In this document: piece by piece, positions 1 to 59,501 of the stretch
Numbering within the stretch: the stretch's first letter is position 1
Layout of the letters: each line of letters begins with the position of its first letter
Origin: a virus
Taxonomy: Duplodnaviria > Caudoviricetes
Virus record (IMG/VR): IMGVR_UViG_3300025889_000128
Span: 1-59,501 of that record
DNA length: 59,501 nucleotides
Direction: 5' to 3' (one strand)
Made by a program: the position numbers and the translations under genes
The notes under the pieces: model-generated
What the model saw: only the letters and a program-made list of their open reading frames with translations
The model's database searches: none
What the model was told of the DNA's origin: nothing

Positions 1-2460
1 GATTATCCAGAGATATTGTAAGAATAATTGCAGATAGTATTACATTAACTGAATCTGTATTAAGAGTAAGAGCATTAGTAAGAGTATACAATGCTATTGT
101 ATCAATAGATACCTTTAGAGGAACTGCAAGAAACATTGTAAGAATCATATCCGATACTGTAGCATTAGCAGAATCAATCGTAAGAATAAGAGTGTTGGTA
201 AGAGCAATAGTAAACTCAGTATCAATAGTAGAAACAGTATCCAGAGTAAGAATACTATCAAGAGTAATCACAAACTCAATAGTATTAACAGAGTCAGTAT
301 TAAGAGTAAGAGCATTATCAAGAGTGTTATCAGAGATTGTATCTATAACCGAGTCAATCGTAAGAATCAGAACATTGGTAAGAATATTAGCAGATACCGT
401 TTCAATAGACACATTCAGAGGTACAGCAAGAAACATTGTAAGAATTATCAGTGATGTAGTTGGATTAGCAGAATCATTGGTAAGAATAAGAATACTCAAC
501 AGAATTGTTTCAGATATTGTAAATGTAGCAGAATCAGTTCTAAGAGCAAGAATATTGGTAAGAGCAATAATAGACACTATATCCATAGATACATTCAGAG
601 GCACTGCTGGAAACATTGTGAGAGCAATAGTAGATACAGTATCACTTGCTGAATCAGTAATAAGAGTAAGAGCATTAAACAGAATAACAGTAGACATAGT
701 ATCAATAGTAGAAACAGTATCCAGAGTAAGAATACTATCAAGAGTATTATCAGAATCAATACTATCCACAGAATCAATAGTAAGAATAAGAGTACTGAAC
801 AGAATTGTCTCAGATATTGTATCTATCACAGAATCAGTATTAAGAATAAGAACACTTGTAAGAGCAGTTGTAGATTCAGTAGAATTAACAGAATCAGTAT
901 TAAGAATAAGATCATTGATCAGAGTATTAGTAGATACAGTAAGCATTGATACATTCAGAGGAACTGCTAGACAAATAGTTAGAATCATATCTGACAGTAT
1001 CTTATTAGCAGAATCATTAGTAAGAGTTAGAGTTCTGAATAGAATTGTATCTGAAGTTGTATCAATTACAGAATTAACAATAAAGGTATTTACACTAGTT
1101 AAAGTGGTATCTGAAACTGTATCAATCGATACATTCAGAGGTACTGCTAGAGACTTGGTAAGGGTACTATCAGAATTAGTATCTGTAACTGAATCCATAG
1201 TAAGAGTTAGAACAATTACTAGAGTATTATCTGAGATTGTATCTGTAGTTGAATCAGTTGTAAGAGTTAGACTAATCAATAGAATAATATCTGATATTAT
1301 ATCTATTACAGAATCAGCATTTAGAATATTCACACTTATCAGAATTGTATCAGATTCAGTTAACGCATTAGAATCAATCGTAAGAGTTAGAGTATTGAAT
1401 AGAATTGTATCTGAAATTGTGTCAATATCTGAATCAGTTCTAAGAATAAGACCATTGATAAGAATTGTATTAGATACAGTATCTATTGACACATTCAGAG
1501 GAACTGCAAGAAACATTGTTAGAGCAGTATCAGAATCAGTTCAAGCATTAGAATCAATAGTAAGAGTCAGAGCATTGATAAGAATACAAACAGAGATTAC
1601 AGGTATACTAGAGTCAATCGTAAGAGTAAGAGTATTGACAAGAATCGTATCAGATGTTGTATCAATCGTAGAATCAATAGTAAGAATCAGAGTGTTGGTA
1701 AGAGTAATTACAGATACAATATCTATAGACACTTTCAGAGGACTCGCTAGAAATATAATTAGAGTCCTACAAGACTCGATAACATTATCTGAAGCAGTTG
1801 TAAGAGTTAGATTCTTAGCAAGAGTTGTATCTGAGATTGTAGAATTAGTTGAAACTGTATCAAGAGTAAGAGAACTAACAAGAATACTATCAGATGTAGT
1901 ATCAACTGTAGAAACAATCGTAAGAATAAGAACACTGGTAAGAGCAGTTGTAGACACATTAGAAGTATTAGAATCAATAGTAAGAATCAGAACATTGGTA
2001 AGAATTGTATCAGATATAGTAGCAATCGATACATTCAGAGGACTCGCTAGAAATATAATTAGAGTCTCAAGCGACTCTGTATCATTAGTAGAAGCAGTGA
2101 TTAGAGTTAGATTACTCAATAGAATTGTATCTGAAATCGTTGGAATAACTGAATCAATCATAAGAGTAAGAGCAGTTGTTAGAGCAGTATCAGATATAGT
2201 ATCAATAGACACATTCAGAGGACTATCAAGAGATATAGTAAGAATAATTGCAGATACAATACAACTAGTAGAAACTGTTACATTGTTCAGATCAAGACTA
2301 GCGATAGTTTCAGATGTAATAACCATCGCTACATTCAGAGGATTACAAAGAACAATCGTCAGAATTGTAGAAGAATCTATAGCAATAGCATCAGTTGCAT
2401 TATACATAAGAGGAAGAATATTATCAATAATAGAATCAATATTCATAGCAGAAGCATTTA
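1..2460 (+). repeat. Tandem 60-bp/20-aa coding repeat with two unit types (..S[D/E]xVSxxESxxRxRx.. and ..VSIDTFRGxARN..)
   Basis: 60-nt periodicity is directly visible. Exact 49-bp duplicate at 218-266/698-746 and exact 33-bp duplicate at 1734-1766/2034-2066. Confidence 0.95.
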
Positions 2461-2759
2461 TCGTATTGGTAAGATACGGTTTCCACAGAGTATCAAAGAC
2501 TATCGGTACAAATGCAAGAACATTGGTATTAGAATTACACGATGTAAGCAAAGAAATAGAGGAAGTATTAAAGGACAAATCATTGAAATCCTATATAAAC
2601 AGTGCTTTCTTGAAAGTCAATGATACCTCTAAATCAACAGAAGTAGAAGATTCTGATAAAGATGCAGAGGTAAATGATAAGACTAAATCAACAAGCACAA
2701 ATGATAAAACCAAGGACATTAATCTTTATAAGGAAAGAGAGGACATAGAAAAACAATGA
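3..2759 (+). CDS. C-terminal part of giant 20-aa-repeat protein (5'-partial; frame open from base 3)
   Basis: Frame reads LSRDIVRIIADSITLTESVLRVRAL... from base 3, so the ORF-track start at 192 is internal. About 41 tandem 60-bp units are followed by a charged C-terminal tail. The stop overlaps the next ATG (ATGA). Confidence 0.9.
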   Translation, partial: LSRDIVRIIADSITLTESVLRVRALVRVYNAIVSIDTFRGTARNIVRIISDTVALAESIVRIRVLVRAIVNSVSIVETVSRVRILSRVITNSIVLTESVLRVRALSRVLSEIVSITESIVRIRTLVRILADTVSIDTFRGTARNIVRIISDVVGLAESLVRIRILNRIVSDIVNVAESVLRARILVRAIIDTISIDTFRGTAGNIVRAIVDTVSLAESVIRVRALNRITVDIVSIVETVSRVRILSRVLSESILSTESIVRIRVLNRIVSDIVSITESVLRIRTLVRAVVDSVELTESVLRIRSLIRVLVDTVSIDTFRGTARQIVRIISDSILLAESLVRVRVLNRIVSEVVSITELTIKVFTLVKVVSETVSIDTFRGTARDLVRVLSELVSVTESIVRVRTITRVLSEIVSVVESVVRVRLINRIISDIISITESAFRIFTLIRIVSDSVNALESIVRVRVLNRIVSEIVSISESVLRIRPLIRIVLDTVSIDTFRGTARNIVRAVSESVQALESIVRVRALIRIQTEITGILESIVRVRVLTRIVSDVVSIVESIVRIRVLVRVITDTISIDTFRGLARNIIRVLQDSITLSEAVVRVRFLARVVSEIVELVETVSRVRELTRILSDVVSTVETIVRIRTLVRAVVDTLEVLESIVRIRTLVRIVSDIVAIDTFRGLARNIIRVSSDSVSLVEAVIRVRLLNRIVSEIVGITESIIRVRAVVRAVSDIVSIDTFRGLSRDIVRIIADTIQLVETVTLFRSRLAIVSDVITIATFRGLQRTIVRIVEESIAIASVALYIRGRILSIIESIFIAEAFIVLVRYGFHRVSKTIGTNARTLVLELHDVSKEIEEVLKDKSLKSYINSAFLKVNDTSKSTEVEDSDKDAEVNDKTKSTSTNDKTKDINLYKEREDIEKQ

Positions 2760-3109
2760 GTAGTTACATGGTAGGAAATGCAGTAGAATTTCGTGTCAAA
2801 GCAGGTGCTAGATCAGTACTCACTATGACCATTAAAGATGATGATGGCACTGTAAAGAACTTAAATGATGATACTACTTATGCCACTGGTAAATGGAAAG
2901 TATGGAAACCAGATGGAACTCTTATTATTGATGGAAATATTACCTATGATGATAGACCTAACGGAATAGTCTCATATCAATTAACAGATAATGATACAGC
3001 AATATCCAATGCAGGGATATGGGAAAGTGAGATTGAACTTAAAAATTCAAGTGGTCAAATGACAGAACAAACAAAATCATTTAAATTTGTATTAGAGGAA
3101 TCATACTAA
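2756..3109 (+). CDS. BppU N-terminal-like Ig-fold virion protein
   Basis: Pattern KAG..LTMTIKD..G..KNL...KPDGT...G.VSYQLT..DT...G.WESEIEL resembles BppU_N/DUF2479-type adaptor domains. Coupled to the giant ORF. Confidence 0.55.
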   Translation: MSSYMVGNAVEFRVKAGARSVLTMTIKDDDGTVKNLNDDTTYATGKWKVWKPDGTLIIDGNITYDDRPNGIVSYQLTDNDTAISNAGIWESEIELKNSSGQMTEQTKSFKFVLEESY

Positions 3110-3252
3110 TGGGATCTATAAAAATAGCAGTAGGTGGAAAATGTGATGCATGTGGACATCATCAACAAGCACATAGCGATGAGGGCTGTAATGCACCAAA
3201 CAAAGACAATCCAGATGAAATCTGTGGTTGTAATAACAAATCCAACTACTAG
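3109..3252 (+). CDS. 47-aa Cys/His-rich microprotein (not in ORF track)
   Basis: MGSIKIAVGGKCDACGHHQQAHSDEGC...CGC; ATG overlaps the upstream TAA. Confidence 0.7.
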   Translation: MGSIKIAVGGKCDACGHHQQAHSDEGCNAPNKDNPDEICGCNNKSNY

Positions 3253-3953
3253 TTATAATCTCTATCACTGGCTTTAGTAATCCATGTTAATAGACGTTTT
3301 ACCATATTAGCATTTAAAACTCTAGTACCTGCTTTAGCCTGTGCTCTTAATATATCTACTTCACTTAAATGTTCTTTCATTTTACTATAATTACTACTCA
3401 TTATATGATTTGTGTTTGGATCATGTGGTAATCCAAATATACCATGACCAAACTCATGTCTTAATACTTGGTCTAAATCCCATGAAGTACCTTTAGTTCC
3501 ACTGTCAGGTCTATAATGAACTGGATCAATCTTATTCATATCAACTCCATTACCATGATTAGTCCAATAAAATCTAGTATTAATTACACATTGTCCATCA
3601 GTTTTACCACCTAATGGATAATACATATAGGCTAATGTGTTTTGATTAAGTATTTCATCATCTGATTCTGATCTAAATTCTATTCTAATGTCTCCATCTT
3701 TTGGTACTTTTTTAAATGTAATTGGTACAAAAATACTCCATTCCTTTAAAGCAAATTTAACAGCTCTGTCAACTGCTTTATCAGTAATTTCTCCATCTTT
3801 ATTACTAATACTAAAAGTCAATACTCCGTTAGTTGGTTTTAAGAATCCAAAGTTTTTATCACCTGCTATCATGTTTCTACTATCCGTAGTAACAGATGCA
3901 AATTCTGCTTTACCAGTATTCCAAACAACTGCTCTACAAACCATGCTAGGCAT
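3249..3953 (-). CDS. Matrixin/M10-like zinc metalloprotease
   Basis: HEFGHGIFGLPH zinc motif, Met-turn (HIMS), GDIRIEF and TLAYMYYP strands typical of M10. Start moved to 3953 because a TATA (cttatatg, 3982-3975) lies 21 nt upstream. Confidence 0.8.
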   Translation of the reverse strand: MPSMVCRAVVWNTGKAEFASVTTDSRNMIAGDKNFGFLKPTNGVLTFSISNKDGEITDKAVDRAVKFALKEWSIFVPITFKKVPKDGDIRIEFRSESDDEILNQNTLAYMYYPLGGKTDGQCVINTRFYWTNHGNGVDMNKIDPVHYRPDSGTKGTSWDLDQVLRHEFGHGIFGLPHDPNTNHIMSSNYSKMKEHLSEVDILRAQAKAGTRVLNANMVKRLLTWITKASDRDYN

Positions 3954-3986
3954 AACGTTTTTATTAGAGATCATCATATAAGTATT

Positions 3987-4748
3987 ATGTTAAAGTTAGA
4001 AGATATATCAAATGAAGTTTATTTTGCTTTTAGAAAAGCACAGATAGAAGCCATGAAAACTGAGAGACTTGGTGTAATACATGTATCAGATATTATTAAA
4101 CCATGTATGCGTAACGTCATATATAAAAAGACTTTACCTGAAACTGGTATGAATACTGAAGATATGAGATCATTATATTTTGGTCAAGCAATACATTCAG
4201 CATCTATGGTTGCAAAACCAGAGTTCCATGAGATGTTTCTAGCATACGATTATGTTAGAGATGAGGCATTAACAAGGGAAGAATCACTAAAAATACCTGT
4301 AGATGATCCTAGACACTTGGATATTATCTATGGTTCTATTGATGATGTTATGGAAATTAATGGTAAGTATATAATATGTGATAAGAAAACAACTGGTTCT
4401 ATTGCATATTTCAGCAAGGCTACATCTAAACCAAGTGAATCACATGTAGACCAAATCAATAGATATAGAGTATTACTTAAAAAATGCTATGATATTGATG
4501 CAGATTATGGTTGTGTAATATACATATCAAATGCAGTAGACAAAGAAACAAGAGATAAACCATCATGCCTACCATTTAAACTAGCACCAATAGAGGAAAC
4601 ATTAGAAGATATGATAGTAAAATCAAGAGAGATAAAAGACTCGCTTACAAATAAAACCTTACCACCTAGGGTAAAAAACTACCTATGTGATGGGTTCTGT
4701 CCATACGCTACAATGTGTTTCCAAGACGATAGAGAAAAATGGGAATGA
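3987..4748 (+). CDS. Cas4-like PD-(D/E)XK exonuclease (solo, non-CRISPR)
   Basis: IHVSD..PC.R N-terminal Cys; GSIDD...ICDKKT; Q..RY; C-terminal CDGFCPYATMC Fe-S ligands. Confidence 0.8.
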   Translation: MLKLEDISNEVYFAFRKAQIEAMKTERLGVIHVSDIIKPCMRNVIYKKTLPETGMNTEDMRSLYFGQAIHSASMVAKPEFHEMFLAYDYVRDEALTREESLKIPVDDPRHLDIIYGSIDDVMEINGKYIICDKKTTGSIAYFSKATSKPSESHVDQINRYRVLLKKCYDIDADYGCVIYISNAVDKETRDKPSCLPFKLAPIEETLEDMIVKSREIKDSLTNKTLPPRVKNYLCDGFCPYATMCFQDDREKWE

Positions 4749-4852
4749 TATATCCCAGTTGTAAACAAGGTGATCATTTTAAATGCCCTATACAACATGG
4801 TAACTTAGTTAAATGTAGTTGTATATGTCATAAGATAATAGGTGCAGGTTAA
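4745..4852 (+). CDS. 35-aa Cys/His-rich microprotein (not in ORF track)
   Basis: MIYPSCKQGDHFKCPIQHGNLVKCSCICHKIIGAG; overlaps both neighbours (ATGA and TAATG). Confidence 0.65.
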   Translation: MIYPSCKQGDHFKCPIQHGNLVKCSCICHKIIGAG

Positions 4853-5619
4853 TGAAAATATATTTCAACGCCAATAATAAAGCACATTTAGAAGCATTAT
4901 CGGATTGTGGCGTTAGAAATGTTATGTTATCTTTCAGATATTCTTATGCTAATATTACAAAGTTTAGAGACAAGTTTGACAGTATATTTGTAGTAGCAGG
5001 TACAGGAACAGAACCAGATAGATACCATGACCTATTAAAAAAACATAGAGAATACTATGATTATGCTACTCAGTTTGACGTATTCTATAATATGGAAGAG
5101 ACTATGAAATGGTATAAGAAAGAAAGGGAGATGGGTATAGATTGGACACTTCCAGTATTACAAGGTAACTATCTTAATCATTTATCCATGCTTAGACCTA
5201 ACAAAGATGATTACTTATGTCTAGGAGAAATACAAGGTAAACTTGAAACAGAAGATCAGATGAGAAAACTACCACCATTAAAATTTCATGGACTTGCTAA
5301 AGGTAAGTATATTGGTAGAGGTAACAAGTTTGAAAGTATAGATACATCAGCATGGATTTCAGGTGCTATGTCAAAAAAGACAGAAGTATGGAATAATAAT
5401 TCAACTATATCTATGTTATTCGGTGAGAAAGGTAGGGGTATGATACCTATGTTAAGACATAGTTGTGAAGTTCATAAAGAATACTTTGAAAAAATAAAAG
5501 TAAAATCAGAAGATGTTATTAATTCTGAATACTATGCATTGTTAAAAGCACCATTTGCATTATTATTCATGCCAATGTGTAAGTCGATGAACATATACGA
5601 GAAAAACTTTAAGTACTAG
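4852..5619 (+). CDS. TGT/DpdA-like TIM-barrel protein (divergent)
   Basis: MLSFRY, QFDV, LPVLQ, LCLG, KFHGLA and FESIDTSAW follow the motif order of viral tRNA-guanine-transglycosylase-like proteins. The expected DSG motif appears replaced by VAG. Confidence 0.5.
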   Translation: MKIYFNANNKAHLEALSDCGVRNVMLSFRYSYANITKFRDKFDSIFVVAGTGTEPDRYHDLLKKHREYYDYATQFDVFYNMEETMKWYKKEREMGIDWTLPVLQGNYLNHLSMLRPNKDDYLCLGEIQGKLETEDQMRKLPPLKFHGLAKGKYIGRGNKFESIDTSAWISGAMSKKTEVWNNNSTISMLFGEKGRGMIPMLRHSCEVHKEYFEKIKVKSEDVINSEYYALLKAPFALLFMPMCKSMNIYEKNFKY

Positions 5620-5640
5620 TTATATAATAATTGTTATATA

Positions 5641-6195
5641 ATGGTCGAAGACAGTGAAATTTTCAAGATTAAATCTGTAAATGGTAATTTTGTAGCAAGT
5701 GAAGATAAAAGAAAAACAATATCTGCATACAATTCTGCAAAGCATTTTAAAGATGCTAACTTACCTGCTATGTGTGATCAGTGTGTATACCGTAGTATAG
5801 AAGATGGTGGTAATGGTAGATGTCCAAAGTATGAAAAAGGTTCTGTTTGTACTATACGAAAAGATTTTGTTACGTTATTAAATAATTTAGATACTAGAAA
5901 TCCAGAAGATGTTAAAGATATGCTAGACCTTATAGCAAAACTATCTATGGAGAACGTATTAATGGCTTTAACTCAGGCTAAATTTGACGGTAATATACCA
6001 GATAGAAATACAAAATCAGAAATCAATACACTATTGAATGTACTTAAATCTATTAACGATTTAAATAGTAAGATAGTCGTAACTGAGAAAACTGAGTTCG
6101 GTAAAACTGGAGATATATCTAGCATATTCAGGCAAATAAAAGCACAAAAGGCAGTTTCAAATGACACAAGGGAGAACCAAGAACGAACAGATTAA
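5641..6195 (+). CDS. Putative terminase small subunit / Cys-rich protein
   Basis: Overlaps the start of TerL; CxxC...C...C followed by a helical region. Call is positional. Confidence 0.4.
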   Translation: MVEDSEIFKIKSVNGNFVASEDKRKTISAYNSAKHFKDANLPAMCDQCVYRSIEDGGNGRCPKYEKGSVCTIRKDFVTLLNNLDTRNPEDVKDMLDLIAKLSMENVLMALTQAKFDGNIPDRNTKSEINTLLNVLKSINDLNSKIVVTEKTEFGKTGDISSIFRQIKAQKAVSNDTRENQERTD

Positions 6196-7549
6196 GGAAA
6201 GATTAGACTTTGTAAACACTATTGCAGAGTGTGCTCAAACTCCTAGCAAGTTTTCAGAGATATTCCTTGATCATAAAGTATTCGATTACAATAAGAAATA
6301 TGTAGATTGTAAGGATAGATTTATAGTATACAGATCAGGTAGACAGGTAGGAAAAACAACATCAACAGCAGTGAAAGCAATACACTTTGCTTTCTTTGCA
6401 CCTGTAATGTTAGAGACAGTAAAGAATGAATGTACCATAGTAATAGCAGCACCTACACAAAATCAGGCTACTATAATGTTCGATAAGATTAGAGGATTAA
6501 TAATGGATAATGATTTCCTAAAAGGATATGTAGTTAGAAACACACAAACAGCATTATGGGTTTCTTTCCTTGACGGTAATGGTGTTTCAAAAATAATTAC
6601 AAGGGCAACTGGTGAAACTGGTATTGGACTTAGAGGTTATTCTCCTCATGTTATTATTGCTGACGAATGTTCTTTCATTAAGACAGATATTCTAAAGGCT
6701 TTCTTACCATCTGGTATGGCTACTCAAGCAAGAGTGTGGTTAACATCAACTCCATTTAGCAAAGCAGGTTATTTCTATGAAGCATGTATGAACTCTAAGC
6801 CTGCTAACCCTACTGGTTTATGGACTCAGTTTCATGTAAGGTCAACTGATAACCCATTGATTCAACAAGATCCATCTTACATTGAAGAGATTAAAAGATT
6901 AACAAGAGAGGAATATGTACAAGAAGTAGATGGAGAATTTCTGGATATTGGTGATGCGTTATTTCCTAACTCTATACTAATGGAAGCAATAGGTGATTAC
7001 ACTCCAAAAGGTAGAGTCAAATACTATATGGGATTAGACGTAGCAAGAACTGGTAGAGATGAAACAGTATTCACTATAGTAGGCGTAGATGAAAATGATA
7101 ATGTATTTGTTGAAGAAATTGAAAGTGAATCACAATCTAACGTAGTACAAGTAGCAGGTAGAATTAAAGAATACACTGATAAATATAACTTGGAAACAGT
7201 ATATGTAGATGAAACTGGATTAGGTGGGGGATTAATAGATTTGGCTAGGGCTCAAGGATCACCAGTAAGAGGTGTCATGTTTACTCTACAGGAGAAAGCA
7301 AAAATGTATGGTGACTTGAGAATGTTATTTGAGAACCATAGAATAAAGATAAGAGAGATTAATAAGATGATATATCAACTATCTTATCTACGAAGAGAAT
7401 ATACTGAAACAGGTATAATGAAGATTAAATCAGATGAACATGACGATTACCCAGATAGCCTTGCTTTGGCTTGTAGAGCAGTAGCAGGTGGAGATAGTTG
7501 GCATGTATTAGATATGTCTAAAAAACTACAAAAAGCACTATTCGGTTAA
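6161..7549 (+). CDS. terL: Terminase large subunit
   Basis: GRQVGKT Walker A, IIADEC Walker B, TSTP coupling motif, RNase H-like GLDVAR, VDETG and HDDYPDS. Confidence 0.95.
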   Translation: MTQGRTKNEQIKERLDFVNTIAECAQTPSKFSEIFLDHKVFDYNKKYVDCKDRFIVYRSGRQVGKTTSTAVKAIHFAFFAPVMLETVKNECTIVIAAPTQNQATIMFDKIRGLIMDNDFLKGYVVRNTQTALWVSFLDGNGVSKIITRATGETGIGLRGYSPHVIIADECSFIKTDILKAFLPSGMATQARVWLTSTPFSKAGYFYEACMNSKPANPTGLWTQFHVRSTDNPLIQQDPSYIEEIKRLTREEYVQEVDGEFLDIGDALFPNSILMEAIGDYTPKGRVKYYMGLDVARTGRDETVFTIVGVDENDNVFVEEIESESQSNVVQVAGRIKEYTDKYNLETVYVDETGLGGGLIDLARAQGSPVRGVMFTLQEKAKMYGDLRMLFENHRIKIREINKMIYQLSYLRREYTETGIMKIKSDEHDDYPDSLALACRAVAGGDSWHVLDMSKKLQKALFG

Positions 7550-7579
7550 ATTTAAATACAATATAGTGTTTATTTATAT

Positions 7580-7909
7580 ATGCATAAAAAGGACGAAAAG
7601 TCTCAATCTAAAGAAGAAGACTTGGAAGAAATGACAGATGGTGAATTAGAAGAGGTTGAGAAGTTAAAGGCATGGGAAACATGGCTAAAAGAACGTCAAT
7701 CACCCTTATGGAATAGAATAGTTAACAAAGATTTATCAGTAATACCATTAAAATATCAAGAAATATTCAAATATACAACTAATGCAGGTGATGCAAAGTT
7801 CGGAAATCAGCATGAAACTGCCACGCAAGACGATCAATTTGTAGATGATGAACAAATTTATATAGGAAAACCTGCAAAATCAGATAAGGGAAAGAAAAAA
7901 AATGATTAA
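7580..7909 (+). CDS. Hypothetical charged protein
   Basis: Own TATA (tttaaata 7551-7558) 21 nt before the ATG. Confidence 0.7.
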   Translation: MHKKDEKSQSKEEDLEEMTDGELEEVEKLKAWETWLKERQSPLWNRIVNKDLSVIPLKYQEIFKYTTNAGDAKFGNQHETATQDDQFVDDEQIYIGKPAKSDKGKKKND

Positions 7910-8480
7910 CGGTAACACACTAAACAAACTGCAACACACAAAGGTAGGAGATAATATAGACTACTTTGTTAACGGTGTTCAGAAGAGTGGTACTGTAGTT
8001 AAAATGAACGGTTCTTATATTACAATAGTTAAAGATGCTAAATACGATACTGTCCTAGTTGACGATACATTCTTTGTAAAAGATATTATCGCCAAAAGTA
8101 AATCATGGAATGATATGTCTATGGAAGAAAGAGCAGAAGTATTGTATACAGTTAAAGCATACTCTCCAAGATACTTACAAAAGACTTGGGAACAACTGCC
8201 AAAAGAATTACAAAGTGTAATTAAATCAGGTGTAGAGCAAGGTGCTTATGGCAGTATAGGTGGAAGACCATTCATGGGTGTATCTACTCAATTTAATATT
8301 GATGCTGATAAAGACTATGAGGGTGCAACACATGTTGACTTTAAAGAACAATTTAAACATGAAGAAAAGAAACCAGAAGTAAGCCATGAGGGACATGATA
8401 CTAAAAAAAATGACGGTGCTAGTATGACTAGTGATGGTGTAAACGCAGTATACAGTGAGAAGAAGAGAAAACATGAGTGA
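7902..8480 (+). CDS. Hypothetical protein
   Basis: 192-aa ORF coupled to both neighbours. Confidence 0.75.
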   Translation: MINGNTLNKLQHTKVGDNIDYFVNGVQKSGTVVKMNGSYITIVKDAKYDTVLVDDTFFVKDIIAKSKSWNDMSMEERAEVLYTVKAYSPRYLQKTWEQLPKELQSVIKSGVEQGAYGSIGGRPFMGVSTQFNIDADKDYEGATHVDFKEQFKHEEKKPEVSHEGHDTKKNDGASMTSDGVNAVYSEKKRKHE

Positions 8481-9792
8481 CGTACCTGAAACAAAAACAA
8501 GTTCTTTTGGTATAAAATATCTAACTAAATCAGAATCATTAGAACTATTACAAAAATTATCATTAGCAGAACAACAAGCTAAAATGAGAAGAGAAGATGC
8601 AGCAGCATCAAGAAAAGAGAGAGAAGCAAAAGGATCAAAACCAAAACCAATATCTGAAACTGCATCTAAAAAAATTGATGAGGGATTAAACAAACCAAAA
8701 CCAGAAACAACAAGAGGTAAATTAACACGTGATAGTAAATTCTTTGATGATAAAGGAAAAGAAATAACACAAGACCAATACAATGCAATTCATCATGGTG
8801 GAACAAGTACAGTAACAAGTCATGTTGATGCAAAAACTCATGGACAAACTCAAAGACCTAAAGGAAAAAAATTCCTTGCTAATCAACCAGATACAGAAAA
8901 GAAAGATGATAAACCAAAAACTAATGCAGCAACAAATTATGGACTTAGTAACAGAGGAAAACCTGCAATCGGTAGTACACATGAATGGGCTTCAACTCAA
9001 ACTATAAATCCTAAAGGTGAACTTGATGATGTACCAATTAAAATTGATAGTAAATATCCTAAACCACCAAAAACATCTGAGCTTAATCAAGATAAAATAA
9101 CAGCAGCACTATCAGGTCAAAGAGGTGGTTCAAGAAGAGGTGCAGGTAGAAAAGTTGGTTCTAAAGGTAAAACAAAAGAAATCAGTGAGAAGAAAGCATC
9201 ATTAGAAGAAACAGTATTTTATAATAACTTAATCATTAAAGGTATTGATCCAATCACTGCCAAGTTAAAATCGATTAATTTTTTTTTAGTTGATAAAATA
9301 GTAACTCAATCTGAATATCTTACATCAAGACCACAACAATATAGGTATGATGAAGCAGGTAACAAATTTGAAACTGAAGAACATAAACAATGGAAAGCAA
9401 CTGGTAAATACAAAAATCCACATTTTAAAAATATTCCAAGTATAGAAGAAACAAAAGGACAGGGAAAAGGTGCTGAGAAAGAAACCGATTCATCACATGC
9501 AGGTGCAGGTTTTAAAGAGAAACTCGAAAACACAATGAACATGATACGCAATAATCCAGATTTAAATCAAGCTGAAGTCGCATCAAAAATGGGAGAAAGT
9601 GCACAGAAAGAAGTTGAAACTAAAAGACCTGATAATGTATTCAGTAGAACAAAACTCAAAGATCCAAATGCAAAAAACGTAACTCAAAAGAAAGAAAATA
9701 AATTTGATATTAATGTTAAAGTTCCAACTAATGCAAGTGGTATCAAAGATAGAAGATTCCATGGTAGTAAAGGTTCAAGTCCAACATCTTAA
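8473..9792 (+). CDS. Lys-rich low-complexity protein (possible internal virion protein)
   Basis: Long hydrophilic ORF with an RGGSRRGAGRK basic motif. Start at MSDVPE overlaps the upstream stop. Confidence 0.7.
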   Translation: MSDVPETKTSSFGIKYLTKSESLELLQKLSLAEQQAKMRREDAAASRKEREAKGSKPKPISETASKKIDEGLNKPKPETTRGKLTRDSKFFDDKGKEITQDQYNAIHHGGTSTVTSHVDAKTHGQTQRPKGKKFLANQPDTEKKDDKPKTNAATNYGLSNRGKPAIGSTHEWASTQTINPKGELDDVPIKIDSKYPKPPKTSELNQDKITAALSGQRGGSRRGAGRKVGSKGKTKEISEKKASLEETVFYNNLIIKGIDPITAKLKSINFFLVDKIVTQSEYLTSRPQQYRYDEAGNKFETEEHKQWKATGKYKNPHFKNIPSIEETKGQGKGAEKETDSSHAGAGFKEKLENTMNMIRNNPDLNQAEVASKMGESAQKEVETKRPDNVFSRTKLKDPNAKNVTQKKENKFDINVKVPTNASGIKDRRFHGSKGSSPTS

Positions 9793-9824
9793 ACCTTTAT
9801 TAAATAGATACATTTAAATACTTC

Positions 9825-9953
9825 ATGAGAAAAGACGATACGTTTTTCTGTGTAGAATGTGGAGCTCAACTACCTTGGAGATATAAGGGTAGACAGAAAA
9901 TATATTGTTCTCAAGGTTGTAGAAAATCATATACTAAAAAGAATAAATGTTAG
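9825..9953 (+). CDS. 42-aa TRASH-like zinc-finger microprotein (not in ORF track)
   Basis: CVECG...YCSQGCR. Confidence 0.7.
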   Translation: MRKDDTFFCVECGAQLPWRYKGRQKIYCSQGCRKSYTKKNKC

Positions 9954-9971
9954 TATGTAAAACTTCACATA

Positions 9972-10322
9972 TTGGTAGACATCTATGTTGACGGTGGTAC
10001 TAGACATTCTAATATATGCCTAGTAGATGGTTCTCATGTTGTGGTAAAACATAGAAGAGGTAAACCAACTAACAATGAATTAGAATACTTGGCTTTAATG
10101 TATGCACTTGGATATGTTAGGGATAAATACAAGGGAGAAAAGGTAACCATATTTAGTGACTCTCAATTAATGGTAAATCAAATGAATGGAAAATATAGAG
10201 TAACAACTCCAACACTAGTAGAATTACATGATAAATGTTCTAGCATGCTTACACATAATATAAAAATAAAATGGATTTCAAGGAAGATTAACCTTGCAGG
10301 TCATGTCCTTGAGAAACCTTAG
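9972..10322 (+). CDS. rnhA: Ribonuclease HI
   Basis: YVDGG, TNNELEYLAL, IFSDSQLMVNQMNG, KWISRK.N; TTG start. Confidence 0.9.
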   Translation: MVDIYVDGGTRHSNICLVDGSHVVVKHRRGKPTNNELEYLALMYALGYVRDKYKGEKVTIFSDSQLMVNQMNGKYRVTTPTLVELHDKCSSMLTHNIKIKWISRKINLAGHVLEKP

Positions 10323-10530
10323 TTGGATATGTTGTATGTGGAACATCACCTAGTTCGTTTGTACTAGACTTATAGTGGTCTAAAATTCTCTTGAAGACAA
10401 CTGCATCACTTTCATACATATCACCATTCTTTGTTTTCTTAACTAGTTTTGCAAGTCTTCTGAATTGTTCTTTATCAGCCCATGCAATACTAATGGTTGT
10501 ATGTGAATTGCCAATCTTACGCTTAGCCAT
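10288..10530 (-). CDS. Ribbon-helix-helix-like DNA-binding protein
   Basis: HTTISI strand followed by two helices (ESDAVVFKRIL). Start at MAKRK is more likely than 10545. Confidence 0.5.
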   Translation of the reverse strand: MAKRKIGNSHTTISIAWADKEQFRRLAKLVKKTKNGDMYESDAVVFKRILDHYKSSTNELGDVPHTTYPTKVSQGHDLQG

Positions 10531-10590
10531 GTAAACTTTACACAAGGCTTTTATATAAATCTTCTTATACTAGTTAAGTTCACATAGGGC

Positions 10591-10743
10591 ATGGTATTAA
10601 TATGTGAAATTCCAAAGTGGTTTGAGATAGTAAATGAATGGTGGTTAGATGATGTCATAGATACTACAACATTTTATAATGCTCTAACTCATTTGTTGAA
10701 TACTTTACTTGCAAAATGCACTGAAGTAACTGGACTTACATAA
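10591..10743 (+). CDS. 50-aa protein resembling the thaumarchaeal IPxW..WW..ID..F module (not in ORF track)
   Basis: MVLICEIPKWFEIVNEWWLDDVIDTTTFYNALTHLLNTLLAKCTEVTGLT. Confidence 0.6.
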   Translation: MVLICEIPKWFEIVNEWWLDDVIDTTTFYNALTHLLNTLLAKCTEVTGLT

Positions 10744-10775
10744 CGTTTTTATTTGAGTTACTTGTATAAGACTAC

Positions 10776-11189
10776 ATGGGAATACAAATCTCAGCAAAGT
10801 TCAATGGTAACTGTAAGATATGTGGTTCATCATGGAATATGAATGAACAAATTTGGTATCAGAAAATGCCTAAAGCATTATGTATTGATGAAGAATGTTT
10901 TACACAACAAGGTGGAACTAAAGATGCAGGTGGATTCAGAAAGAAAGCTTTCAATCCAACAGATTCAAGAAGTCTTATCATTACTAATGTACCAGAAGTA
11001 AGAATATCAAATGATACTGCCATGATAGCAGATTTATGGAGACAATATTTTAGACAGGCACATGAACTAACAAAAGAAACATACCCACAGGAAGATGTAA
11101 ATGCCGATAGATTCGGTATGATTAGGCAAACTATTCTCAATCAACTTGTTAACTTGGCAGGCGTTATAGTTACAAGAGATAGAGAGTAA
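10776..11189 (+). CDS. Hypothetical protein with N-terminal zinc finger
   Basis: SAKFNGNCKICG...ALCIDEEC; N-terminus resembles that of 29605-29949. Confidence 0.75.
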   Translation: MGIQISAKFNGNCKICGSSWNMNEQIWYQKMPKALCIDEECFTQQGGTKDAGGFRKKAFNPTDSRSLIITNVPEVRISNDTAMIADLWRQYFRQAHELTKETYPQEDVNADRFGMIRQTILNQLVNLAGVIVTRDRE

Positions 11190-11221
11190 AGTTTATTTAA
11201 TCTTTCTTTTTTATATATGAT

Positions 11222-11470
11222 ATGGTATTCGGAAAGAAAGCTGAAAAACATAGTGAACGTGCAAAGTCAGGTACTAGTACACAGATTGACGGAGTAATTG
11301 CTTTCCTAGAAAAACAATTAAAAACATACGAAGAAGAAATAAAAAAATACAGTGAAGAAGCATTTGCAGAATTTAGAAAAGGTATTGAATACAATATCAA
11401 TCTAACAAAAAGTTCACTCAACTATTACAAACAAACCAAAGATGAGTACGATAGAAAAGGACTCATCTAA
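11222..11470 (+). CDS. Hypothetical coiled-coil protein
   Basis: 82-aa helical ORF. Confidence 0.65.
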   Translation: MVFGKKAEKHSERAKSGTSTQIDGVIAFLEKQLKTYEEEIKKYSEEAFAEFRKGIEYNINLTKSSLNYYKQTKDEYDRKGLI

Positions 11471-11604
11471 AACTCTTTTTTATATTTCCATTTACTCATA
11501 AATTTATCTACGTCAAGTCTACAATGTTCACACAATAAAGCATTGTTACTATGAGGACACTTTACTTTTTCTTTTATTATATTTCTAAGTTCATTACTAA
11601 TCAT
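11467..11604 (-). CDS. 45-aa Cys-containing microprotein (not in ORF track)
   Basis: MISNELRNIIKEKVKCPHSNNALLCEHCR... Confidence 0.5.
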   Translation of the reverse strand: MISNELRNIIKEKVKCPHSNNALLCEHCRLDVDKFMSKWKYKKEF

Positions 11605-11704
11605 ATACACCATCACTGCAATCAACAACAGCACCACAGTTACCACATATCTGGTGACACACTGTCATTTTATCCATCTCATAACCACAGCGATCACAAA
11701 TCAT
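11597..11704 (-). CDS. 35-aa zinc-ribbon microprotein (not in ORF track)
   Basis: MICDRCGYEMDKMTVCHQICGNCGAVVDCSDGVYD. Confidence 0.7.
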   Translation of the reverse strand: MICDRCGYEMDKMTVCHQICGNCGAVVDCSDGVYD

Positions 11705-11719
11705 AATAAAAAAAGAGGT

Positions 11720-12058
11720 TTAAGATGTAGCCTTTGGGGGATACATACTTAGTGCTAGCATTTTTCTGCCAGTTTTTTCGGCTTCCCTCTCAACTACCCA
11801 AACGTCTAATCCATCTGATGCATCTTTAGAGACACATTTTTCCACTACGTCATTCCAGTATTCAGATTTTGCTTGTCCGATAATTGTCTTACCAAATGAA
11901 TGTCTAAGTCCATTTGTTGTTGACAACTCTGCAATATCCGAACCCAATGCTTCAACGTATCTTACCTTAAAACTTTGGACAGTTAACTGGTCACCAGCTT
12001 TAAGTGGTACAGATTTCTCATACGTTTTTCCAGTATCGAGTACTTCGGAAACGTTCAT
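11720..12058 (-). CDS. Hypothetical protein
   Basis: 112-aa beta-rich ORF followed by a T-tract. Confidence 0.7.
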   Translation of the reverse strand: MNVSEVLDTGKTYEKSVPLKAGDQLTVQSFKVRYVEALGSDIAELSTTNGLRHSFGKTIIGQAKSEYWNDVVEKCVSKDASDGLDVWVVEREAEKTGRKMLALSMYPPKATS

Positions 12059-12090
12059 TGATAGTTAATAGTAATACCTATTAATAAATG

Positions 12091-12198
12091 TTATTGAATA
12101 GTTAAGTTCTTTTTATGACAAAGATCACAACTAATTTTTCCTCTATACACATGTAGAGATTCATTAGAAGAATAACAACAGTGACATAGACCACGCAT
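12091..12198 (-). CDS. 35-aa Cys-rich microprotein (not in ORF track)
   Basis: MRGLCHCCYSSNESLHVYRGKISCDLCHKKNLTIQ. Confidence 0.55.
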   Translation of the reverse strand: MRGLCHCCYSSNESLHVYRGKISCDLCHKKNLTIQ

Positions 12199-12233
12199 AA
12201 TAGATTTAAATAGTATGGAATTAATATACCTTT

Positions 12234-12512
12234 ATGGAATGGGAACAATTACCTAATGGTAAATGGAGACCAAAGAGACAATTTAAAAAAAATGCTGAGG
12301 GTAAATATCAATGGGACGATCCTAGATACATGAGAATGAGAGATGAGAAAATGAAAAAAGTTATTTGTTATTGTGAATACTGTAGAGATTATTACAACTT
12401 ACTTGAACCATGTGTGCATCACCTACCTGATAACTATAAGAATCAAAAAATAAAAGAAGCAGCATACAAAGAATTAAGATACAAACAAATTAGAAATGAA
12501 GAGATAGATTAG
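12234..12512 (+). CDS. Hypothetical protein with CxCxxC...CxHH
   Basis: TATA at 12205-12212, 21 nt before the ATG. Confidence 0.7.
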   Translation: MEWEQLPNGKWRPKRQFKKNAEGKYQWDDPRYMRMRDEKMKKVICYCEYCRDYYNLLEPCVHHLPDNYKNQKIKEAAYKELRYKQIRNEEID

Positions 12513-12547
12513 AAAGGTTAATAAGACGGACTATCGTATGACCAGTA

Positions 12548-13348
12548 ATGTTTTGTATTCGTAAAACAATAGAACTTCCAAAGAAAGATTCTATAATGCA
12601 CATGAGACCACTTGGAGACATTCATCTTGGTAATCTTGGTTGTGACATCGACAAGTATCTCAAGAATGTAAAATACATTGCTGACCATCACGACCACTTC
12701 ACTATTGGTATGGGTGATTACATTGATAATGTAATGGCTTATGCAAATGGTGGAGTAGATAAGAGGTGGAATCCTGAAACAGTTGACAGAAGAATGTTAA
12801 CTACTGAGGAACAAACAGAAGTATTCTTAGAATCATGGAAGCCTATCGCAAAGAAAACCGTAGGACTTCATGCAGGTAACCATGAATGGAAAACAATAAA
12901 TCAGAAAAGATTTATCACTGATTTCTGTAAGCCATTAGACCTACCTTACATGGGTAGATTGGCATACACAAGTCTAACATTCACATACAAAGGACAAGAA
13001 GTTAGAAACTATCTAATCCTGTCTATGCATGGTGGTTATTCTGGAATGGCAGCAGGGGGTGCAGTAAATAGAATGAAAGCAATCACTGGAGACTTTGATT
13101 GTGACTTAGTTCTAATGGGACATAACCATGATACTTGGGTAAGACCAATAGTTAGAACTGGTTATGACAGAAAGCATAACTTGCCTGTAGAAAAGAAAGT
13201 TCTTATGGGTAATACTGGAACATTCCTAAGAGGATACGAAAAAGGGGTAGACTCTTATGTGGAAATCAATCCAAAAGAAGCAAAGAGAGTAGGTACTATT
13301 ACCATTACTTTCAACCCAGAAACAGGGGAGATGTTTGGACATGACTAG
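12548..13348 (+). CDS. Calcineurin-like metallophosphoesterase
   Basis: GDIH, GDYID, GNHE, MHG and GHNH motifs in canonical order. Confidence 0.9.
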   Translation: MFCIRKTIELPKKDSIMHMRPLGDIHLGNLGCDIDKYLKNVKYIADHHDHFTIGMGDYIDNVMAYANGGVDKRWNPETVDRRMLTTEEQTEVFLESWKPIAKKTVGLHAGNHEWKTINQKRFITDFCKPLDLPYMGRLAYTSLTFTYKGQEVRNYLILSMHGGYSGMAAGGAVNRMKAITGDFDCDLVLMGHNHDTWVRPIVRTGYDRKHNLPVEKKVLMGNTGTFLRGYEKGVDSYVEINPKEAKRVGTITITFNPETGEMFGHD

Positions 13349-13613
13349 ACCACAAGGAAGATTGCTCAAAGCAAGTAGTGTTAATGACTTGGAAGATCAA
13401 ACACTAATGAGTCCAGAAAAAACAATCAAGTATAAAATCTACGACTATATAAAACGCAGCGAACGTTCATGTACTGCTTCTCAGGTACACTTGGCAGTAG
13501 CCAAAGATTCTCCGAGAAGAACAGTTGAGAAAAGACTTCTTGATTTATATAATCAAGGTCTTATAAATCGACACTCATGTGAATGTGGTTGTGCATTTAT
13601 TTATAGTATTTGA
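13341..13613 (+). CDS. Winged-helix protein with C-terminal CxCxC
   Basis: IYDYIK...TASQV...PRRTVEKRLLDLYNQGLI. Confidence 0.6.
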   Translation: MTRPQGRLLKASSVNDLEDQTLMSPEKTIKYKIYDYIKRSERSCTASQVHLAVAKDSPRRTVEKRLLDLYNQGLINRHSCECGCAFIYSI

Positions 13614-13680
13614 TTTTATATTTCTTTTTATATTTCTTTTAACATGTTAATTTAAATATGGCTATTGTTTAATGGTCTTT

Positions 13681-13821
13681 ATGTTCATCAACATTTGTTG
13701 GAAGAGAAACAATGAAACTTTCAAATCACTTATGCCTGTAGATAAGGCTAGTGTCCTTGTTCAAGAATTAGAAAGACAAGGAATTAAAACTTGGTTTGAA
13801 TCAGAAAAAATAGTTAATTAA
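13681..13821 (+). CDS. 46-aa hypothetical protein (not in ORF track)
   Basis: TATA at 13651-13658, 22 nt before the ATG; MFINICWKRNNETFKSLMPVDKA... Confidence 0.6.
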   Translation: MFINICWKRNNETFKSLMPVDKASVLVQELERQGIKTWFESEKIVN

Positions 13822-13953
13822 CTTACGTTACTTAACTCCCATTTTATTTTTAATTAACTTAGTTAACTTTCAAAGCTAAGTTAAGTAACTTAACTTAACT
13901 AACTTTTTTTGTCCTAATATACATTTTATTTATCAATTTTTTTTAAAAAAAAT
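13812..13953. repeat. AT-rich cluster of TAACT/AGTTA repeats and palindromes (candidate origin)
   Basis: About 11 TAACT/AGTTA copies; palindromes AGTTAATTAACT (13812-13823), AGTTAACT (13861-13868) and A-T8-A8-T (13936-13953). Confidence 0.55.
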
Positions 13954-13957
13954 AGTA

Positions 13958-14101
13958 TTAATCTTCACATTTCTGGATACAATCTTTGATTATACTCAGC
14001 CTGTATTGATTAACATTTGGTTCTTTTTCTAATCTTTCTAACACTTTCTTAAAATCTTTCAAGTGTGCTTTTCTATCTGATTCATTTGAATACATTGGCA
14101 T
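13958..14101 (-). CDS. 47-aa hypothetical protein (not in ORF track)
   Basis: ATG overlaps the radA stop; MPMYSNESDRKAHLKDF... Confidence 0.55.
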   Translation of the reverse strand: MPMYSNESDRKAHLKDFKKVLERLEKEPNVNQYRLSIIKDCIQKCED

Positions 14102-15084
14102 TATTCTTCTACGTTATCCATGCCTTTCTCATTTAATATATATTCTGCATCTGCCATAGCATACTCTGGGCTATCTACCATTCTTGCTATTCTTTTCTTA
14201 CCAGATTTCTTGAAGTATATTCTATGAGTGCTTGCATGACCTACAACATTACCACCAATAGGTTTGATTGGATCACCGAACATTGTTGATGGATCACTTT
14301 GTACTTGATTGGTAAAGATAACTGTGCACTTAAAATAATAAGTAATGTTCTTCAAGTGTGTCATTAATCTTTTGATTTGATTCTGTCTATCTGCTAAAGT
14401 ACCCCTACCCAAATACTCTTCTCTGAACTGTCCAATAGCACCGTCAATTATTACTAATCTAGGCTTGAAATCAAGCATAGTTTTTGATAGATTATTAACA
14501 GTACCCATAAGCAATTCAGTGTTAGGAGTGTAGAAATACTTTATTCTTTGTAGCATTTCTTTTGCTTGTTCTTTATCTTCAACGTATTCTCTAGCCTTTA
14601 GTATCTCAAATATCCTAGCAGGTCTAAATGTATCTTCACAATCAATCCATATCACATTGTCTCCACCATGTATGGCTTCAACAGTTAATGAATTACAGAA
14701 TTGTGTTTTACCTGAACCAAACTCACCATATACTTCGTAAGTTGCCTCTGGTTTTACACCCCCACCCATTAGGTTATCAACTTCTTCACACTTTGTTCCA
14801 AGTGTAGGATAATTTTCTTGATAATCCATCAAGTCTAATGTATCCATGTCGGACTTTCTAATGTAACCATTATCTTCAAGCAATCTTTGAGCATTAAATG
14901 ACCATTGATCTGCTTTCTCTCTACCGACTCCAGTAATTTCTGCAATCTCAGCAGAACCTCTTACACAAATATCAAGTATAGTATTGACACCAAAAGCATT
15001 TAATTTTTTTTCAGTGACAGCACCAACACCATCTAATTGTGAAACTTTTAAATCGATAGGTTGTTCTTCTACAATTTCGTCCAT
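14101..15084 (-). CDS. radA: DNA repair and recombination protein RadA
   Basis: N-terminal HhH (LDGVG), GEFGSGKTQ, WIDCEDTFRPARI, EYLGRGTLADRQ, TNQV, KPIGGNVVGHAST. Confidence 0.97.
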   Translation of the reverse strand: MDEIVEEQPIDLKVSQLDGVGAVTEKKLNAFGVNTILDICVRGSAEIAEITGVGREKADQWSFNAQRLLEDNGYIRKSDMDTLDLMDYQENYPTLGTKCEEVDNLMGGGVKPEATYEVYGEFGSGKTQFCNSLTVEAIHGGDNVIWIDCEDTFRPARIFEILKAREYVEDKEQAKEMLQRIKYFYTPNTELLMGTVNNLSKTMLDFKPRLVIIDGAIGQFREEYLGRGTLADRQNQIKRLMTHLKNITYYFKCTVIFTNQVQSDPSTMFGDPIKPIGGNVVGHASTHRIYFKKSGKKRIARMVDSPEYAMADAEYILNEKGMDNVEE

Positions 15085-15108
15085 GTGAAGTATAGATTAT
15101 CCTACCTA

Positions 15109-17061
15109 TTATGCCTTTCGGTATGTTCCGTCATTGTTTAATCTTACATGATTAAACTTTTCCCAGTTACCGAATAGTTTCTTTGCTTCTATTGGTTCAA
15201 ATCCATTGTCAATTAGTTTCTTCATAAACTCTACCAAGTTTACTTTGCCATTTGCATCTTCACATTCTGACCATGTTCTCTCTGCTAGTTGTTGTTTGTT
15301 TTCTTTGGTAGTTCCACCAAGAACTGATTGTCTATTACCAGAGTTCATAGTTATGTTGAATGAAGTATACATTGATTCAATCAAATCTTTAACTTGCATG
15401 ACATCTTCTATCTCTATAAAGTCTTTCAACTTTAACTTGGCAAGTGCATAAGACAATCTAACTAATGCTTCTAATTGTCTAGTACCTACAGGTAACTCAT
15501 CATTGTTAGATGTTGATCTCATTGTATTGTATATTTTTATTATCTCATTCTTCAAATCATCTGTAAGTTTTGGCTTCTGTGCTCTTGCTAAGTTTATCAA
15601 ACATACTAACTCATTCTCTGTTAATGGTATCTTTTTCTTCTCAGCAGGGTTTGATACAAAAGAATCTATGATATGACTAGCCTTTAACATATCTTCTGTG
15701 ACATTAACTGTATCTCTAATCAACCATATCAAATCAAACCTTGACAATAATGGTGCAGGTATATCTACATTGTCTCTTAATGTAGCACTTGAATCATAAG
15801 CACCATACTTTGGATTTGCTGCTGCTAAAATTGTAGTCTTTGTAGGTAGTGTTAATACAATACCTGCCTTAGCAATAGATACTGTTTGTTGTTCCATAGC
15901 CTCATGCATAGCACTTCTATCATCTTTACTCATCTTATCAAACTCATCAATAAATGCAAAGCCACCAGAACATAATGGCAATACACCTGCCTGTGCTACA
16001 AACCTTTCATTAATTTTAACGATAGCAATAGTAAGACCTGCTGCACTTGAACCTCTACCAGAAGTATAGATTGATTTCTTTGTAATCTTCTTTGCATACT
16101 TTAATAGTTCTGACTTTGCCATTGATGGATCGCCAACTAGAAAGATGTTAATATCAGAACGTCTAGCACCCTCAACACCTCTAACAAGTTGTAATAATAT
16201 TGACAACTTTATGTCTCTCATACCATAGATATTGGGTGCAAAACTACTAACTAATGAGTCAAGATAATCAGTATCCTGTGCCATTAATCTGAACTTCTTT
16301 TCGTCTTCATTAGATGGTAGTATATCTTCATCATCTTCCAAGTTATTTATTGCAAGTACATCAATGTAAACATCATTCTCATTTTCATTTACATCTATTA
16401 TCGACCTGAATATACCAGTGATTCTTTTCTTCTGTCCAATAAATGCAGTGCTCACATCATCACCATAGACTTTACCCATAAACAATACAGGACTACTGTG
16501 AACTGCTTTCTCTAATTGTTCTTGTAAGAATAAAGTTTGAACATCATCTGTTACTAAACTTTCTGGTCTAAATATCATCTTTGCTTTCTTACATGCAGGG
16601 TTACTACATACTGGTACTACAATCTTCTTTTCTATGTCACACTTTATTTGTTGTTCATTGAAACAACTATGACATACTGCGACTCCACTTTTAACATAAG
16701 TTTTAGGTGCATCTGTTGCAGATATAACACAATCAAAAGTAATAACTGTGTTCTCATAGTCAGAATTAATATCATGCATCTCAACTAATGAACTACCAAC
16801 TAATTTTATTTCCAAGTCTTTGAATGTAGTTGGTACATCAATCTCATCATACTGTTCACCAAGTATTTGATACAATGCATGTCTTACTTTCTCTTTGAAT
16901 CCAGTAGGATCTAAACCAAATACTTCTGAGAAATCATTAGACTCAATATCTAATGTGTATATACTGTTGGGTTTCAGTGATGATATTATCTTAGCATTAG
17001 TTGGTGATGATAATTTTGCATAAATAATATCACTGATTGCTGACTCTGTATATCCATTCAT
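15109..17061 (-). CDS. mcm: MCM replicative helicase
   Basis: CxxC...CxxxxC zinc finger, GDPSMAKS, IDEFDKM, HEAMEQQT, AAANP, SRFD. Confidence 0.97.
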   Translation of the reverse strand: MNGYTESAISDIIYAKLSSPTNAKIISSLKPNSIYTLDIESNDFSEVFGLDPTGFKEKVRHALYQILGEQYDEIDVPTTFKDLEIKLVGSSLVEMHDINSDYENTVITFDCVISATDAPKTYVKSGVAVCHSCFNEQQIKCDIEKKIVVPVCSNPACKKAKMIFRPESLVTDDVQTLFLQEQLEKAVHSSPVLFMGKVYGDDVSTAFIGQKKRITGIFRSIIDVNENENDVYIDVLAINNLEDDEDILPSNEDEKKFRLMAQDTDYLDSLVSSFAPNIYGMRDIKLSILLQLVRGVEGARRSDINIFLVGDPSMAKSELLKYAKKITKKSIYTSGRGSSAAGLTIAIVKINERFVAQAGVLPLCSGGFAFIDEFDKMSKDDRSAMHEAMEQQTVSIAKAGIVLTLPTKTTILAAANPKYGAYDSSATLRDNVDIPAPLLSRFDLIWLIRDTVNVTEDMLKASHIIDSFVSNPAEKKKIPLTENELVCLINLARAQKPKLTDDLKNEIIKIYNTMRSTSNNDELPVGTRQLEALVRLSYALAKLKLKDFIEIEDVMQVKDLIESMYTSFNITMNSGNRQSVLGGTTKENKQQLAERTWSECEDANGKVNLVEFMKKLIDNGFEPIEAKKLFGNWEKFNHVRLNNDGTYRKA

Positions 17062-17393
17062 AGTCTTCTATTCACTTCCTTATTTACAATGTTTCCAATC
17101 TGAACATGTCTTTGTTGTACCTTTCTGAAATCATCAGATGATAAACTTGGAATACATTCTTTCCATCTCTCCAATGATGCTAAAAACAATGGTAGTTTTG
17201 CATCAACACTCTCATCACTAAACTCTGTTAACTTTGCATTAATACCTACATGTCTATCAAGATATTCATGTACTGCCAAAGCCAAAAAATGGCTAAATGA
17301 TATGTCATTTGGTCTTATCCTATCAAATTTCTCAAAAATATCCTTGACAGAATCACCAACAGATATTGTTACTGTTTTAGAATTAAACTTCAT
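17058..17393 (-). CDS. RHH-like DNA-binding protein coupled to mcm
   Basis: KTVTISV strand plus helices (ISFSHFLALAVHEYL); ATGA overlap with mcm. Confidence 0.5.
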   Translation of the reverse strand: MKFNSKTVTISVGDSVKDIFEKFDRIRPNDISFSHFLALAVHEYLDRHVGINAKLTEFSDESVDAKLPLFLASLERWKECIPSLSSDDFRKVQQRHVQIGNIVNKEVNRRL

Positions 17394-17425
17394 AGAAAGT
17401 AAATAGTTAATTAAGTTAATAAACG

Positions 17426-17743
17426 TTATGTGGATTCATCAACAAGCTTTATTAATCTTTTGAGATTTTCTGGTTTAAACTTCTTTAACATCTCAACTGA
17501 TTGATGATGTTTCTTACATAATAATGCAAACCTATTTGGATCTCTTTTTATTACAGGTAATACATATTCATTATAAGCATAAGAATCTTTAAAATCTGAA
17601 TATATTTTATCGCTATTTAAATACCTTTTGTGATGAAATACAAACCATTTACCAAATTTTTTACCACATACATAGCATTTACCATCAAACTGTGGCATAA
17701 ATGCTACCTCTCTCTTCATCTTATCCATTATTTCTTTTTTCAC
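17426..17743 (-). CDS. HNH-like endonuclease
   Basis: CYVCG...FHH...LLCKKHH. Confidence 0.55.
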   Translation of the reverse strand: MKKEIMDKMKREVAFMPQFDGKCYVCGKKFGKWFVFHHKRYLNSDKIYSDFKDSYAYNEYVLPVIKRDPNRFALLCKKHHQSVEMLKKFKPENLKRLIKLVDEST

Positions 17744-17794
17744 AACAGTTTTATACTAGTACATTTAATAAATTTTAATTAAAAAAACTTTAAA

Positions 17795-18214
17795 TTGTAC
17801 GATTTCGTAGATACAAATGTGGCAGAGATAATAGGTCAAGGTGAACGTGCAACACTACAAATACTTAAAGATATTTATGGTGATAGTGCAGAATATTTTA
17901 CACAATTTAAATTTAAAGACCTATTAAAAGGAGATTGGATTGATACTGTAACCGAAAGGCAAGAAAAAGAAACATTAGATATAGTAGTTAAAACACCTAA
18001 AAAGACTATGGTATTTAGGGTTCAAGATAAACATCACACTGGTAGAATAACAGAAGCAAGAGATACAGTTCAACGTAAGACTTTGGAATGGAATGATTGT
18101 ATTGTAGTTGATTTATGGTTTCACGATTGTCCCGAATTATGGAAAGATGAAGTAAATGATGCAAGTAAGCAAGAGATAATTACTATACTAAAATCTCAGG
18201 GTATTTACCCATAA
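17795..18214 (+). CDS. PD-(D/E)XK/Vsr-like endonuclease
   Basis: GE...LDIVV...VFRVQDKHH...RD..Q...LE.....VVDLW resembles the DUF559/Vsr layout. Confidence 0.5.
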   Translation: MYDFVDTNVAEIIGQGERATLQILKDIYGDSAEYFTQFKFKDLLKGDWIDTVTERQEKETLDIVVKTPKKTMVFRVQDKHHTGRITEARDTVQRKTLEWNDCIVVDLWFHDCPELWKDEVNDASKQEIITILKSQGIYP

Positions 18215-18468
18215 AAGTGTGCTTTTTTCTCTGTGGTTTCTAAGTTAGGACTAGAAATACCGTTCTTACCTATCTCATTATAGACAAAGTGTTTTTCTTG
18301 TCTAAGTTTTTCACCTAACATCATTAAAACTATATCCATTTCAATAAAATTTGCTTTCTTTTCGTGAAATGCCTTATCCATTAACTCATCAATAGCATCA
18401 AATAATTCTTCAACAATTTCCCAATTTGGGGGTGGTACTTTTTCTACTTCTTCTGACATGTTATTCAT
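18205..18468 (-). CDS. Hypothetical protein
   Basis: 87-aa ORF in a tightly packed run. Confidence 0.65.
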   Translation of the reverse strand: MNNMSEEVEKVPPPNWEIVEELFDAIDELMDKAFHEKKANFIEMDIVLMMLGEKLRQEKHFVYNEIGKNGISSPNLETTEKKAHFYG

Positions 18469-18479
18469 CTAATATGTAT

Positions 18480-18722
18480 CTATTTAAACTTGTGCCTTAA
18501 TTTTGAAATAATTCCAAGAGTTATGGCAGTAATTGGTATTAATTCTATTAAATCTATTCCATATAGAAAGAAATCTAACACTGGATTCTTGTGAGTAATT
18601 ATGCCTAGTTGTAAATAGGCATCGCCAGCCCATACAAAATGAGGTATCTGTAAATATAATATTATAGCAGTAACAAGCATTGATTCTGTTATATGTCTTT
18701 CATACCAATCAAAGAAACCCAT
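18480..18722 (-). CDS. Small membrane protein
   Basis: Two hydrophobic segments. Confidence 0.7.
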   Translation of the reverse strand: MGFFDWYERHITESMLVTAIILYLQIPHFVWAGDAYLQLGIITHKNPVLDFFLYGIDLIELIPITAITLGIISKLRHKFK

Positions 18723-18766
18723 AATATATCAGTAAATTTATAACATAAATACGTTATGTAAGATTT

Positions 18767-19000
18767 ATGGTAACGGTAGACTTTAGAGCATTTGGAAAGG
18801 GTGAAGCAGGTATATACTATGGCTCTAGTGAAAGAATACTTGTATATTTAAACAACCATGAATCATTAACAGATATACTTAAAACTATACAACATGAATT
18901 AATTCATCATTGTATTGCAAAATGCGATGAAGATATGGACGAAGACCAAGAAGAAAAAACAATTTATTTTATGTCTTGGGCTGAAGAATTTTTAATTTGA
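18767..19000 (+). CDS. Minimal HExxH metallopeptidase-like protein
   Basis: AGIY...ILVYL...TIQHELIH...EE. Confidence 0.6.
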   Translation: MVTVDFRAFGKGEAGIYYGSSERILVYLNNHESLTDILKTIQHELIHHCIAKCDEDMDEDQEEKTIYFMSWAEEFLI

Positions 19001-19285
19001 TTGTACATATACCAGTGCATTTGTACCACTTTCTAGTTGAACTTCTATCTTTTTATAATAATCTGTTTCGTATCTATCCAATATTTTTATCTCTTCTTCT
19101 GTAACATCTAAAGTCATACCATCGACATGATCTTCTTTACTTTCTATTATGTTTGGATATGGTAATATATCATGTATTGTTAGTTTGTAACCAAGTAATC
19201 TATCTCTAGTTGAGTTTGGAAATCTATCAAGTAACCTGTACCTTAATTCAGGTATTATTAATGAACCATATACAAATATTATCAT
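18992..19285 (-). CDS. Gamma-glutamylcyclotransferase (AIG2/GGACT family)
   Basis: IFVYGSL, YPNI, VDG, LDRYE..Y, ALVY. Confidence 0.88.
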   Translation of the reverse strand: MIIFVYGSLIIPELRYRLLDRFPNSTRDRLLGYKLTIHDILPYPNIIESKEDHVDGMTLDVTEEEIKILDRYETDYYKKIEVQLESGTNALVYVQSN

Positions 19286-19470
19286 GCTTTATACACCATA
19301 AATTTCGCCCTTACTAATCCATTACAACACTTACATCTAAGTCTTTTGTATTTTTTTTCTTTAAACATGTTTATTTCTCCTACTTTACGTCCACAATCTT
19401 GACAATAATGGTATTTGTCATGTGGTTTTTTTTCAAAAAAATCACAGATTCCTTTGCACATCGCGTACAA
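19282..19470 (-). CDS. Cys-rich zinc-binding protein (paralogue of 32505 and 39531)
   Basis: CKGIC...YCQDC...CKCC...R. Confidence 0.7.
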   Translation of the reverse strand: MYAMCKGICDFFEKKPHDKYHYCQDCGRKVGEINMFKEKKYKRLRCKCCNGLVRAKFMVYKA

Positions 19471-19488
19471 CTCGTACCACGTTGTAAC

Positions 19489-19743
19489 TTATATGTTATC
19501 GTAATCTGCTAATTCTTTATATACCCCTATACTAAGTAACACTTCATCAATTAATTCCTGTGATAAATCTATGATTTCTTGCGTAGTCATGTTATGACAT
19601 CTAGCATTTACCATGTGTTCAAGTATTTCCCTAGATTGTTTTGGAGTATGCTTACCCATAATTGTTAACATACCCAATGCAGTTTTATGTATGAGAAATT
19701 TTTCCCTCTCGCTTAGAGTCAAAACCAATTTTCCCCTAAACAT
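19489..19743 (-). CDS. Hypothetical protein
   Basis: In the leftward operon; exact start uncertain. Confidence 0.6.
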   Translation of the reverse strand: MFRGKLVLTLSEREKFLIHKTALGMLTIMGKHTPKQSREILEHMVNARCHNMTTQEIIDLSQELIDEVLLSIGVYKELADYDNI

Positions 19744-19988
19744 TCAATACATGTTTTGCCCTTATCTATTTCTTTTTGACCTAGATATTTGCCACACTTA
19801 TCACACTTTACATATACAGGGTTTTCTTTCGTGCTATTCTCGCGTACAATTTCTACTGCTCTTAGATACTTTTTTAGAGAATTTTCATCTCTATCATCAA
19901 AGTCGTTTGGTTTGGAAACTGACATTGGACTCCATATTTTTTCTTCAATATGTATAATTTTTTTGATTAATTTCTCTCTATCATTCAT
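19719..19988 (-). CDS. Hypothetical protein with C-terminal CxxC-CxxC
   Basis: CDKCG...CIEC; ATGA overlap with the VWA gene. Confidence 0.7.
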   Translation of the reverse strand: MNDREKLIKKIIHIEEKIWSPMSVSKPNDFDDRDENSLKKYLRAVEIVRENSTKENPVYVKCDKCGKYLGQKEIDKGKTCIECLGENWF

Positions 19989-21670
19989 TTCATTGACCTT
20001 ATAATCATCTGTTTGAAGTCTTTAATAACTCTTTCTGTAACACCTGTAAAGTTGGATACTTGTATGAATCTTTTCTTTCCAAATATTTCTTCCATAGTTT
20101 GTCTTGGAGTAGTATTATCTCTACTGTTCTTTAACAATATACATGTGATGTTATTTGTTTTTCTTCTTGCCTTTTGTAATGACTTCTTACACATTCTTAT
20201 CATCTGTGCATCACCTAGCATATACTTTCTACTTCGATATTCTGGTCTACCATCAGTAATCATTATCAAAAGTTTTCTATGTCCTTTCATCTTGTCTAAT
20301 TGTAATGCAGAATATTCAAGTGCTAAATGTGTAGGTGTAAGACCATATCCATTATACATATTTATCATATTTGTATCCTTGATATTTCTTATATCTGTAA
20401 TTCCAACATCACCCATAGCATTTGACGACCATACATTTACTTGTATATCAATACCTCTTACATTCTCAACTGACTTCATCATTGTATAAGCCAAGTTTCT
20501 TGCCTTAGTCATATTATCATCATAATACATTGAACCAGATCCATCAATAGATAGAACAACTGATACACCATTATCTGTTCTTTGTTTGTTCATAACTTTC
20601 GTTACGTCCTTACCTGTTATCTTGTTTTCAATGTATGATTCAATATTAACATCTTCACCATCATAGTCAATACTATCCGTCTTTGCTTCTTGTAAAGTTC
20701 TAAGGAATTTTTTTATATTTTTTCCTAATCTTTCATCATATTCAGGCTTTACTGTCGGTCTAAGGATTAGTTTATACTTTCTATTTAATTGAGGTTGTTG
20801 TGTGTTTGTCTTATCTGCGATAATAATAGATATTTGTTCCATGTCTTCTTCAAATTCTACTTTATCATCAGCAACTAATTTTTCTAATGTTTCAATATCA
20901 GTTTTTCCATCATTAGTTTTTTCCTGTGCAGTATCCTCAAAAATCATTTCATAAGTTAACACCTTACCATCTTTACTTATCTGTGGTCTTGTTGTTTCCT
21001 TACTATAATCTTGAAAGGTTGATCTGTTAGGTTGTTCTATGTTTGGCATGTATGCATGTCTTGTTGTGTAATCATCATACCATTCATCAAGTAATGGTTT
21101 TATCTTACAAAGTAATTTATATGCACCCATTCTACCTGTTCCCTCAACCACTTTCAATACATTCTGAAATGTTTCTTTTCTTTTACTAGTAACTAACTCA
21201 TCTCTGTAAAATCTTATTGCTAGTAATTCAGAAACAGGATCACCGTTAGAACAATCTGTCATATCAGTACCCAATTTTTTTCTAGTCTTCAGAAATCTAT
21301 CTTTGTTGGCTTTCCATAGATTCATTATAAAGTATTCAATTCGTTGATCTTCTATGATATTAAATGCATACCAATACATATTGAATCTATCTTTACTACC
21401 TTTAGACCATTGAGTTAATCTTCCCTTTGCTTCTAATATAGGTGACTTGCCTAACAAATGTCCACACTCATGTGACAATGCTGTTATTCTTTGTATGTGT
21501 TTTCTAGCAGGGCTAGATATGTTCATTCTATATTTGGTCTCACGCCATTGAACATAGTTTTCATCATTGAAGTTTGTGAGTTCGATTTTTTTTCCTATTA
21601 TATGCTCTACAATATCGGTTACTTGTCTAAAGTATTCGTTATCAGAGAGTATATCTCTGTCTCTTGCCAT
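19985..21670 (-). CDS. CobT/NorD-like protein: HExxH domain plus C-terminal VWA
   Basis: HECGH and FNIIEDQRIE at the N-terminus; MIDAS DGSGS, GLTP and ITDGRP. Confidence 0.85.
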   Translation of the reverse strand: MARDRDILSDNEYFRQVTDIVEHIIGKKIELTNFNDENYVQWRETKYRMNISSPARKHIQRITALSHECGHLLGKSPILEAKGRLTQWSKGSKDRFNMYWYAFNIIEDQRIEYFIMNLWKANKDRFLKTRKKLGTDMTDCSNGDPVSELLAIRFYRDELVTSKRKETFQNVLKVVEGTGRMGAYKLLCKIKPLLDEWYDDYTTRHAYMPNIEQPNRSTFQDYSKETTRPQISKDGKVLTYEMIFEDTAQEKTNDGKTDIETLEKLVADDKVEFEEDMEQISIIIADKTNTQQPQLNRKYKLILRPTVKPEYDERLGKNIKKFLRTLQEAKTDSIDYDGEDVNIESYIENKITGKDVTKVMNKQRTDNGVSVVLSIDGSGSMYYDDNMTKARNLAYTMMKSVENVRGIDIQVNVWSSNAMGDVGITDIRNIKDTNMINMYNGYGLTPTHLALEYSALQLDKMKGHRKLLIMITDGRPEYRSRKYMLGDAQMIRMCKKSLQKARRKTNNITCILLKNSRDNTTPRQTMEEIFGKKRFIQVSNFTGVTERVIKDFKQMIIRSMK

Positions 21671-22569
21671 TATACAGTTACACCAAATATCTCATGGATT
21701 CTGGTCTTAATAAGTTCTCGCTCTTCTATCTCTGAAAACTTTGTTACAATGACTTGTTTCAAAGTATTCTTCAATGAACTTATGTCACTTAAATGATTAG
21801 ATAACAATCTGTAATAATCACAGAATTGATCTATGTCTCTAGGTGATAAGACATAATCCACATCACCTTTCATTCTTAGTGCATGTATTTCAGTAGCCAA
21901 TGTAAGAAGTTCTTTCTTGGTATCATCTGGAATATCTGTCCAATTAGTGATTCTTTCTAAATCACTTTCTTTTGGATATTCAATGATGTCACCAATCATT
22001 CTACTTCTCAAGTCTTCTGTCAATGAGTTAACACCTGCGTATGTTACAGGGTTCATAGTTCCCACTATGATTAACCTACAACCTTGATTTAGTTTGTATG
22101 TTTTTCCATTTGCAATAACAGAACGTCTCTTATCGAATGGTCTATTGAATAGTTTCATTACTTCATGTTGAGTAGAGTTTAACTCATCAAGATATAGACA
22201 ACATGTTTTGTAGTGATTTGCAACTTCATAGGCTATTGGTAATACACCTAACTCAAAGAATGAACCACTCTCGTTAATCTGTATCCTACCAAGTAAGTCA
22301 TTTCTAGTAGTATTCATACTACATGAAAACTCTACTAATGGAATACCTAATTGTCTACATACAGTATGTACCATCAAAGTTTTACCTGTTCCTTTGTCAC
22401 CCTCTAACAAGTATGGAGTGTTACCAAATTTCATGTTAAGTTCTAGTAACATCATCTCGTCTTTGATAGGAATATATGTACCCCAATCATCTTGTATGGC
22501 AGGATTATACTGTTCCATATCAACATAGGCAGTTGGAATTTTAATTATGTTACTTTCTTTCTTGGTCAT
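21670..22569 (-). CDS. MoxR/CobS/CbbQ-like AAA+ ATPase
   Basis: GDKGTGKT, LYLDELN, GTMNP..YAG, DLRSR, SPR. Confidence 0.9.
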   Translation of the reverse strand: MTKKESNIIKIPTAYVDMEQYNPAIQDDWGTYIPIKDEMMLLELNMKFGNTPYLLEGDKGTGKTLMVHTVCRQLGIPLVEFSCSMNTTRNDLLGRIQINESGSFFELGVLPIAYEVANHYKTCCLYLDELNSTQHEVMKLFNRPFDKRRSVIANGKTYKLNQGCRLIIVGTMNPVTYAGVNSLTEDLRSRMIGDIIEYPKESDLERITNWTDIPDDTKKELLTLATEIHALRMKGDVDYVLSPRDIDQFCDYYRLLSNHLSDISSLKNTLKQVIVTKFSEIEERELIKTRIHEIFGVTV

Positions 22570-22737
22570 AGGTTTCTCTCCTCGAAATGTCTTTTGTGTT
22601 TTTCACATACATGTACGTTATGTTCTTGCAAACCTTTACTTACTACGTCAATCACACATTTAAACGTTGATACTGCTTCATTGGTACATTGGTCATTTTG
22701 TCCTAACATTATATTGCATCTTTTTATTTTGTCCACT

Positions 22738-22887
22738 CTAATCACACTCCCATTTTACTATGCCTTGTGTGGTATTTCTTTTCTGTTGTCTTGCTGTGCT
22801 GTGCCATTCCTCATGTCTTTTCTTAGATATGAGAATCAATGCATCACCCTCATTAAAGATCATTCCACATAGATTACATTTAACCAA
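22738..22887 (-). CDS. C2H2-like zinc-finger microprotein
   Basis: CNLC-x17-HEEWH. A TTG start at 22887 overlaps the upstream stop and matches the paralogue at 30140. Confidence 0.6.
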   Translation of the reverse strand: MVKCNLCGMIFNEGDALILISKKRHEEWHSTARQQKRNTTQGIVKWECD

Positions 22888-23041
22888 GTTGATTATCTCT
22901 CCATTCATCATAGGCTTGATCTTCATCTGGATAACAACACTCACATACTACTGTCTTTATACCATCAGAAGAGTATCTCCATTGTATATCGTAAGTGCCT
23001 TCACCATCACAGATAGGACAATCGGGGATTGGTTTAGTCAT
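22880..23041 (-). CDS. 53-aa zinc-finger microprotein (not in ORF track)
   Basis: MTKPIPDCPICDGEG...CECC. Confidence 0.65.
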   Translation of the reverse strand: MTKPIPDCPICDGEGTYDIQWRYSSDGIKTVVCECCYPDEDQAYDEWRDNQLG

Positions 23042-23324
23042 AGCTTTCCCACAACTCCTTTGCTATTCTAGGATGAGCTTTTGCGAACCATCTCTTATAC
23101 TCTCCGTCATTATCTTCAGATTCGTCAGGGTGATCATACCAATAAAGTTCTAATCTAGGTCTTAAATGAAATAACTCATAGTCATTCCACTTTGGATCAT
23201 CTCCCCATTCAACCTCACAAGTATGACACAATTTATATCCACTATAATTTAGTGAACCGTCTTTGTTTAAGTATTGTTTATGTATTTTTTCCCAATACTT
23301 TATTGCTTCTACTTCTTTATCCAT
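23034..23324 (-). CDS. Hypothetical protein
   Basis: 96-aa ORF coupled to neighbours. Confidence 0.7.
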   Translation of the reverse strand: MDKEVEAIKYWEKIHKQYLNKDGSLNYSGYKLCHTCEVEWGDDPKWNDYELFHLRPRLELYWYDHPDESEDNDGEYKRWFAKAHPRIAKELWESYD

Positions 23325-23449
23325 TATAATCCTAGCTCCTTTAATTGTTTATCAATGATTGGCTTCTCATCATCAGGTAATGAATCCCAATACTCCATAA
23401 GTATATCATAGGCTTGTTTGTATCGAGCTTCAGATTTTTCTTTACTCAT
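23324..23449 (-). CDS. 41-aa hypothetical protein (not in ORF track)
   Basis: MSKEKSEARYKQAYDILMEYWDSLPDDEK...; TAATG overlaps on both sides. Confidence 0.7.
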   Translation of the reverse strand: MSKEKSEARYKQAYDILMEYWDSLPDDEKPIIDKQLKELGL

Positions 23450-23667
23450 TAGACATACACCTCTAATACTGTGGTAGCACCACATGCTTTGGATTCCCCT
23501 ACGGAATTATTGAATGACATCTTTATGTCACAATCAACAAACTCAAACTTATCAGTAGAGTATGTTATACCATGTAACAAGTCTTGAACCATTAATGGCT
23601 TACCTGTTTTCTTCAATGTCTTCTTATACCATAGACGGTATCTTAATCTTTTTTCCATTACCATCAA
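23449..23667 (-). CDS. Hypothetical protein
   Basis: 72-aa ORF coupled to neighbours. Confidence 0.65.
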   Translation of the reverse strand: MMVMEKRLRYRLWYKKTLKKTGKPLMVQDLLHGITYSTDKFEFVDCDIKMSFNNSVGESKACGATTVLEVYV

Positions 23668-23816
23668 TACATTTCACTCCATCTATAATCTTCATACTCT
23701 TTATCACGAATTGTTTCGTGCTCGTATGAATAATCATTTGCGTAATCATCTAACCAATCTTTAAAAAATCTGGTTATGAAATGATTCCAAATCAAACCCA
23801 TGACTAAACGTTTCAT
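23664..23816 (-). CDS. 50-aa hypothetical protein (not in ORF track)
   Basis: ATG lies 21 nt downstream of promoter copy 23838-23862. Confidence 0.7.
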   Translation of the reverse strand: MKRLVMGLIWNHFITRFFKDWLDDYANDYSYEHETIRDKEYEDYRWSEMY

Positions 23817-23860
23817 AATTGTAATACGTTGAACTTGTATATAAGTCGATCTTTGATTAA

Positions 23861-23906
23861 TTCAGATTAATTCCGTAAGTTTCAGATTTAATCTGTAAGT
23901 TTCAGA
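23861..23906. repeat. 2.3 tandem copies of a 20-bp unit
   Basis: ttcagattaattccgtaagt / ttcagatttaatctgtaagt / ttcaga. Confidence 0.8.
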
Positions 23907-23916
23907 AAAGAAAATA

Positions 23917-24099
23917 AATACAGTAGGTAGGCGTGCCTGTTCTTCAATGAGCCACAAGCCCATTCTGAAAACGCCTCGTTCGTAAGTTATGTATCTCTGT
24001 CTTTTTTTTTTTGAACTTGAGCATGTAGTAATCGTACATGAATTACCTCAAGTCCTCTCTCGTCAATTCGAGCACATTGAGATCCTACTGTATTACAGT
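23917..24099 (-). ncRNA. Putative structured non-coding RNA (~180 nt)
   Basis: TATA tttaaata at 24128-24121 with no ATG at the usual spacing; 11-bp closing stem; four internal helices, two with G-U pairs that form only on the minus strand; U-rich tract at the 3' end. Confidence 0.65.
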
Positions 24100-24255
24100 A
24101 ATACTATTACTCTCTTATAGTATTTAAAGGTATATTTGATTTTTTTATTTTATTTTTTTTATTTTTTTTACTCGCGTACAAGTTACATTATGTCGTGTAC
24201 GACTCCATAACCGAACTGTTTATATACCCTTACATTCACAGGGCTCACAAAAAAA

Positions 24256-24732
24256 TTACTTGAACCAATCGGGTGCTGACCGATTAGTCCATTTGGCAAA
24301 GCCATGTTTCTCATGGATATAGTATTGTCTATAAGCCTCATGTGGATCATCACACTTATACTTATCAGGCATAGCCATAACAAACTTTGTCATTGGTGTA
24401 AGTGGAATGTTAGGATAAGGTAATGATGCAATAATATCCCATGACTTATGATTGACTTGTCTATTGTATCTAAACTTATACTCTTCATTCAATGCACTAG
24501 CATGTCTAACTAACCATAAATAATTAGACATGGACATGCCTGTCCATAGTGTGCATGGGTGATTAGCATGTGTCATTTTATAGGGTATGTCATACTTGAC
24601 ATTTCTATTAGGATATTTGTGATGGACGGTACAAATAATTTGTGCTGACTCTAGTATCATTTTGACAACATGCTTGTCACACATTTGTAAAGCCGAACCT
24701 TTTGGGCTTGGTGATAATGCGAATATGTTCAT
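24256..24732 (-). CDS. Pyrimidine-dimer DNA glycosylase/endonuclease V-related protein
   Basis: MNIF.L...DKHVVKMILESAQ...TH.NHPC..W...NY.WL...EY..RY...HKS...AMPD...AYR.YY. Start set at MNIF. Confidence 0.75.
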   Translation of the reverse strand: MNIFALSPSPKGSALQMCDKHVVKMILESAQIICTVHHKYPNRNVKYDIPYKMTHANHPCTLWTGMSMSNYLWLVRHASALNEEYKFRYNRQVNHKSWDIIASLPYPNIPLTPMTKFVMAMPDKYKCDDPHEAYRQYYIHEKHGFAKWTNRSAPDWFK

Positions 24733-24752
24733 AACAATAAAACACACTCGCA

Positions 24753-25073
24753 CTATTTAAGACTTGCTTTGATTGATTTGAGTGTCTCTCTCAATTCAAT
24801 GTAGTCGGCTATCCATGATAGAGAACGTCCATTCTCTACCATGAGCCATATCATACGAGACAGTTTTCTGTTATTAATCCCACAAGTTAATAACAACTTT
24901 CTCATACTAAGTCTAGTAAAACTAGACGGTAAAGAATGGACAGCGTAAGGGCTTGTATATCCTACTACTTCAGCAAGTGCTAGATAAGGACATTGATAAG
25001 AATATACTTTCTTATCTGCATCTCTCAATGCTTGTATAATATATTCTGTATCACTCATCTTGCAATACCTCAA
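24753..25073 (-). CDS. Hypothetical protein
   Basis: In the leftward operon; start may be MSDTEY. Confidence 0.6.
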   Translation of the reverse strand: MRYCKMSDTEYIIQALRDADKKVYSYQCPYLALAEVVGYTSPYAVHSLPSSFTRLSMRKLLLTCGINNRKLSRMIWLMVENGRSLSWIADYIELRETLKSIKASLK

Positions 25074-25338
25074 GTAACTCTTTCATGTGTCGGCATGTGT
25101 TTCTGTATCTATATCCAATACAATCACATACCCATACATTGTTATCCTTTGAGAGTATGTGTGAAGAGTTTGGATCACTCTTCGAATCACATTGGTATAT
25201 CATAGTATCAATTTGTTTTATCATCTTGATCTATTCCTCGTTATGTTCATACAGTTATCTATACCGTTTAACTCACATTCACTACACTTAACTGTTTGTT
25301 TAAAGTAGTGCTCGAAAGGTTTTCGGCATGTTCTACAT

Positions 25339-25683
25339 TTACTTATCAAGTCTATCACCTCGCTTGTTTCGTCTCGCTCTTCTCTCTCTATCTTGTTGCA
25401 TCTCAATATCTGTAACTGCAAAGTAGATTAGATTACTATACTCTAGTATTGCTTTCTTGTCTCTCATGTGATATTCTCGTATAAGTAACAATGGTATATC
25501 GTCCCATCTTATCTTACCTTTACGTCTATCAGATAAGTCTTCAAGCATCTCACCAAAAGTTTGAGTGAAAAAGATAGCATCATCTTTTTCATACTCAACT
25601 TTCTTTAGTATGTTATACGAAATCAATTCCTCAATCAAGATAATAGTTTTCTTATCATCTTTATTATTCAATCGTTTCGTCAT
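25339..25683 (-). CDS. Hypothetical protein
   Basis: ATGA overlap with the GATase gene. Confidence 0.7.
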   Translation of the reverse strand: MTKRLNNKDDKKTIILIEELISYNILKKVEYEKDDAIFFTQTFGEMLEDLSDRRKGKIRWDDIPLLLIREYHMRDKKAILEYSNLIYFAVTDIEMQQDRERRARRNKRGDRLDK

Positions 25684-26465
25684 ACGTTACCACCTTTGAG
25701 AGTGTCCCATAGATAACCATAGTCATCATAGTCCAGATCGGGATTTGTTTTCATGTCCTTATCATCAAACTCATCATCACTATCAATATCCCATTCATCT
25801 GTCCAGAAGTTATAGGCTTGCTTGGATTTCTTTTTCTTATTCTTTTTATCTTTCTTTTTACTGAAAGAAAAAGAATAAGGGCTTGGCATTTCTTTTTCTA
25901 TCTTTGGTACAAAGTAGTTGTTACTACATGTGTGACCATCAACGGTTACCCAACCGTCACCAAACTTATGAATACCTTTGGCATCTAATACAGTTATCTT
26001 ATTACCTTTGATAAGGTTTAAGATATTGTAACCGTATCTGTTAGCTAGCACTGCCATCGCTCTACTATCTGACCATGATGCACCATCTGGTACTGCAAGC
26101 TCACCAGATATAACACCATTCATTAGATGCTCATTCCATTCTGACCATGTACCATTATGGAATAACACTGCATCTGCATCACCAGATAATGCTAAGCCAC
26201 TGTTATCCTCGATAGGGAATGGGTGACATAGTTCTGGTTTGACAGAGCCAACTGATGCAATACGAAAGTGGATTATAGCAGGTAACTTAATCACACCTGT
26301 CTCAATCATGGTAATGATCTCTTCAGCATCTAGGTTTTTTCTGTAAGATACAGAACCAAACTCGTTAATCCATGCGACACCTGCACCATGAGAGTTAAGA
26401 GCTTCAGCACTTCTAAGAGTATCTGGTTTTGGGAATGAGTCTTCAGCTAGTATGATAACGCACAT
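25680..26465 (-). CDS. Class II (Ntn) glutamine amidotransferase
   Basis: N-terminal MC, NSHGAG, HFRIASVG, CHPF, FHNG, SDSR. Confidence 0.9.
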   Translation of the reverse strand: MCVIILAEDSFPKPDTLRSAEALNSHGAGVAWINEFGSVSYRKNLDAEEIITMIETGVIKLPAIIHFRIASVGSVKPELCHPFPIEDNSGLALSGDADAVLFHNGTWSEWNEHLMNGVISGELAVPDGASWSDSRAMAVLANRYGYNILNLIKGNKITVLDAKGIHKFGDGWVTVDGHTCSNNYFVPKIEKEMPSPYSFSFSKKKDKKNKKKKSKQAYNFWTDEWDIDSDDEFDDKDMKTNPDLDYDDYGYLWDTLKGGNV

Positions 26466-27673
26466 TATACTAACACCTCACTTACATATACAGGCTCTTC
26501 AATGTTATCTGCAAGGTATGAGTTAACAATGTCAATGAACTCAATGATAGCACTTTTTGCTATACGAGGCTCGTTGAATGTTGGTAAGAGTCTTGACTCT
26601 AATGTACCATGCATTGAATAGCAGTAGTTCAAGAATGAGTATCTTGATTGCTCTCTATATCTTGCTTTGTATTGTCTCAATGGATTGAATCGCTTCTTAG
26701 CATAGTAGCAATTACCATCTAGTCTATTCCAGAATCGTGAGCCCTCATTGATATTGTTACGCATACCCCATTCGTTATAACGTTTGAGATAATAGTTCCA
26801 GAACTTTTTGCTCATCAATTTACCATAAGACAAGTGGTTACCATTAGTGGAAATATGCACATGTATTCCACAACTTGAATCCATCTTATCTGGGTAATTA
26901 TTATCAACCCATCTCTCTAATGCTTCTTGATTAACAGGCTCGCTGTGTATCTCACCCTTAGCTGGACGACAACCACAATCATCATCACTATCATGTGGAC
27001 ATTGAGGAGTTACACTTAATGATACTGATCCATCATTGTATATACCATTTGGTGGTATTAACCAACCACCCTCAATCTCAACACCAGCTAATCCTACACC
27101 ATCAAGTTGTTTAACTATCATACCATCTGACATAATGATACAACCGTTATACTTTTGCTTGAGTTTCTTTAGTTTCTTTAACTGTTTTGCTATTTGGGAA
27201 TTGTATCTTAAATGTGATTCATTGTCAATACCATATAATGCTAGACCATAAGCCCTAGATATATCAATTAATGCACTAACAGTAGCATCAATTAGATCCT
27301 TTCTAATGGTTTGGTATTTCATTTCAGGTATTACACAATCATATATAGTCTTAGCAGTTGGGTGTGTGCTAAACATATATGGGATTGATACTTTGCCCGA
27401 TACACCATTAACATATACATCACCTTTTATAGAAACACTCTCATCTGATATGCTTGTTAACATATATGAGGAACTGAATCTCATACTATGAGATATATCA
27501 GATAAGCGTGATGCATTTGAAGAGATACATTTCAAGGCATTAGATAAGAATGTGGATTTTCTTGTTACTTCTAATCCTTTGGCAGTACGCTCAATGGTAA
27601 TACTAAAGTCCATTTCTGGAATTTCAGCGTTACACATTTGGGTAGCCATTTGTAATTGAACTGAATCGCTCAT
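26465..27673 (-). CDS. Putative amidoligase (COOH-NH2 ligase type 2, GS/GCS fold)
   Basis: GVEIEG, DGSV, EIHSEP, SCGIHVHIS, RYSFLN, TLESRL. Confidence 0.85.
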   Translation of the reverse strand: MSDSVQLQMATQMCNAEIPEMDFSITIERTAKGLEVTRKSTFLSNALKCISSNASRLSDISHSMRFSSSYMLTSISDESVSIKGDVYVNGVSGKVSIPYMFSTHPTAKTIYDCVIPEMKYQTIRKDLIDATVSALIDISRAYGLALYGIDNESHLRYNSQIAKQLKKLKKLKQKYNGCIIMSDGMIVKQLDGVGLAGVEIEGGWLIPPNGIYNDGSVSLSVTPQCPHDSDDDCGCRPAKGEIHSEPVNQEALERWVDNNYPDKMDSSCGIHVHISTNGNHLSYGKLMSKKFWNYYLKRYNEWGMRNNINEGSRFWNRLDGNCYYAKKRFNPLRQYKARYREQSRYSFLNYCYSMHGTLESRLLPTFNEPRIAKSAIIEFIDIVNSYLADNIEEPVYVSEVLV

Positions 27674-28082
27674 ACAATCAAAACGCTTTCATCATATATA
27701 AGTCGATCTTTGATTAATTTCAATTCGGATTTTGTCAAAGTCAACAATAATCGAGCCCTGAACCAATAGGGATTAATAAACAGTTCTACCATAGGCAATA
27801 ACAACATTAAATGTCATATAACGTAACGATTTGATTCGACAAAATACACGCCATACATGGCGAGCATGGATATAAAAACAGTTCGGTCACGTCCGTAACT
27901 ACAAATTTTTTTTTTTTTAATTTTAAAACATATAACACTCACGCCTAATCACTCGCGTACAACTCAGCGAGCGAACTCTTTATATATCCCTACCAACGAT
28001 AGAACTCTTTATATATCCTTACTCGCAATAGAACTCTTTATATATCCTTACATGGGCGTGGTCATTAAAAAAATAGTGGGTG

Positions 28083-28316
28083 CTACCACTCTGTATCGCA
28101 CTCTGGTTCAGAGCATGCTACTAGTTCACAATAGTAGTTACCATTCTTTTGTTGATAGTAACCACCTTTAAGTGTCCCATCATACTTATCACCATCTTGT
28201 TTTAACAACTTGATAACTTCAGAAAGTCCACCTAGTGCATCTTTCTTGTTACCATACATACTGTTGTTATCGGGAATACACCCACAGAGTCCATTAATCA
28301 CGTGGTAATGAAACAT
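28083..28316 (-). CDS. Cassette gene, hypothetical
   Basis: Own motif-A promoter and downstream T-tract. Confidence 0.8.
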   Translation of the reverse strand: MFHYHVINGLCGCIPDNNSMYGNKKDALGGLSEVIKLLKQDGDKYDGTLKGGYYQQKNGNYYCELVACSEPECDTEW

Positions 28317-28435
28317 AATACTAATACATCGTAATCATATATAAACATAGATTTGATTGTTATATAACCATGTAATGTAGGGATATATAAACAGTTTGTT
28401 TACCTGTAATAAAAAAAGTGGGATTGATAGGCTCA

Positions 28436-28672
28436 CTATAATTCTAAGTGTGCTACTTTATCAATTTCCCCTTGGAGATATACTTCATTGACACTTTTAA
28501 TGTCAATGCCTGTAACACCTTTAAAGTTCAATTTCTTGATGCCTAAAGGTATTTGTTTGTTACCTGCATTACTGACATCAGATGGTAATAGTCTAGCCAA
28601 TTTGACTAATGCAACTATTACGTCTCTTTGACATTTGGTCAATTCTGCTTGGTATGCTTTTACATCAAACAT
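28436..28672 (-). CDS. Cassette gene, hypothetical
   Basis: Own motif-A promoter and T-tract. Confidence 0.8.
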   Translation of the reverse strand: MFDVKAYQAELTKCQRDVIVALVKLARLLPSDVSNAGNKQIPLGIKKLNFKGVTGIDIKSVNEVYLQGEIDKVAHLEL

Positions 28673-28857
28673 ATTATACTATGTGTCGTTATGATATATA
28701 AACATGTATTTGATTAATTTTTTTATTTTTTTTAACCACGCCTTTACTATACTATATTACTCGCGTACATGTCCGTACAACCAAACTCTTTATATAGCCT
28801 TACTAAAATCGAACTGTTTATATACCCTTACTTTTGCCTGCCATAATAAAAAAAAGG

Positions 28858-29055
28858 CTAGATGAGCCCGTAGTAGTGTTTAACACGATTAACCATCTTG
28901 CTACTTGTTCGGCTCGGTTTGTATTCACTAAGTATTTTCTTAGTGGCTAATTCAATTTCAATAATCTTAGTGCCATAATGAAAACAAGTTACTATACCCT
29001 CATTTTCAATGACAGCAGATTCCTTGACTAATTGAATGTCTCGAATCATGTTCAT
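28858..29055 (-). CDS. Cassette gene, hypothetical
   Basis: Promoter spacing of 21 nt places the start at 29055, not 29064. Confidence 0.8.
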   Translation of the reverse strand: MNMIRDIQLVKESAVIENEGIVTCFHYGTKIIEIELATKKILSEYKPSRTSSKMVNRVKHYYGLI

Positions 29056-29210
29056 ATTATACATAATACGTTATCATATATAAGATTAGATTTGATTAAT
29101 TCTCTATACTATACCACACAAAACCCACAAACAAAAACCCCCCTCGCTCGCGTACAACAGGAATGAGTAGGGATATATAAACAGTTTGTTTCAGGCAAAT
29201 AAAAAAAAGG

Positions 29211-29429
29211 TTACTGTGATAATGCTCTAAGAAGTCTTTGGCTTCTCAAGTGTGCATTATCTTTGTTTCTGGTCAAGTCAGCCATGAGTTTATCTTGTTC
29301 TGCATCGACATCAAGAACTAAAACCTCACATGAGCCGTTAAGCCAGTGCAAGGTTAGGTTGTCGAAGACAGAATAAGTTAAAGTCTCAAAGACGACTTCT
29401 CCACATTCTGGACATGTTAGACCAATCAT
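29211..29429 (-). CDS. Cassette gene with CPECG motif
   Basis: Own motif-A promoter and T-tract. Confidence 0.8.
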   Translation of the reverse strand: MIGLTCPECGEVVFETLTYSVFDNLTLHWLNGSCEVLVLDVDAEQDKLMADLTRNKDNAHLRSQRLLRALSQ

Positions 29430-29604
29430 TAACTATCTTATGTTGTTATAATATATAAAGTGAGATTTGATTAATTTGATTAGTATACTATACCATAAGA
29501 AACCAATTAAAGCCCATGGAATTAGTAAGGATATATAAACAGTTTGGTAAGGGCAGAACTCTTTAAATATCCCTACAATACCTGTTTCTAATAAAAAAAA
29601 AGTC

Positions 29605-29949
29605 TCATGGCTCTAGCCATGGGTTGCGACTCATCATAGCATCTTCAATCGCATAGTCTTCGATTGCTTCAATGCTCAAGTCTTTGTATTCTGGGTTATT
29701 CATCATCTGGTCGATTCTGTCACAAGCAGTAAGGCGATCTTTGCCCTCTGTCTCGTCCCATTCTTTGGCAAGTTCTCTGTAAGTCTTGCCTGTGGCTTCG
29801 TCAATTTGGTCAAGCCATGAACAGGATTCATGCCATGCACCAAATCCACTTAACCATTTGATGAGTTCACCCCTGCGAATACTTCCATCACAGATTTTAC
29901 AAACGCCTCTGTATTTGGAAGAAAAAACGCGTGTTTGATTCCATCTCAT
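29605..29949 (-). CDS. Cassette gene with N-terminal zinc finger
   Basis: SKYRGVCKICD...WHESC; own promoter. Confidence 0.8.
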   Translation of the reverse strand: MRWNQTRVFSSKYRGVCKICDGSIRRGELIKWLSGFGAWHESCSWLDQIDEATGKTYRELAKEWDETEGKDRLTACDRIDQMMNNPEYKDLSIEAIEDYAIEDAMMSRNPWLEP

Positions 29950-30139
29950 AGTATAACTAATGTCTTATAGTATATAACCCCCACTTTGATTAATTGCAAG
30001 TCCCCCCCAGAACTAGGTATTGTAAGGCTATATAAACAGTTCTATTCACTATCGCTCGCGTACAACTATTCAATCAAACTCTTTATATACCCTTACATGT
30101 GAGGTATATGATAAAAAAAATGGTGACGACCATTGATGA

Positions 30140-30277
30140 TTACTCATCAATGAACACAGCATCACCAATGATACAGTTTGTACCATAACGTAAATGATAA
30201 TCCTTATGTCTATTGACTCTTATCAAAAACAAAGAGTCATTCTTGTCAAAAGATTGACCACACAAACTACATATCAT
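30140..30277 (-). CDS. Cassette gene, 45-aa C2H2-like zinc finger (not in ORF track)
   Basis: MICSLC-x17-HKDYH; ATG 21 nt from promoter copy 30299. Confidence 0.8.
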   Translation of the reverse strand: MICSLCGQSFDKNDSLFLIRVNRHKDYHLRYGTNCIIGDAVFIDE

Positions 30278-30394
30278 AAAATCAATACGTCCTCATTACA
30301 TATAAACATAGATTTGATTAATAATACGCCCTAACACTCGCGTACGAATATTTGGAGTAGGGATATATAAACAGTTCTGTAATAATAAAAAAGA

Positions 30395-30658
30395 TTAGTT
30401 GTTAGCTTGGTGTTTTGCTATATCATCTTTGAGTTTCTCAAAGACAGTTTCAACCAAACTAATGTTCTTTAAGATGTCGTCAATTCTAAAGTCGTCATAC
30501 ACGACAAATGTATTGCCTTGCATGCGAACTGCAATCGACTCAATCAACTTGGCACACATCTCAACACTTCCTTGGTTAAAGGTTGTGTGTAAGTATCCCT
30601 CTTTGCTGATTGGTGGCATCTCGTAAGATTTACCATTGAATGAGAACTTGTGGTTCAT
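30395..30658 (-). CDS. Cassette gene, hypothetical
   Basis: Own motif-A promoter and T-tract. Confidence 0.8.
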   Translation of the reverse strand: MNHKFSFNGKSYEMPPISKEGYLHTTFNQGSVEMCAKLIESIAVRMQGNTFVVYDDFRIDDILKNISLVETVFEKLKDDIAKHQANN

Positions 30659-30816
30659 AATAGGAATAAGTCGTTATAGTATATAATACTTACTTTGATT
30701 AATTCCATGCATCAGTAAATCGAACTGTTTAAATATCCTTAGATGATTGAATCTCGTTTCTATACTATAAATTAATCAAAGATAGTGTTAAATACTATAA
30801 CAACTAAACTCTATTA

Positions 30817-31098
30817 ATGCAAAGTTCAGAAGAGATGAACATGGTATATAAAGCCATCAAAAACGCTTTCGATACCAGAGATTCACAATTCGAATCGAGT
30901 AGATTGAACGGTGAGTTCAGCATCAGAACCGATGCACCTTGCCAAGCAGTTCAAATCACTCCAAAAAGTAACGAACATCACATCGACAAAACCCTTTGTG
31001 ATTTAGTTACTGGAGTTCTTCAGCAATTTTGTGCCGTCAGTTTTTGGTTAAGAACCGATTATGACGACAACAAAACTGTTGTAATGAGAATCTCCTAA
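30817..31098 (+). CDS. Cassette gene, hypothetical (divergent orientation)
   Basis: Motif A on the plus strand, 22 nt before the ATG. Confidence 0.8.
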   Translation: MQSSEEMNMVYKAIKNAFDTRDSQFESSRLNGEFSIRTDAPCQAVQITPKSNEHHIDKTLCDLVTGVLQQFCAVSFWLRTDYDDNKTVVMRIS

Positions 31099-31258
31099 AC
31101 CCCCCATTTCTTTATTTTCAACATTTCCACAGTGTAGGACACTCGTATTAGGGCGACCAAGTAAATACAGAAAAAAACTGTAATTTTCAGGTTTCCCAGA
31201 TACAAATCCGAATACAACTCGGCACAAGATTTAATAACTATTCCCTCGTATACAAGTC

Positions 31259-31585
31259 ATGGGGGAGACAATAATCCAAGCAAGGCAAATACTCATCAAA
31301 GAACACACATTACCACCATTAACAGTAGCATATCTACCATCACCAACATTCTTTCAAGATTTTATGAAAGAAGCTGGGACAGATGAAGAACTCCTTACCC
31401 TAATAACAACCATAACAAGAATACGAAAAAAGAAAATAACACATGTAGCACTATACATACCAAACGAAGAATTTGAGCAAAGGCTCTCTCCAGAGGAAAT
31501 GGAGTTTTACATATCCCTCAGAGATGCAGGGAAAAAATTAGCAAACCTTACCTGTATTCCTCAAGAACTTCAGGATTTCTCCTAG
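31259..31585 (+). CDS. Hypothetical protein
   Basis: 108-aa ORF with an upstream AT-rich TATA-like element. Confidence 0.65.
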   Translation: MGETIIQARQILIKEHTLPPLTVAYLPSPTFFQDFMKEAGTDEELLTLITTITRIRKKKITHVALYIPNEEFEQRLSPEEMEFYISLRDAGKKLANLTCIPQELQDFS

Positions 31586-31718
31586 TAAAATCCAATAGTT
31601 TCTTCAAGTCGTTATAATCATCTTCATCAAGCAGGTGCTTGTTCCATTTTAATCCACAAAATATGCAGGGGGAATGAAACATAAAAAAAGCCATTATATC
31701 GTATTCGTCTCTATTCAT
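31548..31718 (-). CDS. 56-aa CxxC protein (not in ORF track)
   Basis: PCIFCG...KH; ATGA overlap with 31715-31909. Confidence 0.5.
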   Translation of the reverse strand: MNRDEYDIMAFFMFHSPCIFCGLKWNKHLLDEDDYNDLKKLLDFTRRNPEVLEEYR

Positions 31719-31909
31719 TTGGCATCAGGGGTAGGTTCTTTTTTGGCATCTAATACATAGGAAGCCTGTATTCTGAACATACATTTCATCAATTCCCTAG
31801 TATTAAACTTTTTAGACCTATCCTTTGTGTGATTTATAAACTGTTTGCCACAGGCTATACACACAGTACTTTCCAAGTTCTTTCTAGTAATAAGAGAAGA
31901 TTTCTCCAT
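31715..31909 (-). CDS. Zinc-binding hypothetical protein
   Basis: CIACG...H...C. Confidence 0.65.
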   Translation of the reverse strand: MEKSSLITRKNLESTVCIACGKQFINHTKDRSKKFNTRELMKCMFRIQASYVLDAKKEPTPDAK

Positions 31910-32125
31910 TATACAAGACTATCCCATTCCATCTTATATTGCTTTCGGAGTTTTTCGGGATTTGGTAGGCGTTTGGAACGCTTATACATGTGCCATGAAA
32001 GAATTAAACCGATAGGGGTAAAAACGAGCGAGCACACAAGAAACGTCAAAACTGCGACTTGCCACGTTTTTACCATGCCTTATACACGCCTGCGACCTTT
32101 ATAAATGTGTCGGAAAAATTTTTTC

Positions 32126-32280
32126 GGGTGCTTCGCACCCTCGATTAATTCCCAAAAGGAAAGGGGTAAATCTTACGTGTTTACCCACTTGCGACCTGCA
32201 AGAACGAGTCTAAGAGGGCTACCGAAGTTGCGAAGTAGCAAAGTAGGTAATCCCTGACGACTATCATATAGTAGGTTGTC
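32126..32280. other. Non-coding hairpin cluster
   Basis: gggtgc-ttc-gcaccc; gggtaaa/tttaccc; cttgc/gcaag; gctac/gtagc; gacgac..actat/atagt..gttgtc. Confidence 0.6.
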
Positions 32281-32294
32281 CTAACTTATATATT

Positions 32295-32480
32295 TTAATC
32301 GTCGTCTTCTTCTTTTCTATTAAACATTTTATGTGCTTCTAATTCATCTTCAATTAGAAAACTGATCTTCCAGAATAGTCTTCTGTCTTCGAGTGTTATT
32401 TTTTCAAGTGGTAATTTTGCATAAATTAATTCCCACCATCTCAATAACGTATTGTAGTCTTTGAGAGTTAATTCGACCAT
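32295..32480 (-). CDS. Hypothetical protein
   Basis: 61-aa ORF with an upstream TATA. Confidence 0.7.
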   Translation of the reverse strand: MVELTLKDYNTLLRWWELIYAKLPLEKITLEDRRLFWKISFLIEDELEAHKMFNRKEEDDD

Positions 32481-32504
32481 ACAAAATCGTTTATGTTATA
32501 GTAT

Positions 32505-32714
32505 TTAAATTCTCTTACAATGTTGAGTATCGTACGAACGCTTATATCTCTTGCTACTTCGTAGTCTATCTCCACAACATGGACAGTGAATCTTTCCATC
32601 AAAATTGGACTTTAGAAACCATTCTTCACACTTTGCACATCTATGTGAGTCACGATAATTTCGTTTACCCATTGGTGCACAGTATCTATTACAGATGTTT
32701 TTACAATGATGCAT
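32505..32714 (-). CDS. Cys-rich zinc-binding protein
   Basis: CKNIC...RCAKC...CPCCG.RLR. Confidence 0.75.
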   Translation of the reverse strand: MHHCKNICNRYCAPMGKRNYRDSHRCAKCEEWFLKSNFDGKIHCPCCGDRLRSSKRYKRSYDTQHCKRI

Positions 32715-32743
32715 GTAGTATAATGATTTCTACGCTATAAAAA

Positions 32744-32820
32744 CCTAGCTACTTCGCTACGGTAGTCCTCTCCCTCAGCGTAAAGCATCATGGGAGTATG
32801 CAATCGCTCACACTACTAGG
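32744..32820. other. 77-bp structured non-coding element
   Basis: cctag/ctagg closing stem; ctac/gtag and ctccc/gggag arms; related to the reverse complement of 32213-32239. Confidence 0.5.
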
Positions 32821-32858
32821 CAATAAACTTTTTATATGTATTGTTTATAAGTTTAACC

Positions 32859-32990
32859 ATGCCTAAAGACGATTTTGAAGTAATCGATATTAAAGATCCA
32901 GAAAATCCTAAAGAGATTAAGATGGAAAAGAAAAAATCAGAGTGCATTTGTGATGGATCACGACATATACAGTGTCCAGTACACAGATAA
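32859..32990 (+). CDS. 43-aa microprotein (not in ORF track)
   Basis: MPKDDFEVIDIKD...CICDGSRHIQCPVHR; TATA about 20 nt upstream. Confidence 0.7.
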   Translation: MPKDDFEVIDIKDPENPKEIKMEKKKSECICDGSRHIQCPVHR

Positions 32991-33049
32991 ACACTTTTTT
33001 TACATTTTTTTAACAAAACTTTATATAATTAAGTTAAGCGTATTTTAAT

Positions 33050-35011
33050 ATGGGCTTTAGAGACTATCTAACCAACGTAAGCAAGGCTTTTATTAATAAA
33101 TCTAATACCGAAACTACAGTTAGACCTAGTATTACAACCCCATATATGAGTACCGATACAGGTGCAAAGTTACCTATTTTCCCATTCCCACTGATGATGA
33201 TTTACGAATTAGCAGATAATATTGATGCATTAAGAATACCTATTGAGACAATTAATAGAGAAATGTTTAAGAATGGATTCGAAATTGTGGAAAAATGGAA
33301 GTATAAATGCGAGAATTGTGGTAAAGAGTTCCAATATGCACCAACTATTGATGATAAACCAGATGAACAACCATTTGAGCAGAACCAAGATAACGAAACA
33401 AATGCAATTCCAAAAGCAAAGGCAATTATTGATGAATCACAGTTACAATGTGATACATGTGGCAATACAAACCTAAGACGACCAGTACCAGAACACAGAT
33501 TAATACTTGAAAACCTTATTACAAAACCAGTAAATGGAAACCAACAAACACTTGAAGATTTAGCAAGACAGTTGGAAAGAGATTTGGAAATTGCAGATAA
33601 TGCATACTTGTTAGTGTTGAAACAGTATAATATCAATGATAGAACTGGTGAAATTAATCACGATCAATCCGAAATCAAAGAGTATCTTAGAATAGATCCA
33701 CCACAGGTAGCCATGATTTGCGATTCTGATGGTAGATTGGGATATAACGACAAACACGAACCTATATTTGTTTGTCCATACTTTGAACATAGAAGAACTA
33801 GACTCCACAAAGATACATGTGAAAAAACAGATGATGGAGTTCATAGTAATCCAGTTAAAGCCCTAAAGGCATTGATTGAAGTAAATGCTGTTTATTCGAT
33901 TGGTACTCCACAACCAAAGTCAGTAATTTATGGAGAGGGTGAAGTTGTTTGGAAAGCAGGTAAATACAAGCCATCATTAGTATATGGATTCTCCCCTATT
34001 TATGCTGTATGGTCTAAAGCCATGACATTATCTCACATGGACGAATATGTTAGAAAGTATTTCGATAAAATGAGACCACCAAGAGGTATGTTGGTTATTG
34101 CATCAAGAAACTATGAGACATTTAGAAAATCATGGGGTGAACTTGAGATGAGAGCAGCAGAAGATCCTTATATGATTCACCCATTGATGGTAGAATCTGA
34201 TAAAGGTGGAAAGAACATGGCACAATGGATTGATTTCACTGGATCATTAAGAGAATTAGAATTTATTGAAGTTAGAAAGGAATTAAGACAACTAATTGGT
34301 GCAATTTATGGTGTCTTACCACTCTATTTCGGTGAAATGGTAGGTGGGTGGTCACAAGAGGGATTACAAGTTACAATTACAAACAGAGCAGTAAAATGGG
34401 GACAAGACATACTATCAAAGGCATTTTTCGATAAAATTGCAGAGATGTTGAATGTAGATGATTGGCATTTAAGATTAAAAGGTGGAGAAGAAAACGACAA
34501 ACTCAGAGAACTACAAACTGATGGTGTTGAAATTCAAAACATGGCTATTCTACAACAAATGGGCTTTGATATTACCAGAACTCACACTGGAGAGTTCAAA
34601 GTAAGCAAAGAAACTGCATTAAGTGCAAGTGATATGATGATGAATGACATGCAAGCAAGAATGGGTAGAGGTAGAGGAACTGCATCTCCAAAAGAAAATA
34701 GACAAAATATGCAAGGTGAACCATTACAAACTAGACCATCTGATATGGGTGGAGTTAGTCAAGGATTCCCTGCAAGTGGTTCTGGTACTACAATGTCAAA
34801 GAAAGCATACAATGACGGTATTACTCCAGATAACTTTGATGTTATCAAATCATTACTACAAACTGCTGTAAATTATGATTGGAATAAGGGAAAAATGGTA
34901 GATGAACTAAGAAAACAAGCAGGTATGACAGTTAGACAAGCAAGAGATTTAGTTAAAAACGAATTAAGTATGGTAAAAAGATGGGAAGACGTTGACGAAG
35001 AAAAATCATAA
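33050..35011 (+). CDS. Portal protein with zinc-ribbon insertion
   Basis: DLEIADNAYL, YGFSPI, YF....PPRGML and IGAIYGV.P portal-like motifs; CENC...CDTC insertion; first large gene of the head module. Confidence 0.85.
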   Translation: MGFRDYLTNVSKAFINKSNTETTVRPSITTPYMSTDTGAKLPIFPFPLMMIYELADNIDALRIPIETINREMFKNGFEIVEKWKYKCENCGKEFQYAPTIDDKPDEQPFEQNQDNETNAIPKAKAIIDESQLQCDTCGNTNLRRPVPEHRLILENLITKPVNGNQQTLEDLARQLERDLEIADNAYLLVLKQYNINDRTGEINHDQSEIKEYLRIDPPQVAMICDSDGRLGYNDKHEPIFVCPYFEHRRTRLHKDTCEKTDDGVHSNPVKALKALIEVNAVYSIGTPQPKSVIYGEGEVVWKAGKYKPSLVYGFSPIYAVWSKAMTLSHMDEYVRKYFDKMRPPRGMLVIASRNYETFRKSWGELEMRAAEDPYMIHPLMVESDKGGKNMAQWIDFTGSLRELEFIEVRKELRQLIGAIYGVLPLYFGEMVGGWSQEGLQVTITNRAVKWGQDILSKAFFDKIAEMLNVDDWHLRLKGGEENDKLRELQTDGVEIQNMAILQQMGFDITRTHTGEFKVSKETALSASDMMMNDMQARMGRGRGTASPKENRQNMQGEPLQTRPSDMGGVSQGFPASGSGTTMSKKAYNDGITPDNFDVIKSLLQTAVNYDWNKGKMVDELRKQAGMTVRQARDLVKNELSMVKRWEDVDEEKS

Positions 35012-35043
35012 ATGTCAGAAATGTTCAGATAAAGAAAAAGAAA

Positions 35044-35493
35044 ATGGCAGAGAAACTGAATATTAACCATGGTGGAACTGATATTGGTAAAAAATTACTA
35101 AGAAAACATCAAGAAAACGAATTTACCAAGGTAAATAACTACAAAGAAGCAGTTTGTTTGAACTGTTTGAAAAACGATAGAGCAATCGCTACAATAGCCA
35201 TGATTTGTGGAGAATGTGCAGGTAAACGTGGAAGAGAAGCATTATTGGCTACAATTTCACATAAATTCTATGGTCTTTGTCTATTTTGTGGAGAACATAA
35301 ATTCAACTTGGAAGAAATTAATGCAAGATTTTGTATGACATGTCATGGTAGAATAGCACAAATTACAAAAGAATACAATAAAAAAGGTGGAATGTATGGT
35401 GCTGATCCATTTTGGCAAAAGATGAGAAGAAAATACGGTAAAGATTGGCAAATAAAATTTAAAGAGGGTTGGAATACTAAAGGACGAGATTAA
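35044..35493 (+). CDS. Four-CxxC zinc-binding protein
   Basis: CLNC, CGEC, CLFC, CMTC. Confidence 0.75.
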   Translation: MAEKLNINHGGTDIGKKLLRKHQENEFTKVNNYKEAVCLNCLKNDRAIATIAMICGECAGKRGREALLATISHKFYGLCLFCGEHKFNLEEINARFCMTCHGRIAQITKEYNKKGGMYGADPFWQKMRRKYGKDWQIKFKEGWNTKGRD

Positions 35494-35905
35494 TTCTATC
35501 TCTCATAAAGTCGTAAAATCTATGTTCCCAATTAACTTTGTATTTTCCCTTGTGGAAATCACCATAAAATCTGTCTACCTTTGTTTCATACAATGGCGAT
35601 CTAAGAAATCTTGGTTTAAACAATAATTTATTTTTCTTTGCATCAAATACACATTGATTATGTTTTATCAAATCAACAGTTCCTTTAAGTTCTTCTGGTA
35701 ATACTCCATTTCTTGCATGCACTATTGTTCTATTCATGTTTAATCGTTCTTTTTGATTATTAGTATTAGTTACTGCGATTAAATGTAATCTAGGAACTAT
35801 GTAAATATCTATTAATTTTGCATTAAACATAGGATCTTCAATAAAATCCTTGTAAATTCTATTATAAACTTCTAAACTAGAATAGACATAGAAAGATGTT
35901 GCCAT
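35477..35905 (-). CDS. Hypothetical protein
   Basis: 142-aa ORF filling the gap on the minus strand. Confidence 0.7.
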   Translation of the reverse strand: MATSFYVYSSLEVYNRIYKDFIEDPMFNAKLIDIYIVPRLHLIAVTNTNNQKERLNMNRTIVHARNGVLPEELKGTVDLIKHNQCVFDAKKNKLLFKPRFLRSPLYETKVDRFYGDFHKGKYKVNWEHRFYDFMRDRINLVL

Positions 35906-35945
35906 AATACATTATTTTAAATAATAGTATCGTTATATTAACCTT

Positions 35946-36197
35946 ATGCTAGAGATGATAGAAGCAGTATCTACAGAACTACTAACTGCTGTTTTGTTAG
36001 GAGTAGGTGCAGGTCTTGTAGGTTATTTCAGAAAAATCCAAAAAACTAATAGTGATTTGTGCAAAAAAGTCGAAAGATTACAAAAAACTATTATTATTTT
36101 GGCAAAAGTTATAGATCAAAACGTTAAACGTGCTCACCCTGACCAAGAATCAGAATTAGATGAACTTGTACAGGAATTATTAGCAGATAATGAGTAA
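35946..36197 (+). CDS. Single-TM plus coiled-coil membrane protein (holin-like)
   Basis: LLTAVLLGVGAGLVGYF followed by a coiled coil; own TATA. Confidence 0.6.
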   Translation: MLEMIEAVSTELLTAVLLGVGAGLVGYFRKIQKTNSDLCKKVERLQKTIIILAKVIDQNVKRAHPDQESELDELVQELLADNE

Positions 36198-36230
36198 AGA
36201 TTATATTAAGGTTGTGAACCAATCATCTAC

Positions 36231-36500
36231 ATGAACGAATACATTGTTATACTTGCAATCGTTGCAGCAGCAATCGGTGCAGTAGCAAGTACCATTCAGG
36301 GGTATATGAGGGCTGAGGGCAATTATTCATTGAAAAAATTGGCTTCTGCCTTAGTATCATCTGTATTCTTCGCCTTTGGTATTGTAAATATTACCAATGT
36401 TGAAGCAAGTTTTGGTACAATAGGTGTTGTAGGAATATTCATTTCTAACGCACTTTTGGGATATGGTATTGACCAAGCCCATTCAGCATTGGACAAATAA
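36231..36500 (+). CDS. Three-TM membrane protein (holin-like)
   Basis: Three hydrophobic segments in 89 aa. Confidence 0.6.
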   Translation: MNEYIVILAIVAAAIGAVASTIQGYMRAEGNYSLKKLASALVSSVFFAFGIVNITNVEASFGTIGVVGIFISNALLGYGIDQAHSALDK

Positions 36501-36563
36501 TCCAATGTTTATTCATTTTTTTAACTAAAAACTTTAAATAGTTCACAATAGGTTTATATATTA

Positions 36564-38249
36564 ATGAGTGAAGAACTATACTTCAACCAACTTGTTACAA
36601 AGTCTTTGCACGCGATGCATGGTAACGATAGATTCTTTGAGGGTTATCTTACCGTAGAGGTGAAAGACAAGCAAGGTGAGATTACAGTTGTTGACGAACT
36701 CATAAAAGTACTACCTATATGGATAGACAGAGGTGCACCAATTACCGATACACACAGTAATCGAGTAATAGGCAAAGGTATCAACTACCAGAGAACTATC
36801 TACAAAGGAGTCAATGGGGAAGAATACCCTGCAATCAAAATCATAGGCAAAATTCACAGTGACTATGAATTGGATAATGAAATTTGGAAAAGAATAACAA
36901 GTGGAGAGTATAAGGGACTTTCATTTGGTGGAGCTACAAAAGCCAGTAGAGAGCCAATAGTTATGAAAGACGGAAGTATGGCTTATAGATTAAAAGACCT
37001 TGAGCATTACGAAGTCGCAGTTTGCAAAGATCCTGCAGTACCTTTGGCATTAATTACTGATTTTAATCCTATTGCAAAAGCCATGACAGATGATTATACT
37101 ATGCACTCTGAGGGTAAAATGCTCATTAGATGTGGTAAATTTGGTTGTATGGTTGAAAAAGCAGATTCAGATACTAAATTACAAGGAACAAGAGAAATAG
37201 GTTCAGATCCAGAGGCACAACATAAAGAATCAGAACAAGTAACTGAAAAAGAAAATAGTCAATTAGAAATGGGAACTAAAGTAGAGATGGAACATACTGA
37301 TGATAAAGAAGAAGCAAAGAAAATTGCCATGGATCATTTGAAAGAAGATCCAAATTATTATACTAAATTAGGTGAAGCCATGCCAAAAGAAAAGAAAATT
37401 ATGAAAGAAAAAGCAGATAAAGATGATGATAAAGAAGATAAAAAAGATGATGATAAAAAAGATGATGATAAAAAAGAACATGTAGACCTAGGAGATCATA
37501 AGAAATATCCAAAATGGAGTGATAAACAAGAAGCTTTAGAAGCACAAGGTCATAGTGAAGAATCAGCAAAGAAAATAATCGGTGCTGCATTAAAATCAGA
37601 GCAAAAAGCAATAGATTCATATAAAAATGCCACAATATTTATAAATACACTTATTAAAGATTTAACTAATAACATGGTCGAGAAAGACGAATCCAAAGAA
37701 TCCAAATCTCACGAAGAAGAGGAAACTGAAGATGAAGACAAATCCAAAGAAAGCAAAGTCGAAAAAGCCAACACTGATTTTAGAGAAGCTATCAAATCAA
37801 ACTTTGAAGCTATGACCGAAGTCATTCAATCACTCGCTGAAACACAAAAAAGCGTTTCAGAGACACTCAAAAGTGTTGACGATAGACTCAAAGCATTAGA
37901 GACTCCAACTGACCTACCTTTGAAACCAGCTACAACTGATTCCGAAGATATTGGTGCAGATGTTAAAGTCCCTGCTGAGCCTTATGTATCCAACTCAGAA
38001 CAAGCTAGCCTTGATGCTGATGGTGCAGGTCATGAGAAAGATGAGGGCAAATTGACAATGCAAGAGAAAACCTTTACAACTTCAACTCCAAGACCAAATG
38101 CACCTGTTGAAACTATCAACAAGTCATTTTCACAAGATTATAACCTTGTATTGAAAGATGCAAGAGAATCTGGTGACTTGAGCCAAGTAGCAAAGAACAT
38201 TCTCATTGGAAAATATACTCCCGACATTAAAAGCGAGGAATGGTATTAG
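36564..38249 (+). CDS. Prohead protease fused to a DUF5661-like domain and scaffold
   Basis: FEGY...DKQGE, DTH, YKGLSFGG and EVAVCKDPA (HK97-type protease); LEMGTKVEMEHT...IAMDHLKEDPNYYTKL; charged/coiled C-terminus directly before the MCP. Confidence 0.85.
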   Translation: MSEELYFNQLVTKSLHAMHGNDRFFEGYLTVEVKDKQGEITVVDELIKVLPIWIDRGAPITDTHSNRVIGKGINYQRTIYKGVNGEEYPAIKIIGKIHSDYELDNEIWKRITSGEYKGLSFGGATKASREPIVMKDGSMAYRLKDLEHYEVAVCKDPAVPLALITDFNPIAKAMTDDYTMHSEGKMLIRCGKFGCMVEKADSDTKLQGTREIGSDPEAQHKESEQVTEKENSQLEMGTKVEMEHTDDKEEAKKIAMDHLKEDPNYYTKLGEAMPKEKKIMKEKADKDDDKEDKKDDDKKDDDKKEHVDLGDHKKYPKWSDKQEALEAQGHSEESAKKIIGAALKSEQKAIDSYKNATIFINTLIKDLTNNMVEKDESKESKSHEEEETEDEDKSKESKVEKANTDFREAIKSNFEAMTEVIQSLAETQKSVSETLKSVDDRLKALETPTDLPLKPATTDSEDIGADVKVPAEPYVSNSEQASLDADGAGHEKDEGKLTMQEKTFTTSTPRPNAPVETINKSFSQDYNLVLKDARESGDLSQVAKNILIGKYTPDIKSEEWY

Positions 38250-39464
38250 ATGGTTCAAATCAGAACAATAGATGAGCTCGAAGCACTCTATTATGGTTTC
38301 AACAGAAATCTCATTCAAAAAGCTGATGCACCTATCACAACTGCCACAAGTGGTACTTTTAACGCCATTTTTGGTGCTTATGCATGGGCTCAACTTAACT
38401 TGGAAGCAAACGCTTTTGGTATTCTTCCAAAGTATCCATGGGATAAATCTGGTTGGCGTGTCATAACAGCTAGAGCAGCAGGTCTTGCTGATGCAGGTTC
38501 AAACAATAACACCTCTCTTGGTGGAACTGCCGAGGGTGGACTTATTGCTGATACCGTAAAACCAACTCTCCAAGAATTAGATGTAAAACCAAAGACAGCA
38601 CAACTGCCTTTCAGTGCATCTGAAGTTATGGAATGGTTGGCAAGCCACAGTAAAGACGACATTTGGGGTGGACTTGGTTCACTTCGTTTGTTTATGGCAG
38701 TACAACATAAAGAAAACATCAATAAAATGCTTCTTGCCGATGTTGAGACACAAGCTAGTGGAGCTAGTGCTGATTTCGCAGGTTCATTAGACTTTGAATC
38801 CTTAGACAGAATTGTCTCAAGTGATGCAGAAGAAGATGCACTAGGTGGATCATACAACAATTATTATGATTGTTGGAATAAGATCGACAGAGATTCAGGC
38901 ACAGATTTCGACTCTACAGTTGAATCAGCTAGTGGTACTATCGGTACTGATGGTGTCCTTACTGACGATACCTTGAGAACTTTCCTAAGAAAGATCAGAA
39001 AGGCAGCAGGTAAAGATCCAAATGTATTCCTCGGTTCTCACGAAGTATATTCCGAAATTCAAGGCTTATACATGCCATCTGTAAGAATTGCAAATCCTTA
39101 CGGTGAAGCACTCGTACAAGTTGATGTTAACGGAATTTCAACATTCAAGGGAACTGGTGTTGGTATTCATGTAGACTCAATTTATGGAATCCCATTCATT
39201 CCAACTAAAGATGCACCATCTGGTGGTGGAAATGAAGTTGGTAGACTATTTGCATTAGATACTTCTGATGCAGAGGGTTATGGTTATCCAAGAATTGGTA
39301 TACAAATCGCAATCCCAACAGAGTATTACGAAGCAACTCGTAGAACACCTGCATATCCATTTGTCAACAATGCATTTGTTGAGAAAGGTGTGTTCAGAAC
39401 TATGGGTGAAACAGTTTGTCGTCACTTCAAAGCACAAGGAAAAATCAGAGACATTAAACTCTAA
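38250..39464 (+). CDS. Major capsid protein (HK97 fold)
   Basis: 404 aa directly after the protease/scaffold; SD-like GAGG upstream; AEGG, FESLDRIV and IYGIPFIP features. Confidence 0.85.
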   Translation: MVQIRTIDELEALYYGFNRNLIQKADAPITTATSGTFNAIFGAYAWAQLNLEANAFGILPKYPWDKSGWRVITARAAGLADAGSNNNTSLGGTAEGGLIADTVKPTLQELDVKPKTAQLPFSASEVMEWLASHSKDDIWGGLGSLRLFMAVQHKENINKMLLADVETQASGASADFAGSLDFESLDRIVSSDAEEDALGGSYNNYYDCWNKIDRDSGTDFDSTVESASGTIGTDGVLTDDTLRTFLRKIRKAAGKDPNVFLGSHEVYSEIQGLYMPSVRIANPYGEALVQVDVNGISTFKGTGVGIHVDSIYGIPFIPTKDAPSGGGNEVGRLFALDTSDAEGYGYPRIGIQIAIPTEYYEATRRTPAYPFVNNAFVEKGVFRTMGETVCRHFKAQGKIRDIKL

Positions 39465-39530
39465 AATTTTTCTATCCCCCTTATTTTCTTTTTTTATACG
39501 TTTAAATATAGGTACATTATACACAAATAC

Positions 39531-39737
39531 ATGGGATTTATTTGTAAAAACTATTGTGAGAGAATTGAAATCAAAGTATTTGCTGCAAATGCTTATGATG
39601 GTAATTGCTACTGTACTAGATGTTCAGTATGGTTAAAACTATCTGATTTGGAAGGATTAAAATGTCCTTGTTGTAAACAAAGAGCAAGACAGAAAAAAAG
39701 ATACCTTAGATCAAAAGAAATTAAACGTATTGATTAA
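39531..39737 (+). CDS. Cys-rich zinc-binding protein
   Basis: CKNYC...YCTRC...CPCC..RAR; TATA at 39501-39508. Confidence 0.75.
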   Translation: MGFICKNYCERIEIKVFAANAYDGNCYCTRCSVWLKLSDLEGLKCPCCKQRARQKKRYLRSKEIKRID

Positions 39738-39820
39738 CATCGATGATTAACATAGTGTTTTCTTTATATACTGTTTGTGCCTGATTAAAATTTATATGTA
39801 TATTTGTGGAATTATTACTA

Positions 39821-40384
39821 ATGGCACAGATTCCTGCCTTAATTCCAAAAGAAGTTGAAATACAACGACTAAAGAAAATTTGGTTGATTGTAATTGCTAT
39901 GGGATCAGTAGCAGCATCAGTTGAAGTAGATAACTTCGTTGATGGTTCACTTCATCAAACATCAATCAGGGATTCTGCATTTACTCCTGCACACTGGTGG
40001 CTTTATAGTCACTTTGTCGCTTTACCTTTAGGGTGGGGTGCAGTTGCAATCTATGATAGGAAAGTCCCTATTCTTAGAGGAGTAAACAACTCAATGAACA
40101 CAGGATTAAAAATGACCATTCTTGGTTATTTGGCTACTATGTTTACCATTGGTGTAAACGAGATGTGGCACTTCTGGTTTGTTGAAGAAATATTTGCAGT
40201 ACCTAATCACTGGATGTTTAACATGGGAGTTGTAGTAGCTTTTATGGGTGCACTAGCTTATGTCGTAAGAGTATATGCTAGATTGGTTGAACTAGGTGCA
40301 GAAACACCAAGTGATAACCCATACGTTGCAGAAATGTATAAGATGGCACTTGAGGGAAAGCTATACAGCAGATCAATCCCATAA
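39821..40384 (+). CDS. amoC: Ammonia monooxygenase subunit C (viral auxiliary gene)
   Basis: MAQIPALIPKEVEIQRLKKIW...VDGSLHQTSIRDSAFTPAHWW...VNEMWHFWFVEEIFAVPNHW matches archaeal AmoC. ATG at 39821 is 22 nt after TATA 39791-39798. Confidence 0.97.
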   Translation: MAQIPALIPKEVEIQRLKKIWLIVIAMGSVAASVEVDNFVDGSLHQTSIRDSAFTPAHWWLYSHFVALPLGWGAVAIYDRKVPILRGVNNSMNTGLKMTILGYLATMFTIGVNEMWHFWFVEEIFAVPNHWMFNMGVVVAFMGALAYVVRVYARLVELGAETPSDNPYVAEMYKMALEGKLYSRSIP

Positions 40385-40563
40385 AATCTTTTTTTATACT
40401 TGTTTACCTAATTTAATACAGAATGGATTCTGACAAAAATATATTGGTTGTCCATCTGTTGATTTCGTTGTATATGCTATCATATAACAATCTTCACAAA
40501 GTTTAGTAGGAATTTTTAAGTTAAGCACAATATACTTATATACTAGTCAATTATATAAAATTT

Positions 40564-40920
40564 ATGGCTATCACCACATCTGTAAGTGATTGGACAGCAG
40601 CTAACGTTTCAAAGACTTTGAGCGTACAATCTGCTTTGACATCTAAATTAAGATGTTACAAAATCAAATGCACAGCAGGGGGAAGCGATACTTATTCTAC
40701 AGGTGGCGTTACTGCTAACCTGAAAGAGGGAAGAATCAATACCCTAGTAGCAGTTATTCCAGAGACTTCAAGTCTTGACTATATCGTTAAATACGATAAA
40801 ACCAATGGAAAAATCAAACTACTCGCTTCACCAAATACTTCTGGAAATCCTTTCGATGAAGTAGCAGATGAAACTTCTATCGCAAGTGCAACATTTGAGT
40901 TCCTAGTATTCGGCTACTAG
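40564..40920 (+). CDS. Putative virion structural protein
   Basis: Ser/Thr-rich beta protein between MCP and the neck genes. Confidence 0.55.
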   Translation: MAITTSVSDWTAANVSKTLSVQSALTSKLRCYKIKCTAGGSDTYSTGGVTANLKEGRINTLVAVIPETSSLDYIVKYDKTNGKIKLLASPNTSGNPFDEVADETSIASATFEFLVFGY

Positions 40921-40980
40921 AGTCCAAAAAAGCCTTTCTTTTTTCTTAAACTTTATATATTCCTAATTATAACCTAATTC

Positions 40981-41253
40981 ATGGTAGAAGATAACCATAA
41001 TATTAAGAATATAGACGGAGCAGATACTTTAGTTAAGGCTACTCATGGTGTAGTCACAGCAGTTCACATAATGCATGATGCTACCACAGGCACACTTGTA
41101 TTCAGAAACGGTACAACTATAGCAGCACCTATTGAATTTACAATTCATACTGAAAACCCACAAGCATATCTTGAACTTAATAGAAGATTTGAAAACGGTA
41201 TTTATGTAGAATGTGCCAATTCAAATGTCAGAGCACTCGTAGTTTACAAGTAA
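40981..41253 (+). CDS. Putative virion structural protein
   Basis: Small beta protein ending in RFENGIYV; position in the module. Confidence 0.5.
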   Translation: MVEDNHNIKNIDGADTLVKATHGVVTAVHIMHDATTGTLVFRNGTTIAAPIEFTIHTENPQAYLELNRRFENGIYVECANSNVRALVVYK

Positions 41254-41286
41254 TAAATTTAAATACTTAGAATAACTTTATAAGTT

Positions 41287-41922
41287 ATGGCAACAACTTA
41301 CTGTTCAGTAGCAGATATATCTGATTATTTAAGAGTACCTATTACTGCTACTACTAGCCCAAATAAAACTCAAGTTGAGAAAATTATTAATAGAAAAGAG
41401 GGTGAGTTTGAGAGAAGAACTGGTCATGCATGGAGAACAAAAGTTTCAAAACAAGAAATTTACGATTTACCTTTACAATATATCTATGGGTGGGGTGTTC
41501 CAATAAATCTTAAACATAGAAATTGTTTTTACTTTGATTCAGATGAGGGAGATAAAATAGAAATTTGGCAAGGTTCTAATTCTGTTTGGCAAGACATTAC
41601 AACTAACACAGGTTCTTATGATTTTGATCCTAACCTTGGTAAATTATTTTTAAGAGGTTATTTGTTTTCTATATTAAGACAACATAGATTAAGAGTCACA
41701 TATAGATATGGTGGAGAACAATATGGTGGAGACACTGTAATACCAGATGATATTAAAGATGCAATAATCAAAATGACATGTATTGAATTAATGAATACAA
41801 TGTTTAGAATGGACGAAGTTCCAACTGGTGGTATGGTAGACATAGGTTCTGTAAAAAGAGATTGGCAAGAAGATATTGAAACTTGCATCGAAAACAGAAG
41901 AGAAGTATTTGTAATACCTTGA
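41287..41922 (+). CDS. Head-tail adaptor (gp6/gp15-like)
   Basis: TYCSVADI..YL, ERRTG..W, RVTYRYG...IPDDIKDAI. Confidence 0.75.
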   Translation: MATTYCSVADISDYLRVPITATTSPNKTQVEKIINRKEGEFERRTGHAWRTKVSKQEIYDLPLQYIYGWGVPINLKHRNCFYFDSDEGDKIEIWQGSNSVWQDITTNTGSYDFDPNLGKLFLRGYLFSILRQHRLRVTYRYGGEQYGGDTVIPDDIKDAIIKMTCIELMNTMFRMDEVPTGGMVDIGSVKRDWQEDIETCIENRREVFVIP

Positions 41923-41928
41923 TTAAAA

Positions 41929-42585
41929 ATGGTATCTATTCGTAGAATTTTTTCAGGTATAAAAGCAAAAATATACGAAGCAGCAGGTAAAAAAGCAGGT
42001 ATAAATGTTAAGATTCGTGAAAAAGAAAATGGAGAATATGTAGCTACAGTTAATATGAAAAAAGGTATTGATGCTTTACCAACAACAATGACAAATCCAG
42101 ATACAGTAATAAATTTGTATAGATTACAAAAACAAGAAGAACAATATTATGAACCACCTGATAAAGTAGTTAAGGGTGAATCTGTTGATGAACAGTATGA
42201 AGATTTACCAGATTATTATCAAGATGCTATATTACCTGCAAAAGTAAAACCAAATATCACAGCAATAAAAGAATGGGTAATAAAGGTTAAACTTAACAAT
42301 TTAAATAATAGAGATGTTTTATTAGAATTATACGGTGAAAGTTTTACACAGGAAGACGTAGCAAAAGATAACTCAAAAAAAATAGACCATTTGGTTGATT
42401 CAATAGCCTATAAAATATCAAGAAAAATATGGTATGTAGGAAGAAGACCATCTAGTATGACAGATTATCAATGGGATAGGGAAACTAGACATCTTAGACC
42501 TGCTGAGGGTACTTATGGTAAATTTGATGAGTGGAAAACATTTAAGTATGATACGAACTATGAATATACATCGGGTGTGTTTTGA
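41929..42585 (+). CDS. Putative neck/tail-completion protein
   Basis: PNITAIKEWV...IAYKISRKI...G; positional. Confidence 0.45.
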   Translation: MVSIRRIFSGIKAKIYEAAGKKAGINVKIREKENGEYVATVNMKKGIDALPTTMTNPDTVINLYRLQKQEEQYYEPPDKVVKGESVDEQYEDLPDYYQDAILPAKVKPNITAIKEWVIKVKLNNLNNRDVLLELYGESFTQEDVAKDNSKKIDHLVDSIAYKISRKIWYVGRRPSSMTDYQWDRETRHLRPAEGTYGKFDEWKTFKYDTNYEYTSGVF

Positions 42586-42996
42586 ATGACTTTAGCCTAT
42601 ACTATGACAGAGACAATAAAAGACCTAATTAATAATAATTGGACTTCTGGTGCTAATCCAGAAATCTCAGCAGTATGGACTAGAAGAAGTGTAGGTTTTA
42701 TAGATGATAGAAGAGATCAGATTATAATAACTCCTAAGATAGAGAATATACAATATTATAGTCTATACGGTAGAGACCACCTACATGAGATAACTCTTGA
42801 TTTAGATATAAGAACCTATCAGAATATGGAAAGACATTCTGACATAATTGATGAGGTATTAAGAATAATTAAGGCTAATATAAGAGGTACAAATTACATA
42901 GATTTACAGGTGTTAAACACGTTATCAAGAAATGAAAGGGTAAGAAATATGTTCAATCAAATCATAACTATCTCTCTAAGAGTACTCAATCCTTAA
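42586..42996 (+). CDS. Putative tail terminator
   Basis: 136 aa directly upstream of the tail tube gene; LDLDIRT...EVLRII. Confidence 0.55.
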   Translation: MTLAYTMTETIKDLINNNWTSGANPEISAVWTRRSVGFIDDRRDQIIITPKIENIQYYSLYGRDHLHEITLDLDIRTYQNMERHSDIIDEVLRIIKANIRGTNYIDLQVLNTLSRNERVRNMFNQIITISLRVLNP

Positions 42997-43027
42997 AATT
43001 TAAATACTAATATGGACTTTTAAAGGT

Positions 43028-44050
43028 ATGGCAGGTATTATAACTGGTGCAAGTGTTTATGTCCATTACGGTGTAGAGGGTAATACTTTTGGTGCAGGTG
43101 CAACAGTAGATAGAGCATTTGGTGCTAAAACTACCATTAGTTCACTTACATTAACAAACAATAGAATCGATCTTGCAAAACTAGGTCAAATTGAAATTAA
43201 CGATTACGCTTATGGTGTTCAAAACGGTACAATAGGAATTAACTTTGTATTAGCAGATACAGTTACTTCAGGTGGAACAGAATCATCTGGTGAAATTTTT
43301 GAGTTTATTTATGGTACTCCATCAGTAGGTGGGGTTTATCCATCTGGTGGAATTGGTGTAGGTAATGCACCTGTAACATCTCCAAGGGCAACATTTAACG
43401 TAGGTATCAATACTCCAGATTGGGGAATTGATGGTACAGCATACAAAGTTAGAGTATTAAGAGGTTGTGTTCTAAATAACTTTTCAATCAGCACTTCTAT
43501 TGGAGAAACAGTAAACTGTTCAGCAGATTTTAATTATGGTTTAGAATCAAAGAATACATCAATTTCTTATTCAGAGCCAACAATTACAACTGGTACTCCA
43601 TATACATTTGCACATGCAATATTAAAAACAAAATTAAAGGATGGTTCATTAGCTACTGTTGAATTAGTACAAGATTGTGAAATCTCATACGCATTAAACA
43701 ATGAACTATTATTCTCATTAGGTTCTAATCAATCAGTAAACTCATTCAGAAAGATTTTAGATATTACTGGAAGATTCAAAGTAGCATTTTCAGATTGGAA
43801 ATACTTTGAAAGAGTCTTGGCACAAATCGGAATTGGTGATAATGGTGCATACGAACAAAACATCTCAACAGCAAGTGAGGGAACTGTTGAATTAGAGTTA
43901 ACATTCACAAATGGTGCTAAATCAATTAAATTAGAATTAGCAGGTGTATCAATATCTGATCTTGCAATTTCAGGTCTTGAGCCAGTAGAACCAGTATACC
44001 AAGAAATTGCTTTCAAAGCAAAAACATCACAAGTAACAGTTACCACATAA
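43028..44050 (+). CDS. Major tail tube protein
   Basis: YGVE..FG, LRGCVLNNFSIS, DITGRF; sits before the chaperone and tape measure genes. Confidence 0.75.
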   Translation: MAGIITGASVYVHYGVEGNTFGAGATVDRAFGAKTTISSLTLTNNRIDLAKLGQIEINDYAYGVQNGTIGINFVLADTVTSGGTESSGEIFEFIYGTPSVGGVYPSGGIGVGNAPVTSPRATFNVGINTPDWGIDGTAYKVRVLRGCVLNNFSISTSIGETVNCSADFNYGLESKNTSISYSEPTITTGTPYTFAHAILKTKLKDGSLATVELVQDCEISYALNNELLFSLGSNQSVNSFRKILDITGRFKVAFSDWKYFERVLAQIGIGDNGAYEQNISTASEGTVELELTFTNGAKSIKLELAGVSISDLAISGLEPVEPVYQEIAFKAKTSQVTVTT

Positions 44051-44081
44051 GGTTTATTAAACCCTTAACATTATTATCTAT

Positions 44082-44474
44082 ATGGTAATTAAATCATTTG
44101 AAATAGATTATAACGGTAACAAAGAAACAATAGAATATGAGGACGATTTACCATTTGGTGAGTTGGAAAGTATCATATCATCATGTATTGATATGACAAA
44201 CATGAATGATATTAAAGTGAAAATACCTCAATACAGAAAAGCAATATTTCTTAAATCATTAAGAAAAGCACCATTCAAAGTAAATGATTCAAGTGAAATG
44301 AATACATTACCAAACTCAGTTGTTGAGCAAGTTCTCAAAGGTTTAATGACATCATTCCCTTTAGGACTATTTTTGGAAAATTGGGTGAAGACAATAACAG
44401 GAGATATAGATCCCAATCTGCTAGAATCTACTACTTTTGTGCAAGAGAGTTCGGTTGGGACAAAGACACAGTAG
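44082..44474 (+). CDS. Tail assembly chaperone (G-like)
   Basis: Between the tail tube and TMP; contains an in-frame slippery heptamer. Confidence 0.7.
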   Translation: MVIKSFEIDYNGNKETIEYEDDLPFGELESIISSCIDMTNMNDIKVKIPQYRKAIFLKSLRKAPFKVNDSSEMNTLPNSVVEQVLKGLMTSFPLGLFLENWVKTITGDIDPNLLESTTFVQESSVGTKTQ

Positions 44475-44569
44475 ATAAACAATCTCTTCATTACTTAATA
44501 ATGATAATAGATGAGCATAACAAAGCTATGCGTGAGGAAGAGAACGAAATGAAAAAACTTAAAAGGTAA
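44357..44569 (+). CDS. -1 frameshift extension (T-like) of the tail chaperone
   Basis: C CCT TTA at 44357-44363; the -1 frame stays open to TAA 44569 and encodes YYFCAREFGWDKDTVDKQ. Confidence 0.65.
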   Translation, partial: PFRTIFGKLGEDNNRRYRSQSARIYYFCAREFGWDKDTVDKQSLHYLIMIIDEHNKAMREEENEMKKLKR

Positions 44570-44587
44570 ACACTCATATAAAAATTT

Positions 44588-46825
44588 ATGTCTCAGAATG
44601 GAAACTTTGGTAAACAACCTAATGAAACAGATATAGATCAGTTAACCAGAGTTATAGAGGAGTTAAATGAAGCTTTTAAACGTGTAAATAAGATAACAGA
44701 TGAATTATCACAAACAACATTAAGAGAATTAACTGTTAGGGCTACAAGATTAATAGAATTAGAAAAGAAAAAAGAGGCAGCATTACAAAAAACTAATGAT
44801 ACTTTGGCTATAGTAGCAAGAAGAGAATTATCAAGATTAAATGTAATGGATAAAGAAGCCAAAAACTTAGCAATAGAAAGAAAAGAAAGAAATGCTGCTG
44901 CTCAAGAAAGATTCAGAGAGAAACAAGAATTACAAAGACAACATGCAGAAGATGTCCGTTCACACATTCTACTTAGAAAACAGATGAAAAACTCAAATGA
45001 TGCATTAAAATTCTTTACAACTTCGTTATCAAAAGGATTAAGTATAAGTGCAGCAGGTGGAATGGGATTAGGAAAACTTGTATCTGCATATACTAGAGCA
45101 TCAAATCTTAAAGAATCAAACAAAGAGATTGATAAAATATCTGACCAAATTGAAAAATTACAGAATCAAATAAACAATAATCCAAATGATCCAAACGTAG
45201 GACAATGGAGAAAAGATTTACTAATGGGACAAAAAAAATTAGATTCTGAAATAAGTAGAAAGTTAGGATATGAACAAGGAGAGGGTGCAGATACATCAAA
45301 ATTATTAGGTACAAAAGGAATGTCGGCACTTGAAGCAATAGGTGACTTTGGTAGAAAACATGCTAAAGGTATACTAATAGGTGCAGCAGGTGCAGGTATA
45401 TTAATCAGTATCATAAAGAAAGCGATGGACGTATCACCTGTATTCCAATCAATGAAGAAATTAATGGAGTTTGGATTCATGTTAATACTTAGACCTATAG
45501 GAGATTTCTTTGGATTTGTAATGAGACCAGTTATGATTATGTTACTTAGAAAATTCATTATACCATTTTATCAATATTTATATCCAAAATTAATGAAAAT
45601 AGGTACTGCTCTAGGTGGAGAAATAGCTGACAGAATTGAAAAACTTTCCAAAGGAGATTTATTAGGTGCTATATTTGGTTGGAAAGAGGGTGAACCAATT
45701 TTAGCAAATGTTACTTCAGCATTTACAAGTCTTGCAGTTTTGGTAGGTACAGGTGGTACTGTAGCTTTAGCATTATTAGCATTTCAGAAAATTTTAAAAA
45801 CAGGAACATCTTTAATAGCAAAGATACTTGGGTTACCAGATCCATACGCAAAACAACAAGAACCACCAACTAATCAAAATCCACGAAATACTCAAAATCC
45901 ACCAAATACTCAAGAACCACCAACTAATAAAAATCCTACGCCAACTAATACAAATAATCCACCTAATAAAAACGTTATGCCTAGCAGTGGTACTTCAAAA
46001 AGTTCACCAATTAACAATACATCAGCGTATGCAAAAACATTACTAAATAAATCTCCGATAAAACCACCAGTTACAACAGGTGGTTTTGTAAGTACAGGTT
46101 CATCTACAACTCAAGGTGGAGTGTTTATGGGTACAGGAACTACGTCAACAAGTAATAAAACATTGGTAACTGGTAAATACAGTTTAAATTCAGTAATAAA
46201 AAATGCTCAGAAATATGTTGAAAGATTTTTAGAAAGTGCAAAGAAAGCAAAGAAACCTATTGCAGATGTTGTTAATAGTTTAAAAGGTTACATTAAAGGA
46301 AATGTTAGTTTAAAGGGTGCTATAGGTGGAAGTGGAGAGGGATTAGCATTTATGTTAGCACCATTTTTAGACTATGTTCCATACATGCCTGAACTAAAGC
46401 AATATGTTGGAGAAATTATGAGTCCTTTGAGAATGAGTAAAGAACAAGGTCAACTTATAGATAAAGCAATAGGTACTCCATTTGCAAGTGCAGTTGATGC
46501 ATTTCAACAATATAATCCAATCAATTATCTATTTGATATATTAAAAGGTAAACCATTAGGAACTCACTCAGGTATATCAACTAATGCGGTTGGTGGAATT
46601 ATTACAGAACCAGTAATGGGTATAGGTAAATCAGGTAAAAGATATTTAATGGGTGAAGCAGGTAACGAATACATAGTTCCAGCTAATAGAATGAACAACA
46701 TGAATGGTGGAGTTACGGTGAATATTAATATATCAAACATGAGTGGTAGTATGCAAGATGTTAATAGATTGCGAGATGTTATACTTAGAGTTATGCAAGA
46801 ATCTTCAAGTAAGATGGTGAGATAA
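44588..46825 (+). CDS. Tail tape measure protein
   Basis: Coiled-coil N-terminus, amphipathic/hydrophobic middle, C-terminal A.GGII...GEAGNEYIVP...VTVNINI motif. Confidence 0.85.
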   Translation: MSQNGNFGKQPNETDIDQLTRVIEELNEAFKRVNKITDELSQTTLRELTVRATRLIELEKKKEAALQKTNDTLAIVARRELSRLNVMDKEAKNLAIERKERNAAAQERFREKQELQRQHAEDVRSHILLRKQMKNSNDALKFFTTSLSKGLSISAAGGMGLGKLVSAYTRASNLKESNKEIDKISDQIEKLQNQINNNPNDPNVGQWRKDLLMGQKKLDSEISRKLGYEQGEGADTSKLLGTKGMSALEAIGDFGRKHAKGILIGAAGAGILISIIKKAMDVSPVFQSMKKLMEFGFMLILRPIGDFFGFVMRPVMIMLLRKFIIPFYQYLYPKLMKIGTALGGEIADRIEKLSKGDLLGAIFGWKEGEPILANVTSAFTSLAVLVGTGGTVALALLAFQKILKTGTSLIAKILGLPDPYAKQQEPPTNQNPRNTQNPPNTQEPPTNKNPTPTNTNNPPNKNVMPSSGTSKSSPINNTSAYAKTLLNKSPIKPPVTTGGFVSTGSSTTQGGVFMGTGTTSTSNKTLVTGKYSLNSVIKNAQKYVERFLESAKKAKKPIADVVNSLKGYIKGNVSLKGAIGGSGEGLAFMLAPFLDYVPYMPELKQYVGEIMSPLRMSKEQGQLIDKAIGTPFASAVDAFQQYNPINYLFDILKGKPLGTHSGISTNAVGGIITEPVMGIGKSGKRYLMGEAGNEYIVPANRMNNMNGGVTVNINISNMSGSMQDVNRLRDVILRVMQESSSKMVR
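45857..45970 (+). repeat. Pro/Asn/Thr low-complexity repeat within TMP
   Basis: caagaaccaccaactaat at 45857 and 45911. Confidence 0.75.
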
Positions 46826-47721
46826 TGACACAAAGAATTTTTATATTAAAGAAAACAGCTCAGATTTCTGGAACTAATTCAAATCCAGCTTTCCCTGCAA
46901 TAGAAATCACTAATATAGGTAATTTTACATATTCATTAAATACTCCTGTATCACCTTTACCTTTACCAGAAGAATCACATGAAGAAAATGTATTGATAAA
47001 AATGGAAGGCAATTCTGCACAGATTACTATTGATTTTAAGATAACTCCTAATTCATCATGTTGGGGATATGTTGATGATCCACAAGGTAATAGAGAATTT
47101 CACGTTAGTAATATAACATCGCCATTAGGAATTATCAATGAAATTAAAGATAGGTTTATTCCTAAATCCTTAGTAGATGGTTACGCATTTGAGATACAAG
47201 ACGATACAAATTCAAGTAATAATGTTTTTGATTATGGTACTATAAATAACATTACATTCAGTTCTTCTGCTGATTCTCCTACAGTATACAACTGTTCATT
47301 TACATTCATGGTAGGAAATGTAATAGGATTGTATGAAGCAAATGTTCCATATACTCCTAATAAGGTTAATTTATCTATTGTAGCAGGTAATATAGTAGTA
47401 TCTTGGGAAGATAGCAAAATATATGCAAGTTCAACTGATATACCAACTATAACTGGTGCTTCTATAAAATATAAAAGATCAGATTCACCTGCATGGGTAG
47501 AGTATGGATCTAATCAATTTGCAGTTGGTAATGGTGGGGAAGATCCTAACAATCAACCTGCATCAGATTCATCTACTCGTCTTATTACATTATCTACTTT
47601 AAGTTCAGGTACATACAGAATAAAAGTAGCTATGTTATCTAAAGATTCATATAATTCAAATGTTTATTATTATATGCAAGGAAAAAATACTGCAACTAAT
47701 GGATACGAGATAACTAAATGA
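46825..47721 (+). CDS. Distal tail-like protein with C-terminal FN3-like domain
   Basis: Follows TMP; P..V.L....IVVSW...IKYK...LSSGTYRIKV. Confidence 0.55.
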   Translation: MTQRIFILKKTAQISGTNSNPAFPAIEITNIGNFTYSLNTPVSPLPLPEESHEENVLIKMEGNSAQITIDFKITPNSSCWGYVDDPQGNREFHVSNITSPLGIINEIKDRFIPKSLVDGYAFEIQDDTNSSNNVFDYGTINNITFSSSADSPTVYNCSFTFMVGNVIGLYEANVPYTPNKVNLSIVAGNIVVSWEDSKIYASSTDIPTITGASIKYKRSDSPAWVEYGSNQFAVGNGGEDPNNQPASDSSTRLITLSTLSSGTYRIKVAMLSKDSYNSNVYYYMQGKNTATNGYEITK

Positions 47722-49895
47722 GAGTAAAAATTTGCCAAATCAGAAGAGACACTAATGGTAACATAACACATAGAAGATTCTTTGTTCCAAAAACTGCAAT
47801 AGTAAGAAGAGAGGGTACTAGAGCACCAGATAACATGGAATTTACAGTAGATATAGTATCAGATATTAAAGAAAATGATGAGATATACTATATTCAAGAT
47901 ATTATTGATACAGATAATTTAGTTGGAATGTATAATTTCTATGGTAATTTTAGAGATGAATCTGGATATGAACAAGATGATGTCAGAGCAAGTAACATAG
48001 ATATACCTGAATGTGTTGATTTATCTGGTACTAGTAGTATATATGAAAGATTAAGATTATATGAAAATGTTGGAAATTCAAGACAAAAATATCTTGGATT
48101 TTATAAAACCAATATAAACGCAACATCAAAAGATGGTATCAAGATGGAAAAAAAGTTTGTCTATAATAGTAATACAAATCCACCTATCATAGACATGAGT
48201 GGAAATTTTGAAATTTGGTTAGAATTTCTTCCAAATTATACGAGTAATTTATTTACATTATTAGATTTTTATAATGAAAGTACAAATAAAGGATTATTAA
48301 TTCAATGGGACGTTCCTAATAATCAAATAAAAATAACAGCGAATAATGGTGGAACTGCTAATGTGGCAACATGTCCTTTAACATTTGATACAGATTTGTT
48401 TCATTTAAGAATAGGCAGAAATAATGGTGAATTTTTCGTATATGCTAATCAAGAGGAAAAAACAGTTACAAATGCTTCATATAGTGCAGATTTAAATCAT
48501 ACAGATCCATACTGGTATATGTGTAAAAGTTATAATGAAAGTACGTCTTCATGGAGTGATGGATTTTCTGGGTATTTTTTTCAACTGAGATTTTATGATA
48601 CAATACTAGATGATGATCAAGCATATACTATATGGTCTTCTAAAGCACAACAACTCACTATGAAATTCGGTGGATTCATTTGGAAATTAGAAGATGGTAT
48701 TTCAAAAAGAGCACAATGCAAAGGGTGGTCAGCAAAGATATTATCTAAGATTATATCACCATCAACAATGACAAATGCACCTAGTTTCTCACAAGTAGCT
48801 AGAACTGGTGTAGTATATACAGATGGTAAATCTTATGAAATATTGAAAGATATAATATACAATATAGGTGACAATGAATATGCTTTCCCTACAGATGAGC
48901 CAAACAGTGATCCTATACAATATGGTTTTGGTGGAGTAAATGCTTATGGTACTTTGTTAGATTTTATGGAATTTTTAATGGTAATGGAAAGTTCAAGTTC
49001 AAAAGATTATTTCTTTAATGTTTTACCTAGAAAAGTAATAGTTGTAGATCAAACAGTAGATGCTAATTTAGCATGTAATGAGTATACTTCTAATGTAATT
49101 GAAAATTTTAAAGATGATACTAAAACGGTTAATATGTTAGAAATATCTGCAAACAATCAGCCTAAAACTGATTCATATTCTGTATCTAAAAGTTTTACAA
49201 GTAACACATTAACTACTTCATCAGTAATAATGGGATATGATAGTTTAAGAACTTGGCAAACAGATGTCATTGTAGATAGTGTGACATACGCTGAAATAAA
49301 TGGTGTTCAGGCAGATGTTTATCAGTATAATGAAACTATACCAAGTGGTTCTTATGGAATAAAATTGAGTGAGGATAAAACATCATTCCAAGCACAAGCA
49401 CCTTTAACTGGAAGTTATACTGTAAAACTTTGGTTCACCTTTAGATTTTTTATATTAAATGCTTTATCATCAGTTCAAATAAAAACAGATGCTACCTCTG
49501 TATCTGAAATAGGAATATACCCAAGAAGATTGGCAGTTAGACAATTAGAAGATGGTGTAAATTTAGGTAGTTTTGCCACAAAATATTTAGATTTATTTAA
49601 AGATGTTAAACAAAGAGTGAAAGTAAGATTTAATGGATTGATTAATTCTGTAACAATAGGTCAAAAATTACCAGTTAGTTATAAATCTAAAAAATTATAT
49701 ACCTCATATAATGAATCAACTGGAGAATTAATACCTCTAAGATTACCAGTATCATCAGTGGAATGGAGATACCCAGAGGGAACAACAGTTATAGAACTCG
49801 GAGATAACGAGTATAATACCTTTGATCTGGAAAAAATCACTATAGATCAGTTAAGAGGGCTAGATAATACCACAAACAAGTCTTCTCTAATCTAA
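47718..49895 (+). CDS. Baseplate hub/tail protein with LamG-like insertion
   Basis: FEIWLEF...FHLRIGR...VYAN...FSGYFFQLRFYDTIL; hub-like C-terminus. Confidence 0.6.
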   Translation: MRVKICQIRRDTNGNITHRRFFVPKTAIVRREGTRAPDNMEFTVDIVSDIKENDEIYYIQDIIDTDNLVGMYNFYGNFRDESGYEQDDVRASNIDIPECVDLSGTSSIYERLRLYENVGNSRQKYLGFYKTNINATSKDGIKMEKKFVYNSNTNPPIIDMSGNFEIWLEFLPNYTSNLFTLLDFYNESTNKGLLIQWDVPNNQIKITANNGGTANVATCPLTFDTDLFHLRIGRNNGEFFVYANQEEKTVTNASYSADLNHTDPYWYMCKSYNESTSSWSDGFSGYFFQLRFYDTILDDDQAYTIWSSKAQQLTMKFGGFIWKLEDGISKRAQCKGWSAKILSKIISPSTMTNAPSFSQVARTGVVYTDGKSYEILKDIIYNIGDNEYAFPTDEPNSDPIQYGFGGVNAYGTLLDFMEFLMVMESSSSKDYFFNVLPRKVIVVDQTVDANLACNEYTSNVIENFKDDTKTVNMLEISANNQPKTDSYSVSKSFTSNTLTTSSVIMGYDSLRTWQTDVIVDSVTYAEINGVQADVYQYNETIPSGSYGIKLSEDKTSFQAQAPLTGSYTVKLWFTFRFFILNALSSVQIKTDATSVSEIGIYPRRLAVRQLEDGVNLGSFATKYLDLFKDVKQRVKVRFNGLINSVTIGQKLPVSYKSKKLYTSYNESTGELIPLRLPVSSVEWRYPEGTTVIELGDNEYNTFDLEKITIDQLRGLDNTTNKSSLI

Positions 49896-49931
49896 CATAA
49901 TATTTAAATACTAATTATCAATACAGATATT

Positions 49932-50672
49932 ATGAAAATTACAGGCGACTCAGCAGATGCAAGAATTGAGAAATTCCTTTCTTGGAAAGATAAACTCCCA
50001 ACTTATCAAAAAAGAGGAGTAGAATTAAATAAAAAAGATAACATTACAATCGTAAAAGGCACATTTGAAAGTGACGGTACATACCACAAAGATTGGTCAT
50101 TTACCCATAACTTGGTCACTTCAGATGGAGATATTTATTATGCAAAGAAAATCACTCTAAAGAAATCTGACGGAACAGCATACGCAGATTCAGATTTCGC
50201 AACAGATGGAATCTTTTTCCACCATGACGGATCAACTTCAGTATCAAGCAGTACAATCTATGGTTGTATGATTCTTGGTTCTGGAACTGTAACTCCACAT
50301 GAGGGAGATACCTATGGTGTATCTGGAAACGCAGGTACAGCATTTAGTGCAGGTGCTTATGATGCAAGTCATGGTTCAATCAATACCACTAAAACACTCA
50401 GAAGTAATTACCCACGTTTTAACGATGGTGATGCTGATAACACTGGTGGAGCTAACGATCAAGTTACATGGTCTTACAACTGGGCTACTGGAGACTTTGA
50501 TACTACAGGTGCTTCTGACCTAACAGGTGGAGTAATTGTAGATAGAGCAACAAATGCAACCCCAGCTAGTAACGCAAAATTATTGTGTCACTTTAATTTC
50601 AGCAGTGCTTTCGAAAAAACTGGTAACGATACACTCAAAGTATTTGTAAACCACACGTTCGAGGGCAATTAG
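49932..50672 (+). CDS. Tail/baseplate protein
   Basis: HNLVT..G...ILGSG...FEKTGNDTLKV; own TATA. Confidence 0.55.
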   Translation: MKITGDSADARIEKFLSWKDKLPTYQKRGVELNKKDNITIVKGTFESDGTYHKDWSFTHNLVTSDGDIYYAKKITLKKSDGTAYADSDFATDGIFFHHDGSTSVSSSTIYGCMILGSGTVTPHEGDTYGVSGNAGTAFSAGAYDASHGSINTTKTLRSNYPRFNDGDADNTGGANDQVTWSYNWATGDFDTTGASDLTGGVIVDRATNATPASNAKLLCHFNFSSAFEKTGNDTLKVFVNHTFEGN

Positions 50673-50780
50673 CGATGAAGTTTAAGAACATATTCAAAAA
50701 ACTTGAAACATCAAGAGATGGTGCTAATGCTCAAATTAGAACAAGCGAACAAATCACAATCAAAAAAGGTGCAAAAATAG

Positions 50781-51632
50781 ATGGCTAGAAAAGCAATTTA
50801 CAAACACGCAACATTAGTAGATGCAGTAGCATATCCAGATGATCCATCAGCTCCAATCGGAACTAACGAATGGAATGAAGATCCAGATAATGAGGGAATG
50901 TTAGGTTTCAATATTGAAACTATAGCCTCAGCTACAACAATTACTCCATCAAATTCTATGATTTCAATTACTGGTTCAACTCCAGTAGCCACAATCGCAA
51001 CAGGAAACACAAGTGTTGGCGATATTTTATTTGTTACTACAACAGATTCAGCAGTTTTACAACACAATACTGGTAACATTCATTTACAAGCAGAAGCAAA
51101 CTTAACATTATCAACAGATTCACCAATTCTTTTAGTAAGAAAGAACACTGATTGGTATCAATTTGGTGGTTTATCAGTAGTAAGTCCAAAGGCAACTGGT
51201 ACAGCAAACTTCCAAAACATGGTATTGAGTGGAGACTTGACAGTAAACGGTGCAAGTACAATCATTAACTCTACAACAATCTCAGTAGATGATAAAAATA
51301 TCACACTAGCAGATACAGCAAATCCAACAGATGTATTAGCAGATGGTGGGGGTATTACACTTAAAGGTGATACTGATAAAACAATCCTTTACAATAACGC
51401 AAACACTTCATTTACTGTAAGTGAAAACTTTGACTTGGCTTCTGGAAAGAAATTCAAGATCAATAATGCAGATGTATTTAATCCAATCGTATTAGAAAAA
51501 CAAGGAAGTGCACCTGCAAACCCAGTAGCAGATAGAGGACTTGTTTATGTCAAACAATTAGATGCTAACAATGACGGAATCTTTATTAAGATTAAGAAGA
51601 ACGGTACATATAACGAGGTTCAGATCGCATAA
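50781..51632 (+). CDS. Tail fibre-like protein
   Basis: GDLTVNG...NSTTISVDDKNITL...GGGITLKGDTDKT segment typical of marine phage fibres. Confidence 0.6.
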   Translation: MARKAIYKHATLVDAVAYPDDPSAPIGTNEWNEDPDNEGMLGFNIETIASATTITPSNSMISITGSTPVATIATGNTSVGDILFVTTTDSAVLQHNTGNIHLQAEANLTLSTDSPILLVRKNTDWYQFGGLSVVSPKATGTANFQNMVLSGDLTVNGASTIINSTTISVDDKNITLADTANPTDVLADGGGITLKGDTDKTILYNNANTSFTVSENFDLASGKKFKINNADVFNPIVLEKQGSAPANPVADRGLVYVKQLDANNDGIFIKIKKNGTYNEVQIA

Positions 51633-54574
51633 TGGCAATTATTTATTTAGCAGGTAACAGAATTGAGGGACTTTCTTCCGATACTAAACCAACAAGTGTT
51701 GTAACTGGTTCAATCTTTTATGAAACTGATACTAAAGATGAATTTTCATGGAGTGGTTCAGAATGGGTAAAGAGAACTGTCGGTGGTACTATTACAGGTG
51801 CAGATGTTGAAGATGCTTCTATTCCATTTACAAAAATTGCAGCAGGTACTCCAAACAAAGGTTTAGGATTTGACGAGAATGGAGATATTGCAGAAGTAGC
51901 AGCAGCCACAGGTGTAGATCCAACAGTAACAAAAGAAGTAGTTCCATTTATTAGTGATTTTAGAGAATATGTTAGACCACTTCACATGGAAGTAGGTCTT
52001 AATCCAGATACTAACTTATCTCCAAGAGCAAGAAGAGATTATTTCTCAGAGGGAAATAGATTAACATGGAGTGATGATTTCTCAGGTGGTGGACTTGAAT
52101 GGACACATGAGGGAAACAACGCTTATGTATCAGCACAATCATTACACTTACACACTGATTATCAATCTGCAAGTGCAGTAGATTTATACACTAAAATTGG
52201 AACTGAACAAAATCCACTTCCATTATCAACTGATCAATGGTGTTTAAGATTTTCAATGGAATGGTCAGAAGTCGCTTCAAATACAACCTATGTAGGTTAC
52301 ATGTACTTTGGACTATCATCACAACCAGCTACAGTTTTTGCTAATCAAAACCAATCATTCGTAGGATTTACCATTGGTGGACATCAAACTAACGCAGCAT
52401 TTTATAACTATAACAGTTGGTGTTATGGTGGACAAGCACCTTACACAGCTTCACATACAAACACAAACGTAAGTAACTGGGGTGGAAACTTCCATGATAT
52501 TTTCTATTGTGAACTTGTTAGACAAGGAAACACTATTTTCTGGAGATATTATGCAGATCCAGAATACAGAGTTATGGTTAATGAATACAGCTACCAAGGT
52601 GCAGCATCATACTTTAACGCAGAAACCACAACTGGTAACAACCAAGCATTAAGATACTTGAAAGTTATGGGTTACTGTACTGCAACTGGCGAAAGAAACT
52701 ACATTCAAGGTAAGATTGATAATGTTAAATTCTGGAATGGTTGTTCTTACCCAGATGATCACGATACATTAAACGCATTAGAAGAAGTTAACAAAGGTGC
52801 AGAAAACTACTTTAACGCAGAATATGCTCAATGGGATAATCCAACAGATTGCTTCATTGGTCAAGTAGCTCCAAACAATACTACTATCACTGCAACTAAC
52901 AAATGGAGAAAAGCATGGGACGATGATTACAAATACTATAGCAAATATCCAACTGATACTTCCGATACATACCAAATGGCTGAGATATGGAGAACTGTAT
53001 CAGCAGATAGAACAAACACAGTATATGGTCAAGGATTCTATATCGCAAGTGGAAACCACCCACTAGTTTACAACAGTGCTAATAAATATAATGAAGTAGG
53101 TACAAAAGGTAGAGGATCATACGGTTTCCCAGTTAAAGACATTTCATTCTATCTATACAAAACTGGTTCACCATTAGGTAACCTTGTAGTTAGAGTATTC
53201 AATGGTGGTGGACAGATGAACACTCATCATAGATGTACTTCTGTTAATACAATAGATGTTTCAACATTATCAACTGACTCTGCAAACCCAACAAAATGTA
53301 CTTGGCAAATGGCAGGTTACACTCCAAGAAGTGGAGATTATGTTATTGTCGAACCTGAATGTGTCTATGCTACTACACAGGCAACAGTAATTCCAACTAG
53401 ATTAATTGATGGAACATTAAATGTGAACAATAATTACCAAGGACAACTATTCGATGGTTCTAACTACTTTTCAGTAAGATACAATAGACAAGTAAGCGAT
53501 GGCTTGGAATATGCAGGTTATCATCAAAATACTTCACCAACTGTAGGTACTGATGCAACATATCACCCTGATTATGAAGTAACACTACAAAGACAAACTC
53601 AAACTGCACAAATGGTAAACCCATACTATGACATTTGGGTAGGATTCCCATGGCAAGGTCAATACAAGAGACAAGCTAACAGCCAACAATACAAGAGAAC
53701 TACATTCGATAACATGCAAAATGACAACTGGGGTTCTTCAGCAGGTGCAGGTACAGGTTGGTCATTTACAACTCCAGAGCACTTTTACGATAAATATAGA
53801 ATCGATACCACTTCAGGTACAGCACCAGCTTTAGTAGGTAGTATGGTTATAATGCAAACTGAATATGCATACGCAACTATTACAGTACCAAAACATAAAG
53901 AACATACCTATGCAAACCCTGCATACAGAGCATTAGATACAGGTTACATTGACGATAGAATATGGCAAATGAGAATTGGTGGAAATGATATTGAATATGA
54001 AGTTTGGGTTTCAGATAATAACAAAGGAGATCCATTGTTATACGGATCAACCAACAGAGACAGAATTGACAACGATTGGCGTAGAGTCGGTTTCGGTGTA
54101 GGTTCTAACGATGATTCATATCTTTACGTCAATGAGAGATTTAGATATATTAGAGTATATGTAAACACACATAGTTATTCCACTGCACCAACAAGTAGAT
54201 GGTACTATGTTCACGATCATGCAGATATTCAATACTGTGTAGTAGGAATAGGTATACAATTAGCAGATACCAACACTGAGACACAGATACAAATACAGGA
54301 ATCTGATCCAAAACTACCAGATAACCATGCAAACAAATGGACTACTGTTAGAACAATCAACACAGCAAATCTATCCTCAGAAACATTGAGTAAGATTTTA
54401 GTCCCTGCTTCAATGACTAACAAATATAGAATTAAAGGTAGCTCTGGTCAATCTAAAGTCCTAGGACTTAGAGAAGTTAGAGTATGCTACCTACATAGAG
54501 ACATTGTGAGAACCAAACATGGACATATCGCTCTCAGTGCAACCGATGCAAACCTATCATTAGCAGGTGCATAG
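51632..54574 (+). CDS. Large tail fibre/receptor-binding protein
   Basis: N-terminal GLSSDTKPT...GSIFYETDT...WSGSEW fibre motif; aromatic/Asn/Thr-rich beta domains. Confidence 0.65.
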   Translation: MAIIYLAGNRIEGLSSDTKPTSVVTGSIFYETDTKDEFSWSGSEWVKRTVGGTITGADVEDASIPFTKIAAGTPNKGLGFDENGDIAEVAAATGVDPTVTKEVVPFISDFREYVRPLHMEVGLNPDTNLSPRARRDYFSEGNRLTWSDDFSGGGLEWTHEGNNAYVSAQSLHLHTDYQSASAVDLYTKIGTEQNPLPLSTDQWCLRFSMEWSEVASNTTYVGYMYFGLSSQPATVFANQNQSFVGFTIGGHQTNAAFYNYNSWCYGGQAPYTASHTNTNVSNWGGNFHDIFYCELVRQGNTIFWRYYADPEYRVMVNEYSYQGAASYFNAETTTGNNQALRYLKVMGYCTATGERNYIQGKIDNVKFWNGCSYPDDHDTLNALEEVNKGAENYFNAEYAQWDNPTDCFIGQVAPNNTTITATNKWRKAWDDDYKYYSKYPTDTSDTYQMAEIWRTVSADRTNTVYGQGFYIASGNHPLVYNSANKYNEVGTKGRGSYGFPVKDISFYLYKTGSPLGNLVVRVFNGGGQMNTHHRCTSVNTIDVSTLSTDSANPTKCTWQMAGYTPRSGDYVIVEPECVYATTQATVIPTRLIDGTLNVNNNYQGQLFDGSNYFSVRYNRQVSDGLEYAGYHQNTSPTVGTDATYHPDYEVTLQRQTQTAQMVNPYYDIWVGFPWQGQYKRQANSQQYKRTTFDNMQNDNWGSSAGAGTGWSFTTPEHFYDKYRIDTTSGTAPALVGSMVIMQTEYAYATITVPKHKEHTYANPAYRALDTGYIDDRIWQMRIGGNDIEYEVWVSDNNKGDPLLYGSTNRDRIDNDWRRVGFGVGSNDDSYLYVNERFRYIRVYVNTHSYSTAPTSRWYYVHDHADIQYCVVGIGIQLADTNTETQIQIQESDPKLPDNHANKWTTVRTINTANLSSETLSKILVPASMTNKYRIKGSSGQSKVLGLREVRVCYLHRDIVRTKHGHIALSATDANLSLAGA

Positions 54575-54593
54575 ATAATTCGAGGTGGAATAG

Positions 54594-57500
54594 ATGCCTA
54601 ACTCGGCTATATTCCAATCAAATATTTTTTCATCAACAATATTTGTAGGTAATAAGCCACTTATCATATTTCAAGATGATGTATATCAACAAGATATTAC
54701 ACAAAGACTTGCTTATGTACCAGTACCACAAACTGTATTTCAAAATAACATATTCCAATCAAATGTATTCCAACAAATACAAAGAACCAAAGTATTCCAA
54801 TCAACTATATTCCAAAATAGTACATTCCAACTAACTCCTTATAATGGTAGACAGTTAAACGTATTACAAAACAGTATATTCCAAAATTCTGTATTCCAAA
54901 AACTATCATTTGATGGTAGACAATTAAACATATTCAAGAACAGTATATTCCAGAACAATGTATTCCAAGTAGTTCCACCAAACTTGATTGTCAAAGTCAT
55001 TAATGACATAATTGGAATAAGTGAATATGTAGAAGAACCAAGAATAGGATTCCCAAGAACTGTAGATCCAGATGCAGTATCAATAGCATTAAGTGTATAC
55101 AAGGTATTAGGTGCAACCAGAGATTACACAGAATTAATCACAATGAATGAAGTATTGGTAAGGTTGAGGGGTAGAAAACCACCAATTTTTTCCAATTTAT
55201 CTATTAGTGAGTTTATATCATATTCAAAAGTAAGAGTATTAAGTAATATTAATTCAGTATTCCAATCAAACGTATTCCAAAATAACATATTCCAAGGACT
55301 ATACAGTTTAACAAGAACAACTATTCCAAGTGTATTTACAAATGTATACCAATCAAATGTATTCCAAGGAGAGTTTAATCCAAATGAAATTCCAAATCTC
55401 TTCCAATACAACGTATATCAACAGAACATATTCCAAAATGATTACAACATAAGAGAGATAAACAGAAGTGTATTCCAAGGCAACGTATACCAAAATGATA
55501 TATTCCATACAACTACAAAACTCTTCACACAAGTTCCAGAAACAGTATCAGTTGATGAGTTAGTTGATGCTAAGACAGGATATGTAAAGGTAATATCTGA
55601 TTCACTATCATTATCTGAAACAACTGCAACTGGTGCAGGTAGAGACTTAACAGAAACAGTATATGATTCACTGTCATTAACAGATGTAGATACAAGAAGA
55701 AAAAGAATAACAAGAGTAAAGAATGATACTGTAAGAATAAACGAGGTATTAACAAGATACTTCTTGAGAAATCCAAACATTGTATTTGGAGTATTCCAAG
55801 ATGATGTATACCAAGATGTATTCCAAAAAATATACAATAAGGTTAGAACATTCATTCCAAAAGTATTTGATCCAGTTGTATATACTGACATATTCCAAAT
55901 TGCTTCATTCAATCCAACTATCATTAGAAAAGTATTCCAATCAAACGTATTCCAAGAGGGTGTATTCCAAGCACAATTTGATAGTTTAGCAGGTGGATTA
56001 CCAAAAGTATTCCAATCTGGAGTATTCCAATCAACAGTATTCCAAACATCAAAGCCAAAGATACATGTAATAGATGATAGTGTAGGTATATCTGATACAC
56101 AAGCAAAGAGAAGAATAAGAGACAAATACAAGACAGTATCAGAACAAGTATCATTAGCAGAAATTAACAACAAGGCTACAGGATTTGTGGTTGAAACAAG
56201 TGATTCTGTAGGAATTGATGATGCTCAATTCAAAGTAGGTGGTAAGGTACAAACAGCACCAACTGATAGTGTAGGTGTATCTGAAAACACATGGAAAGTA
56301 AGAAGAATCTTCCCAATTATCAATGAAACATTAAGGGTTTCAGAAGTTAAACAGAGATTAAGAACATTAGTTAGAGTAAAGACCGAATCTGAGACAGTAT
56401 TAGAGACTCCAGATAAGGCTAGACCTATGAAGAGAATTGTATCAGATAACGTATCTGTAACAGATGAGGTAAAATCAAAGAAATCTATCGTAAAGAAGAT
56501 TACAAACGCAGTAAAATCAACAGAAAATGTACTTAGAACAAGAAACTTACTGAGAATATTAACATTCATAGTAGCAATCAGCGATGGAATAGGAAGAGAA
56601 AACTTCATAACAGAAGTATTCCAAAGATCAATATTCCAGAACAATGTGTTCCAAGGAAAGTTTGATCTTAACGCAATCAAGAAGAGAATATTCCAATCTC
56701 CACCGTTCCAACTGAATGTATTCCAAGGTGCGTTCGATACTATCATACCTATAGTAAGACCTATATTCCAAGATATATTCCAAAAGCCACCATTCCAAGG
56801 TGCATGGAACACTTCTTACTACAAGAGGGTATTCCAAGTAAATGTATTCCAGAACAACGTATTCAAGAGATTTACAATATCTCCTATAGTGAATACTATA
56901 TTCCAAATTGGAGTATTTTCAGTTCCACCATTCCAAACAACATGGAACAAAGCTATTCCAAGAAAAGGAATCTTCCAAGGTGGAGTATTCCAAGACTATG
57001 TGTTTACTACTCCTAACAAGATATACAAGAATGTATTCGATAGCATGAGAATTTCAGAGACTAAATTCTCAATAAAAGGTCTAGTAATGAGAATATTCGA
57101 TACTGTTAATGTATCAGAAATAAGAGTAAAAGTAGTAGGATTAAATAAATCTGTATTTGATTACCTAGGTCTATCAGATACAAACTACTATGTAATAGGA
57201 TTATTCGGACATGTATTTGACAGTATTGGTATTAAACATGATCTAAGAAAGAAGTTCAGAAGAGTATCAGCAATAGTATTAAACATCTTCCAAACCAATG
57301 TATTCCAAAAGCCACCATTCCAAGCCTCATGGGATCAAGCTAGAGATATTCTTGCAGTATTTACTGATATATTCCAAGATAATGTATTCCAAACAAACTC
57401 ATTTACAAATGGTGTTATTCCAAGAGTATTCCAATACAGAGTATTCCAAGAGAATGTATTCCAAAAAGGATTCGATTCAAGAAGAATTGCAAAATTCGTA

Positions 57501-59501
57501 TTCAATGGAAGTGTATTCCAAAATGGTGTTTTCCACACTCCAACACTAAGAAAAGAGACAATATACGATGTAGTAGGAATATCATTAACAACAGCAAAAG
57601 CAAAAGGATTTGTAAAGACAGTATTAGATTCTGTAGGAATCGTAGATATTGTATCAAAGGCATTAGGATTTGTCAAGTACATATTCAATACTGTATCTAT
57701 AGTAGACACTCCAAAGATTGCAAGAGGATTTACCAAGATAGTAGAGGATTCTCTCAGATTATACGACTTTACCAAATACTTCTGGAAGAAAGAAATCTTT
57801 ACAATACCATCAATATTCCAAACTGGAGTATTCCAACAACCACCATTCCAAGCATTATGGAATCCAATAAATGGATTGATCAATACTGTATTCCAATCAG
57901 ATGTATTCCAAAGACCACCATTCCAATCTGGATTCAACAAGTATATCATCAAACCAGTGTTCCAAGTAGGAGTATTCCAATACCACCTATTCCAAACAAA
58001 GCAAAGAGATATTACAAGAGCTGGAAAATATGTATTCCAACAAGGTGTATTCCAGAAGAATGTATTCCACAGTGCTACTTCAATACAAGTATCAGTATTC
58101 GATTCAGTAGGAATATCCTTAGCAGTAACAACTGTAGGTGGATTTGTAAAGAGTGTAATAGACTCACTATCACTATCAGATACAGTAAAAGAAGCAAAAG
58201 GAAAACTAAAGGTAGTATTAGATTCATTACAGATAACAGAGATAGTAAGAAGATCACTAGGATTAAGAAAGATTATCTCAGAAGTAATAGCATTAACAGA
58301 ACCAATAGTATTCAGAAATGTAAAGATATTAAGCAACATATACTCTGTATTCCAAAAGAATGTATTCCAACAACCACCATTCCAAACAGATTACAGTGCA
58401 AGACAGTTAATAGAAAGAGTATTCCAAGCAGATGTATTCCAGAATTTTGTATTCCAAAAAGGATTCGACAAGGACATCATCAGAAATGTATTCCAAGGAA
58501 ACGTATTCCAACCACCAACATTCCAATTCCCAAGAAGAATATTCCAATACATATACAGATTATCCGACAGAGAACAAGTAAAGACAAGGGTATTCCAAGA
58601 GAACGTATTCCAATTCAATGTCTTTGCAGTAAGAGTTCCACTATATGTAAACGAAGTATTCAAGACAGTAGACGATTCTGTAAGCGTATTAGATGCAAGA
58701 GTAAGAGTAAACCAAATCTTACAATCAATATTCAACGCAGTAGGATTATCAGAAACATCTTACATTGTAAGAGTCTTATACAAGACAGTATCAGATGTAG
58801 TATCAGCAGTAGAATCTGTATTTAGAGCAAGAACATTAAGCAGAATAATCACTGACATTGTATCTGTAGATACATTCAGAGCAAGGGCAAGAGACATTGT
58901 AAGAATAATTACAGATGTAGTATCAATCGATACATTCAGAGGATTAGCAAGAGAAATTGCCAAATCAATATCTGACACAGTTACAATATTAGAATCAGTT
59001 GTAAGAACAAGAGTAATCAATAGAGTAATATCTGAGATTGTATCAACAACTGAAAGCGTATTAAGATTAAGAGCACTTGCAAGAATTGTATTAGACACTG
59101 TATCTATTGATACCTTTAGAGGACTATCCAGAGATATAGTTAGAATAATTTACGAATCTGTAGTATCTACTGAATCAGCAATAAGAGTAAGAGCATTGTC
59201 AAGAATAGCATCAGATATAGTAAGTACAATAGAATCTGTTGTTAGATCAAGATTACTGAATAGGGCATTATCAGATACATTAGCCATCGCAGAATCATTG
59301 ATAAGAATAAGATCCTTAACAAGAGTCTTAGAACACAGTTTAGTTATCATAGAATCTAACCTAAGAACAAGGGCTATAAATAGATTAGTATCCGAGTTTA
59401 TATACTCAACTGAATCTGTATTCAGAGCAAGAACACTTGTTAGAATTTACAATGCCACTGTATCAATAGACACATTTAGAGGCACTGCTAGAAATATAGT
59501 T
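54594..59501 (+). CDS. N-terminal part of giant repeat protein (3'-partial; not in ORF track)
   Basis: SD GAGGTG at 54582-54587, ATG at 54594: MPNSAIFQSNIF... The first ~190 and last codons were read directly; the ORF track lists no terminated ORF in this frame, consistent with 1636 open codons ending ...VSIDTFRGTARNIV. Confidence 0.9.
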   Translation, partial: MPNSAIFQSNIFSSTIFVGNKPLIIFQDDVYQQDITQRLAYVPVPQTVFQNNIFQSNVFQQIQRTKVFQSTIFQNSTFQLTPYNGRQLNVLQNSIFQNSVFQKLSFDGRQLNIFKNSIFQNNVFQVVPPNLIVKVINDIIGISEYVEEPRIGFPRTVDPDAVSIALSVYKVLGATRDYTELITMNEVLVRLRGRKPPIFSNLSISEFISYSKVRVLSNINSVFQSNVFQNNIFQGLYSLTRTTIPSVFTNVYQSNVFQGEFNPNEIPNLFQYNVYQQNIFQNDYNIREINRSVFQGNVYQNDIFHTTTKLFTQVPETVSVDELVDAKTGYVKVISDSLSLSETTATGAGRDLTETVYDSLSLTDVDTRRKRITRVKNDTVRINEVLTRYFLRNPNIVFGVFQDDVYQDVFQKIYNKVRTFIPKVFDPVVYTDIFQIASFNPTIIRKVFQSNVFQEGVFQAQFDSLAGGLPKVFQSGVFQSTVFQTSKPKIHVIDDSVGISDTQAKRRIRDKYKTVSEQVSLAEINNKATGFVVETSDSVGIDDAQFKVGGKVQTAPTDSVGVSENTWKVRRIFPIINETLRVSEVKQRLRTLVRVKTESETVLETPDKARPMKRIVSDNVSVTDEVKSKKSIVKKITNAVKSTENVLRTRNLLRILTFIVAISDGIGRENFITEVFQRSIFQNNVFQGKFDLNAIKKRIFQSPPFQLNVFQGAFDTIIPIVRPIFQDIFQKPPFQGAWNTSYYKRVFQVNVFQNNVFKRFTISPIVNTIFQIGVFSVPPFQTTWNKAIPRKGIFQGGVFQDYVFTTPNKIYKNVFDSMRISETKFSIKGLVMRIFDTVNVSEIRVKVVGLNKSVFDYLGLSDTNYYVIGLFGHVFDSIGIKHDLRKKFRRVSAIVLNIFQTNVFQKPPFQASWDQARDILAVFTDIFQDNVFQTNSFTNGVIPRVFQYRVFQENVFQKGFDSRRIAKFVFNGSVFQNGVFHTPTLRKETIYDVVGISLTTAKAKGFVKTVLDSVGIVDIVSKALGFVKYIFNTVSIVDTPKIARGFTKIVEDSLRLYDFTKYFWKKEIFTIPSIFQTGVFQQPPFQALWNPINGLINTVFQSDVFQRPPFQSGFNKYIIKPVFQVGVFQYHLFQTKQRDITRAGKYVFQQGVFQKNVFHSATSIQVSVFDSVGISLAVTTVGGFVKSVIDSLSLSDTVKEAKGKLKVVLDSLQITEIVRRSLGLRKIISEVIALTEPIVFRNVKILSNIYSVFQKNVFQQPPFQTDYSARQLIERVFQADVFQNFVFQKGFDKDIIRNVFQGNVFQPPTFQFPRRIFQYIYRLSDREQVKTRVFQENVFQFNVFAVRVPLYVNEVFKTVDDSVSVLDARVRVNQILQSIFNAVGLSETSYIVRVLYKTVSDVVSAVESVFRARTLSRIITDIVSVDTFRARARDIVRIITDVVSIDTFRGLAREIAKSISDTVTILESVVRTRVINRVISEIVSTTESVLRLRALARIVLDTVSIDTFRGLSRDIVRIIYESVVSTESAIRVRALSRIASDIVSTIESVVRSRLLNRALSDTLAIAESLIRIRSLTRVLEHSLVIIESNLRTRAINRLVSEFIYSTESVFRARTLVRIYNATVSIDTFRGTARNIV
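54610..58620 (+). repeat. Blocks of [V/I/P]FQxx pentapeptide repeats (GTATTCCAA)
   Basis: Example VFQNNIFQSNVFQQ; dozens of GTATTCCAA/ATATTCCAA copies in clusters with 15-nt period. Confidence 0.9.

What the first reader, a model, noticed from the sequence alone, without database searches (positions are those of the whole stretch)
23917..24099. Candidate novel structured viral ncRNA
Seen on the minus strand: TATA at 24128-24121 predicts a start near 24099 with no ATG there. AAUACAGUAGG (24094-24084) pairs perfectly with CCUACUGUAUU (23927-23917), directly followed by a U-rich terminator. Internal helices: GGACUUGAG/CUCAAGUUC enclosing CAUGUA/UACAUG; AGGCGU/ACGCCU enclosing AAUGGGC/GCUCAUU; UCAAU/AUUGA. 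An A11 linker separates the two domains. Both G-U pairs work only on this strand. A palindrome TACTGTA-T-TACAGTA (24086-24100) overlaps the start. It matches no tRNA, C/D, H/ACA or ribozyme pattern I recognise.
Basis: partly seen in the sequence, partly recalled or inferred. Interest (0 to 1): 0.85.

Follow-up and report, generated by a model that had tools for sequence, protein, structure and literature searches.

The report
New folded RNA gene, archaeal virus
The gene-free stretch is very probably a real gene for a folded non-coding RNA of about 185 bases, kept in related tailed viruses of archaea through paired base changes; it matches no catalogued RNA family and its job is unknown.

Summary
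On the minus strand, 23917-24099 folds far better than shuffles (z -4.36, 0 of 200), and the stated closing stem and 3' helices are there.

The window is a 95%-complete tailed archaeal virus with MCM, RadA, terminase, portal and tube.

I found three further, progressively diverged copies in related virus contigs (L008, L019, L020). There is one copy in each of the 3 genomes that are 89-95% complete.

All four copies share a three-way junction:
- a closing stem P1
- P2, leading to a variable 5' arm of 61-128 nt that carries a small hairpin P3
- an almost invariant 3' arm (P5-P5b-P6)

Both-side (compensatory) changes occur at 8 of 11 P1 positions, 2 of 5 P2, 3 of 4 P3 and 3 of 7 P6. Slid-partner controls collapse.

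An archaeal TATA box lies at the same 21-23 nt spacing this genome uses before its leaderless genes, and a U-rich tract follows P1. The internal ORFs are not conserved. Rfam gives no match in any copy.

Transcription and function were not tested. The scan's index holds no look-alike on other DNA, though it has noted other, unrelated stand-alone RNAs in archaeal viruses.

The parts
24121..24128 (-). TATA box TTTAAATA of the RNA gene. This is the same promoter type (TTTAAATA-CTA) found before the tail-tube gene and other genes.
   Evidence: It is conserved as TTTAAATA in L008 and as TTTATATT in L019; in L020 there is only a weak TTTAGAGA. No ORF of 40 aa or more starts within 304 nt downstream.
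23906..24099 (-). Predicted RNA, about 185-194 nt. The 5' end is predicted at about 24099 and the 3' end inside the U-rich tract. This is an inference; the transcript was not observed.
   Evidence: The genome's TATA octamers have an ORF start 20-23 nt downstream in 19 of the 28 cases where a start lies within 40 nt. That spacing places +1 at 24099. Model R1 matches 23906-24100. Fold z -4.36.
24084..24094 (-). P1, 5' strand of the closing stem (pairs with 23917-23927).
   Evidence: In 42 of 44 cells the pair holds across the four copies, and 8 of 11 positions show both-side changes.
23917..23927 (-). P1, 3' strand of the closing stem.
24079..24083 (-). P2, 5' strand (AUCUC). It stacks directly on P1 and pairs with 23993-23997.
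   Evidence: All 20 of 20 cells are paired, and 2 of 5 positions show both-side changes. P2 is 5-7 bp in the four copies.
23993..23997 (-). P2, 3' strand (GAGAU).
24059..24072 (-). P3 hairpin: a 4-bp stem CUCG/CGAG with the 6-nt loop AAUUGA.
   Evidence: The stems are CUCG/CGAG, AGAG/CUCU and GGUG/CACC (3 of 4 positions with both-side changes). The loops are AAUUGA, AAAAGA, AAAUGA and GAAUGA. The same hairpin appears in the independent folds of L019 and L020.
24013..24055 (-). Variable hairpin (P4) specific to the window's lineage.
   Evidence: It is replaced by a shorter, different hairpin in L008 and by other hairpins in L019 and L020. The 5' arm inside P2 is 81, 61, 98 and 128 nt in the four copies.
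24002..24012 (-). A11 run. It varies in length and is not conserved.
   Evidence: It is A10 in L008, four longer in a strain, and absent in L019 and L020.
23977..23992 (-). Unpaired joiner between P2 and P5 (ACAUAACUUACGAACG). Only its ends, ACA... and ...AACG, are conserved.
   Evidence: The joiners are 16, 16, 14 and 22 nt long.
23929..23976 (-). Conserved 3' arm. It comprises P5 (AGGCGU/ACGCCU, invariant); a short P5b; a 2-nt bulge; P6 (7 bp, with a G.U pair kept in all four copies); a 4-5-nt loop; and a 7-nt internal loop.
   Evidence: In P6, 3 of 7 positions show both-side changes. RNAalifold on an unfitted MAFFT alignment recovers P5 and P6 and gives a P5b register with 2 both-side changes. 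Between the window and L008, 81 of the 84 aligned bases of 23917-24001 are identical (1 gap), against about 50% in the flanks.
23900..23916 (-). U-rich tract directly after P1. It is the presumed archaeal oligo-U terminator (inference).
   Evidence: L008 has a U5 run and L020 a U6 run directly after P1. L019 has only a weak CUUUCUUC.

Best explanation
23906-24099 on the minus strand is a stand-alone gene for a structured non-coding RNA of a clade of MCM- and RadA-encoding tailed archaeal viruses. Their host is probably an ammonia-oxidising Nitrososphaerota archaeon, but that is a lead only.

How it is made (inferred): the host RNA polymerase starts about 22 nt downstream of a TTTAAATA TATA box, at about 24099, and stops in the U-rich tract just after the closing stem.

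How it folds: the RNA forms a three-way junction.
- The 5' and 3' ends pair (P1).
- P2 stacks on P1 and carries a 5' arm that is free to vary in length and sequence, apart from a small hairpin with a conserved 6-nt loop (P3).
- A 3' arm (P5-P5b-P6) has stem P5, a 7-nt internal loop and a G.U pair that are almost invariant.

How it most likely works (inferred, not shown): it acts in trans as a protein-binding RNA. The invariant 3' arm and the P3 loop would be recognition sites for a host or viral protein, so the RNA would be a scaffold or a decoy that ties up that protein during infection. It probably does not act as an antisense regulator, because its unpaired joiner is not conserved.

Shown here: the element, its fold, its conservation, the covariation, the promoter-like and terminator-like signals, the lack of coding potential, and one copy per near-complete genome.
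Inferred: transcription, the RNA ends, protein binding and action in trans.
For: 1. Fold. Sense-strand z-scores are -4.36, -2.47, -3.21 and -5.35 for the four copies. The separate minimum-free-energy folds reproduce P1, P2, P3, P5 and P6.

2. Homologues. L008 was found by a stem pattern. L019 and L020 were found with model R1 at E 4.9e-11 and 2.2e-12. The 3'-arm model R2 finds exactly one copy in the window, G004, G005 and G006.

3. Covariation, from explicit coordinates:
- P1: 42 of 44 cells paired, 8 of 11 positions with both-side changes
- P2: 20 of 20 paired, 2 of 5
- P3: 16 of 16 paired, 3 of 4
- P6: 28 of 28 paired, 3 of 7
- P5: 24 of 24 paired, invariant
Sliding the 3' partner by 1-3 nt drops pairing from 36-38 of 36-39 cells to 12-19. 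The tool count on the Infernal alignment gives 96.2% of cells paired and 9 pairs with both-side changes, reached by 0 of 500 shuffles; slid versions give 35-45% paired and 0-2 such pairs. RNAalifold on an unfitted alignment of the 3' arm finds 5 of 17 pairs with compensatory change.

4. Conservation island. The window and L008 share 81 of 84 aligned bases in the 3' part, against 60 of 116 upstream and 22 of 47 downstream. The flanking proteins are 50% and 61% identical.

5. Transcription signals. The TATA spacing rule is 19 of 28. The TATA is conserved in 3 of 4 copies, and U-runs follow P1.

6. Not coding: the internal ORFs differ or are frameshifted.

7. Independent unit. It sits at three different positions relative to conserved genes. 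In L019 it is followed by a convergent gene. The next gene in the window has its own promoter at 23837-23862.

8. Strand. 147 of 149 cells pair on the sense strand against 138 of 149 on the antisense strand, and there are 9 G.U pairs, including one G.U kept in all four copies.
Against: - No expression data exist: no RNA run holding the stretch was listed.
- There are only four distinct sequences, and two of them are close. P1-P3 in L019 and L020 were placed by eye and from single-sequence folds, and alignment A6 is fitted to the model, so the covariation statistics have limited power and some bias.
- L019 folds at least as well on the antisense strand (z -4.52 against -3.21).
- L020's TATA is weak and L019's U-tract is weak.
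- P5b is poorly supported (14 of 16 cells in my register).
- L013 lacks the element at the syntenic site, and models R1 and R2 found nothing in G001-G003. Those records are 36-46% complete fragments.
- The low strain-level variation is not specific to the RNA. All of 23522-24212 has only 4 of the 40 listed substitution rows.
- No protein partner was identified, so the mechanism rests on the pattern of conservation alone.
Confidence: 0.78

Rival explanations
1. The RNA is real but works by base-pairing. It would be an antisense regulator that uses its unpaired 16-nt joiner or its loops to bind a viral or host mRNA.
For: A 16-nt unpaired segment is identical in the window and L008. Stand-alone small RNAs with their own promoter and terminator often act in this way (general knowledge).
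Against: The joiner is not conserved in L019 and L020 in either sequence or length (14 and 22 nt; only ACA... and ...AACG are kept). The exact 18-mer from it has no other true match in the metagenome or genome collections. The most conserved parts of the RNA are paired.
Confidence: 0.12
2. The 3' arm mimics a CRISPR repeat of the host, making this an RNA anti-CRISPR of the Racr (solitary repeat unit) kind embedded in a larger fold. It would soak up Cas6 or other Cas proteins.
For: The arm between the P5 strands is about 37 nt. It starts with GUUU in all four copies and has a central 7-bp hairpin with short tails, and in the window it ends with AUUGAAG. From recollection, that layout resembles structured archaeal type I repeats. 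Passages of PMC10651486 describe Racrs as promoter-driven viral RNAs, and the one studied in detail was expressed from a 161-bp stretch starting at its predicted transcription start. Passages of PMC6563490 report type I-B CRISPR-Cas in some Thaumarchaeota.
Against: The defining feature, likeness to the host's own repeat, could not be tested. No Rfam CRISPR-DR family matches the arm even at E up to 10. The phage and plasmid collections hold no repeat array like it, only single chance matches. The AUUGAAG tail is not kept in L019 or L020. The resemblance comes from memory only.
Confidence: 0.08
3. It is a structure that acts at the DNA level, or as single-stranded DNA. Candidates are a replication origin, a priming site or a packaging signal, rather than a transcript.
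For: The element consists of inverted repeats next to A-rich tracts and repeated TATA-like boxes. L019 folds well on both strands.
Against: A G.U pair is kept in all four copies, and 9 G.U pairs in all would be A.C mismatches on the other strand. Three of the four copies fold better on the sense strand. The TATA box sits at the genome's standard spacing and a U-run follows the last stem. The element lies at different places in related genomes.
Confidence: 0.05
4. It is a cis-acting leader, attenuator or 3' UTR element of a neighbouring gene.
For: It lies about 100 nt upstream of a small conserved ORF in the window and in L008.
Against: That ORF has its own promoter element, with a TATA box 20 nt before its ATG. 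In L019 the downstream gene is convergent, and in L020 an array of repeated boxes follows. The upstream genes differ among the copies. L013 has the small ORF without the element.
Confidence: 0.04
5. It is a small non-autonomous mobile element whose terminal inverted repeats are what looks like P1, or it is a chance fold or a small protein gene.
For: It has 11-bp terminal inverted repeats. Its presence and position vary among related viruses.
Against: There is one copy per genome. By reading, no target-site duplication is present. The internal helices covary and keep a G.U pair. The ORFs are not conserved. A chance fold is excluded by four homologues that share the same architecture.
Confidence: 0.02

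Closest known systems
Adenovirus VA RNA I and Epstein-Barr virus EBERs (virus-encoded, abundant, structured small RNAs that act by binding host proteins). This is recalled knowledge; for VA RNA I, I saw only the start of the abstract of PMC3643585 in the listing.
   Same: Both are virus-encoded with their own promoter. They are about 160-190 nt, the 5' and 3' ends pair in a terminal stem, an oligo-U stop follows, and branched arms are present. There is no coding capacity. This is what the RNA here most plausibly works like.
   Different: Those are eukaryotic RNA polymerase III transcripts with known protein partners. Here there is no sequence or Rfam relation, the host is archaeal, the partner is unknown and transcription is not shown.
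Phage phi29 packaging RNA (pRNA, Rfam Phage_pRNA). The name and features are recalled.
   Same: Both are small RNAs of tailed viruses with a 5'/3' closing helix and a three-way junction. A loop and an internal loop show 4-bp complementarity in all four copies here. That would allow multimer contacts, as in pRNA, but the evidence is weak.
   Different: No Rfam match. This virus has a T4-type large terminase, so it is not known to need a packaging RNA. The loop complementarity is expected by chance in 23-50% of shuffles per sequence, and all four reach it in 153 of 20000 shuffles.
RNA anti-CRISPRs (Racr, solitary repeat units); passages of PMC10651486 read.
   Same: Both are promoter-driven, non-coding, virus-encoded RNAs of similar overall size. 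The 3' arm has a repeat-like layout: a hairpin with short tails.
   Different: Likeness to a host repeat is the defining feature and was not testable here. Rfam CRISPR-DR models do not match. The arm here is locked inside a larger covarying fold, which has not been described for Racrs.
Other stand-alone structured RNAs of archaeal viruses noted by this scan, including relatives of the manA motif RF01745. These are unchecked AI notes.
   Same: They have the same general make-up: an archaeal TATA box, no ORF, a terminator, and a fold conserved in a virus lineage.
   Different: No sequence look-alike exists in the scan's index. There is no manA or other Rfam match in three copies even at E up to 10. 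This one is shorter and belongs to a different virus group.

Membership tests
Any Rfam 15 family | Covariance-model match at or near the gathering score | tested here: not met
   There were 0 matches at gathering thresholds over the whole window. At E up to 10 on the window, L020 and L019 copies, only chance rows appeared: snoZ182 and TCL6_3 (scores far under their gathering scores; snoZ182 lies outside the element and TCL6_3 overlaps only its 3' half), none for L020, and snoR31 (antisense strand, overlapping the 3' end of the L019 copy). On the 3' arm alone there was one chance lncRNA row.
tRNA / tmRNA | Cloverleaf recognised by ARAGORN | tested here: not met
   0 genes in the window.
manA RNA motif (RF01745) | Match to the manA covariance model | tested here: not met
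   No manA row at E up to 10 in three copies.
Y RNA / YrlA with Ro60 (Rsr) | Terminal stem formed by the 5' and 3' ends | tested here: met
   P1 is 10-11 bp in the window, L008 and L020, and 7 bp (plus up to 4 more beyond a 1-nt bulge) in L019. This feature is generic.
Y RNA / YrlA with Ro60 (Rsr) | A Ro60 partner (TROVE domain plus VWA) encoded nearby, and a match to the Y RNA models | tested here: not met
   The nearby 561-aa VWA protein has no TROVE match in its first 370 residues at E up to 10 and no PDB relative. It sits next to a MoxR-like AAA ATPase. There is no Rfam Y RNA match. Fold-level likeness was not tested.
phi29-type pRNA | Match to the pRNA model, and a phi29-type packaging system | tested here: not met
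   No Rfam match. The virus has a T4-type large terminase, Terminase_6N and Terminase_6C.
RNA anti-CRISPR (Racr / solitary repeat unit) | Sequence and structure likeness to the CRISPR repeat of the host | not testable with these tools
Partial tests were negative: Rfam CRISPR-DR, and no repeat array in the phage or plasmid collections.
RNA anti-CRISPR (Racr / solitary repeat unit) | Own promoter close upstream, with no cas genes or spacers beside it | tested here: met
   The TATA box lies 22 nt before the predicted start. There is a single copy with no neighbouring repeats of the arm.
Small protein gene | An open frame kept among the homologues | tested here: not met
   The 31-aa ORF becomes 10 unrelated residues in L008, and the 33-aa ORF is frameshifted.

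The most novel reading that the evidence does not exclude
The nearly invariant 3' arm is a decoy for a host defence or RNA-processing protein. The boldest version is a CRISPR-repeat mimic (RNA anti-CRISPR) built into a larger covarying scaffold in a virus of ammonia-oxidising archaea. That would be the first RNA-based counter-defence described for an archaeal virus, and it would imply active CRISPR pressure on these ecologically important hosts.
Probability: 0.08. Interest if true: 0.8.

Novelty: new variant of a known kind. Interest (0 to 1): 0.55.

Why it matters
Viruses of ammonia-oxidising archaea are known almost only from metagenomes, and their non-coding genes have not been described. 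In the papers I could search, I found no mention of non-coding RNA in the 2025 survey of these viruses (main text searched for 'non-coding', 'ncRNA' and 'small RNA'), and no paper on such an RNA came up.

This is a compact, well-supported RNA gene with clear boundaries, a covarying fold and an invariant arm. It gives a concrete handle for asking how these viruses interact with their hosts' RNA-binding or defence proteins.

It also shows that, in this virus clade, the TATA box can be used to predict transcript starts to within a few bases.

Caveat: a large screen of IMG/VR intergenic regions (PMC10690425; passages read) lists 8495 unnamed candidates of 29-151 nt in supplements that I could not open. 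Part of this motif may already be among them.

Tried and rejected
- **Close relatives through flanking proteins.** The denV-like gene gave only 38-50% identical loci, L002-L007, which lack the RNA. The AAA ATPase and the 402-aa protein gave nothing.
- **Pattern scans.** A pattern for the 5' hairpin found nothing. Patterns for the 3' arm found only L008. My first pattern assumed the wrong loop length for the window and matched L008 by luck.
- **The single metagenome scan and the single genome scan** used an 18-mer from the joiner. The joiner later proved variable, so this was a poor choice. The scans returned the L008 contig again (L009) plus chance hits L010-L012, which share nothing beyond the seed.
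- **GenBank phages:** no match to the window region or to the L020 copy.
- **RNA expression:** no RNA holder listed.
- **Strain variants.** Contigs laid over the region gave strain variants but no covariation. A joint skipping 23863-24211 in one contig of X2 rests on 22 letters and probably reflects the repeated promoter grammar.
- **Ro60/Y RNA lead:** rejected at the sequence level.
- **Host-mimic idea:** not testable.
- **Loop to internal-loop pairing:** a weak lead only.
- **Host assignment.** It rests on a first-reader note and on the nearest cellular RadA cluster being mostly Nitrososphaerota. It is a lead, not a finding.
- **Supplements:** those of PMC10690425 and PMC10651486 could not be seen.
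Full report
**What is there.**
The window is a whole virus record of 59,501 bases, 95% complete by CheckV, with about 33% G+C. It encodes MCM, a Rad51/RadA recombinase, a T4-type large terminase, a portal-like protein and a tail tube protein. All 19 phage-collection records that match its MCM are archaeal viruses. It is therefore a tailed archaeal virus, and archaeal transcription signals apply.

The finding lies in a 440-nt gap. Upstream is a denV-like gene (24256-24753, minus strand; Pfam Pyr_excise, phrog_624), which ends in its own terminator-like hairpin. Downstream is a 50-codon ORF (23664-23816, minus strand).

**Check of the observation.**
The letters and coordinates are as stated.
- The minus strand of 23917-24099 folds to -52.1 kcal/mol, against -35.6 +/- 3.8 for 200 dinucleotide shuffles (z -4.36; none as good).
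- The plus strand gives z -2.18.
- The closing stem is a perfect 11-bp inverted repeat (I11).
AUCUC/GAGAU (P2) and the hairpin CUCG/CGAG (P3) take its place.

**Homologues.**
A pattern built from the stem letters of the 3' arm then found L008, a 55-kb virus contig that is 89% complete.

L008 is syntenic with the window but well diverged. The flanking denV-like protein is 50% identical, the small downstream ORF 61%, and alignable DNA about 67-87%. Against that background:
- the 3' part of the element is identical at 81 of 84 aligned bases;
- the upstream flank is identical at 60 of 116 and the downstream flank at 22 of 47;
- the long 5' hairpin is replaced by a shorter, different hairpin.

An alignment of the two MCM proteins then gave seven related contigs. 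Among them:
- L019 holds a copy found by blastn and by model R1 (57.8 bits, E 4.9e-11).
- The 58-kb, 93%-complete record G004 holds a copy outside the part first fetched (61.2 bits, E 2.2e-12; locus L020).

A short model of the 3' arm (R2) finds exactly one copy in each of the window, G004, G005 (the record of L008) and G006 (the record of L019). It finds none in three fragments that are 36-46% complete (G001-G003), and none in five fragments of other viruses that share only the denV-like gene. L015 was not held as a whole record and L005's record was not searched; models R1 and R2 found nothing in their fetched parts.

**Structure and covariation.**
I tabulated each helix from explicit coordinates in the four copies.

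| Helix | Cells paired | Positions with both-side changes | Note |
|---|---|---|---|
| P1 (closing stem) | 42 of 44 | 8 of 11 | |
| P2 | 20 of 20 | 2 of 5 | 5-7 bp long |
| P3 | 16 of 16 | 3 of 4 | loop kept as AAUUGA / AAAAGA / AAAUGA / GAAUGA |
| P5 | 24 of 24 | 0 of 6 | invariant |
| P6 | 28 of 28 | 3 of 7 | one G.U pair kept in all four copies |
| P5b | 14 of 16 | 0 of 4 | weak in my register |

RNAalifold, run on a plain MAFFT alignment of the 3' arm, prefers a register for P5b shifted by two. In that register 2 of 3 pairs show compensatory change, and RNAalifold independently recovers P5 and P6.

Controls:
- Sliding the 3' partners by 1-3 nt lowers pairing from 36-38 of 36-39 cells to 12-19.
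- On the Infernal alignment A6, the tool counts 96.2% of cells paired and 9 pairs with both-side change. None of 500 shuffles reaches this, and slid structures give 35-45% paired and 0-2 such pairs.

Caveats:
- A6 is fitted to the model. It misplaces P2 of L020 and omits P3 in two rows.
- My own table places P1-P3 of the diverged copies from their single-sequence folds.
- Four sequences, two of them close, give limited statistical power.

The 5' arm enclosed by P2 is 81, 61, 98 and 128 nt long. The joiner between P2 and P5 keeps only ACA... and ...AACG. The A-run is A11, A10, absent and absent in the four copies, and it is four longer in one strain.

**Strand.**
- Sense and antisense z-scores are -4.36 / -2.18, -2.47 / -0.73, -3.21 / -4.52 and -5.35 / -2.96. 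Three of the four copies favour the sense strand, and one does not.
- Of 149 paired cells, 147 are standard pairs on the sense strand and 138 on the antisense strand. The difference is the 9 G.U pairs.
- In the window, L019 and G004, where both lie in one locus or record, the RNA has the same orientation as the mcm gene.

**Transcription signals.**
I searched the window for four TATA octamers and found 76 sites. Of these, 28 have the first ATG of an ORF of 40 aa or more within 40 nt, and in 19 of those 28 the ATG lies exactly 20-23 nt after the box. The genes are therefore leaderless, and the box predicts the start.

- The TTTAAATA at 24128-24121 has no such ORF within 304 nt. The rule puts its start at 24099, five bases before P1.
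- Its sequence context (TTTAAATA-CTA) is that of the tail-tube and other promoters, not that of the early cassettes.
- L008 has the same box, and the rule puts its start within one base of the first pair of P1. L019 has TTTATATT, with the start at the first base of its 7-bp core of P1. L020 has only a weak TTTAGAGA.
- Directly after P1 come U-rich tracts. L008 has a U5 run and L020 a U6 run; the window has U3 and U4 runs; L019's tract is weak.
- The next gene in the window has its own promoter element and a TATA box 20 nt before its ATG.

**Not coding and not a leader.**
- The 31-codon ORF of the window corresponds to 10 unrelated codons in L008. The other internal ORF is frameshifted by the 1-nt loop deletion although the DNA is otherwise the same.
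- The element lies between the denV-like gene and a small ORF in the window and L008. In L019 it lies between two other conserved small genes, followed by a convergent gene. In G004 it lies upstream of the homologue of the 402-aa protein, followed by four repeated TATA-like boxes.
- L013 has the window-type neighbours without the element.

It therefore behaves as a self-contained unit.

**What it is not.**
- Rfam 15 gives nothing at gathering scores for the window, and only chance rows at E up to 10 for three copies and for the 3' arm alone.
- ARAGORN finds no tRNA.
- The nearby VWA protein shows no TROVE domain, so a Ro60/Y RNA pairing has no sequence support.
- The virus uses a T4-type terminase, so a phi29-like packaging RNA is not expected.
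- The scan's own index has no look-alike on other DNA.

**How it probably works.**
Three features fit a protein-binding RNA that acts in trans as a scaffold or decoy, in the manner of other viral small RNAs:
- P5, the 7-nt internal loop, the G.U pair and the P3 loop are invariant, while neighbouring stems covary.
- The 5' arm is free to grow and shrink.
- No long unpaired segment is conserved.

This is inference; no partner was identified. An antisense mechanism is less likely for the reason just given.

One specific idea is that the 3' arm imitates a host CRISPR repeat. It rests on a recalled resemblance in layout and could not be tested against host genomes. The partial tests were negative.

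**Literature.**
- Searches for archaeal-virus non-coding RNAs brought up no paper on such an RNA in this virus group.
- The 2025 preprint on viruses of ammonia oxidisers does not contain 'non-coding', 'ncRNA' or 'small RNA' in its main text.
Part of this motif could be among them.

**Verdict.**
This is a real, conserved, covarying RNA fold with the signals of an independent archaeal transcription unit. It is a new RNA family of unknown function in a clade of tailed archaeal viruses. Transcription remains to be shown.

Noticed in passing
L020:1751-1875; window 24171-24235 (minus); L008:10690-10745 (minus); L013:2988-3050: A TATA-like box (ACCUUUAUAUACC and its reverse complement) occurs four times at a period of about 28-35 nt after the RNA in L020, followed by GUUGUACACGCG. 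The same grammar (one box, then UUGUAC(G/A)CGAG, then a long A-rich tract) lies upstream of the RNA in the window and in L008. In L013 it runs straight into the small ORF, with no RNA between. So the grammar is conserved across these viruses, and its function is unknown.
   Followed up: partly
whole window: The genes are leaderless with a very regular promoter. The first ATG lies 20-23 nt after a TATA octamer in 19 of the 28 cases where an ORF start lies within 40 nt of one. This rule is useful for annotating this virus clade.
   Followed up: yes
window 23953-23957 with 23935-23941, and the matching places in L008, L019 and L020: The P6 loop can form 4 antiparallel pairs with the 7-nt internal loop in all four copies, although the letters differ. 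All four reach this in 153 of 20000 shuffles, but the per-sequence chance is 23-50%. Within one molecule this pairing looks sterically unlikely; contact between molecules is conceivable.
   Followed up: partly
window 23862/24212: One contig of run X2 joins 23862 to 24212, skipping the whole RNA unit, but with only 22 letters on the shorter side. It could be a strain without the unit, or cross-mapping of the repeated promoter grammar.
   Followed up: no
window 23861-23900: Two 20-nt direct repeats lie directly after the U-tract (family D1). They overlap copies of the AAUUAAUC promoter element of the next gene and are absent in L008.
   Followed up: no
window 23522-24212: Among close strains in four metagenome runs, this whole 690-nt stretch, which covers the small ORFs as well as the RNA, has 4 of the 40 listed substitution rows. 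By comparison, 23353-23521 has 24 and 24213-24727 has 12. The local sequence conservation among strains therefore reaches beyond the RNA.
   Followed up: no
window 17426-17728 and 18480-18722 (minus): Two small proteins of 100 and 80 aa are 96% and 94% identical between the window and L008, far above the 45-73% of most neighbours, including MCM at 73%. These are very constrained small proteins next to mcm.
   Followed up: no

Follow-up and report, generated by a model that had tools for sequence, protein, structure and literature searches.

A 21-bp box with a TATA core is repeated in the spacers between the early genes of an uncultivated tailed virus, and the explanation that we prefer, to which we give an even chance, is that these boxes are regulated, virus-specific intergenic-repeat core promoters like those of halovirus HF2. 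The sequence, position, polarity, geometry and conservation of the boxes are shown directly. The box would be used by TBP, TFB and RNA polymerase of the host, whose binding to it and transcription from it we infer from the sequence. Most likely the boxes are promoters of a second kind, apart from the proximal promoters of the genes. The stretch of DNA that was analyzed, 59,501 nucleotides in length and here called the window, is an approximately 95% complete genome of an archaeal tailed virus whose hosts are marine or estuarine archaea. It carries genes for MCM, RadA, the portal and the HK97 capsid protein. In the box region the minus strand encodes small early genes that are monocistronic and have a leaderless-type promoter and an oligo-T terminator of their own.

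Sequence and distribution of the box

The pattern RAACTSTTTAWATANCCYTAC has 14 matches with at most two mismatches in the whole window, 13 of them exact and one (30722) with a single mismatch, compared with an expectation of 0.01; none of 100 shuffles reached 14 and the reversed pattern gave neither forward nor reverse matches. All 14 strong boxes lie within positions 24213–30742 and all are located between ORFs, nine on the plus and five on the minus strand, occupying nine spacers across 6.5 kb. Allowing three mismatches or scoring with a PWM adds three degenerate boxes at 19510 (+), 27766 (−) and 27864 (−), giving a total of 17. The other 53 kb hold no strong copy and only one weak copy, 19510. 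The initial annotation had counted about 16 copies confined to the spacers of this region. Its count is close to 17, and the motif is not scattered throughout the genome, 19510 being the sole outlier.

Three parts make up each box: a BRE-like block, RAAC(TS), the TATA core TTTAWATA and an extra CCYTAC block. The eight boxes at 24213, 27973, 28002, 28031, 28783, 28811, 29556 and 30076 (all +) are antisense to the early genes. The other six, i.e., the five minus-strand copies and the plus-strand copy 30722, are sense boxes, which share the direction of the next gene and precede that gene’s own promoter. The description of the motif as a box with no gene to drive is thus accurate for the eight antisense copies but not for the five minus-strand copies and 30722.

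Promoter-like polarity and the proximal promoters

The polarity of the box can be compared with promoters of the same genome whose direction is known. In 19 of the 25 genes examined the ATG follows the TATA end at 21–23 nt, and the TATA of these 19 genes is the box core TTTAWATA. The AAC-type element of the box lies upstream of TTTATATA, matching the polarity of these promoters. An AAAC-type block abuts TTTAWATA on its upstream side in the late promoters at 33050, 36564 and 40981, with 21–23 nt to the ATG; at 39531 an ACG-type block takes its place. Moreover, gene promoters of the related loci L052 and L060 likewise carry, ahead of their TATA, the ACGC block that belongs to the box variant. 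The RAAC(TS) block ahead of the TATA core resembles a BRE-type element in its sequence.

The ten proximal early promoters are built differently from the boxes. The one at 28329..28358 (−) reads AATCAAA, 6 nt, TTTATATA, 21 nt, ATG; the other nine serve the ATGs at 23816, 27673, 28672, 29064, 29429, 29949, 30277, 30658 and 30817. In nine of the ten the ATG follows 21–22 nt after the TATA end. At the exception, 29064, the interval is 12 nt, and starting at the in-frame ATG that lies 9 nt downstream (29055) would restore 21. As claimed initially, an ATG at the standard spacing of 21–23 nt is lacking for all 14 boxes. The virus’s own gene promoters lack the CCYTAC block, and 800 kb from the MAG of a candidate host contain no match to it, suggesting that its reader is probably something other than the basal factors; a dedicated regulator probably binds there.

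Many strong BRE/TATA-like sites lacking an ATG at the proper distance, some in tandem arrays, in a virus for which a search revealed no TFB or TBP gene, might also be taken as decoys, as suggested initially, in which clustered optimal sites sequester the initiation factors of the host, starving its promoters or serving as a local reservoir. However, 17 sites per genome make a small sink, and a sponge would need neither the strict placement behind terminators nor the kept orientation at orthologous spacers described below. The CCYTAC block is also left without explanation; decoys have no specific support, and we consider them very improbable.

Position behind terminators and predicted start sites

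The oligo-T terminators of the region are minus-strand runs of 6–9 T located 0–19 nt past the stop codon (24249–55, 28067–73, 28411–17, 28848–55, 29201–08, 29593–601, 30113–20 and 30387–92). A box follows 9–16 nt behind the terminator in all eight cases, in either orientation. The exact box at 24213..24233 (+), antisense to the operon 24256–27673, directly follows the terminator 24249–24255 with no other element in between, and an A-run starts 22 nt past its TATA end; the related locus L013 has an orthologous antisense box at 1772. Three exact antisense boxes (+) stand in tandem with a period of 29 at 27973..28051 (27973, 28002 and 28031) behind the terminator of gene 28083–28316, the A-run lying 22 nt past the TATA end of the last copy, and in L013 the homologous gene is followed by four antisense boxes in tandem. 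Two more (+) with a period of 28 are found at 28783..28831 (28783 and 28811) behind the terminator of gene 28858–29064, with the A-run 23 nt past the TATA end of 28811. Their L013 counterparts behind the homologous gene, at 5740 and 5768, are likewise tandem and antisense with a period of 28.

Two spacers hold inverted pairs. In the pair at 29525..29576 the AAC sides of a sense box (29525–29545, −) and an antisense box (29556–29576, +) face each other, and the A-run starts 23 nt past the TATA end of the latter. Strain contigs carry a 1-nt insertion at 29553, showing that the spacer length within this pair is not fixed. The pair at 30022..30096, with a sense box at 30022–30042 (−) and an antisense box at 30076–30096 (+), encloses the motif CTCGCGTACAAC at 30055–30066, and its counterpart in L013 is an antisense box at 6185 behind the homologous zinc-finger gene. 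These tandem and inverted arrangements are as the initial annotation had described them.

Single sense boxes on the minus strand lie at 28377..28397, between the terminator of gene 28436–28672, from which 13 nt separate it, and the promoter of gene 28083–28316, which it precedes, at 29167..29187 behind the terminator of gene 29211–29429, and at 30357..30377, 9 nt behind the terminator of gene 30395–30658. The long spacer 27674–28082, which combines boxes with a 13-nt A/T run, contains the two degenerate sense boxes 27766..27786 (−; three mismatches; PWM 24.5), upstream of the promoter of a 402-aa gene, and 27864..27884 (−; three mismatches; PWM 27.5). The box at 30722..30742 (+), with one mismatch, lies in a divergent spacer, has the same direction as the plus-strand gene 30817–31098 and is located upstream of that gene’s own promoter; plus-strand boxes at the matching place occur in L013 (7595, 7624) and in the relative L086 (7442).

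For the terminator-adjacent plus-strand boxes the predicted start, 22–23 nt past the TATA end, coincides with the first A of the A-run in five of five cases (24249, 28067, 28847/8, 29592/3 and 30112/3), and in these five the run is preceded by T or C. Across ten loci the predicted start falls within the run, or at most 1 nt off, in 22 of 24 cases. In the tandem arrays the predicted start of an upstream copy lands on the TATA of the next, so that no copy other than the last in an array can fire cleanly. Between TATA and terminator run there are 16–17 nt in one orientation and 20–23 nt in the other; as these values are similar, a protein-centered geometry fits as well as a start site.

In one alternative the box is a terminator-coupled roadblock or insulator. 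A protein at the box, either TBP/TFB or a dedicated factor, 10–16 bp behind the oligo-T tract, would stall read-through polymerase on its U-rich hybrid and spare the next promoter from occlusion, and any transcript arising at the box would be a by-product. In terminators of RNA polymerase I, a T-rich release element is likewise joined by a protein roadblock at a similar distance downstream. The likeness, a protein box at fixed short distance from a T-rich element and repeated behind a gene and before the next promoter, is an analogy only, as these terminators are eukaryotic, use Myb-type factors and have orientation-dependent sites. The eight window terminators with a box behind them in either orientation speak for a roadblock, as does the finding that 65 of 134 boxes in ten loci have a run with the polarity of an incoming terminator within 25 nt, compared with only six of the opposite polarity. 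Furthermore, the stretch separating run and box keeps its length but not its sequence, box orientation varies freely among lineages and convergent pairs are tolerated. However, boxes also occur in divergent spacers that receive no incoming transcription (30722 in the window and its counterparts in L013 and L086), where they always face the plus-strand gene, and the inner tandem copies as well as a cluster of nine sense boxes in L086 (5771–6214) are distant from any terminator. A pure roadblock would not need the orientation and copy number that L013 keeps at four of four spacers, and compact cassettes place every intergenic element near a terminator anyway. A roadblock is unlikely in our view.

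Conservation and variation among relatives

Box variants were found in 13 related loci with portal identities down to 65%. Their BRE-side block is lineage-specific and uniform within a genome, and the CCCCT(A) block is conserved. Between the window and L013 the antisense orientation is kept at four of four orthologous spacers, with copy numbers (window/L013) of 1/1, 3/4, 2/2 and 1/1, although the flanking proteins are only 39–50% identical and the box sequence itself differs. The boxes are almost all antisense in L013 (16+/1−) and almost all sense in L086 (1+/13−) and L030 (6+/17−); the family as a whole follows no single directional logic. Of 31 same-strand neighbor pairs, 20 have a period of 27–30. 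Inverted pairs with facing CCCCT sides number 16 in L028, L030, L034, L039, L041 and L060, and 12 of them are spaced 22–36 bp. Such pairs would be convergent and mutually exclusive promoters, which argues for some copies being binding sites only.

In a further alternative the boxes are operator sites only. A sequence-specific viral or host protein would bind the AAC.. and CCYTAC parts across the AT-rich spacer and regulate the neighboring proximal promoters, the box itself having no transcript. In L030 and L027 the AT core differs among copies and the flanks are constant, the uniform lineage-specific BRE-side flank is what a co-evolving trans factor would produce, and the gene promoters are free of CCYTAC. 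Judged by eye, the box TATA of sense-type relatives usually lies about 29–31 bp before the proximal TATA. Regulator sites inside the repeats are also proposed by the HF2 authors (PMC8707807). Against operator sites only stands the full BRE-like and TATA layout with the right polarity, which host TBP and TFB hardly could ignore, and the exact distance of 22–23 nt to the A-run would have no explanation. Moreover, a Pfam scan of 30 ORFs gave no RHH, wHTH or HTH protein and only weak C2H2 zinc-finger matches below the cut-off, so that the viral RHH/wHTH proteins assumed in the initial annotation were not found. Operator sites without promoter function are decidedly unlikely.

Whether the boxes are recombination or cassette-shuffling sites, or iterons of a replication origin, was likewise considered. 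They flank cassettes that vary among relatives, four window cassettes having no homolog in L013 or L086, and the spacer 27674–28082 pairs boxes with the 13-nt A/T run. However, the sole strain-level cassette indel found, of 331 nt, joins at 30313–30320 in the repeated AATCAAA motif of a proximal promoter, i.e., outside the boxes; it is present in contigs of X2, X4 and X10 (three of four runs) and was not seen in X12, whose contigs are short. A profile search of the virus gave no Phage_integrase match and no tyrosine integrase was found. Recombination sites, including att/attC-like ones, are not supported by these findings. An origin with iterons is not supported either: the copies are spread over nine spacers and 6.5 kb instead of clustering at one site, the profile search found no Cdc6_C match in the virus, and language-model features liken the neighboring 402-aa gene to amidoligases rather than initiators, which is a lead only. 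Both variants have very little probability, and of the earlier suggestion of repressor or iteron sites a regulator site at CCYTAC is plausible.

Comparison with known viral promoter repeats

HF2 carries intergenic repeats of 58 bp (class I) and 29 bp (class II), the latter with AT motifs split by C runs and a reverse activity of about half (Russ, Pfeiffer and Dyall-Smith, 2021; PMC8707807). In that study the promoter activity of the repeats is proven, long counter-transcripts were seen, virus-encoded factors are proposed to read the repeat flanks, and the repeats also occur in other haloferacalesviruses, their sequence being strongly conserved within the HF2 genus (PMC8707807). Both viruses are archaeal tailed viruses with conserved, exclusively intergenic repeats in which a TATA box has conserved flanks and positions are conserved among relatives. 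HF2 encodes neither a polymerase nor basal factors and relies on the host machinery, and the window virus encodes no TFB or TBP. The nine HF2 repeats head long operons, whereas the roughly 17 boxes described here lie behind terminators of monocistronic genes with their own promoters, form tandem arrays at 28–30 bp and inverted pairs, are antisense in more than half of the cases, and have flanks that diverge among lineages. No sequence similarity is apparent as far as the short HF2 motifs quoted in PMC8707807 go, and we treat the likeness as analogy, not homology; in contrast to the proven HF2 promoters the window boxes are predicted promoters, read from the sequence.

Halovirus phiH1 makes an antisense RNA, Tant, against its early lytic transcript T1 (as summarized in PMC8707807). 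A viral counter-transcript complementary to an early mRNA and silencing it would be common to both systems, such RNA being predicted here; phiH1 has one dedicated antisense unit, whereas the promoter-like element of the window is repeated behind several genes. Phages of the T7 type have sets of conserved promoters of about 20 bp, all pointing with the genes and read by a single-subunit phage polymerase. Many near-identical copies per genome and an own variant in each related virus are shared with the boxes, which in contrast have an archaeal TATA core and no TFB or TBP encoded alongside.

Proposed function of the boxes

If the boxes are regulated promoters, the eight antisense copies would transcribe back into the early genes. 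From a terminator-adjacent antisense copy, RNA would begin with the leading A of the A-run, which is the oligo-T terminator of the gene on the other strand, so that the counter-transcript would span the entire early mRNA. Antisense promoters, one of the functions suggested initially, are the best-supported option for these eight copies, to judge from polarity, the five of five A-run starts and the four of four orientations kept in L013, but they do not cover the six sense copies, which would supply the next gene with a leadered transcript. The counter-transcripts would stop at plus-strand T-runs (27906, 28718) or continue towards the late genes. Such T-runs (27906..27918, 24140–24169 and 28718–28733) lie directly left of the CGC motif treated below and of the plus-strand box clusters and could be terminators for antisense transcripts; L013 has the same layout, with plus-strand T-runs at 5229, 5678 and 6932 ahead of box clusters.

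More tentatively, and with a probability that we regard as rather low, oligo-T terminator and box together may form a modular gene junction signal across a clade of marine archaeal tailed viruses, in which orientation sets whether transcription restarts or a counter-transcript is made, and the early mRNA is silenced once the CCYTAC regulator acts. In one orientation the TBP/TFB platform would restart transcription into the cassette that follows; in the opposite one, the first base of the counter-transcript would be the first A of the A-run, making sense mRNA and antisense RNA complementary up to their ends. Silencing would proceed by duplex formation or polymerase collision after the regulator activates the boxes; the timing and effect of transcription are likewise predicted from the sequence. 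If true, the flip of a box would switch a gene from boosted to shut off and leave the gene itself untouched.

A second conserved motif

A second conserved motif, the CGC motif CTCGCGTAC(AAC), which the initial annotation did not mention, accompanies the boxes. It has seven exact copies compared with 0.94 expected (counting with at most one mismatch), is found on the plus strand only, and lies at 27952..27963 with further copies at 24171, 28760, 29147, 30055 and 30337. On the minus strand the G of GCGAG is exactly 23 nt from the adjacent TATA edge at 27952, 29147, 30055 and 30337, a distance that is the same for either box direction in the window. In two of the five minus-strand sense copies (29167 and 30357) the predicted start, exactly 23 nt past the TATA end, would be the G of GCGAG directly after the conserved GTAC, at 29151 and 30341, respectively. 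In L013 and L086, however, the motif is 14 nt and not 23 nt from the TATA, weakening the reading of GCGAG as an initiator. A CGC-like motif (19460–19468) and a plus-strand T-run are also located upstream of the weak outlying box-like site at 19510..19530 (+).

A repeated box between terminators and promoters

Between the terminator of one gene, an oligo-T run after the stop codon, and the proximal promoter of the next, the early region carries copies of a 21-bp TATA-containing box. A box follows each of the eight terminators in 24.2-30.7 kb at a distance of 9-16 nt. Searching the window with the pattern RAACTSTTTAWATANCCYTAC at up to two mismatches resulted in 14 matches, all located in 24213-30742, compared with 0.01 expected; none of 100 shuffles reached 14, and the reversed pattern used as control gave zero matches in the window. 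These strong copies are distributed as nine on the + and five on the - strand, and inclusion of three degenerate copies identified by three mismatches or by PWM (19510+, 27766- and 27864-) gives 10 and 7. The initial annotation, which had described a repeated box with tandem and inverted arrangements in this region, is borne out on both points.

The - strand carries the genes from approximately 14 kb to 30.7 kb, including seven small genes of 45-114 aa at 28083-30658, each of which is a separate unit. Their proximal promoters are composed of AATCAAA, 6 nt, TTTATATA, 21-22 nt and the ATG, and their 3' ends carry a T6-T9 run 0-19 nt past the stop codon. Across the genome, 19 of 25 genes examined have a TATA-to-ATG distance of 21-23 nt, i.e., a leaderless-type geometry, and the late genes at 33050, 36564 and 40981 share it with an AAAC-type block directly before the TATA element. 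For the gene at 28858-29064 the first ATG is only 12 nt from the TATA element, and the in-frame ATG at 29055, 9 nt further and with a 21-nt spacing, is the likelier start. Searches of Pfam and PHROGs assigned no confident function to the small cassette proteins.

The early region also contains a 439-nt stretch (23817-24255) without an ORF of at least 45 aa, which shows a promoter-like AATCAAAT..TTTAAATA at ~24120-24141 (-) and long T/A runs. Slightly more than two copies of a ~20-nt direct repeat (~23862-23905) immediately precede the promoter of gene 23664-23816. A small RNA or sites for a regulator may lie in this stretch, in which Rfam gave no match.

Gene content and putative host

The archaeal TATA/BRE frame assumed in the initial annotation is justified by the gene content and the relatives of the window. 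The record of 59,501 bp, with an estimated completeness of 95%, encodes an MCM helicase (15109-17061, -), RadA (14101-15084, -), a portal protein (33050-35011, +) and an HK97-type major head protein (38250-39464, +), the closest named relatives of which are haloarchaeal siphoviruses of the HVTV-1 type with ~26% identity. The window has a GC content of 29-38%, and a host search with RadA yielded two contigs with 69-72% identity, one of which (72%) belongs to a MAG labelled Candidatus Nitrosopelagicus. As this contig may itself be viral, a thaumarchaeal host is a lead only; viruses of this kind probably infect ammonia oxidisers. A portal protein search of genome contigs for a provirus or host found no relative, no clear promoter consensus was visible by eye in 48 upstream regions from 12 contigs of the MAG, and the core TTTATATANCCCYTA had no match in 800 kb of it. 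Furthermore, family searches of the virus found no TFIIB, TBP, Cdc6_C or Phage_integrase, i.e., no tyrosine integrase, and Rfam at gathering thresholds and ARAGORN gave nothing in the window. A small GINS (Sld5)-like protein (31259-31585, +) adjoins the early region, and the adjoining CobT-like VWA and CobS-like AAA_5 proteins (19985-22569, -) match in their pairing the layout described for other archaeal tailed viruses.

Polarity of the box and predicted start sites

Read as RAAC..TTTATATA..CCYTAC, the box has the TATA polarity and the upstream AAC-type block of those promoters of the virus for which the direction is known, and the ACGC block of the box in relatives is also found before gene promoters. 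This suggests that the box might act as a promoter, a reading to which we give an even chance. Eight + copies are oriented against the early genes, and six copies, the five on the - strand and 30722 (+), point with the next gene. AACTG is present in all six of these sense copies and AACTC in six of the eight antisense copies. None of the 14 boxes has an ATG 21-23 nt from the TATA end, as the initial annotation had stated for the standard spacing; its further claim that the boxes have no gene to drive holds for the eight antisense copies and fails for the six sense copies.

In all five terminator-adjacent antisense copies an A-run preceded by T or C starts 22-23 nt past the TATA end. This distance equals the TATA-to-ATG distance of real genes, so that the predicted antisense transcript would have as its first base the initial A of this run, which acts as terminator on the opposite strand (24249, 28067, 28847/8, 29592/3 and 30112/3). 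Applied to the sense copies at 29167 and 30357, this 22-23-nt rule places the predicted start at the G of GTAC|GCGAG (29151 and 30341). Moreover, + strand T-runs (24140-69, 27906-18 and 28718-33) lie just left of the + box clusters, where the terminators of antisense units would sit, and the related IMG/VR locus L013 shows the same placement. Among the four options raised in the initial annotation, antisense promoters are thus the best supported, covering only part of the copies. None of the 23 sequencing runs listed is recorded as RNA.

Five observations fit a simple promoter model poorly. In tandem arrays the predicted start of the upstream copy falls on the TATA element of the next. Relatives contain 16 inverted pairs with their CCCCT sides facing each other, 12 of them spaced 22-36 bp, which as promoters would be convergent. 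The distance from TATA to the oligo-T run is alike in both orientations, CCYTAC occurs neither in the gene promoters nor in 800 kb of the MAG of the candidate host, and a second conserved motif lies 14 nt and not 23 nt from the TATA element in two relatives, L013 and L086. These misfits keep two rivals alive: a roadblock or insulator at the box, which we consider unlikely, and a box that is purely a regulator-binding site, which we regard as somewhat less probable still.

This second motif, CTCGCGTAC(AAC), accompanies the boxes in seven exact copies, compared with 0.94 expected even if one mismatch is allowed. It is always on the + strand, at 24171, 27952, 28760, 29147, 30055, 30337 and 19839, and with one mismatch at 19460. 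In four of the seven window copies the edge of the neighbouring TATA element is exactly 23 nt away from the G of the motif, in either box direction. Given this fraction and the 14-nt distance of the like motif in L013 and L086, a firm assignment as general initiator was rejected; the motif may serve as either operator or initiator.

Decoy, recombination and origin functions, also raised initially, have jointly a slim chance. For an iteron or origin neither Cdc6_C nor a suitable neighbour was found: next to the box-rich spacer 27674-28082, the span 25680-27673 (-) encodes a 402-aa protein that is amidoligase-like by language-model features with a high score (a lead only) and, after it, a 261-aa protein that matches GATase_6 weakly, and these resemblances leave the origin reading without support. 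Together the two proteins may constitute a module that modifies peptides or small molecules; no PDB relative of the 402-aa protein was found by sequence. For recombination, contigs of four DNA sequencing runs (X2, X4, X10 and X12) were compared and strain variation was seen, with no joint at a box among the differences listed, and the virus lacks a detectable tyrosine integrase. A 331-nt insertion at 30313-30320 in contigs of X2, X4 and X10 has the appearance of a single gene cassette gained or lost through recombination between promoter repeats. Its join lies in the repeated AATCAAA of the proximal promoter, and cassettes therefore seem to turn over by way of the promoter repeat rather than the box.

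The box in related viruses

A portal protein search retrieved 80 IMG/VR loci with 59-85% identity, none of which carries the exact box of the window. Elsewhere in IMG/VR only four single matches to the exact box exist, and up to three mismatches gave single matches only, in 10 of 84 other loci; the window therefore has a variant confined to its own lineage. Thirteen loci in which the upstream sequence extends far enough each have a version of their own, such as CAATC-TTATATA-CCCCTAC in L013, AACC-TTTATATA-CCCTT in L086 and AACGC-TTWWATA-CCCCT in L030. The CCCCT(A) side is conserved among relatives, and the BRE side varies from lineage to lineage and is constant within any one genome. One orientation strongly predominates within genomes, and which one differs between lineages (16 + and 1 - in L013, 1 + and 13 - in L086, 6 + and 17 - in L030).

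Of 134 boxes in 10 non-redundant loci, 65 lie within 25 nt of an oligo-T run of incoming polarity, compared with six for the opposite polarity. The gap to the run measures 8-14 nt at the AAC side of the box and 10-16 nt at the CCCCT side. Among 31 pairs of neighbouring boxes on the same strand, 20 show a tandem spacing of 27-30 bp. At the level of sequence the box signature is family-wide and sharply structured.

The window and L013 are syntenic, with flanking proteins 39-50% identical, and both carry antisense boxes behind four homologous genes: an endonuclease-V-like gene (one copy in the window and one in L013), a 77-aa gene (three and four), a 68-aa gene (two and two) and a zinc-finger candidate (45 aa, 30140-30277 in the window; one and one). 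This conservation argues for selection on box orientation and number within the lineage.

In L086 a GC-richer stretch of ~360 nt without a clear ORF (6260-6620, -) lies between a promoter and a T-run and is followed by nine sense boxes in ~460 nt (5771-6235). This stretch may represent a gene for a non-coding RNA, with the boxes behind it forming a "hub".

Comparison with halovirus HF2 and implications

To our knowledge, almost nothing is known about the timing of gene expression in tailed viruses of marine archaea, which are uncultivated. In the full-text literature we found no description of a box-like coupling to oligo-T terminators in archaeal viruses, and a paper on halovirus HF2 was the sole relevant one. 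According to that paper, all nine intergenic repeats of HF2 had promoter activity, those of class II (29 bp, with AT motifs separated by C runs) were active in both directions, long counter-transcripts were present, and the authors proposed that virus factors read the conserved repeat flanks (PMC8707807). By analogy, the window boxes would work like these intergenic-repeat promoters. Unlike the HF2 repeats as described there, the window boxes are coupled to terminators, adjoin genes having their own promoters, occur in tandem arrays and inverted pairs, and point mostly antisense; judged by the short motifs quoted in that paper, they have no similarity in sequence to the HF2 repeats.

If the boxes are promoters, their 12 predicted start sites provide a map of a second transcription programme that is open to testing, and the inversion of the element between sister lineages would amount to a natural experiment. 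Their coupling to terminators could show how archaea insulate or counter-transcribe their transcription units. If they are protein-binding sites only, they still represent a regulatory signature of the whole family that can help in the annotation of such viruses.

Outside the early region, TTGGAATA recurs many times at 55100-58600 within the + strand ORF 54594-59501 (>1636 aa), which suggests a repeat-rich tail or fibre protein.

Follow-up and report, generated by a model that had tools for sequence, protein, structure and literature searches.

The window, by which we mean the whole 59,501-nt stretch of DNA that was analysed, comes from a virus that encodes MCM, RadA, a GINS-like protein, TerL and a portal protein and whose host is probably an ammonia-oxidising archaeon. 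Between 27.7 and 31.1 kb it carries an array of eight small ORFs of 45 to 114 aa, no pair of which is similar at E<1. A sequence-only reading of this DNA had placed eight mutually unrelated small genes here, and these were confirmed at their coordinates, with motif counts far above chance. The array was thus present as first described, but its strand had to be corrected: seven of the eight genes lie on the minus strand and only the one at 30817-31098 on the plus strand.

We compared the cassette genes with 80 related loci, which were collected via the portal gene. The leftmost minus-strand gene, c77 (28083-28316, 77 aa), is Cys-rich and has a homologue in loci L007 and L009 (39% identity), while c78 (28436-28672, minus strand, 78 aa) has no homologue in the 80 loci. 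The gene c68 (28858-29064, minus strand, 68 aa) has an L007 homologue with 44-46% identity, and c72 (29211-29429, minus strand, 72 aa), with a CPEC close to its N-terminus, has none in the related loci. The 114-aa product of c114 (29605-29949, minus strand) contains a CxxC, and its relatives are limited to one protein cluster (92% identity) and an approximately 50% identical copy in a cassette on metagenome contig L095. The short c45 (30140-30277, minus strand, 45 aa) is zinc-finger-like; its homologues in L007 and L080 are weak, and the window has a further, paralogue-like match at 22759-22887. No homologue was found for c87 (30395-30658, minus strand, 87 aa). The plus-strand gene p93 (30817-31098) encodes 93 aa. 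Pfam searches of the eight cassette proteins gave sub-threshold matches only, PHROGs searches gave families of unknown function only, and their Atlas look-alikes were unnamed viral clusters, with no informative family for any of the eight. Neither Rfam families nor tRNAs were found in the window.

The results of our pattern searches showed that promoter A (TTAATCAAA-N7-TTAWATA, at most two mismatches) has 13 matches in the window when 1.17 are expected, a number reached by none of 100 shuffles. Twelve of the 13 are located within 23838-30794, and promoter A also precedes units that are not cassettes, namely the g402 operon (27695), g165 (24754) and two further units at 23838 and 24121, the latter without an ORF. 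The ATG is located 21-22 nt beyond the TATA box, counted from its end, in eight of the ten units examined, and in nine of ten when the second in-frame ATG of c68 is used. The gap of c68 is 12 nt from its listed start and 21 nt from this second ATG, 9 nt downstream, which is likely to be its true start; that of g165 is 0 from the listed GTG, which is probably not the true start, and that of p93 is 22 nt. A run of 6-9 T was found at most 20 nt from the stop codon in eight of ten units and was absent at the operon-first gene g402 and at p93, whose 3' side has a T-rich stretch only, without a run of at least five T. An oligo-T tract thus terminates seven of the eight cassette genes. Each gene had been said to possess a promoter A, a leaderless ORF and a T-tract; the promoter was found and the 21-22 nt gap mostly so, but the T-tract is not general, p93 being without one. 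The promoters, terminators and leaderless starts of the array units, and the early timing proposed for them, are predictions read from the sequence, and the RNA runs X19 and X20 contain just 0.08 and 0.05 of the words.

Two other repeats occupy the spacers. Box B (GTAGGGATATATAAACAGTT), a TATA-containing sequence of 20 nt, has 16 matches with at most three mismatches (0.01 expected; none of 100 shuffles reached 16), of which 15 are located in 27766-30742 and one at 24214. Seven copies are in the plus and nine in the minus orientation and, relative to the adjacent gene, the eight terminator-proximal copies of the window are three in plus and five in minus orientation. The distance between the terminator-proximal copy and the T-tract is 10-16 nt in all eight cases of the window and in all eight of L007, in either orientation. 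Motif C (CTCGCGTAC) has seven exact matches, all on the plus strand, versus 0.00 expected; five of them are within the array, the others being at 24171 and 19839, and its core CGTACA recurs across lineages. The repeat output of the window showed no inverted repeat within promoter A or box B, the latter being a short repeat without arms. We know of no archaeal element with the layout of box B, that is, TATA-containing and fixed behind terminators in either orientation. Replication-origin iterons were rejected as an identity for box B, its copies being one per gene and each tied to a T-tract while GC skew follows the coding strand; MITE-like mobile elements were rejected on a repeat output that showed neither target duplications nor inverted repeats at the termini.

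On its left side the array is bordered by the minus-strand promoter A of the g402 operon (27695-27717, TTAATCAAA-N7-TTATATA), with a TATA-to-ATG gap of 21 nt. Next to this promoter is a long degenerate spacer (27718-27950) with two weak box B copies (27766 and 27864), a T-run at 27907-27919 and a stretch that looks like a degenerate promoter; the spacer is probably a decayed cassette. In the junction module behind c77 (27952-28073), motif C (27952-27960) is followed by a tandem of three minus-oriented box B copies (27974, 28003 and 28032, spaced by 29 nt) and by the oligo-T terminator (28067-28073). The c77/c78 spacer (28338-28417) contains promoter A of c77 (28338-28360), a plus-oriented box B (28377-28396) and the c78 T-tract (28411-28417). 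Promoter A of c78 (28695-28717), motif C (28760-28768), two minus-oriented box B copies (28784 and 28812) and the c68 T-tract (28848-28855) make up the c78/c68 spacer (28695-28855), and the c68/c72 spacer (29077-29208) is made up of promoter A of c68 (29077-29099), motif C (29147-29155), a plus-oriented box B (29167-29186) and the c72 T-tract (29201-29208).

The c72/c114 spacer (29452-29601) is without motif C and comprises promoter A of c72 (29452-29474), box B copies in the plus (29525-29544) and minus (29557-29576) orientations and the c114 T-tract (29593-29601). Between c114 and c45 (29971-30120) are located promoter A of c114 (29971-29993), a plus-oriented box B (30022-30041), motif C (30055-30063), a minus-oriented box B (30077-30096) and the c45 T-tract (30113-30120). 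The c45/c87 spacer (30299-30392) holds promoter A of c45 (30299-30321), motif C (30337-30345), a plus-oriented box B (30357-30376) and the c87 T-tract (30387-30392), and the divergent control region between c87 and p93 (30680-30794) holds promoter A of c87 (30680-30702, minus strand), a minus-oriented box B (30723-30742) and a plus-strand promoter A (30772-30794). The proposed order of terminator, box B, usually motif C, and promoter A of the next gene was recovered, with the qualifications that the orientation of box B is mixed and that motif C is found in five of the seven array spacers. The part of this order said to recur at 24171-24255 was also found, behind the gene at 24256-24753: motif C (24171-24179), a variant of it at 24192, a minus-oriented box B (24214-24233) and a T-tract (24249-24255).

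The absence of an integrase, also claimed from the sequence, was upheld by a six-frame search of the 59.5-kb record (estimated to be 95% complete), which gave no PF00589 or PF00239 match; of 14 control genomes, all 14 and 12, respectively, had a match. No tyrosine or serine recombinase or resolvase domain was detected in the record. RadA was confirmed as well, whereas the Cas4-like exonuclease amounts to a PD-(D/E)xK match that, at 19 bits, does not reach the cut-off of the family (22 bits).

The layout of the array is common to the relatives, and the versions of the motifs are lineage-specific; within any one genome, all copies of box B have one lineage-specific form. Box B is in one sense in 16 of 16 cases in L007 and mostly in the opposite sense in L080 and L024, and in L021 and L024 it is additionally located between convergent terminators. 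The nearest relative, L007, has homologues for 11 of 12 flanking genes versus 3 of 8 cassettes and, reciprocally, three of the eight L007 array ORFs match the window. The expected variation of cassette content among relatives was thus borne out, with syntenic flanks and only three of eight cassettes in common. No close relative with the motif type of the window was found in IMG/VR or among metagenome contigs. The exact degenerate box B pattern gave no stretch in viral_contigs and 12 single-hit stretches in metagenome_contigs, of which only L095 is related, through its c114 homologue. Searches anchored on g402 alone, or on c114 and c87, returned no relatives, an alignment search with g402 returned five contigs and no new relative, and among phage GenBank records the sole match, of 60 nt, was due to chance. 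Several studies have yielded freshwater and estuary metagenomes with strains approximately 98.5% identical to the window.

Comparison of close relatives showed three clean one-cassette indels, and the crossover was inside box B in all three. A cassette encoding a 63-aa zinc-ribbon protein (6670-7004 of L080) is missing from L013 and L014, with the switch within box B. The other two indels distinguish L021 from L024, again with the crossover in box B, and in one of them the shared box is identical over 20 nt. The same two loci also differ by an ORF swap, a 115-aa ORF in L021 being replaced by an unrelated 113-aa ORF in L024 between a conserved T-tract and box B on one side and a conserved promoter A on the other. 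Finally, a contig of X8 is collinear with window positions 24174-32188 at approximately 98.5% identity except for about 330 extra letters at 30313-30320, which fall inside the promoter A of c45. A contig of X14 departs from the window at the same base as the X8 insertion, and a contig of X2 carries the form of the window; parts of the window left uncovered in runs X2 and X4 do not mean absence there. These motif-bounded events are five in all, with no direct ancestor-descendant pair among them. The idea of motif-bounded exchange had been open to refutation by identical gene order and content across relatives or by breakpoints unrelated to the motifs, and with three indels crossing inside box B it was not refuted.

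We consider it fairly likely that the array is a hyperplastic, leftward-transcribed region of autonomous one-gene units, whose cassettes are exchanged at repeated junctions without an integrase, in the manner of the PeSL cassettes of T4-type phages. In the sequence, each unit shows a lineage-specific upstream element 7 nt ahead of a TATA box and then a small ORFan, whose predicted leaderless ATG is 21-22 nt beyond the TATA box, and it ends in an oligo-T tract as the predicted terminator. Behind this tract is a junction module of one to three box B copies at the fixed 10-16 nt and often motif C. The comparison of relatives indicates that recombination or copy-choice between junctions deletes, inserts or swaps whole expression-ready genes, because the same 20-85 nt junction recurs in direct orientation between every gene, and a gene landing between two junctions would gain a promoter and a terminator at once. 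RadA of the virus itself would be a plausible catalyst. The repeats themselves would act primarily as transcription signals, namely as promoter, terminator and binding site of a TATA factor or regulator. For box B itself we would guess at a protein-binding site that works in either orientation, on which host TBP/TFB or a viral factor could insulate the units, for example with the RNA polymerase stalled on the T-tract.

A bolder version, which we hold only tentatively and think improbable, would make box B and motif C a portable junction with two jobs: a protein-bound, orientation-independent insulator that, from its position 10-16 nt past each oligo-T tract, forces termination, and a preferred crossover or cleavage point for the RadA and nuclease of the virus. 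If this were true, the array would be a recombinase-free, integron-like capture device shared by several lineages of uncultivated archaeal tailed viruses with related portals, and the two box B subtypes and orientations of the window would mark cassettes from different donor lineages.

Among the alternatives to junction-mediated cassette exchange, the one that survives best, although we judge it unlikely, is that the repeats are transcription signals only, and that turnover results from general illegitimate or microhomology recombination with selection for intact genes, the junctions being the sole neutral places. Promoter A does drive units that are conserved and do not vary, the g402 operon and g165 among them. 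Four clean gene-sized indels of about 105-330 nt (L049/L054, L036/L040, L037/L051 and L068/L071) and one replacement (L021/L024) are motif-free; these five events are located at gene boundaries in packed operons, with approximately 5-17 nt of microhomology and no box B. Given such events, breakpoints between genes could be expected anyway from selection for intact genes. However, the switch is inside a box B of 17-20 nt in all three precisely mapped array indels, when the spacers are 120-200 nt long, and in the L080 case a longer identical stretch on offer (14 nt, in promoter A) was bypassed. At equal divergence, moreover, turnover of the array (3 of 8 shared) is far above that of the flanks (11 of 12).

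A second and somewhat less probable alternative makes box B copies working promoters of the general type, yielding an RNA antisense to the preceding cassette or a leadered transcript of the next one, as a temporal switch to which recombination is incidental. Box B does resemble other promoters of the virus (AAACTTTAWATA): read as AACT[C/G]TTTATATA, it is similar to the plus-strand promoters upstream of 33050, 36564 and 40981, and the 10-16 nt to the A/T-tract would put a start about 22 nt past the TATA box, within the tract. Against this, orientation is mixed in the window and opposite between lineages, so a single directional role does not fit, and tandem copies at 28-30 nt would initiate inside each other.

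That box B and motif C form a dedicated recombination site, cut or paired by a viral machinery other than an integrase (for example, a nuclease and RadA) in an integron-like platform, appears to us quite unlikely. The three mapped indel crossovers, all at or inside box B and toward its terminator-side edge, are in its favour, as are the one-stranded motif C with a CGTACA core across lineages and the single box B form of each genome, which fits concerted evolution or a co-evolving binding protein. It is weakened by the lack of a recombinase domain, by one event at promoter A instead of box B, by the replacement bounded by T-tract and promoter, by a box B with neither an attC-like hairpin nor a dyad in the repeat output, and by the TATA core and promoter likeness (AAACTTTAWATA) of box B, which point to transcription; the sample of events is also tiny. 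The dedicated exchange platform put forward by the sequence-only reading was not set apart from ordinary regulatory repeats that double as recombination substrates; motif-free operons have gene-sized indels too. Lastly, that the cassette differences are assembly artefacts at repeats is very improbable: all genomes are metagenome assemblies, where repeats can mislead assemblers, and the X2 and X4 contigs end in or near spacers, but the identical cores are only 16-20 nt, below the usual assembly word length, each form of the L080/L014 indel is present in two separate assemblies, the X8 form is on a single 8.4-kb contig of depth 23 that is collinear on both sides, and the differing segments are complete promoter-gene-terminator units.

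The renewal of small accessory genes in archaeal viruses is a barely studied subject, and here the exchange unit, its borders and several natural exchanges can be read from the sequence in a widespread group of uncultivated viruses. Box B could give a handle on insulation and termination in archaeal transcription, and the ORFan cassettes, as putative effectors, are candidates for host-takeover or counter-defence screens.

Integrons are likewise arrays of small, unrelated, exchangeable one-gene units with a repeated junction, the attC hairpin, and their promoterless cassettes depend on a common Pc, with the IntI tyrosine recombinase beside the array. The present array resembles them in its exchangeable units and repeated junction. 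In contrast to integrons, no IntI-type integrase was found in the 59.5-kb record, every unit is served by a promoter A of its own, placed at a leaderless distance, rather than by a shared Pc, and the junctions, with box B a short repeat without arms in the repeat output, do not look like attC hairpins.

An archaeal precedent is the haloarchaeal myovirus HGTV-1, in which a conserved TATA-like motif with an inverted repeat precedes most left-arm ORFs and was likened to PeSLs (Sencilo et al. 2013, cited in PMC3950731), with suggested roles in transcription control and genome shuffling (PMC3950731). The system had been put forward as undescribed, which in part does not stand, as this PeSL-like motif with suggested shuffling precedes it (PMC3950731); in the literature located on such arrays in thaumarchaeal or other archaeal viruses, HGTV-1 was the only precedent found. 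Both are archaeal tailed viruses with a repeated, TATA-containing intergenic motif ahead of many small ORFs. The published description, on which this comparison is based, gives HGTV-1 a halophilic host, a much larger genome and a motif with an inverted repeat, and its shuffling was suggested by analogy, whereas here breakpoints were mapped at the motifs in relatives.

The promoter-early stem-loop (PeSL) cassettes of T4-type phages are described as combining a sigma-70-like promoter for early transcription with a terminator that forms a stem-loop (Arbiol et al. 2010, PMC2839356), and close relatives differ by indels and replacements that have the motif at their limits (PMC2839356). Their promoter and terminator activities were shown experimentally, and excised mini-circles were detected (Arbiol et al. 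2010, PMC2839356; Comeau et al. 2014, PMC4122927). The analogy with PeSLs, already drawn by the sequence-only reading, proved apt, with a repeated motif in a hyperplastic region and motif-bounded indels and replacements. As in the PeSL case so described, repeated terminator/promoter junctions are concentrated in a hyperplastic ORFan region (15 of 16 box B, 5 of 7 motif C and 9 of 13 promoter A matches in 27.7-30.8 kb), five indels or replacements in array relatives are motif-bounded (the five others, outside arrays, being motif-free), and each gene that moves either brings along a promoter and a terminator of its own or comes to lie between them, with no integrase. Unlike those of PeSLs, the signals of the array are archaeal (TATA box with an upstream element, leaderless ATG and oligo-T) rather than sigma-70 boxes, Shine-Dalgarno sequences and G/C stem-loops; neither -35/-10 boxes nor a G/C stem-loop is present, and the element is a different one with an analogous function. 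The array further adds box B behind the terminator, at a fixed distance, in either orientation and often in tandem, and the strand-specific, GC-rich motif C, and its motif versions are lineage-specific. Judged on these signals, the array reads as a PeSL-like hyperplastic region of an archaeal virus, in which the PeSL principle appears to have been rebuilt with archaeal signals; this would extend the principle beyond T4-type phages and provides a comparative data set for testing it.

The window is a complete IMG/VR virus entry (59.5 kb, linear, 33% G+C, estimated to be 95% complete). Because it encodes a T4-type large terminase (6161-7549), RadA (14101-15084, minus strand), MCM (15109-17061, minus strand), a MoxR-type AAA protein paired with a VWA protein (19985-22569, minus strand), a GINS/Sld5-like protein (31259-31585) and a portal (33050-35011), we classify the virus from its gene content as an archaeal tailed virus. 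The sole hint of a host came from RadA: a copy with 72% identity occurs on a 44-kb contig belonging to a MAG labelled Candidatus Nitrosopelagicus. Since this contig may itself be viral, an ammonia-oxidising archaeon is a plausible but weak host assignment. Genes are oriented leftward from ~14 kb to 30.7 kb and rightward from 30.8 kb, and the GC skew tracks gene direction. Besides the AAA/VWA pair, accessory genes encode a GGACT/AIG2-like gamma-glutamyl cyclotransferase domain (18992-19285, E = 2e-15) and a pyrimidine-dimer DNA glycosylase domain (24256-24753, E = 7e-7).

The array of self-contained one-gene units described in the sequence-only reading proved to be real, with eight mutually unlike ORFs and motif counts far above expectation. 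Seven cassette genes are on the minus strand (c77, 28083-28316; c78, 28436-28672; c68, 28858-29064; c72, 29211-29429; c114, 29605-29949; c45, 30140-30277; c87, 30395-30658) and one is on the plus strand (p93, 30817-31098), a distribution which that reading had overlooked. No pairwise likeness was found among the eight proteins at E<1. Promoter A, which reads TTAATCAAA + 7 nt + TTATATA on the gene strand, gave 13 matches with at most two mismatches when 1.17 were expected, and 12 of the 13 were within 23838-30794. The distance from TATA to ATG was 21-22 nt, the spacing expected of leaderless archaeal mRNAs, in 8 of the 10 units examined. It was 12 nt for c68, or 21 nt when counted from the second in-frame ATG, and 0 nt for the flanking gene g165 when counted from its listed GTG, which is probably the wrong start. 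The claim that every unit ends in a T-tract applied to most units: a run of 6-9 T was present within 20 nt past the stop in 8/10, but none was found near the stop of g402, the first gene of the operon to the left of the array, or of the plus-strand p93.

The proposed spacer grammar was recovered in that promoter A, box B, T-tract and motif C all recur; the sequence-only reading had missed that box B copies point either way (7 plus and 9 minus in the window) and that promoter A also precedes non-cassette units, namely g165, the g402 operon and two units at 23838 and 24121, the latter without an ORF. Promoter A thus appears to be a general leftward promoter class. Upstream of the plus-strand structural genes at 33050, 36564, 40981, 43028, 49932 and others, AAACTTTAWATA or ATTTAAATA was present 22-24 nt before the ATG; these genes look leaderless and are without the TTAATCAAA element, which suggests two promoter classes in this virus. 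In the unusually long spacer at 27718-27950, both box B copies and a promoter-like stretch are degenerate and a T-run of 13 nt is present, so that the spacer looks like a decayed cassette. Long T-rich runs of low complexity were located beside junction modules at 24130-24173 and 27900-27931, and contigs matched to the window were cut at both.

Box B, a 20-nt TATA-containing motif, was present in 16 copies with at most three mismatches in the window, against 0.01 expected. The copy nearest to the terminator was 10-16 nt from the T-tract in 8/8 cases, and tandem copies were 28-30 nt apart. For motif C (CTCGCGTAC), seven exact copies were found when 0 were expected, each of them on the plus strand. 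Where present, it followed the box B most distant from the terminator at 11-13 nt, except behind c68, where the distance was 4 nt. It is GC-rich and strand-specific, and its CGTACA core is shared across lineages. When read as AACT[C/G]TTTATATA-CCCTAC, box B resembles the plus-strand promoters of the portal, 36564 and 40981 (AAACTTTAWATA, then 22-24 nt, then ATG), and because of this likeness it probably binds the TATA machinery. A role as a single directional promoter is disfavoured, since box B faces either way with respect to its neighbouring gene within the window and has opposite orientations in different lineages. Unlike orientation, its distance to the T-tract is constant (10-16 nt also in 8/8 cases in the related locus L007), and convergent terminators are also served, a single box B being located 10-14 nt from both T-tracts of convergent genes in L021 and L024. 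We favour a box B complex that would be bound independently of orientation and would insulate the units, and that might stall RNA polymerase on the T-tract. In L080, approximately nine box B copies were found at 5929-6234, 28-77 nt apart from start to start and uninterrupted by genes, so box B arrays also occur in the absence of cassettes.

A portal-anchored search returned 80 related IMG/VR loci (59-85% portal identity). The exact motifs of the window were found in none of the 80, while the layout of the array upstream of the portal was that of the window with different motif sequences. L007 and L009 had 16 box B copies of the form GTAGGGGTATATAAGATTG in a single orientation, a promoter upstream element CTTCAAAT and motif C variants including CTCGCGTAC, GTCGCGTAC and CTCGTGTAC; the motif versions were AAGGGTATATAAAGGTT and GATAATCAAACC in L080/L014, and TAGGGGTATATAAGCGTT and TACTAGTT in L024/L021. 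All motif copies inside any one genome were of the version of that lineage, which points to a co-evolving binding factor, homogenisation by recombination among copies, or both. Comparison of L028 and L033 (1-5500), which are 92% identical over the portal region, showed that their promoter upstream elements differ (GGTTCTAGGTAG versus AACTAGTAAG) and that both share their box B type with L080, a virus far removed by portal sequence. The dialect of the regulatory motifs does not track the phylogeny of the structural genes.

Twenty window proteins (12 flanking, 8 cassette) were compared with the 80 loci by tblastn. Homologues of 11/12 flanking genes were present in L007 in conserved order at 32-70% identity (g165, g106, g114, g261 and g402 on the left; the GINS-like gene, m56, m64, m55, m61 and m69 on the right), m66 having none, whereas only 3/8 cassettes had one: c77 (39%), c68 (46%) and c45 (50% over 26 residues), all three collinear. 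In the reciprocal search, 3/8 L007 array ORFs matched the window. The 80 loci yielded no tblastn homologue of c78, c72, c114, c87 or p93. For c114, a homologue (~50% identity) was located in a cassette with box-B-like repeats on L095, an otherwise unrelated metagenome contig of 1.7 kb. The L007 array ORF matching c45 matched 22759-22887 (minus strand, outside the array) better, at 51% over 43 residues; the window thus seems to carry the small zinc-finger-like gene c45 twice.

The ORF-less unit of the window (23908-24100, minus strand), which has a T-rich end and a TATA box resembling that of promoter A (24121-24143), was 79% identical over 232 nt to L007 (1385-1590), and nearly 100% in its 3' half, when the neighbouring proteins were only ~50% identical. 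A 56-nt core recurred within the L080, L013, L014 and L015 arrays (L080 6256-6310). The predicted RNA fold was -52.4 kcal/mol (z = -3.67; 0/200 shuffles as good), and Rfam gave no match. This unit is a candidate conserved small RNA.

Five motif-bounded exchange events were found, a small sample in which all genomes are assemblies. A 335-nt unit with a leaderless 63-aa zinc-ribbon ORF (L080 6670-7004) was present in L080 and L015 and absent from L013 and L014, in surroundings ~98% identical. In L014, the junction had the sequence of the left copy across promoter A, across motif C and over most of box B, and changed to that of the right copy where box B ends; the crossover was in the last ~8 nt of box B, despite a 14-nt identical stretch available in promoter A. 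A 53-aa ORF unit (L024 3677-3855) was missing from L021, with the switch inside a flanking box B pair identical over 20 nt, and a 78-aa ORF unit (L021 4442-5018) was missing from L024, with the switch at box B. In one replacement, a 115-aa ORF of L021 occupied the place of an unrelated 113-aa ORF of L024 (BLASTP aligned nothing between them up to E = 100); homology stopped at the T-tract after a conserved box B and restarted at the start codon and promoter A. Finally, a single 8.4-kb contig from sequencing run X8 (depth 23) was collinear with window 24174-32188 (its two pieces differed by 92 and 44 letters, ~98.5% identity) except for ~330 extra letters at 30313-30320, within the TTAATCAAA element of the c45 promoter. 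A contig from run X14 diverged from the window at that same base and went on for another 583 unlike letters, and one from run X2 crossed 30313-30320 in the form of the window.

All locus pairs were screened for clean indels that measured at least 100 nt and had flanking matches at least 88% identical; this gave 14 pair rows, four of which were the L080/L014 event. Four other indels were in tightly packed operons (330 nt in L049/L054; 104-116 nt in L036/L040, L037/L051 and L068/L069/L071), at gene boundaries with microhomology of ~5-17 nt; neither box B nor promoter A was found at these four. Among the five differences between L021 and L024, one was of this motif-free operon type and another was a complex spacer rearrangement. 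Since clean indels also occur in motif-free operons, turnover of small genes is general in these viruses, and surviving breakpoints would tend to lie between genes through selection alone; this counts against a special role for the motifs. The sequence-only reading had named beforehand, as refuting its idea of exchange, relatives with identical content or breakpoints without relation to the motifs. The idea was not refuted in this way: content differed and five events were motif-bounded.

An integron was ruled out, since no integrase was found in the window, as the earlier reading had noted along with the presence of RadA, and each unit has its own promoter. According to two reports (PMC2839356; PMC4122927), promoter-early stem-loop (PeSL) cassettes of T4-type phages are repeated junctions that combine an early promoter with a stem-loop terminator, concentrated in hyperplastic regions upstream of ORFans, and recombination between them accounts for indels and replacements among close relatives and yields mini-circles. 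A passage on the haloarchaeal virus HGTV-1 describes a TATA-like motif with an inverted repeat before most left-arm ORFs, likens it to PeSLs and suggests a shuffling role (PMC3950731); the idea therefore has a precedent among archaeal tailed viruses. Our literature search, with most subscription-journal papers outside its reach, did not turn up any account of arrays like this one from thaumarchaeal viruses. By analogy, the window array probably works in the manner of PeSLs, but it is not a PeSL by composition, being built of archaeal signals instead. The interpretation given in the sequence-only reading is supported in part, with early expression, effector function and a dedicated exchange platform as putative features. 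We thus interpret the array as a PeSL-like hyperplastic cassette region of archaeal signals, present in several lineages of uncultivated archaeal tailed viruses that are related by their portal, with exchange events that map to its repeated junctions and an extra putative TATA element, box B, linked to the terminator.
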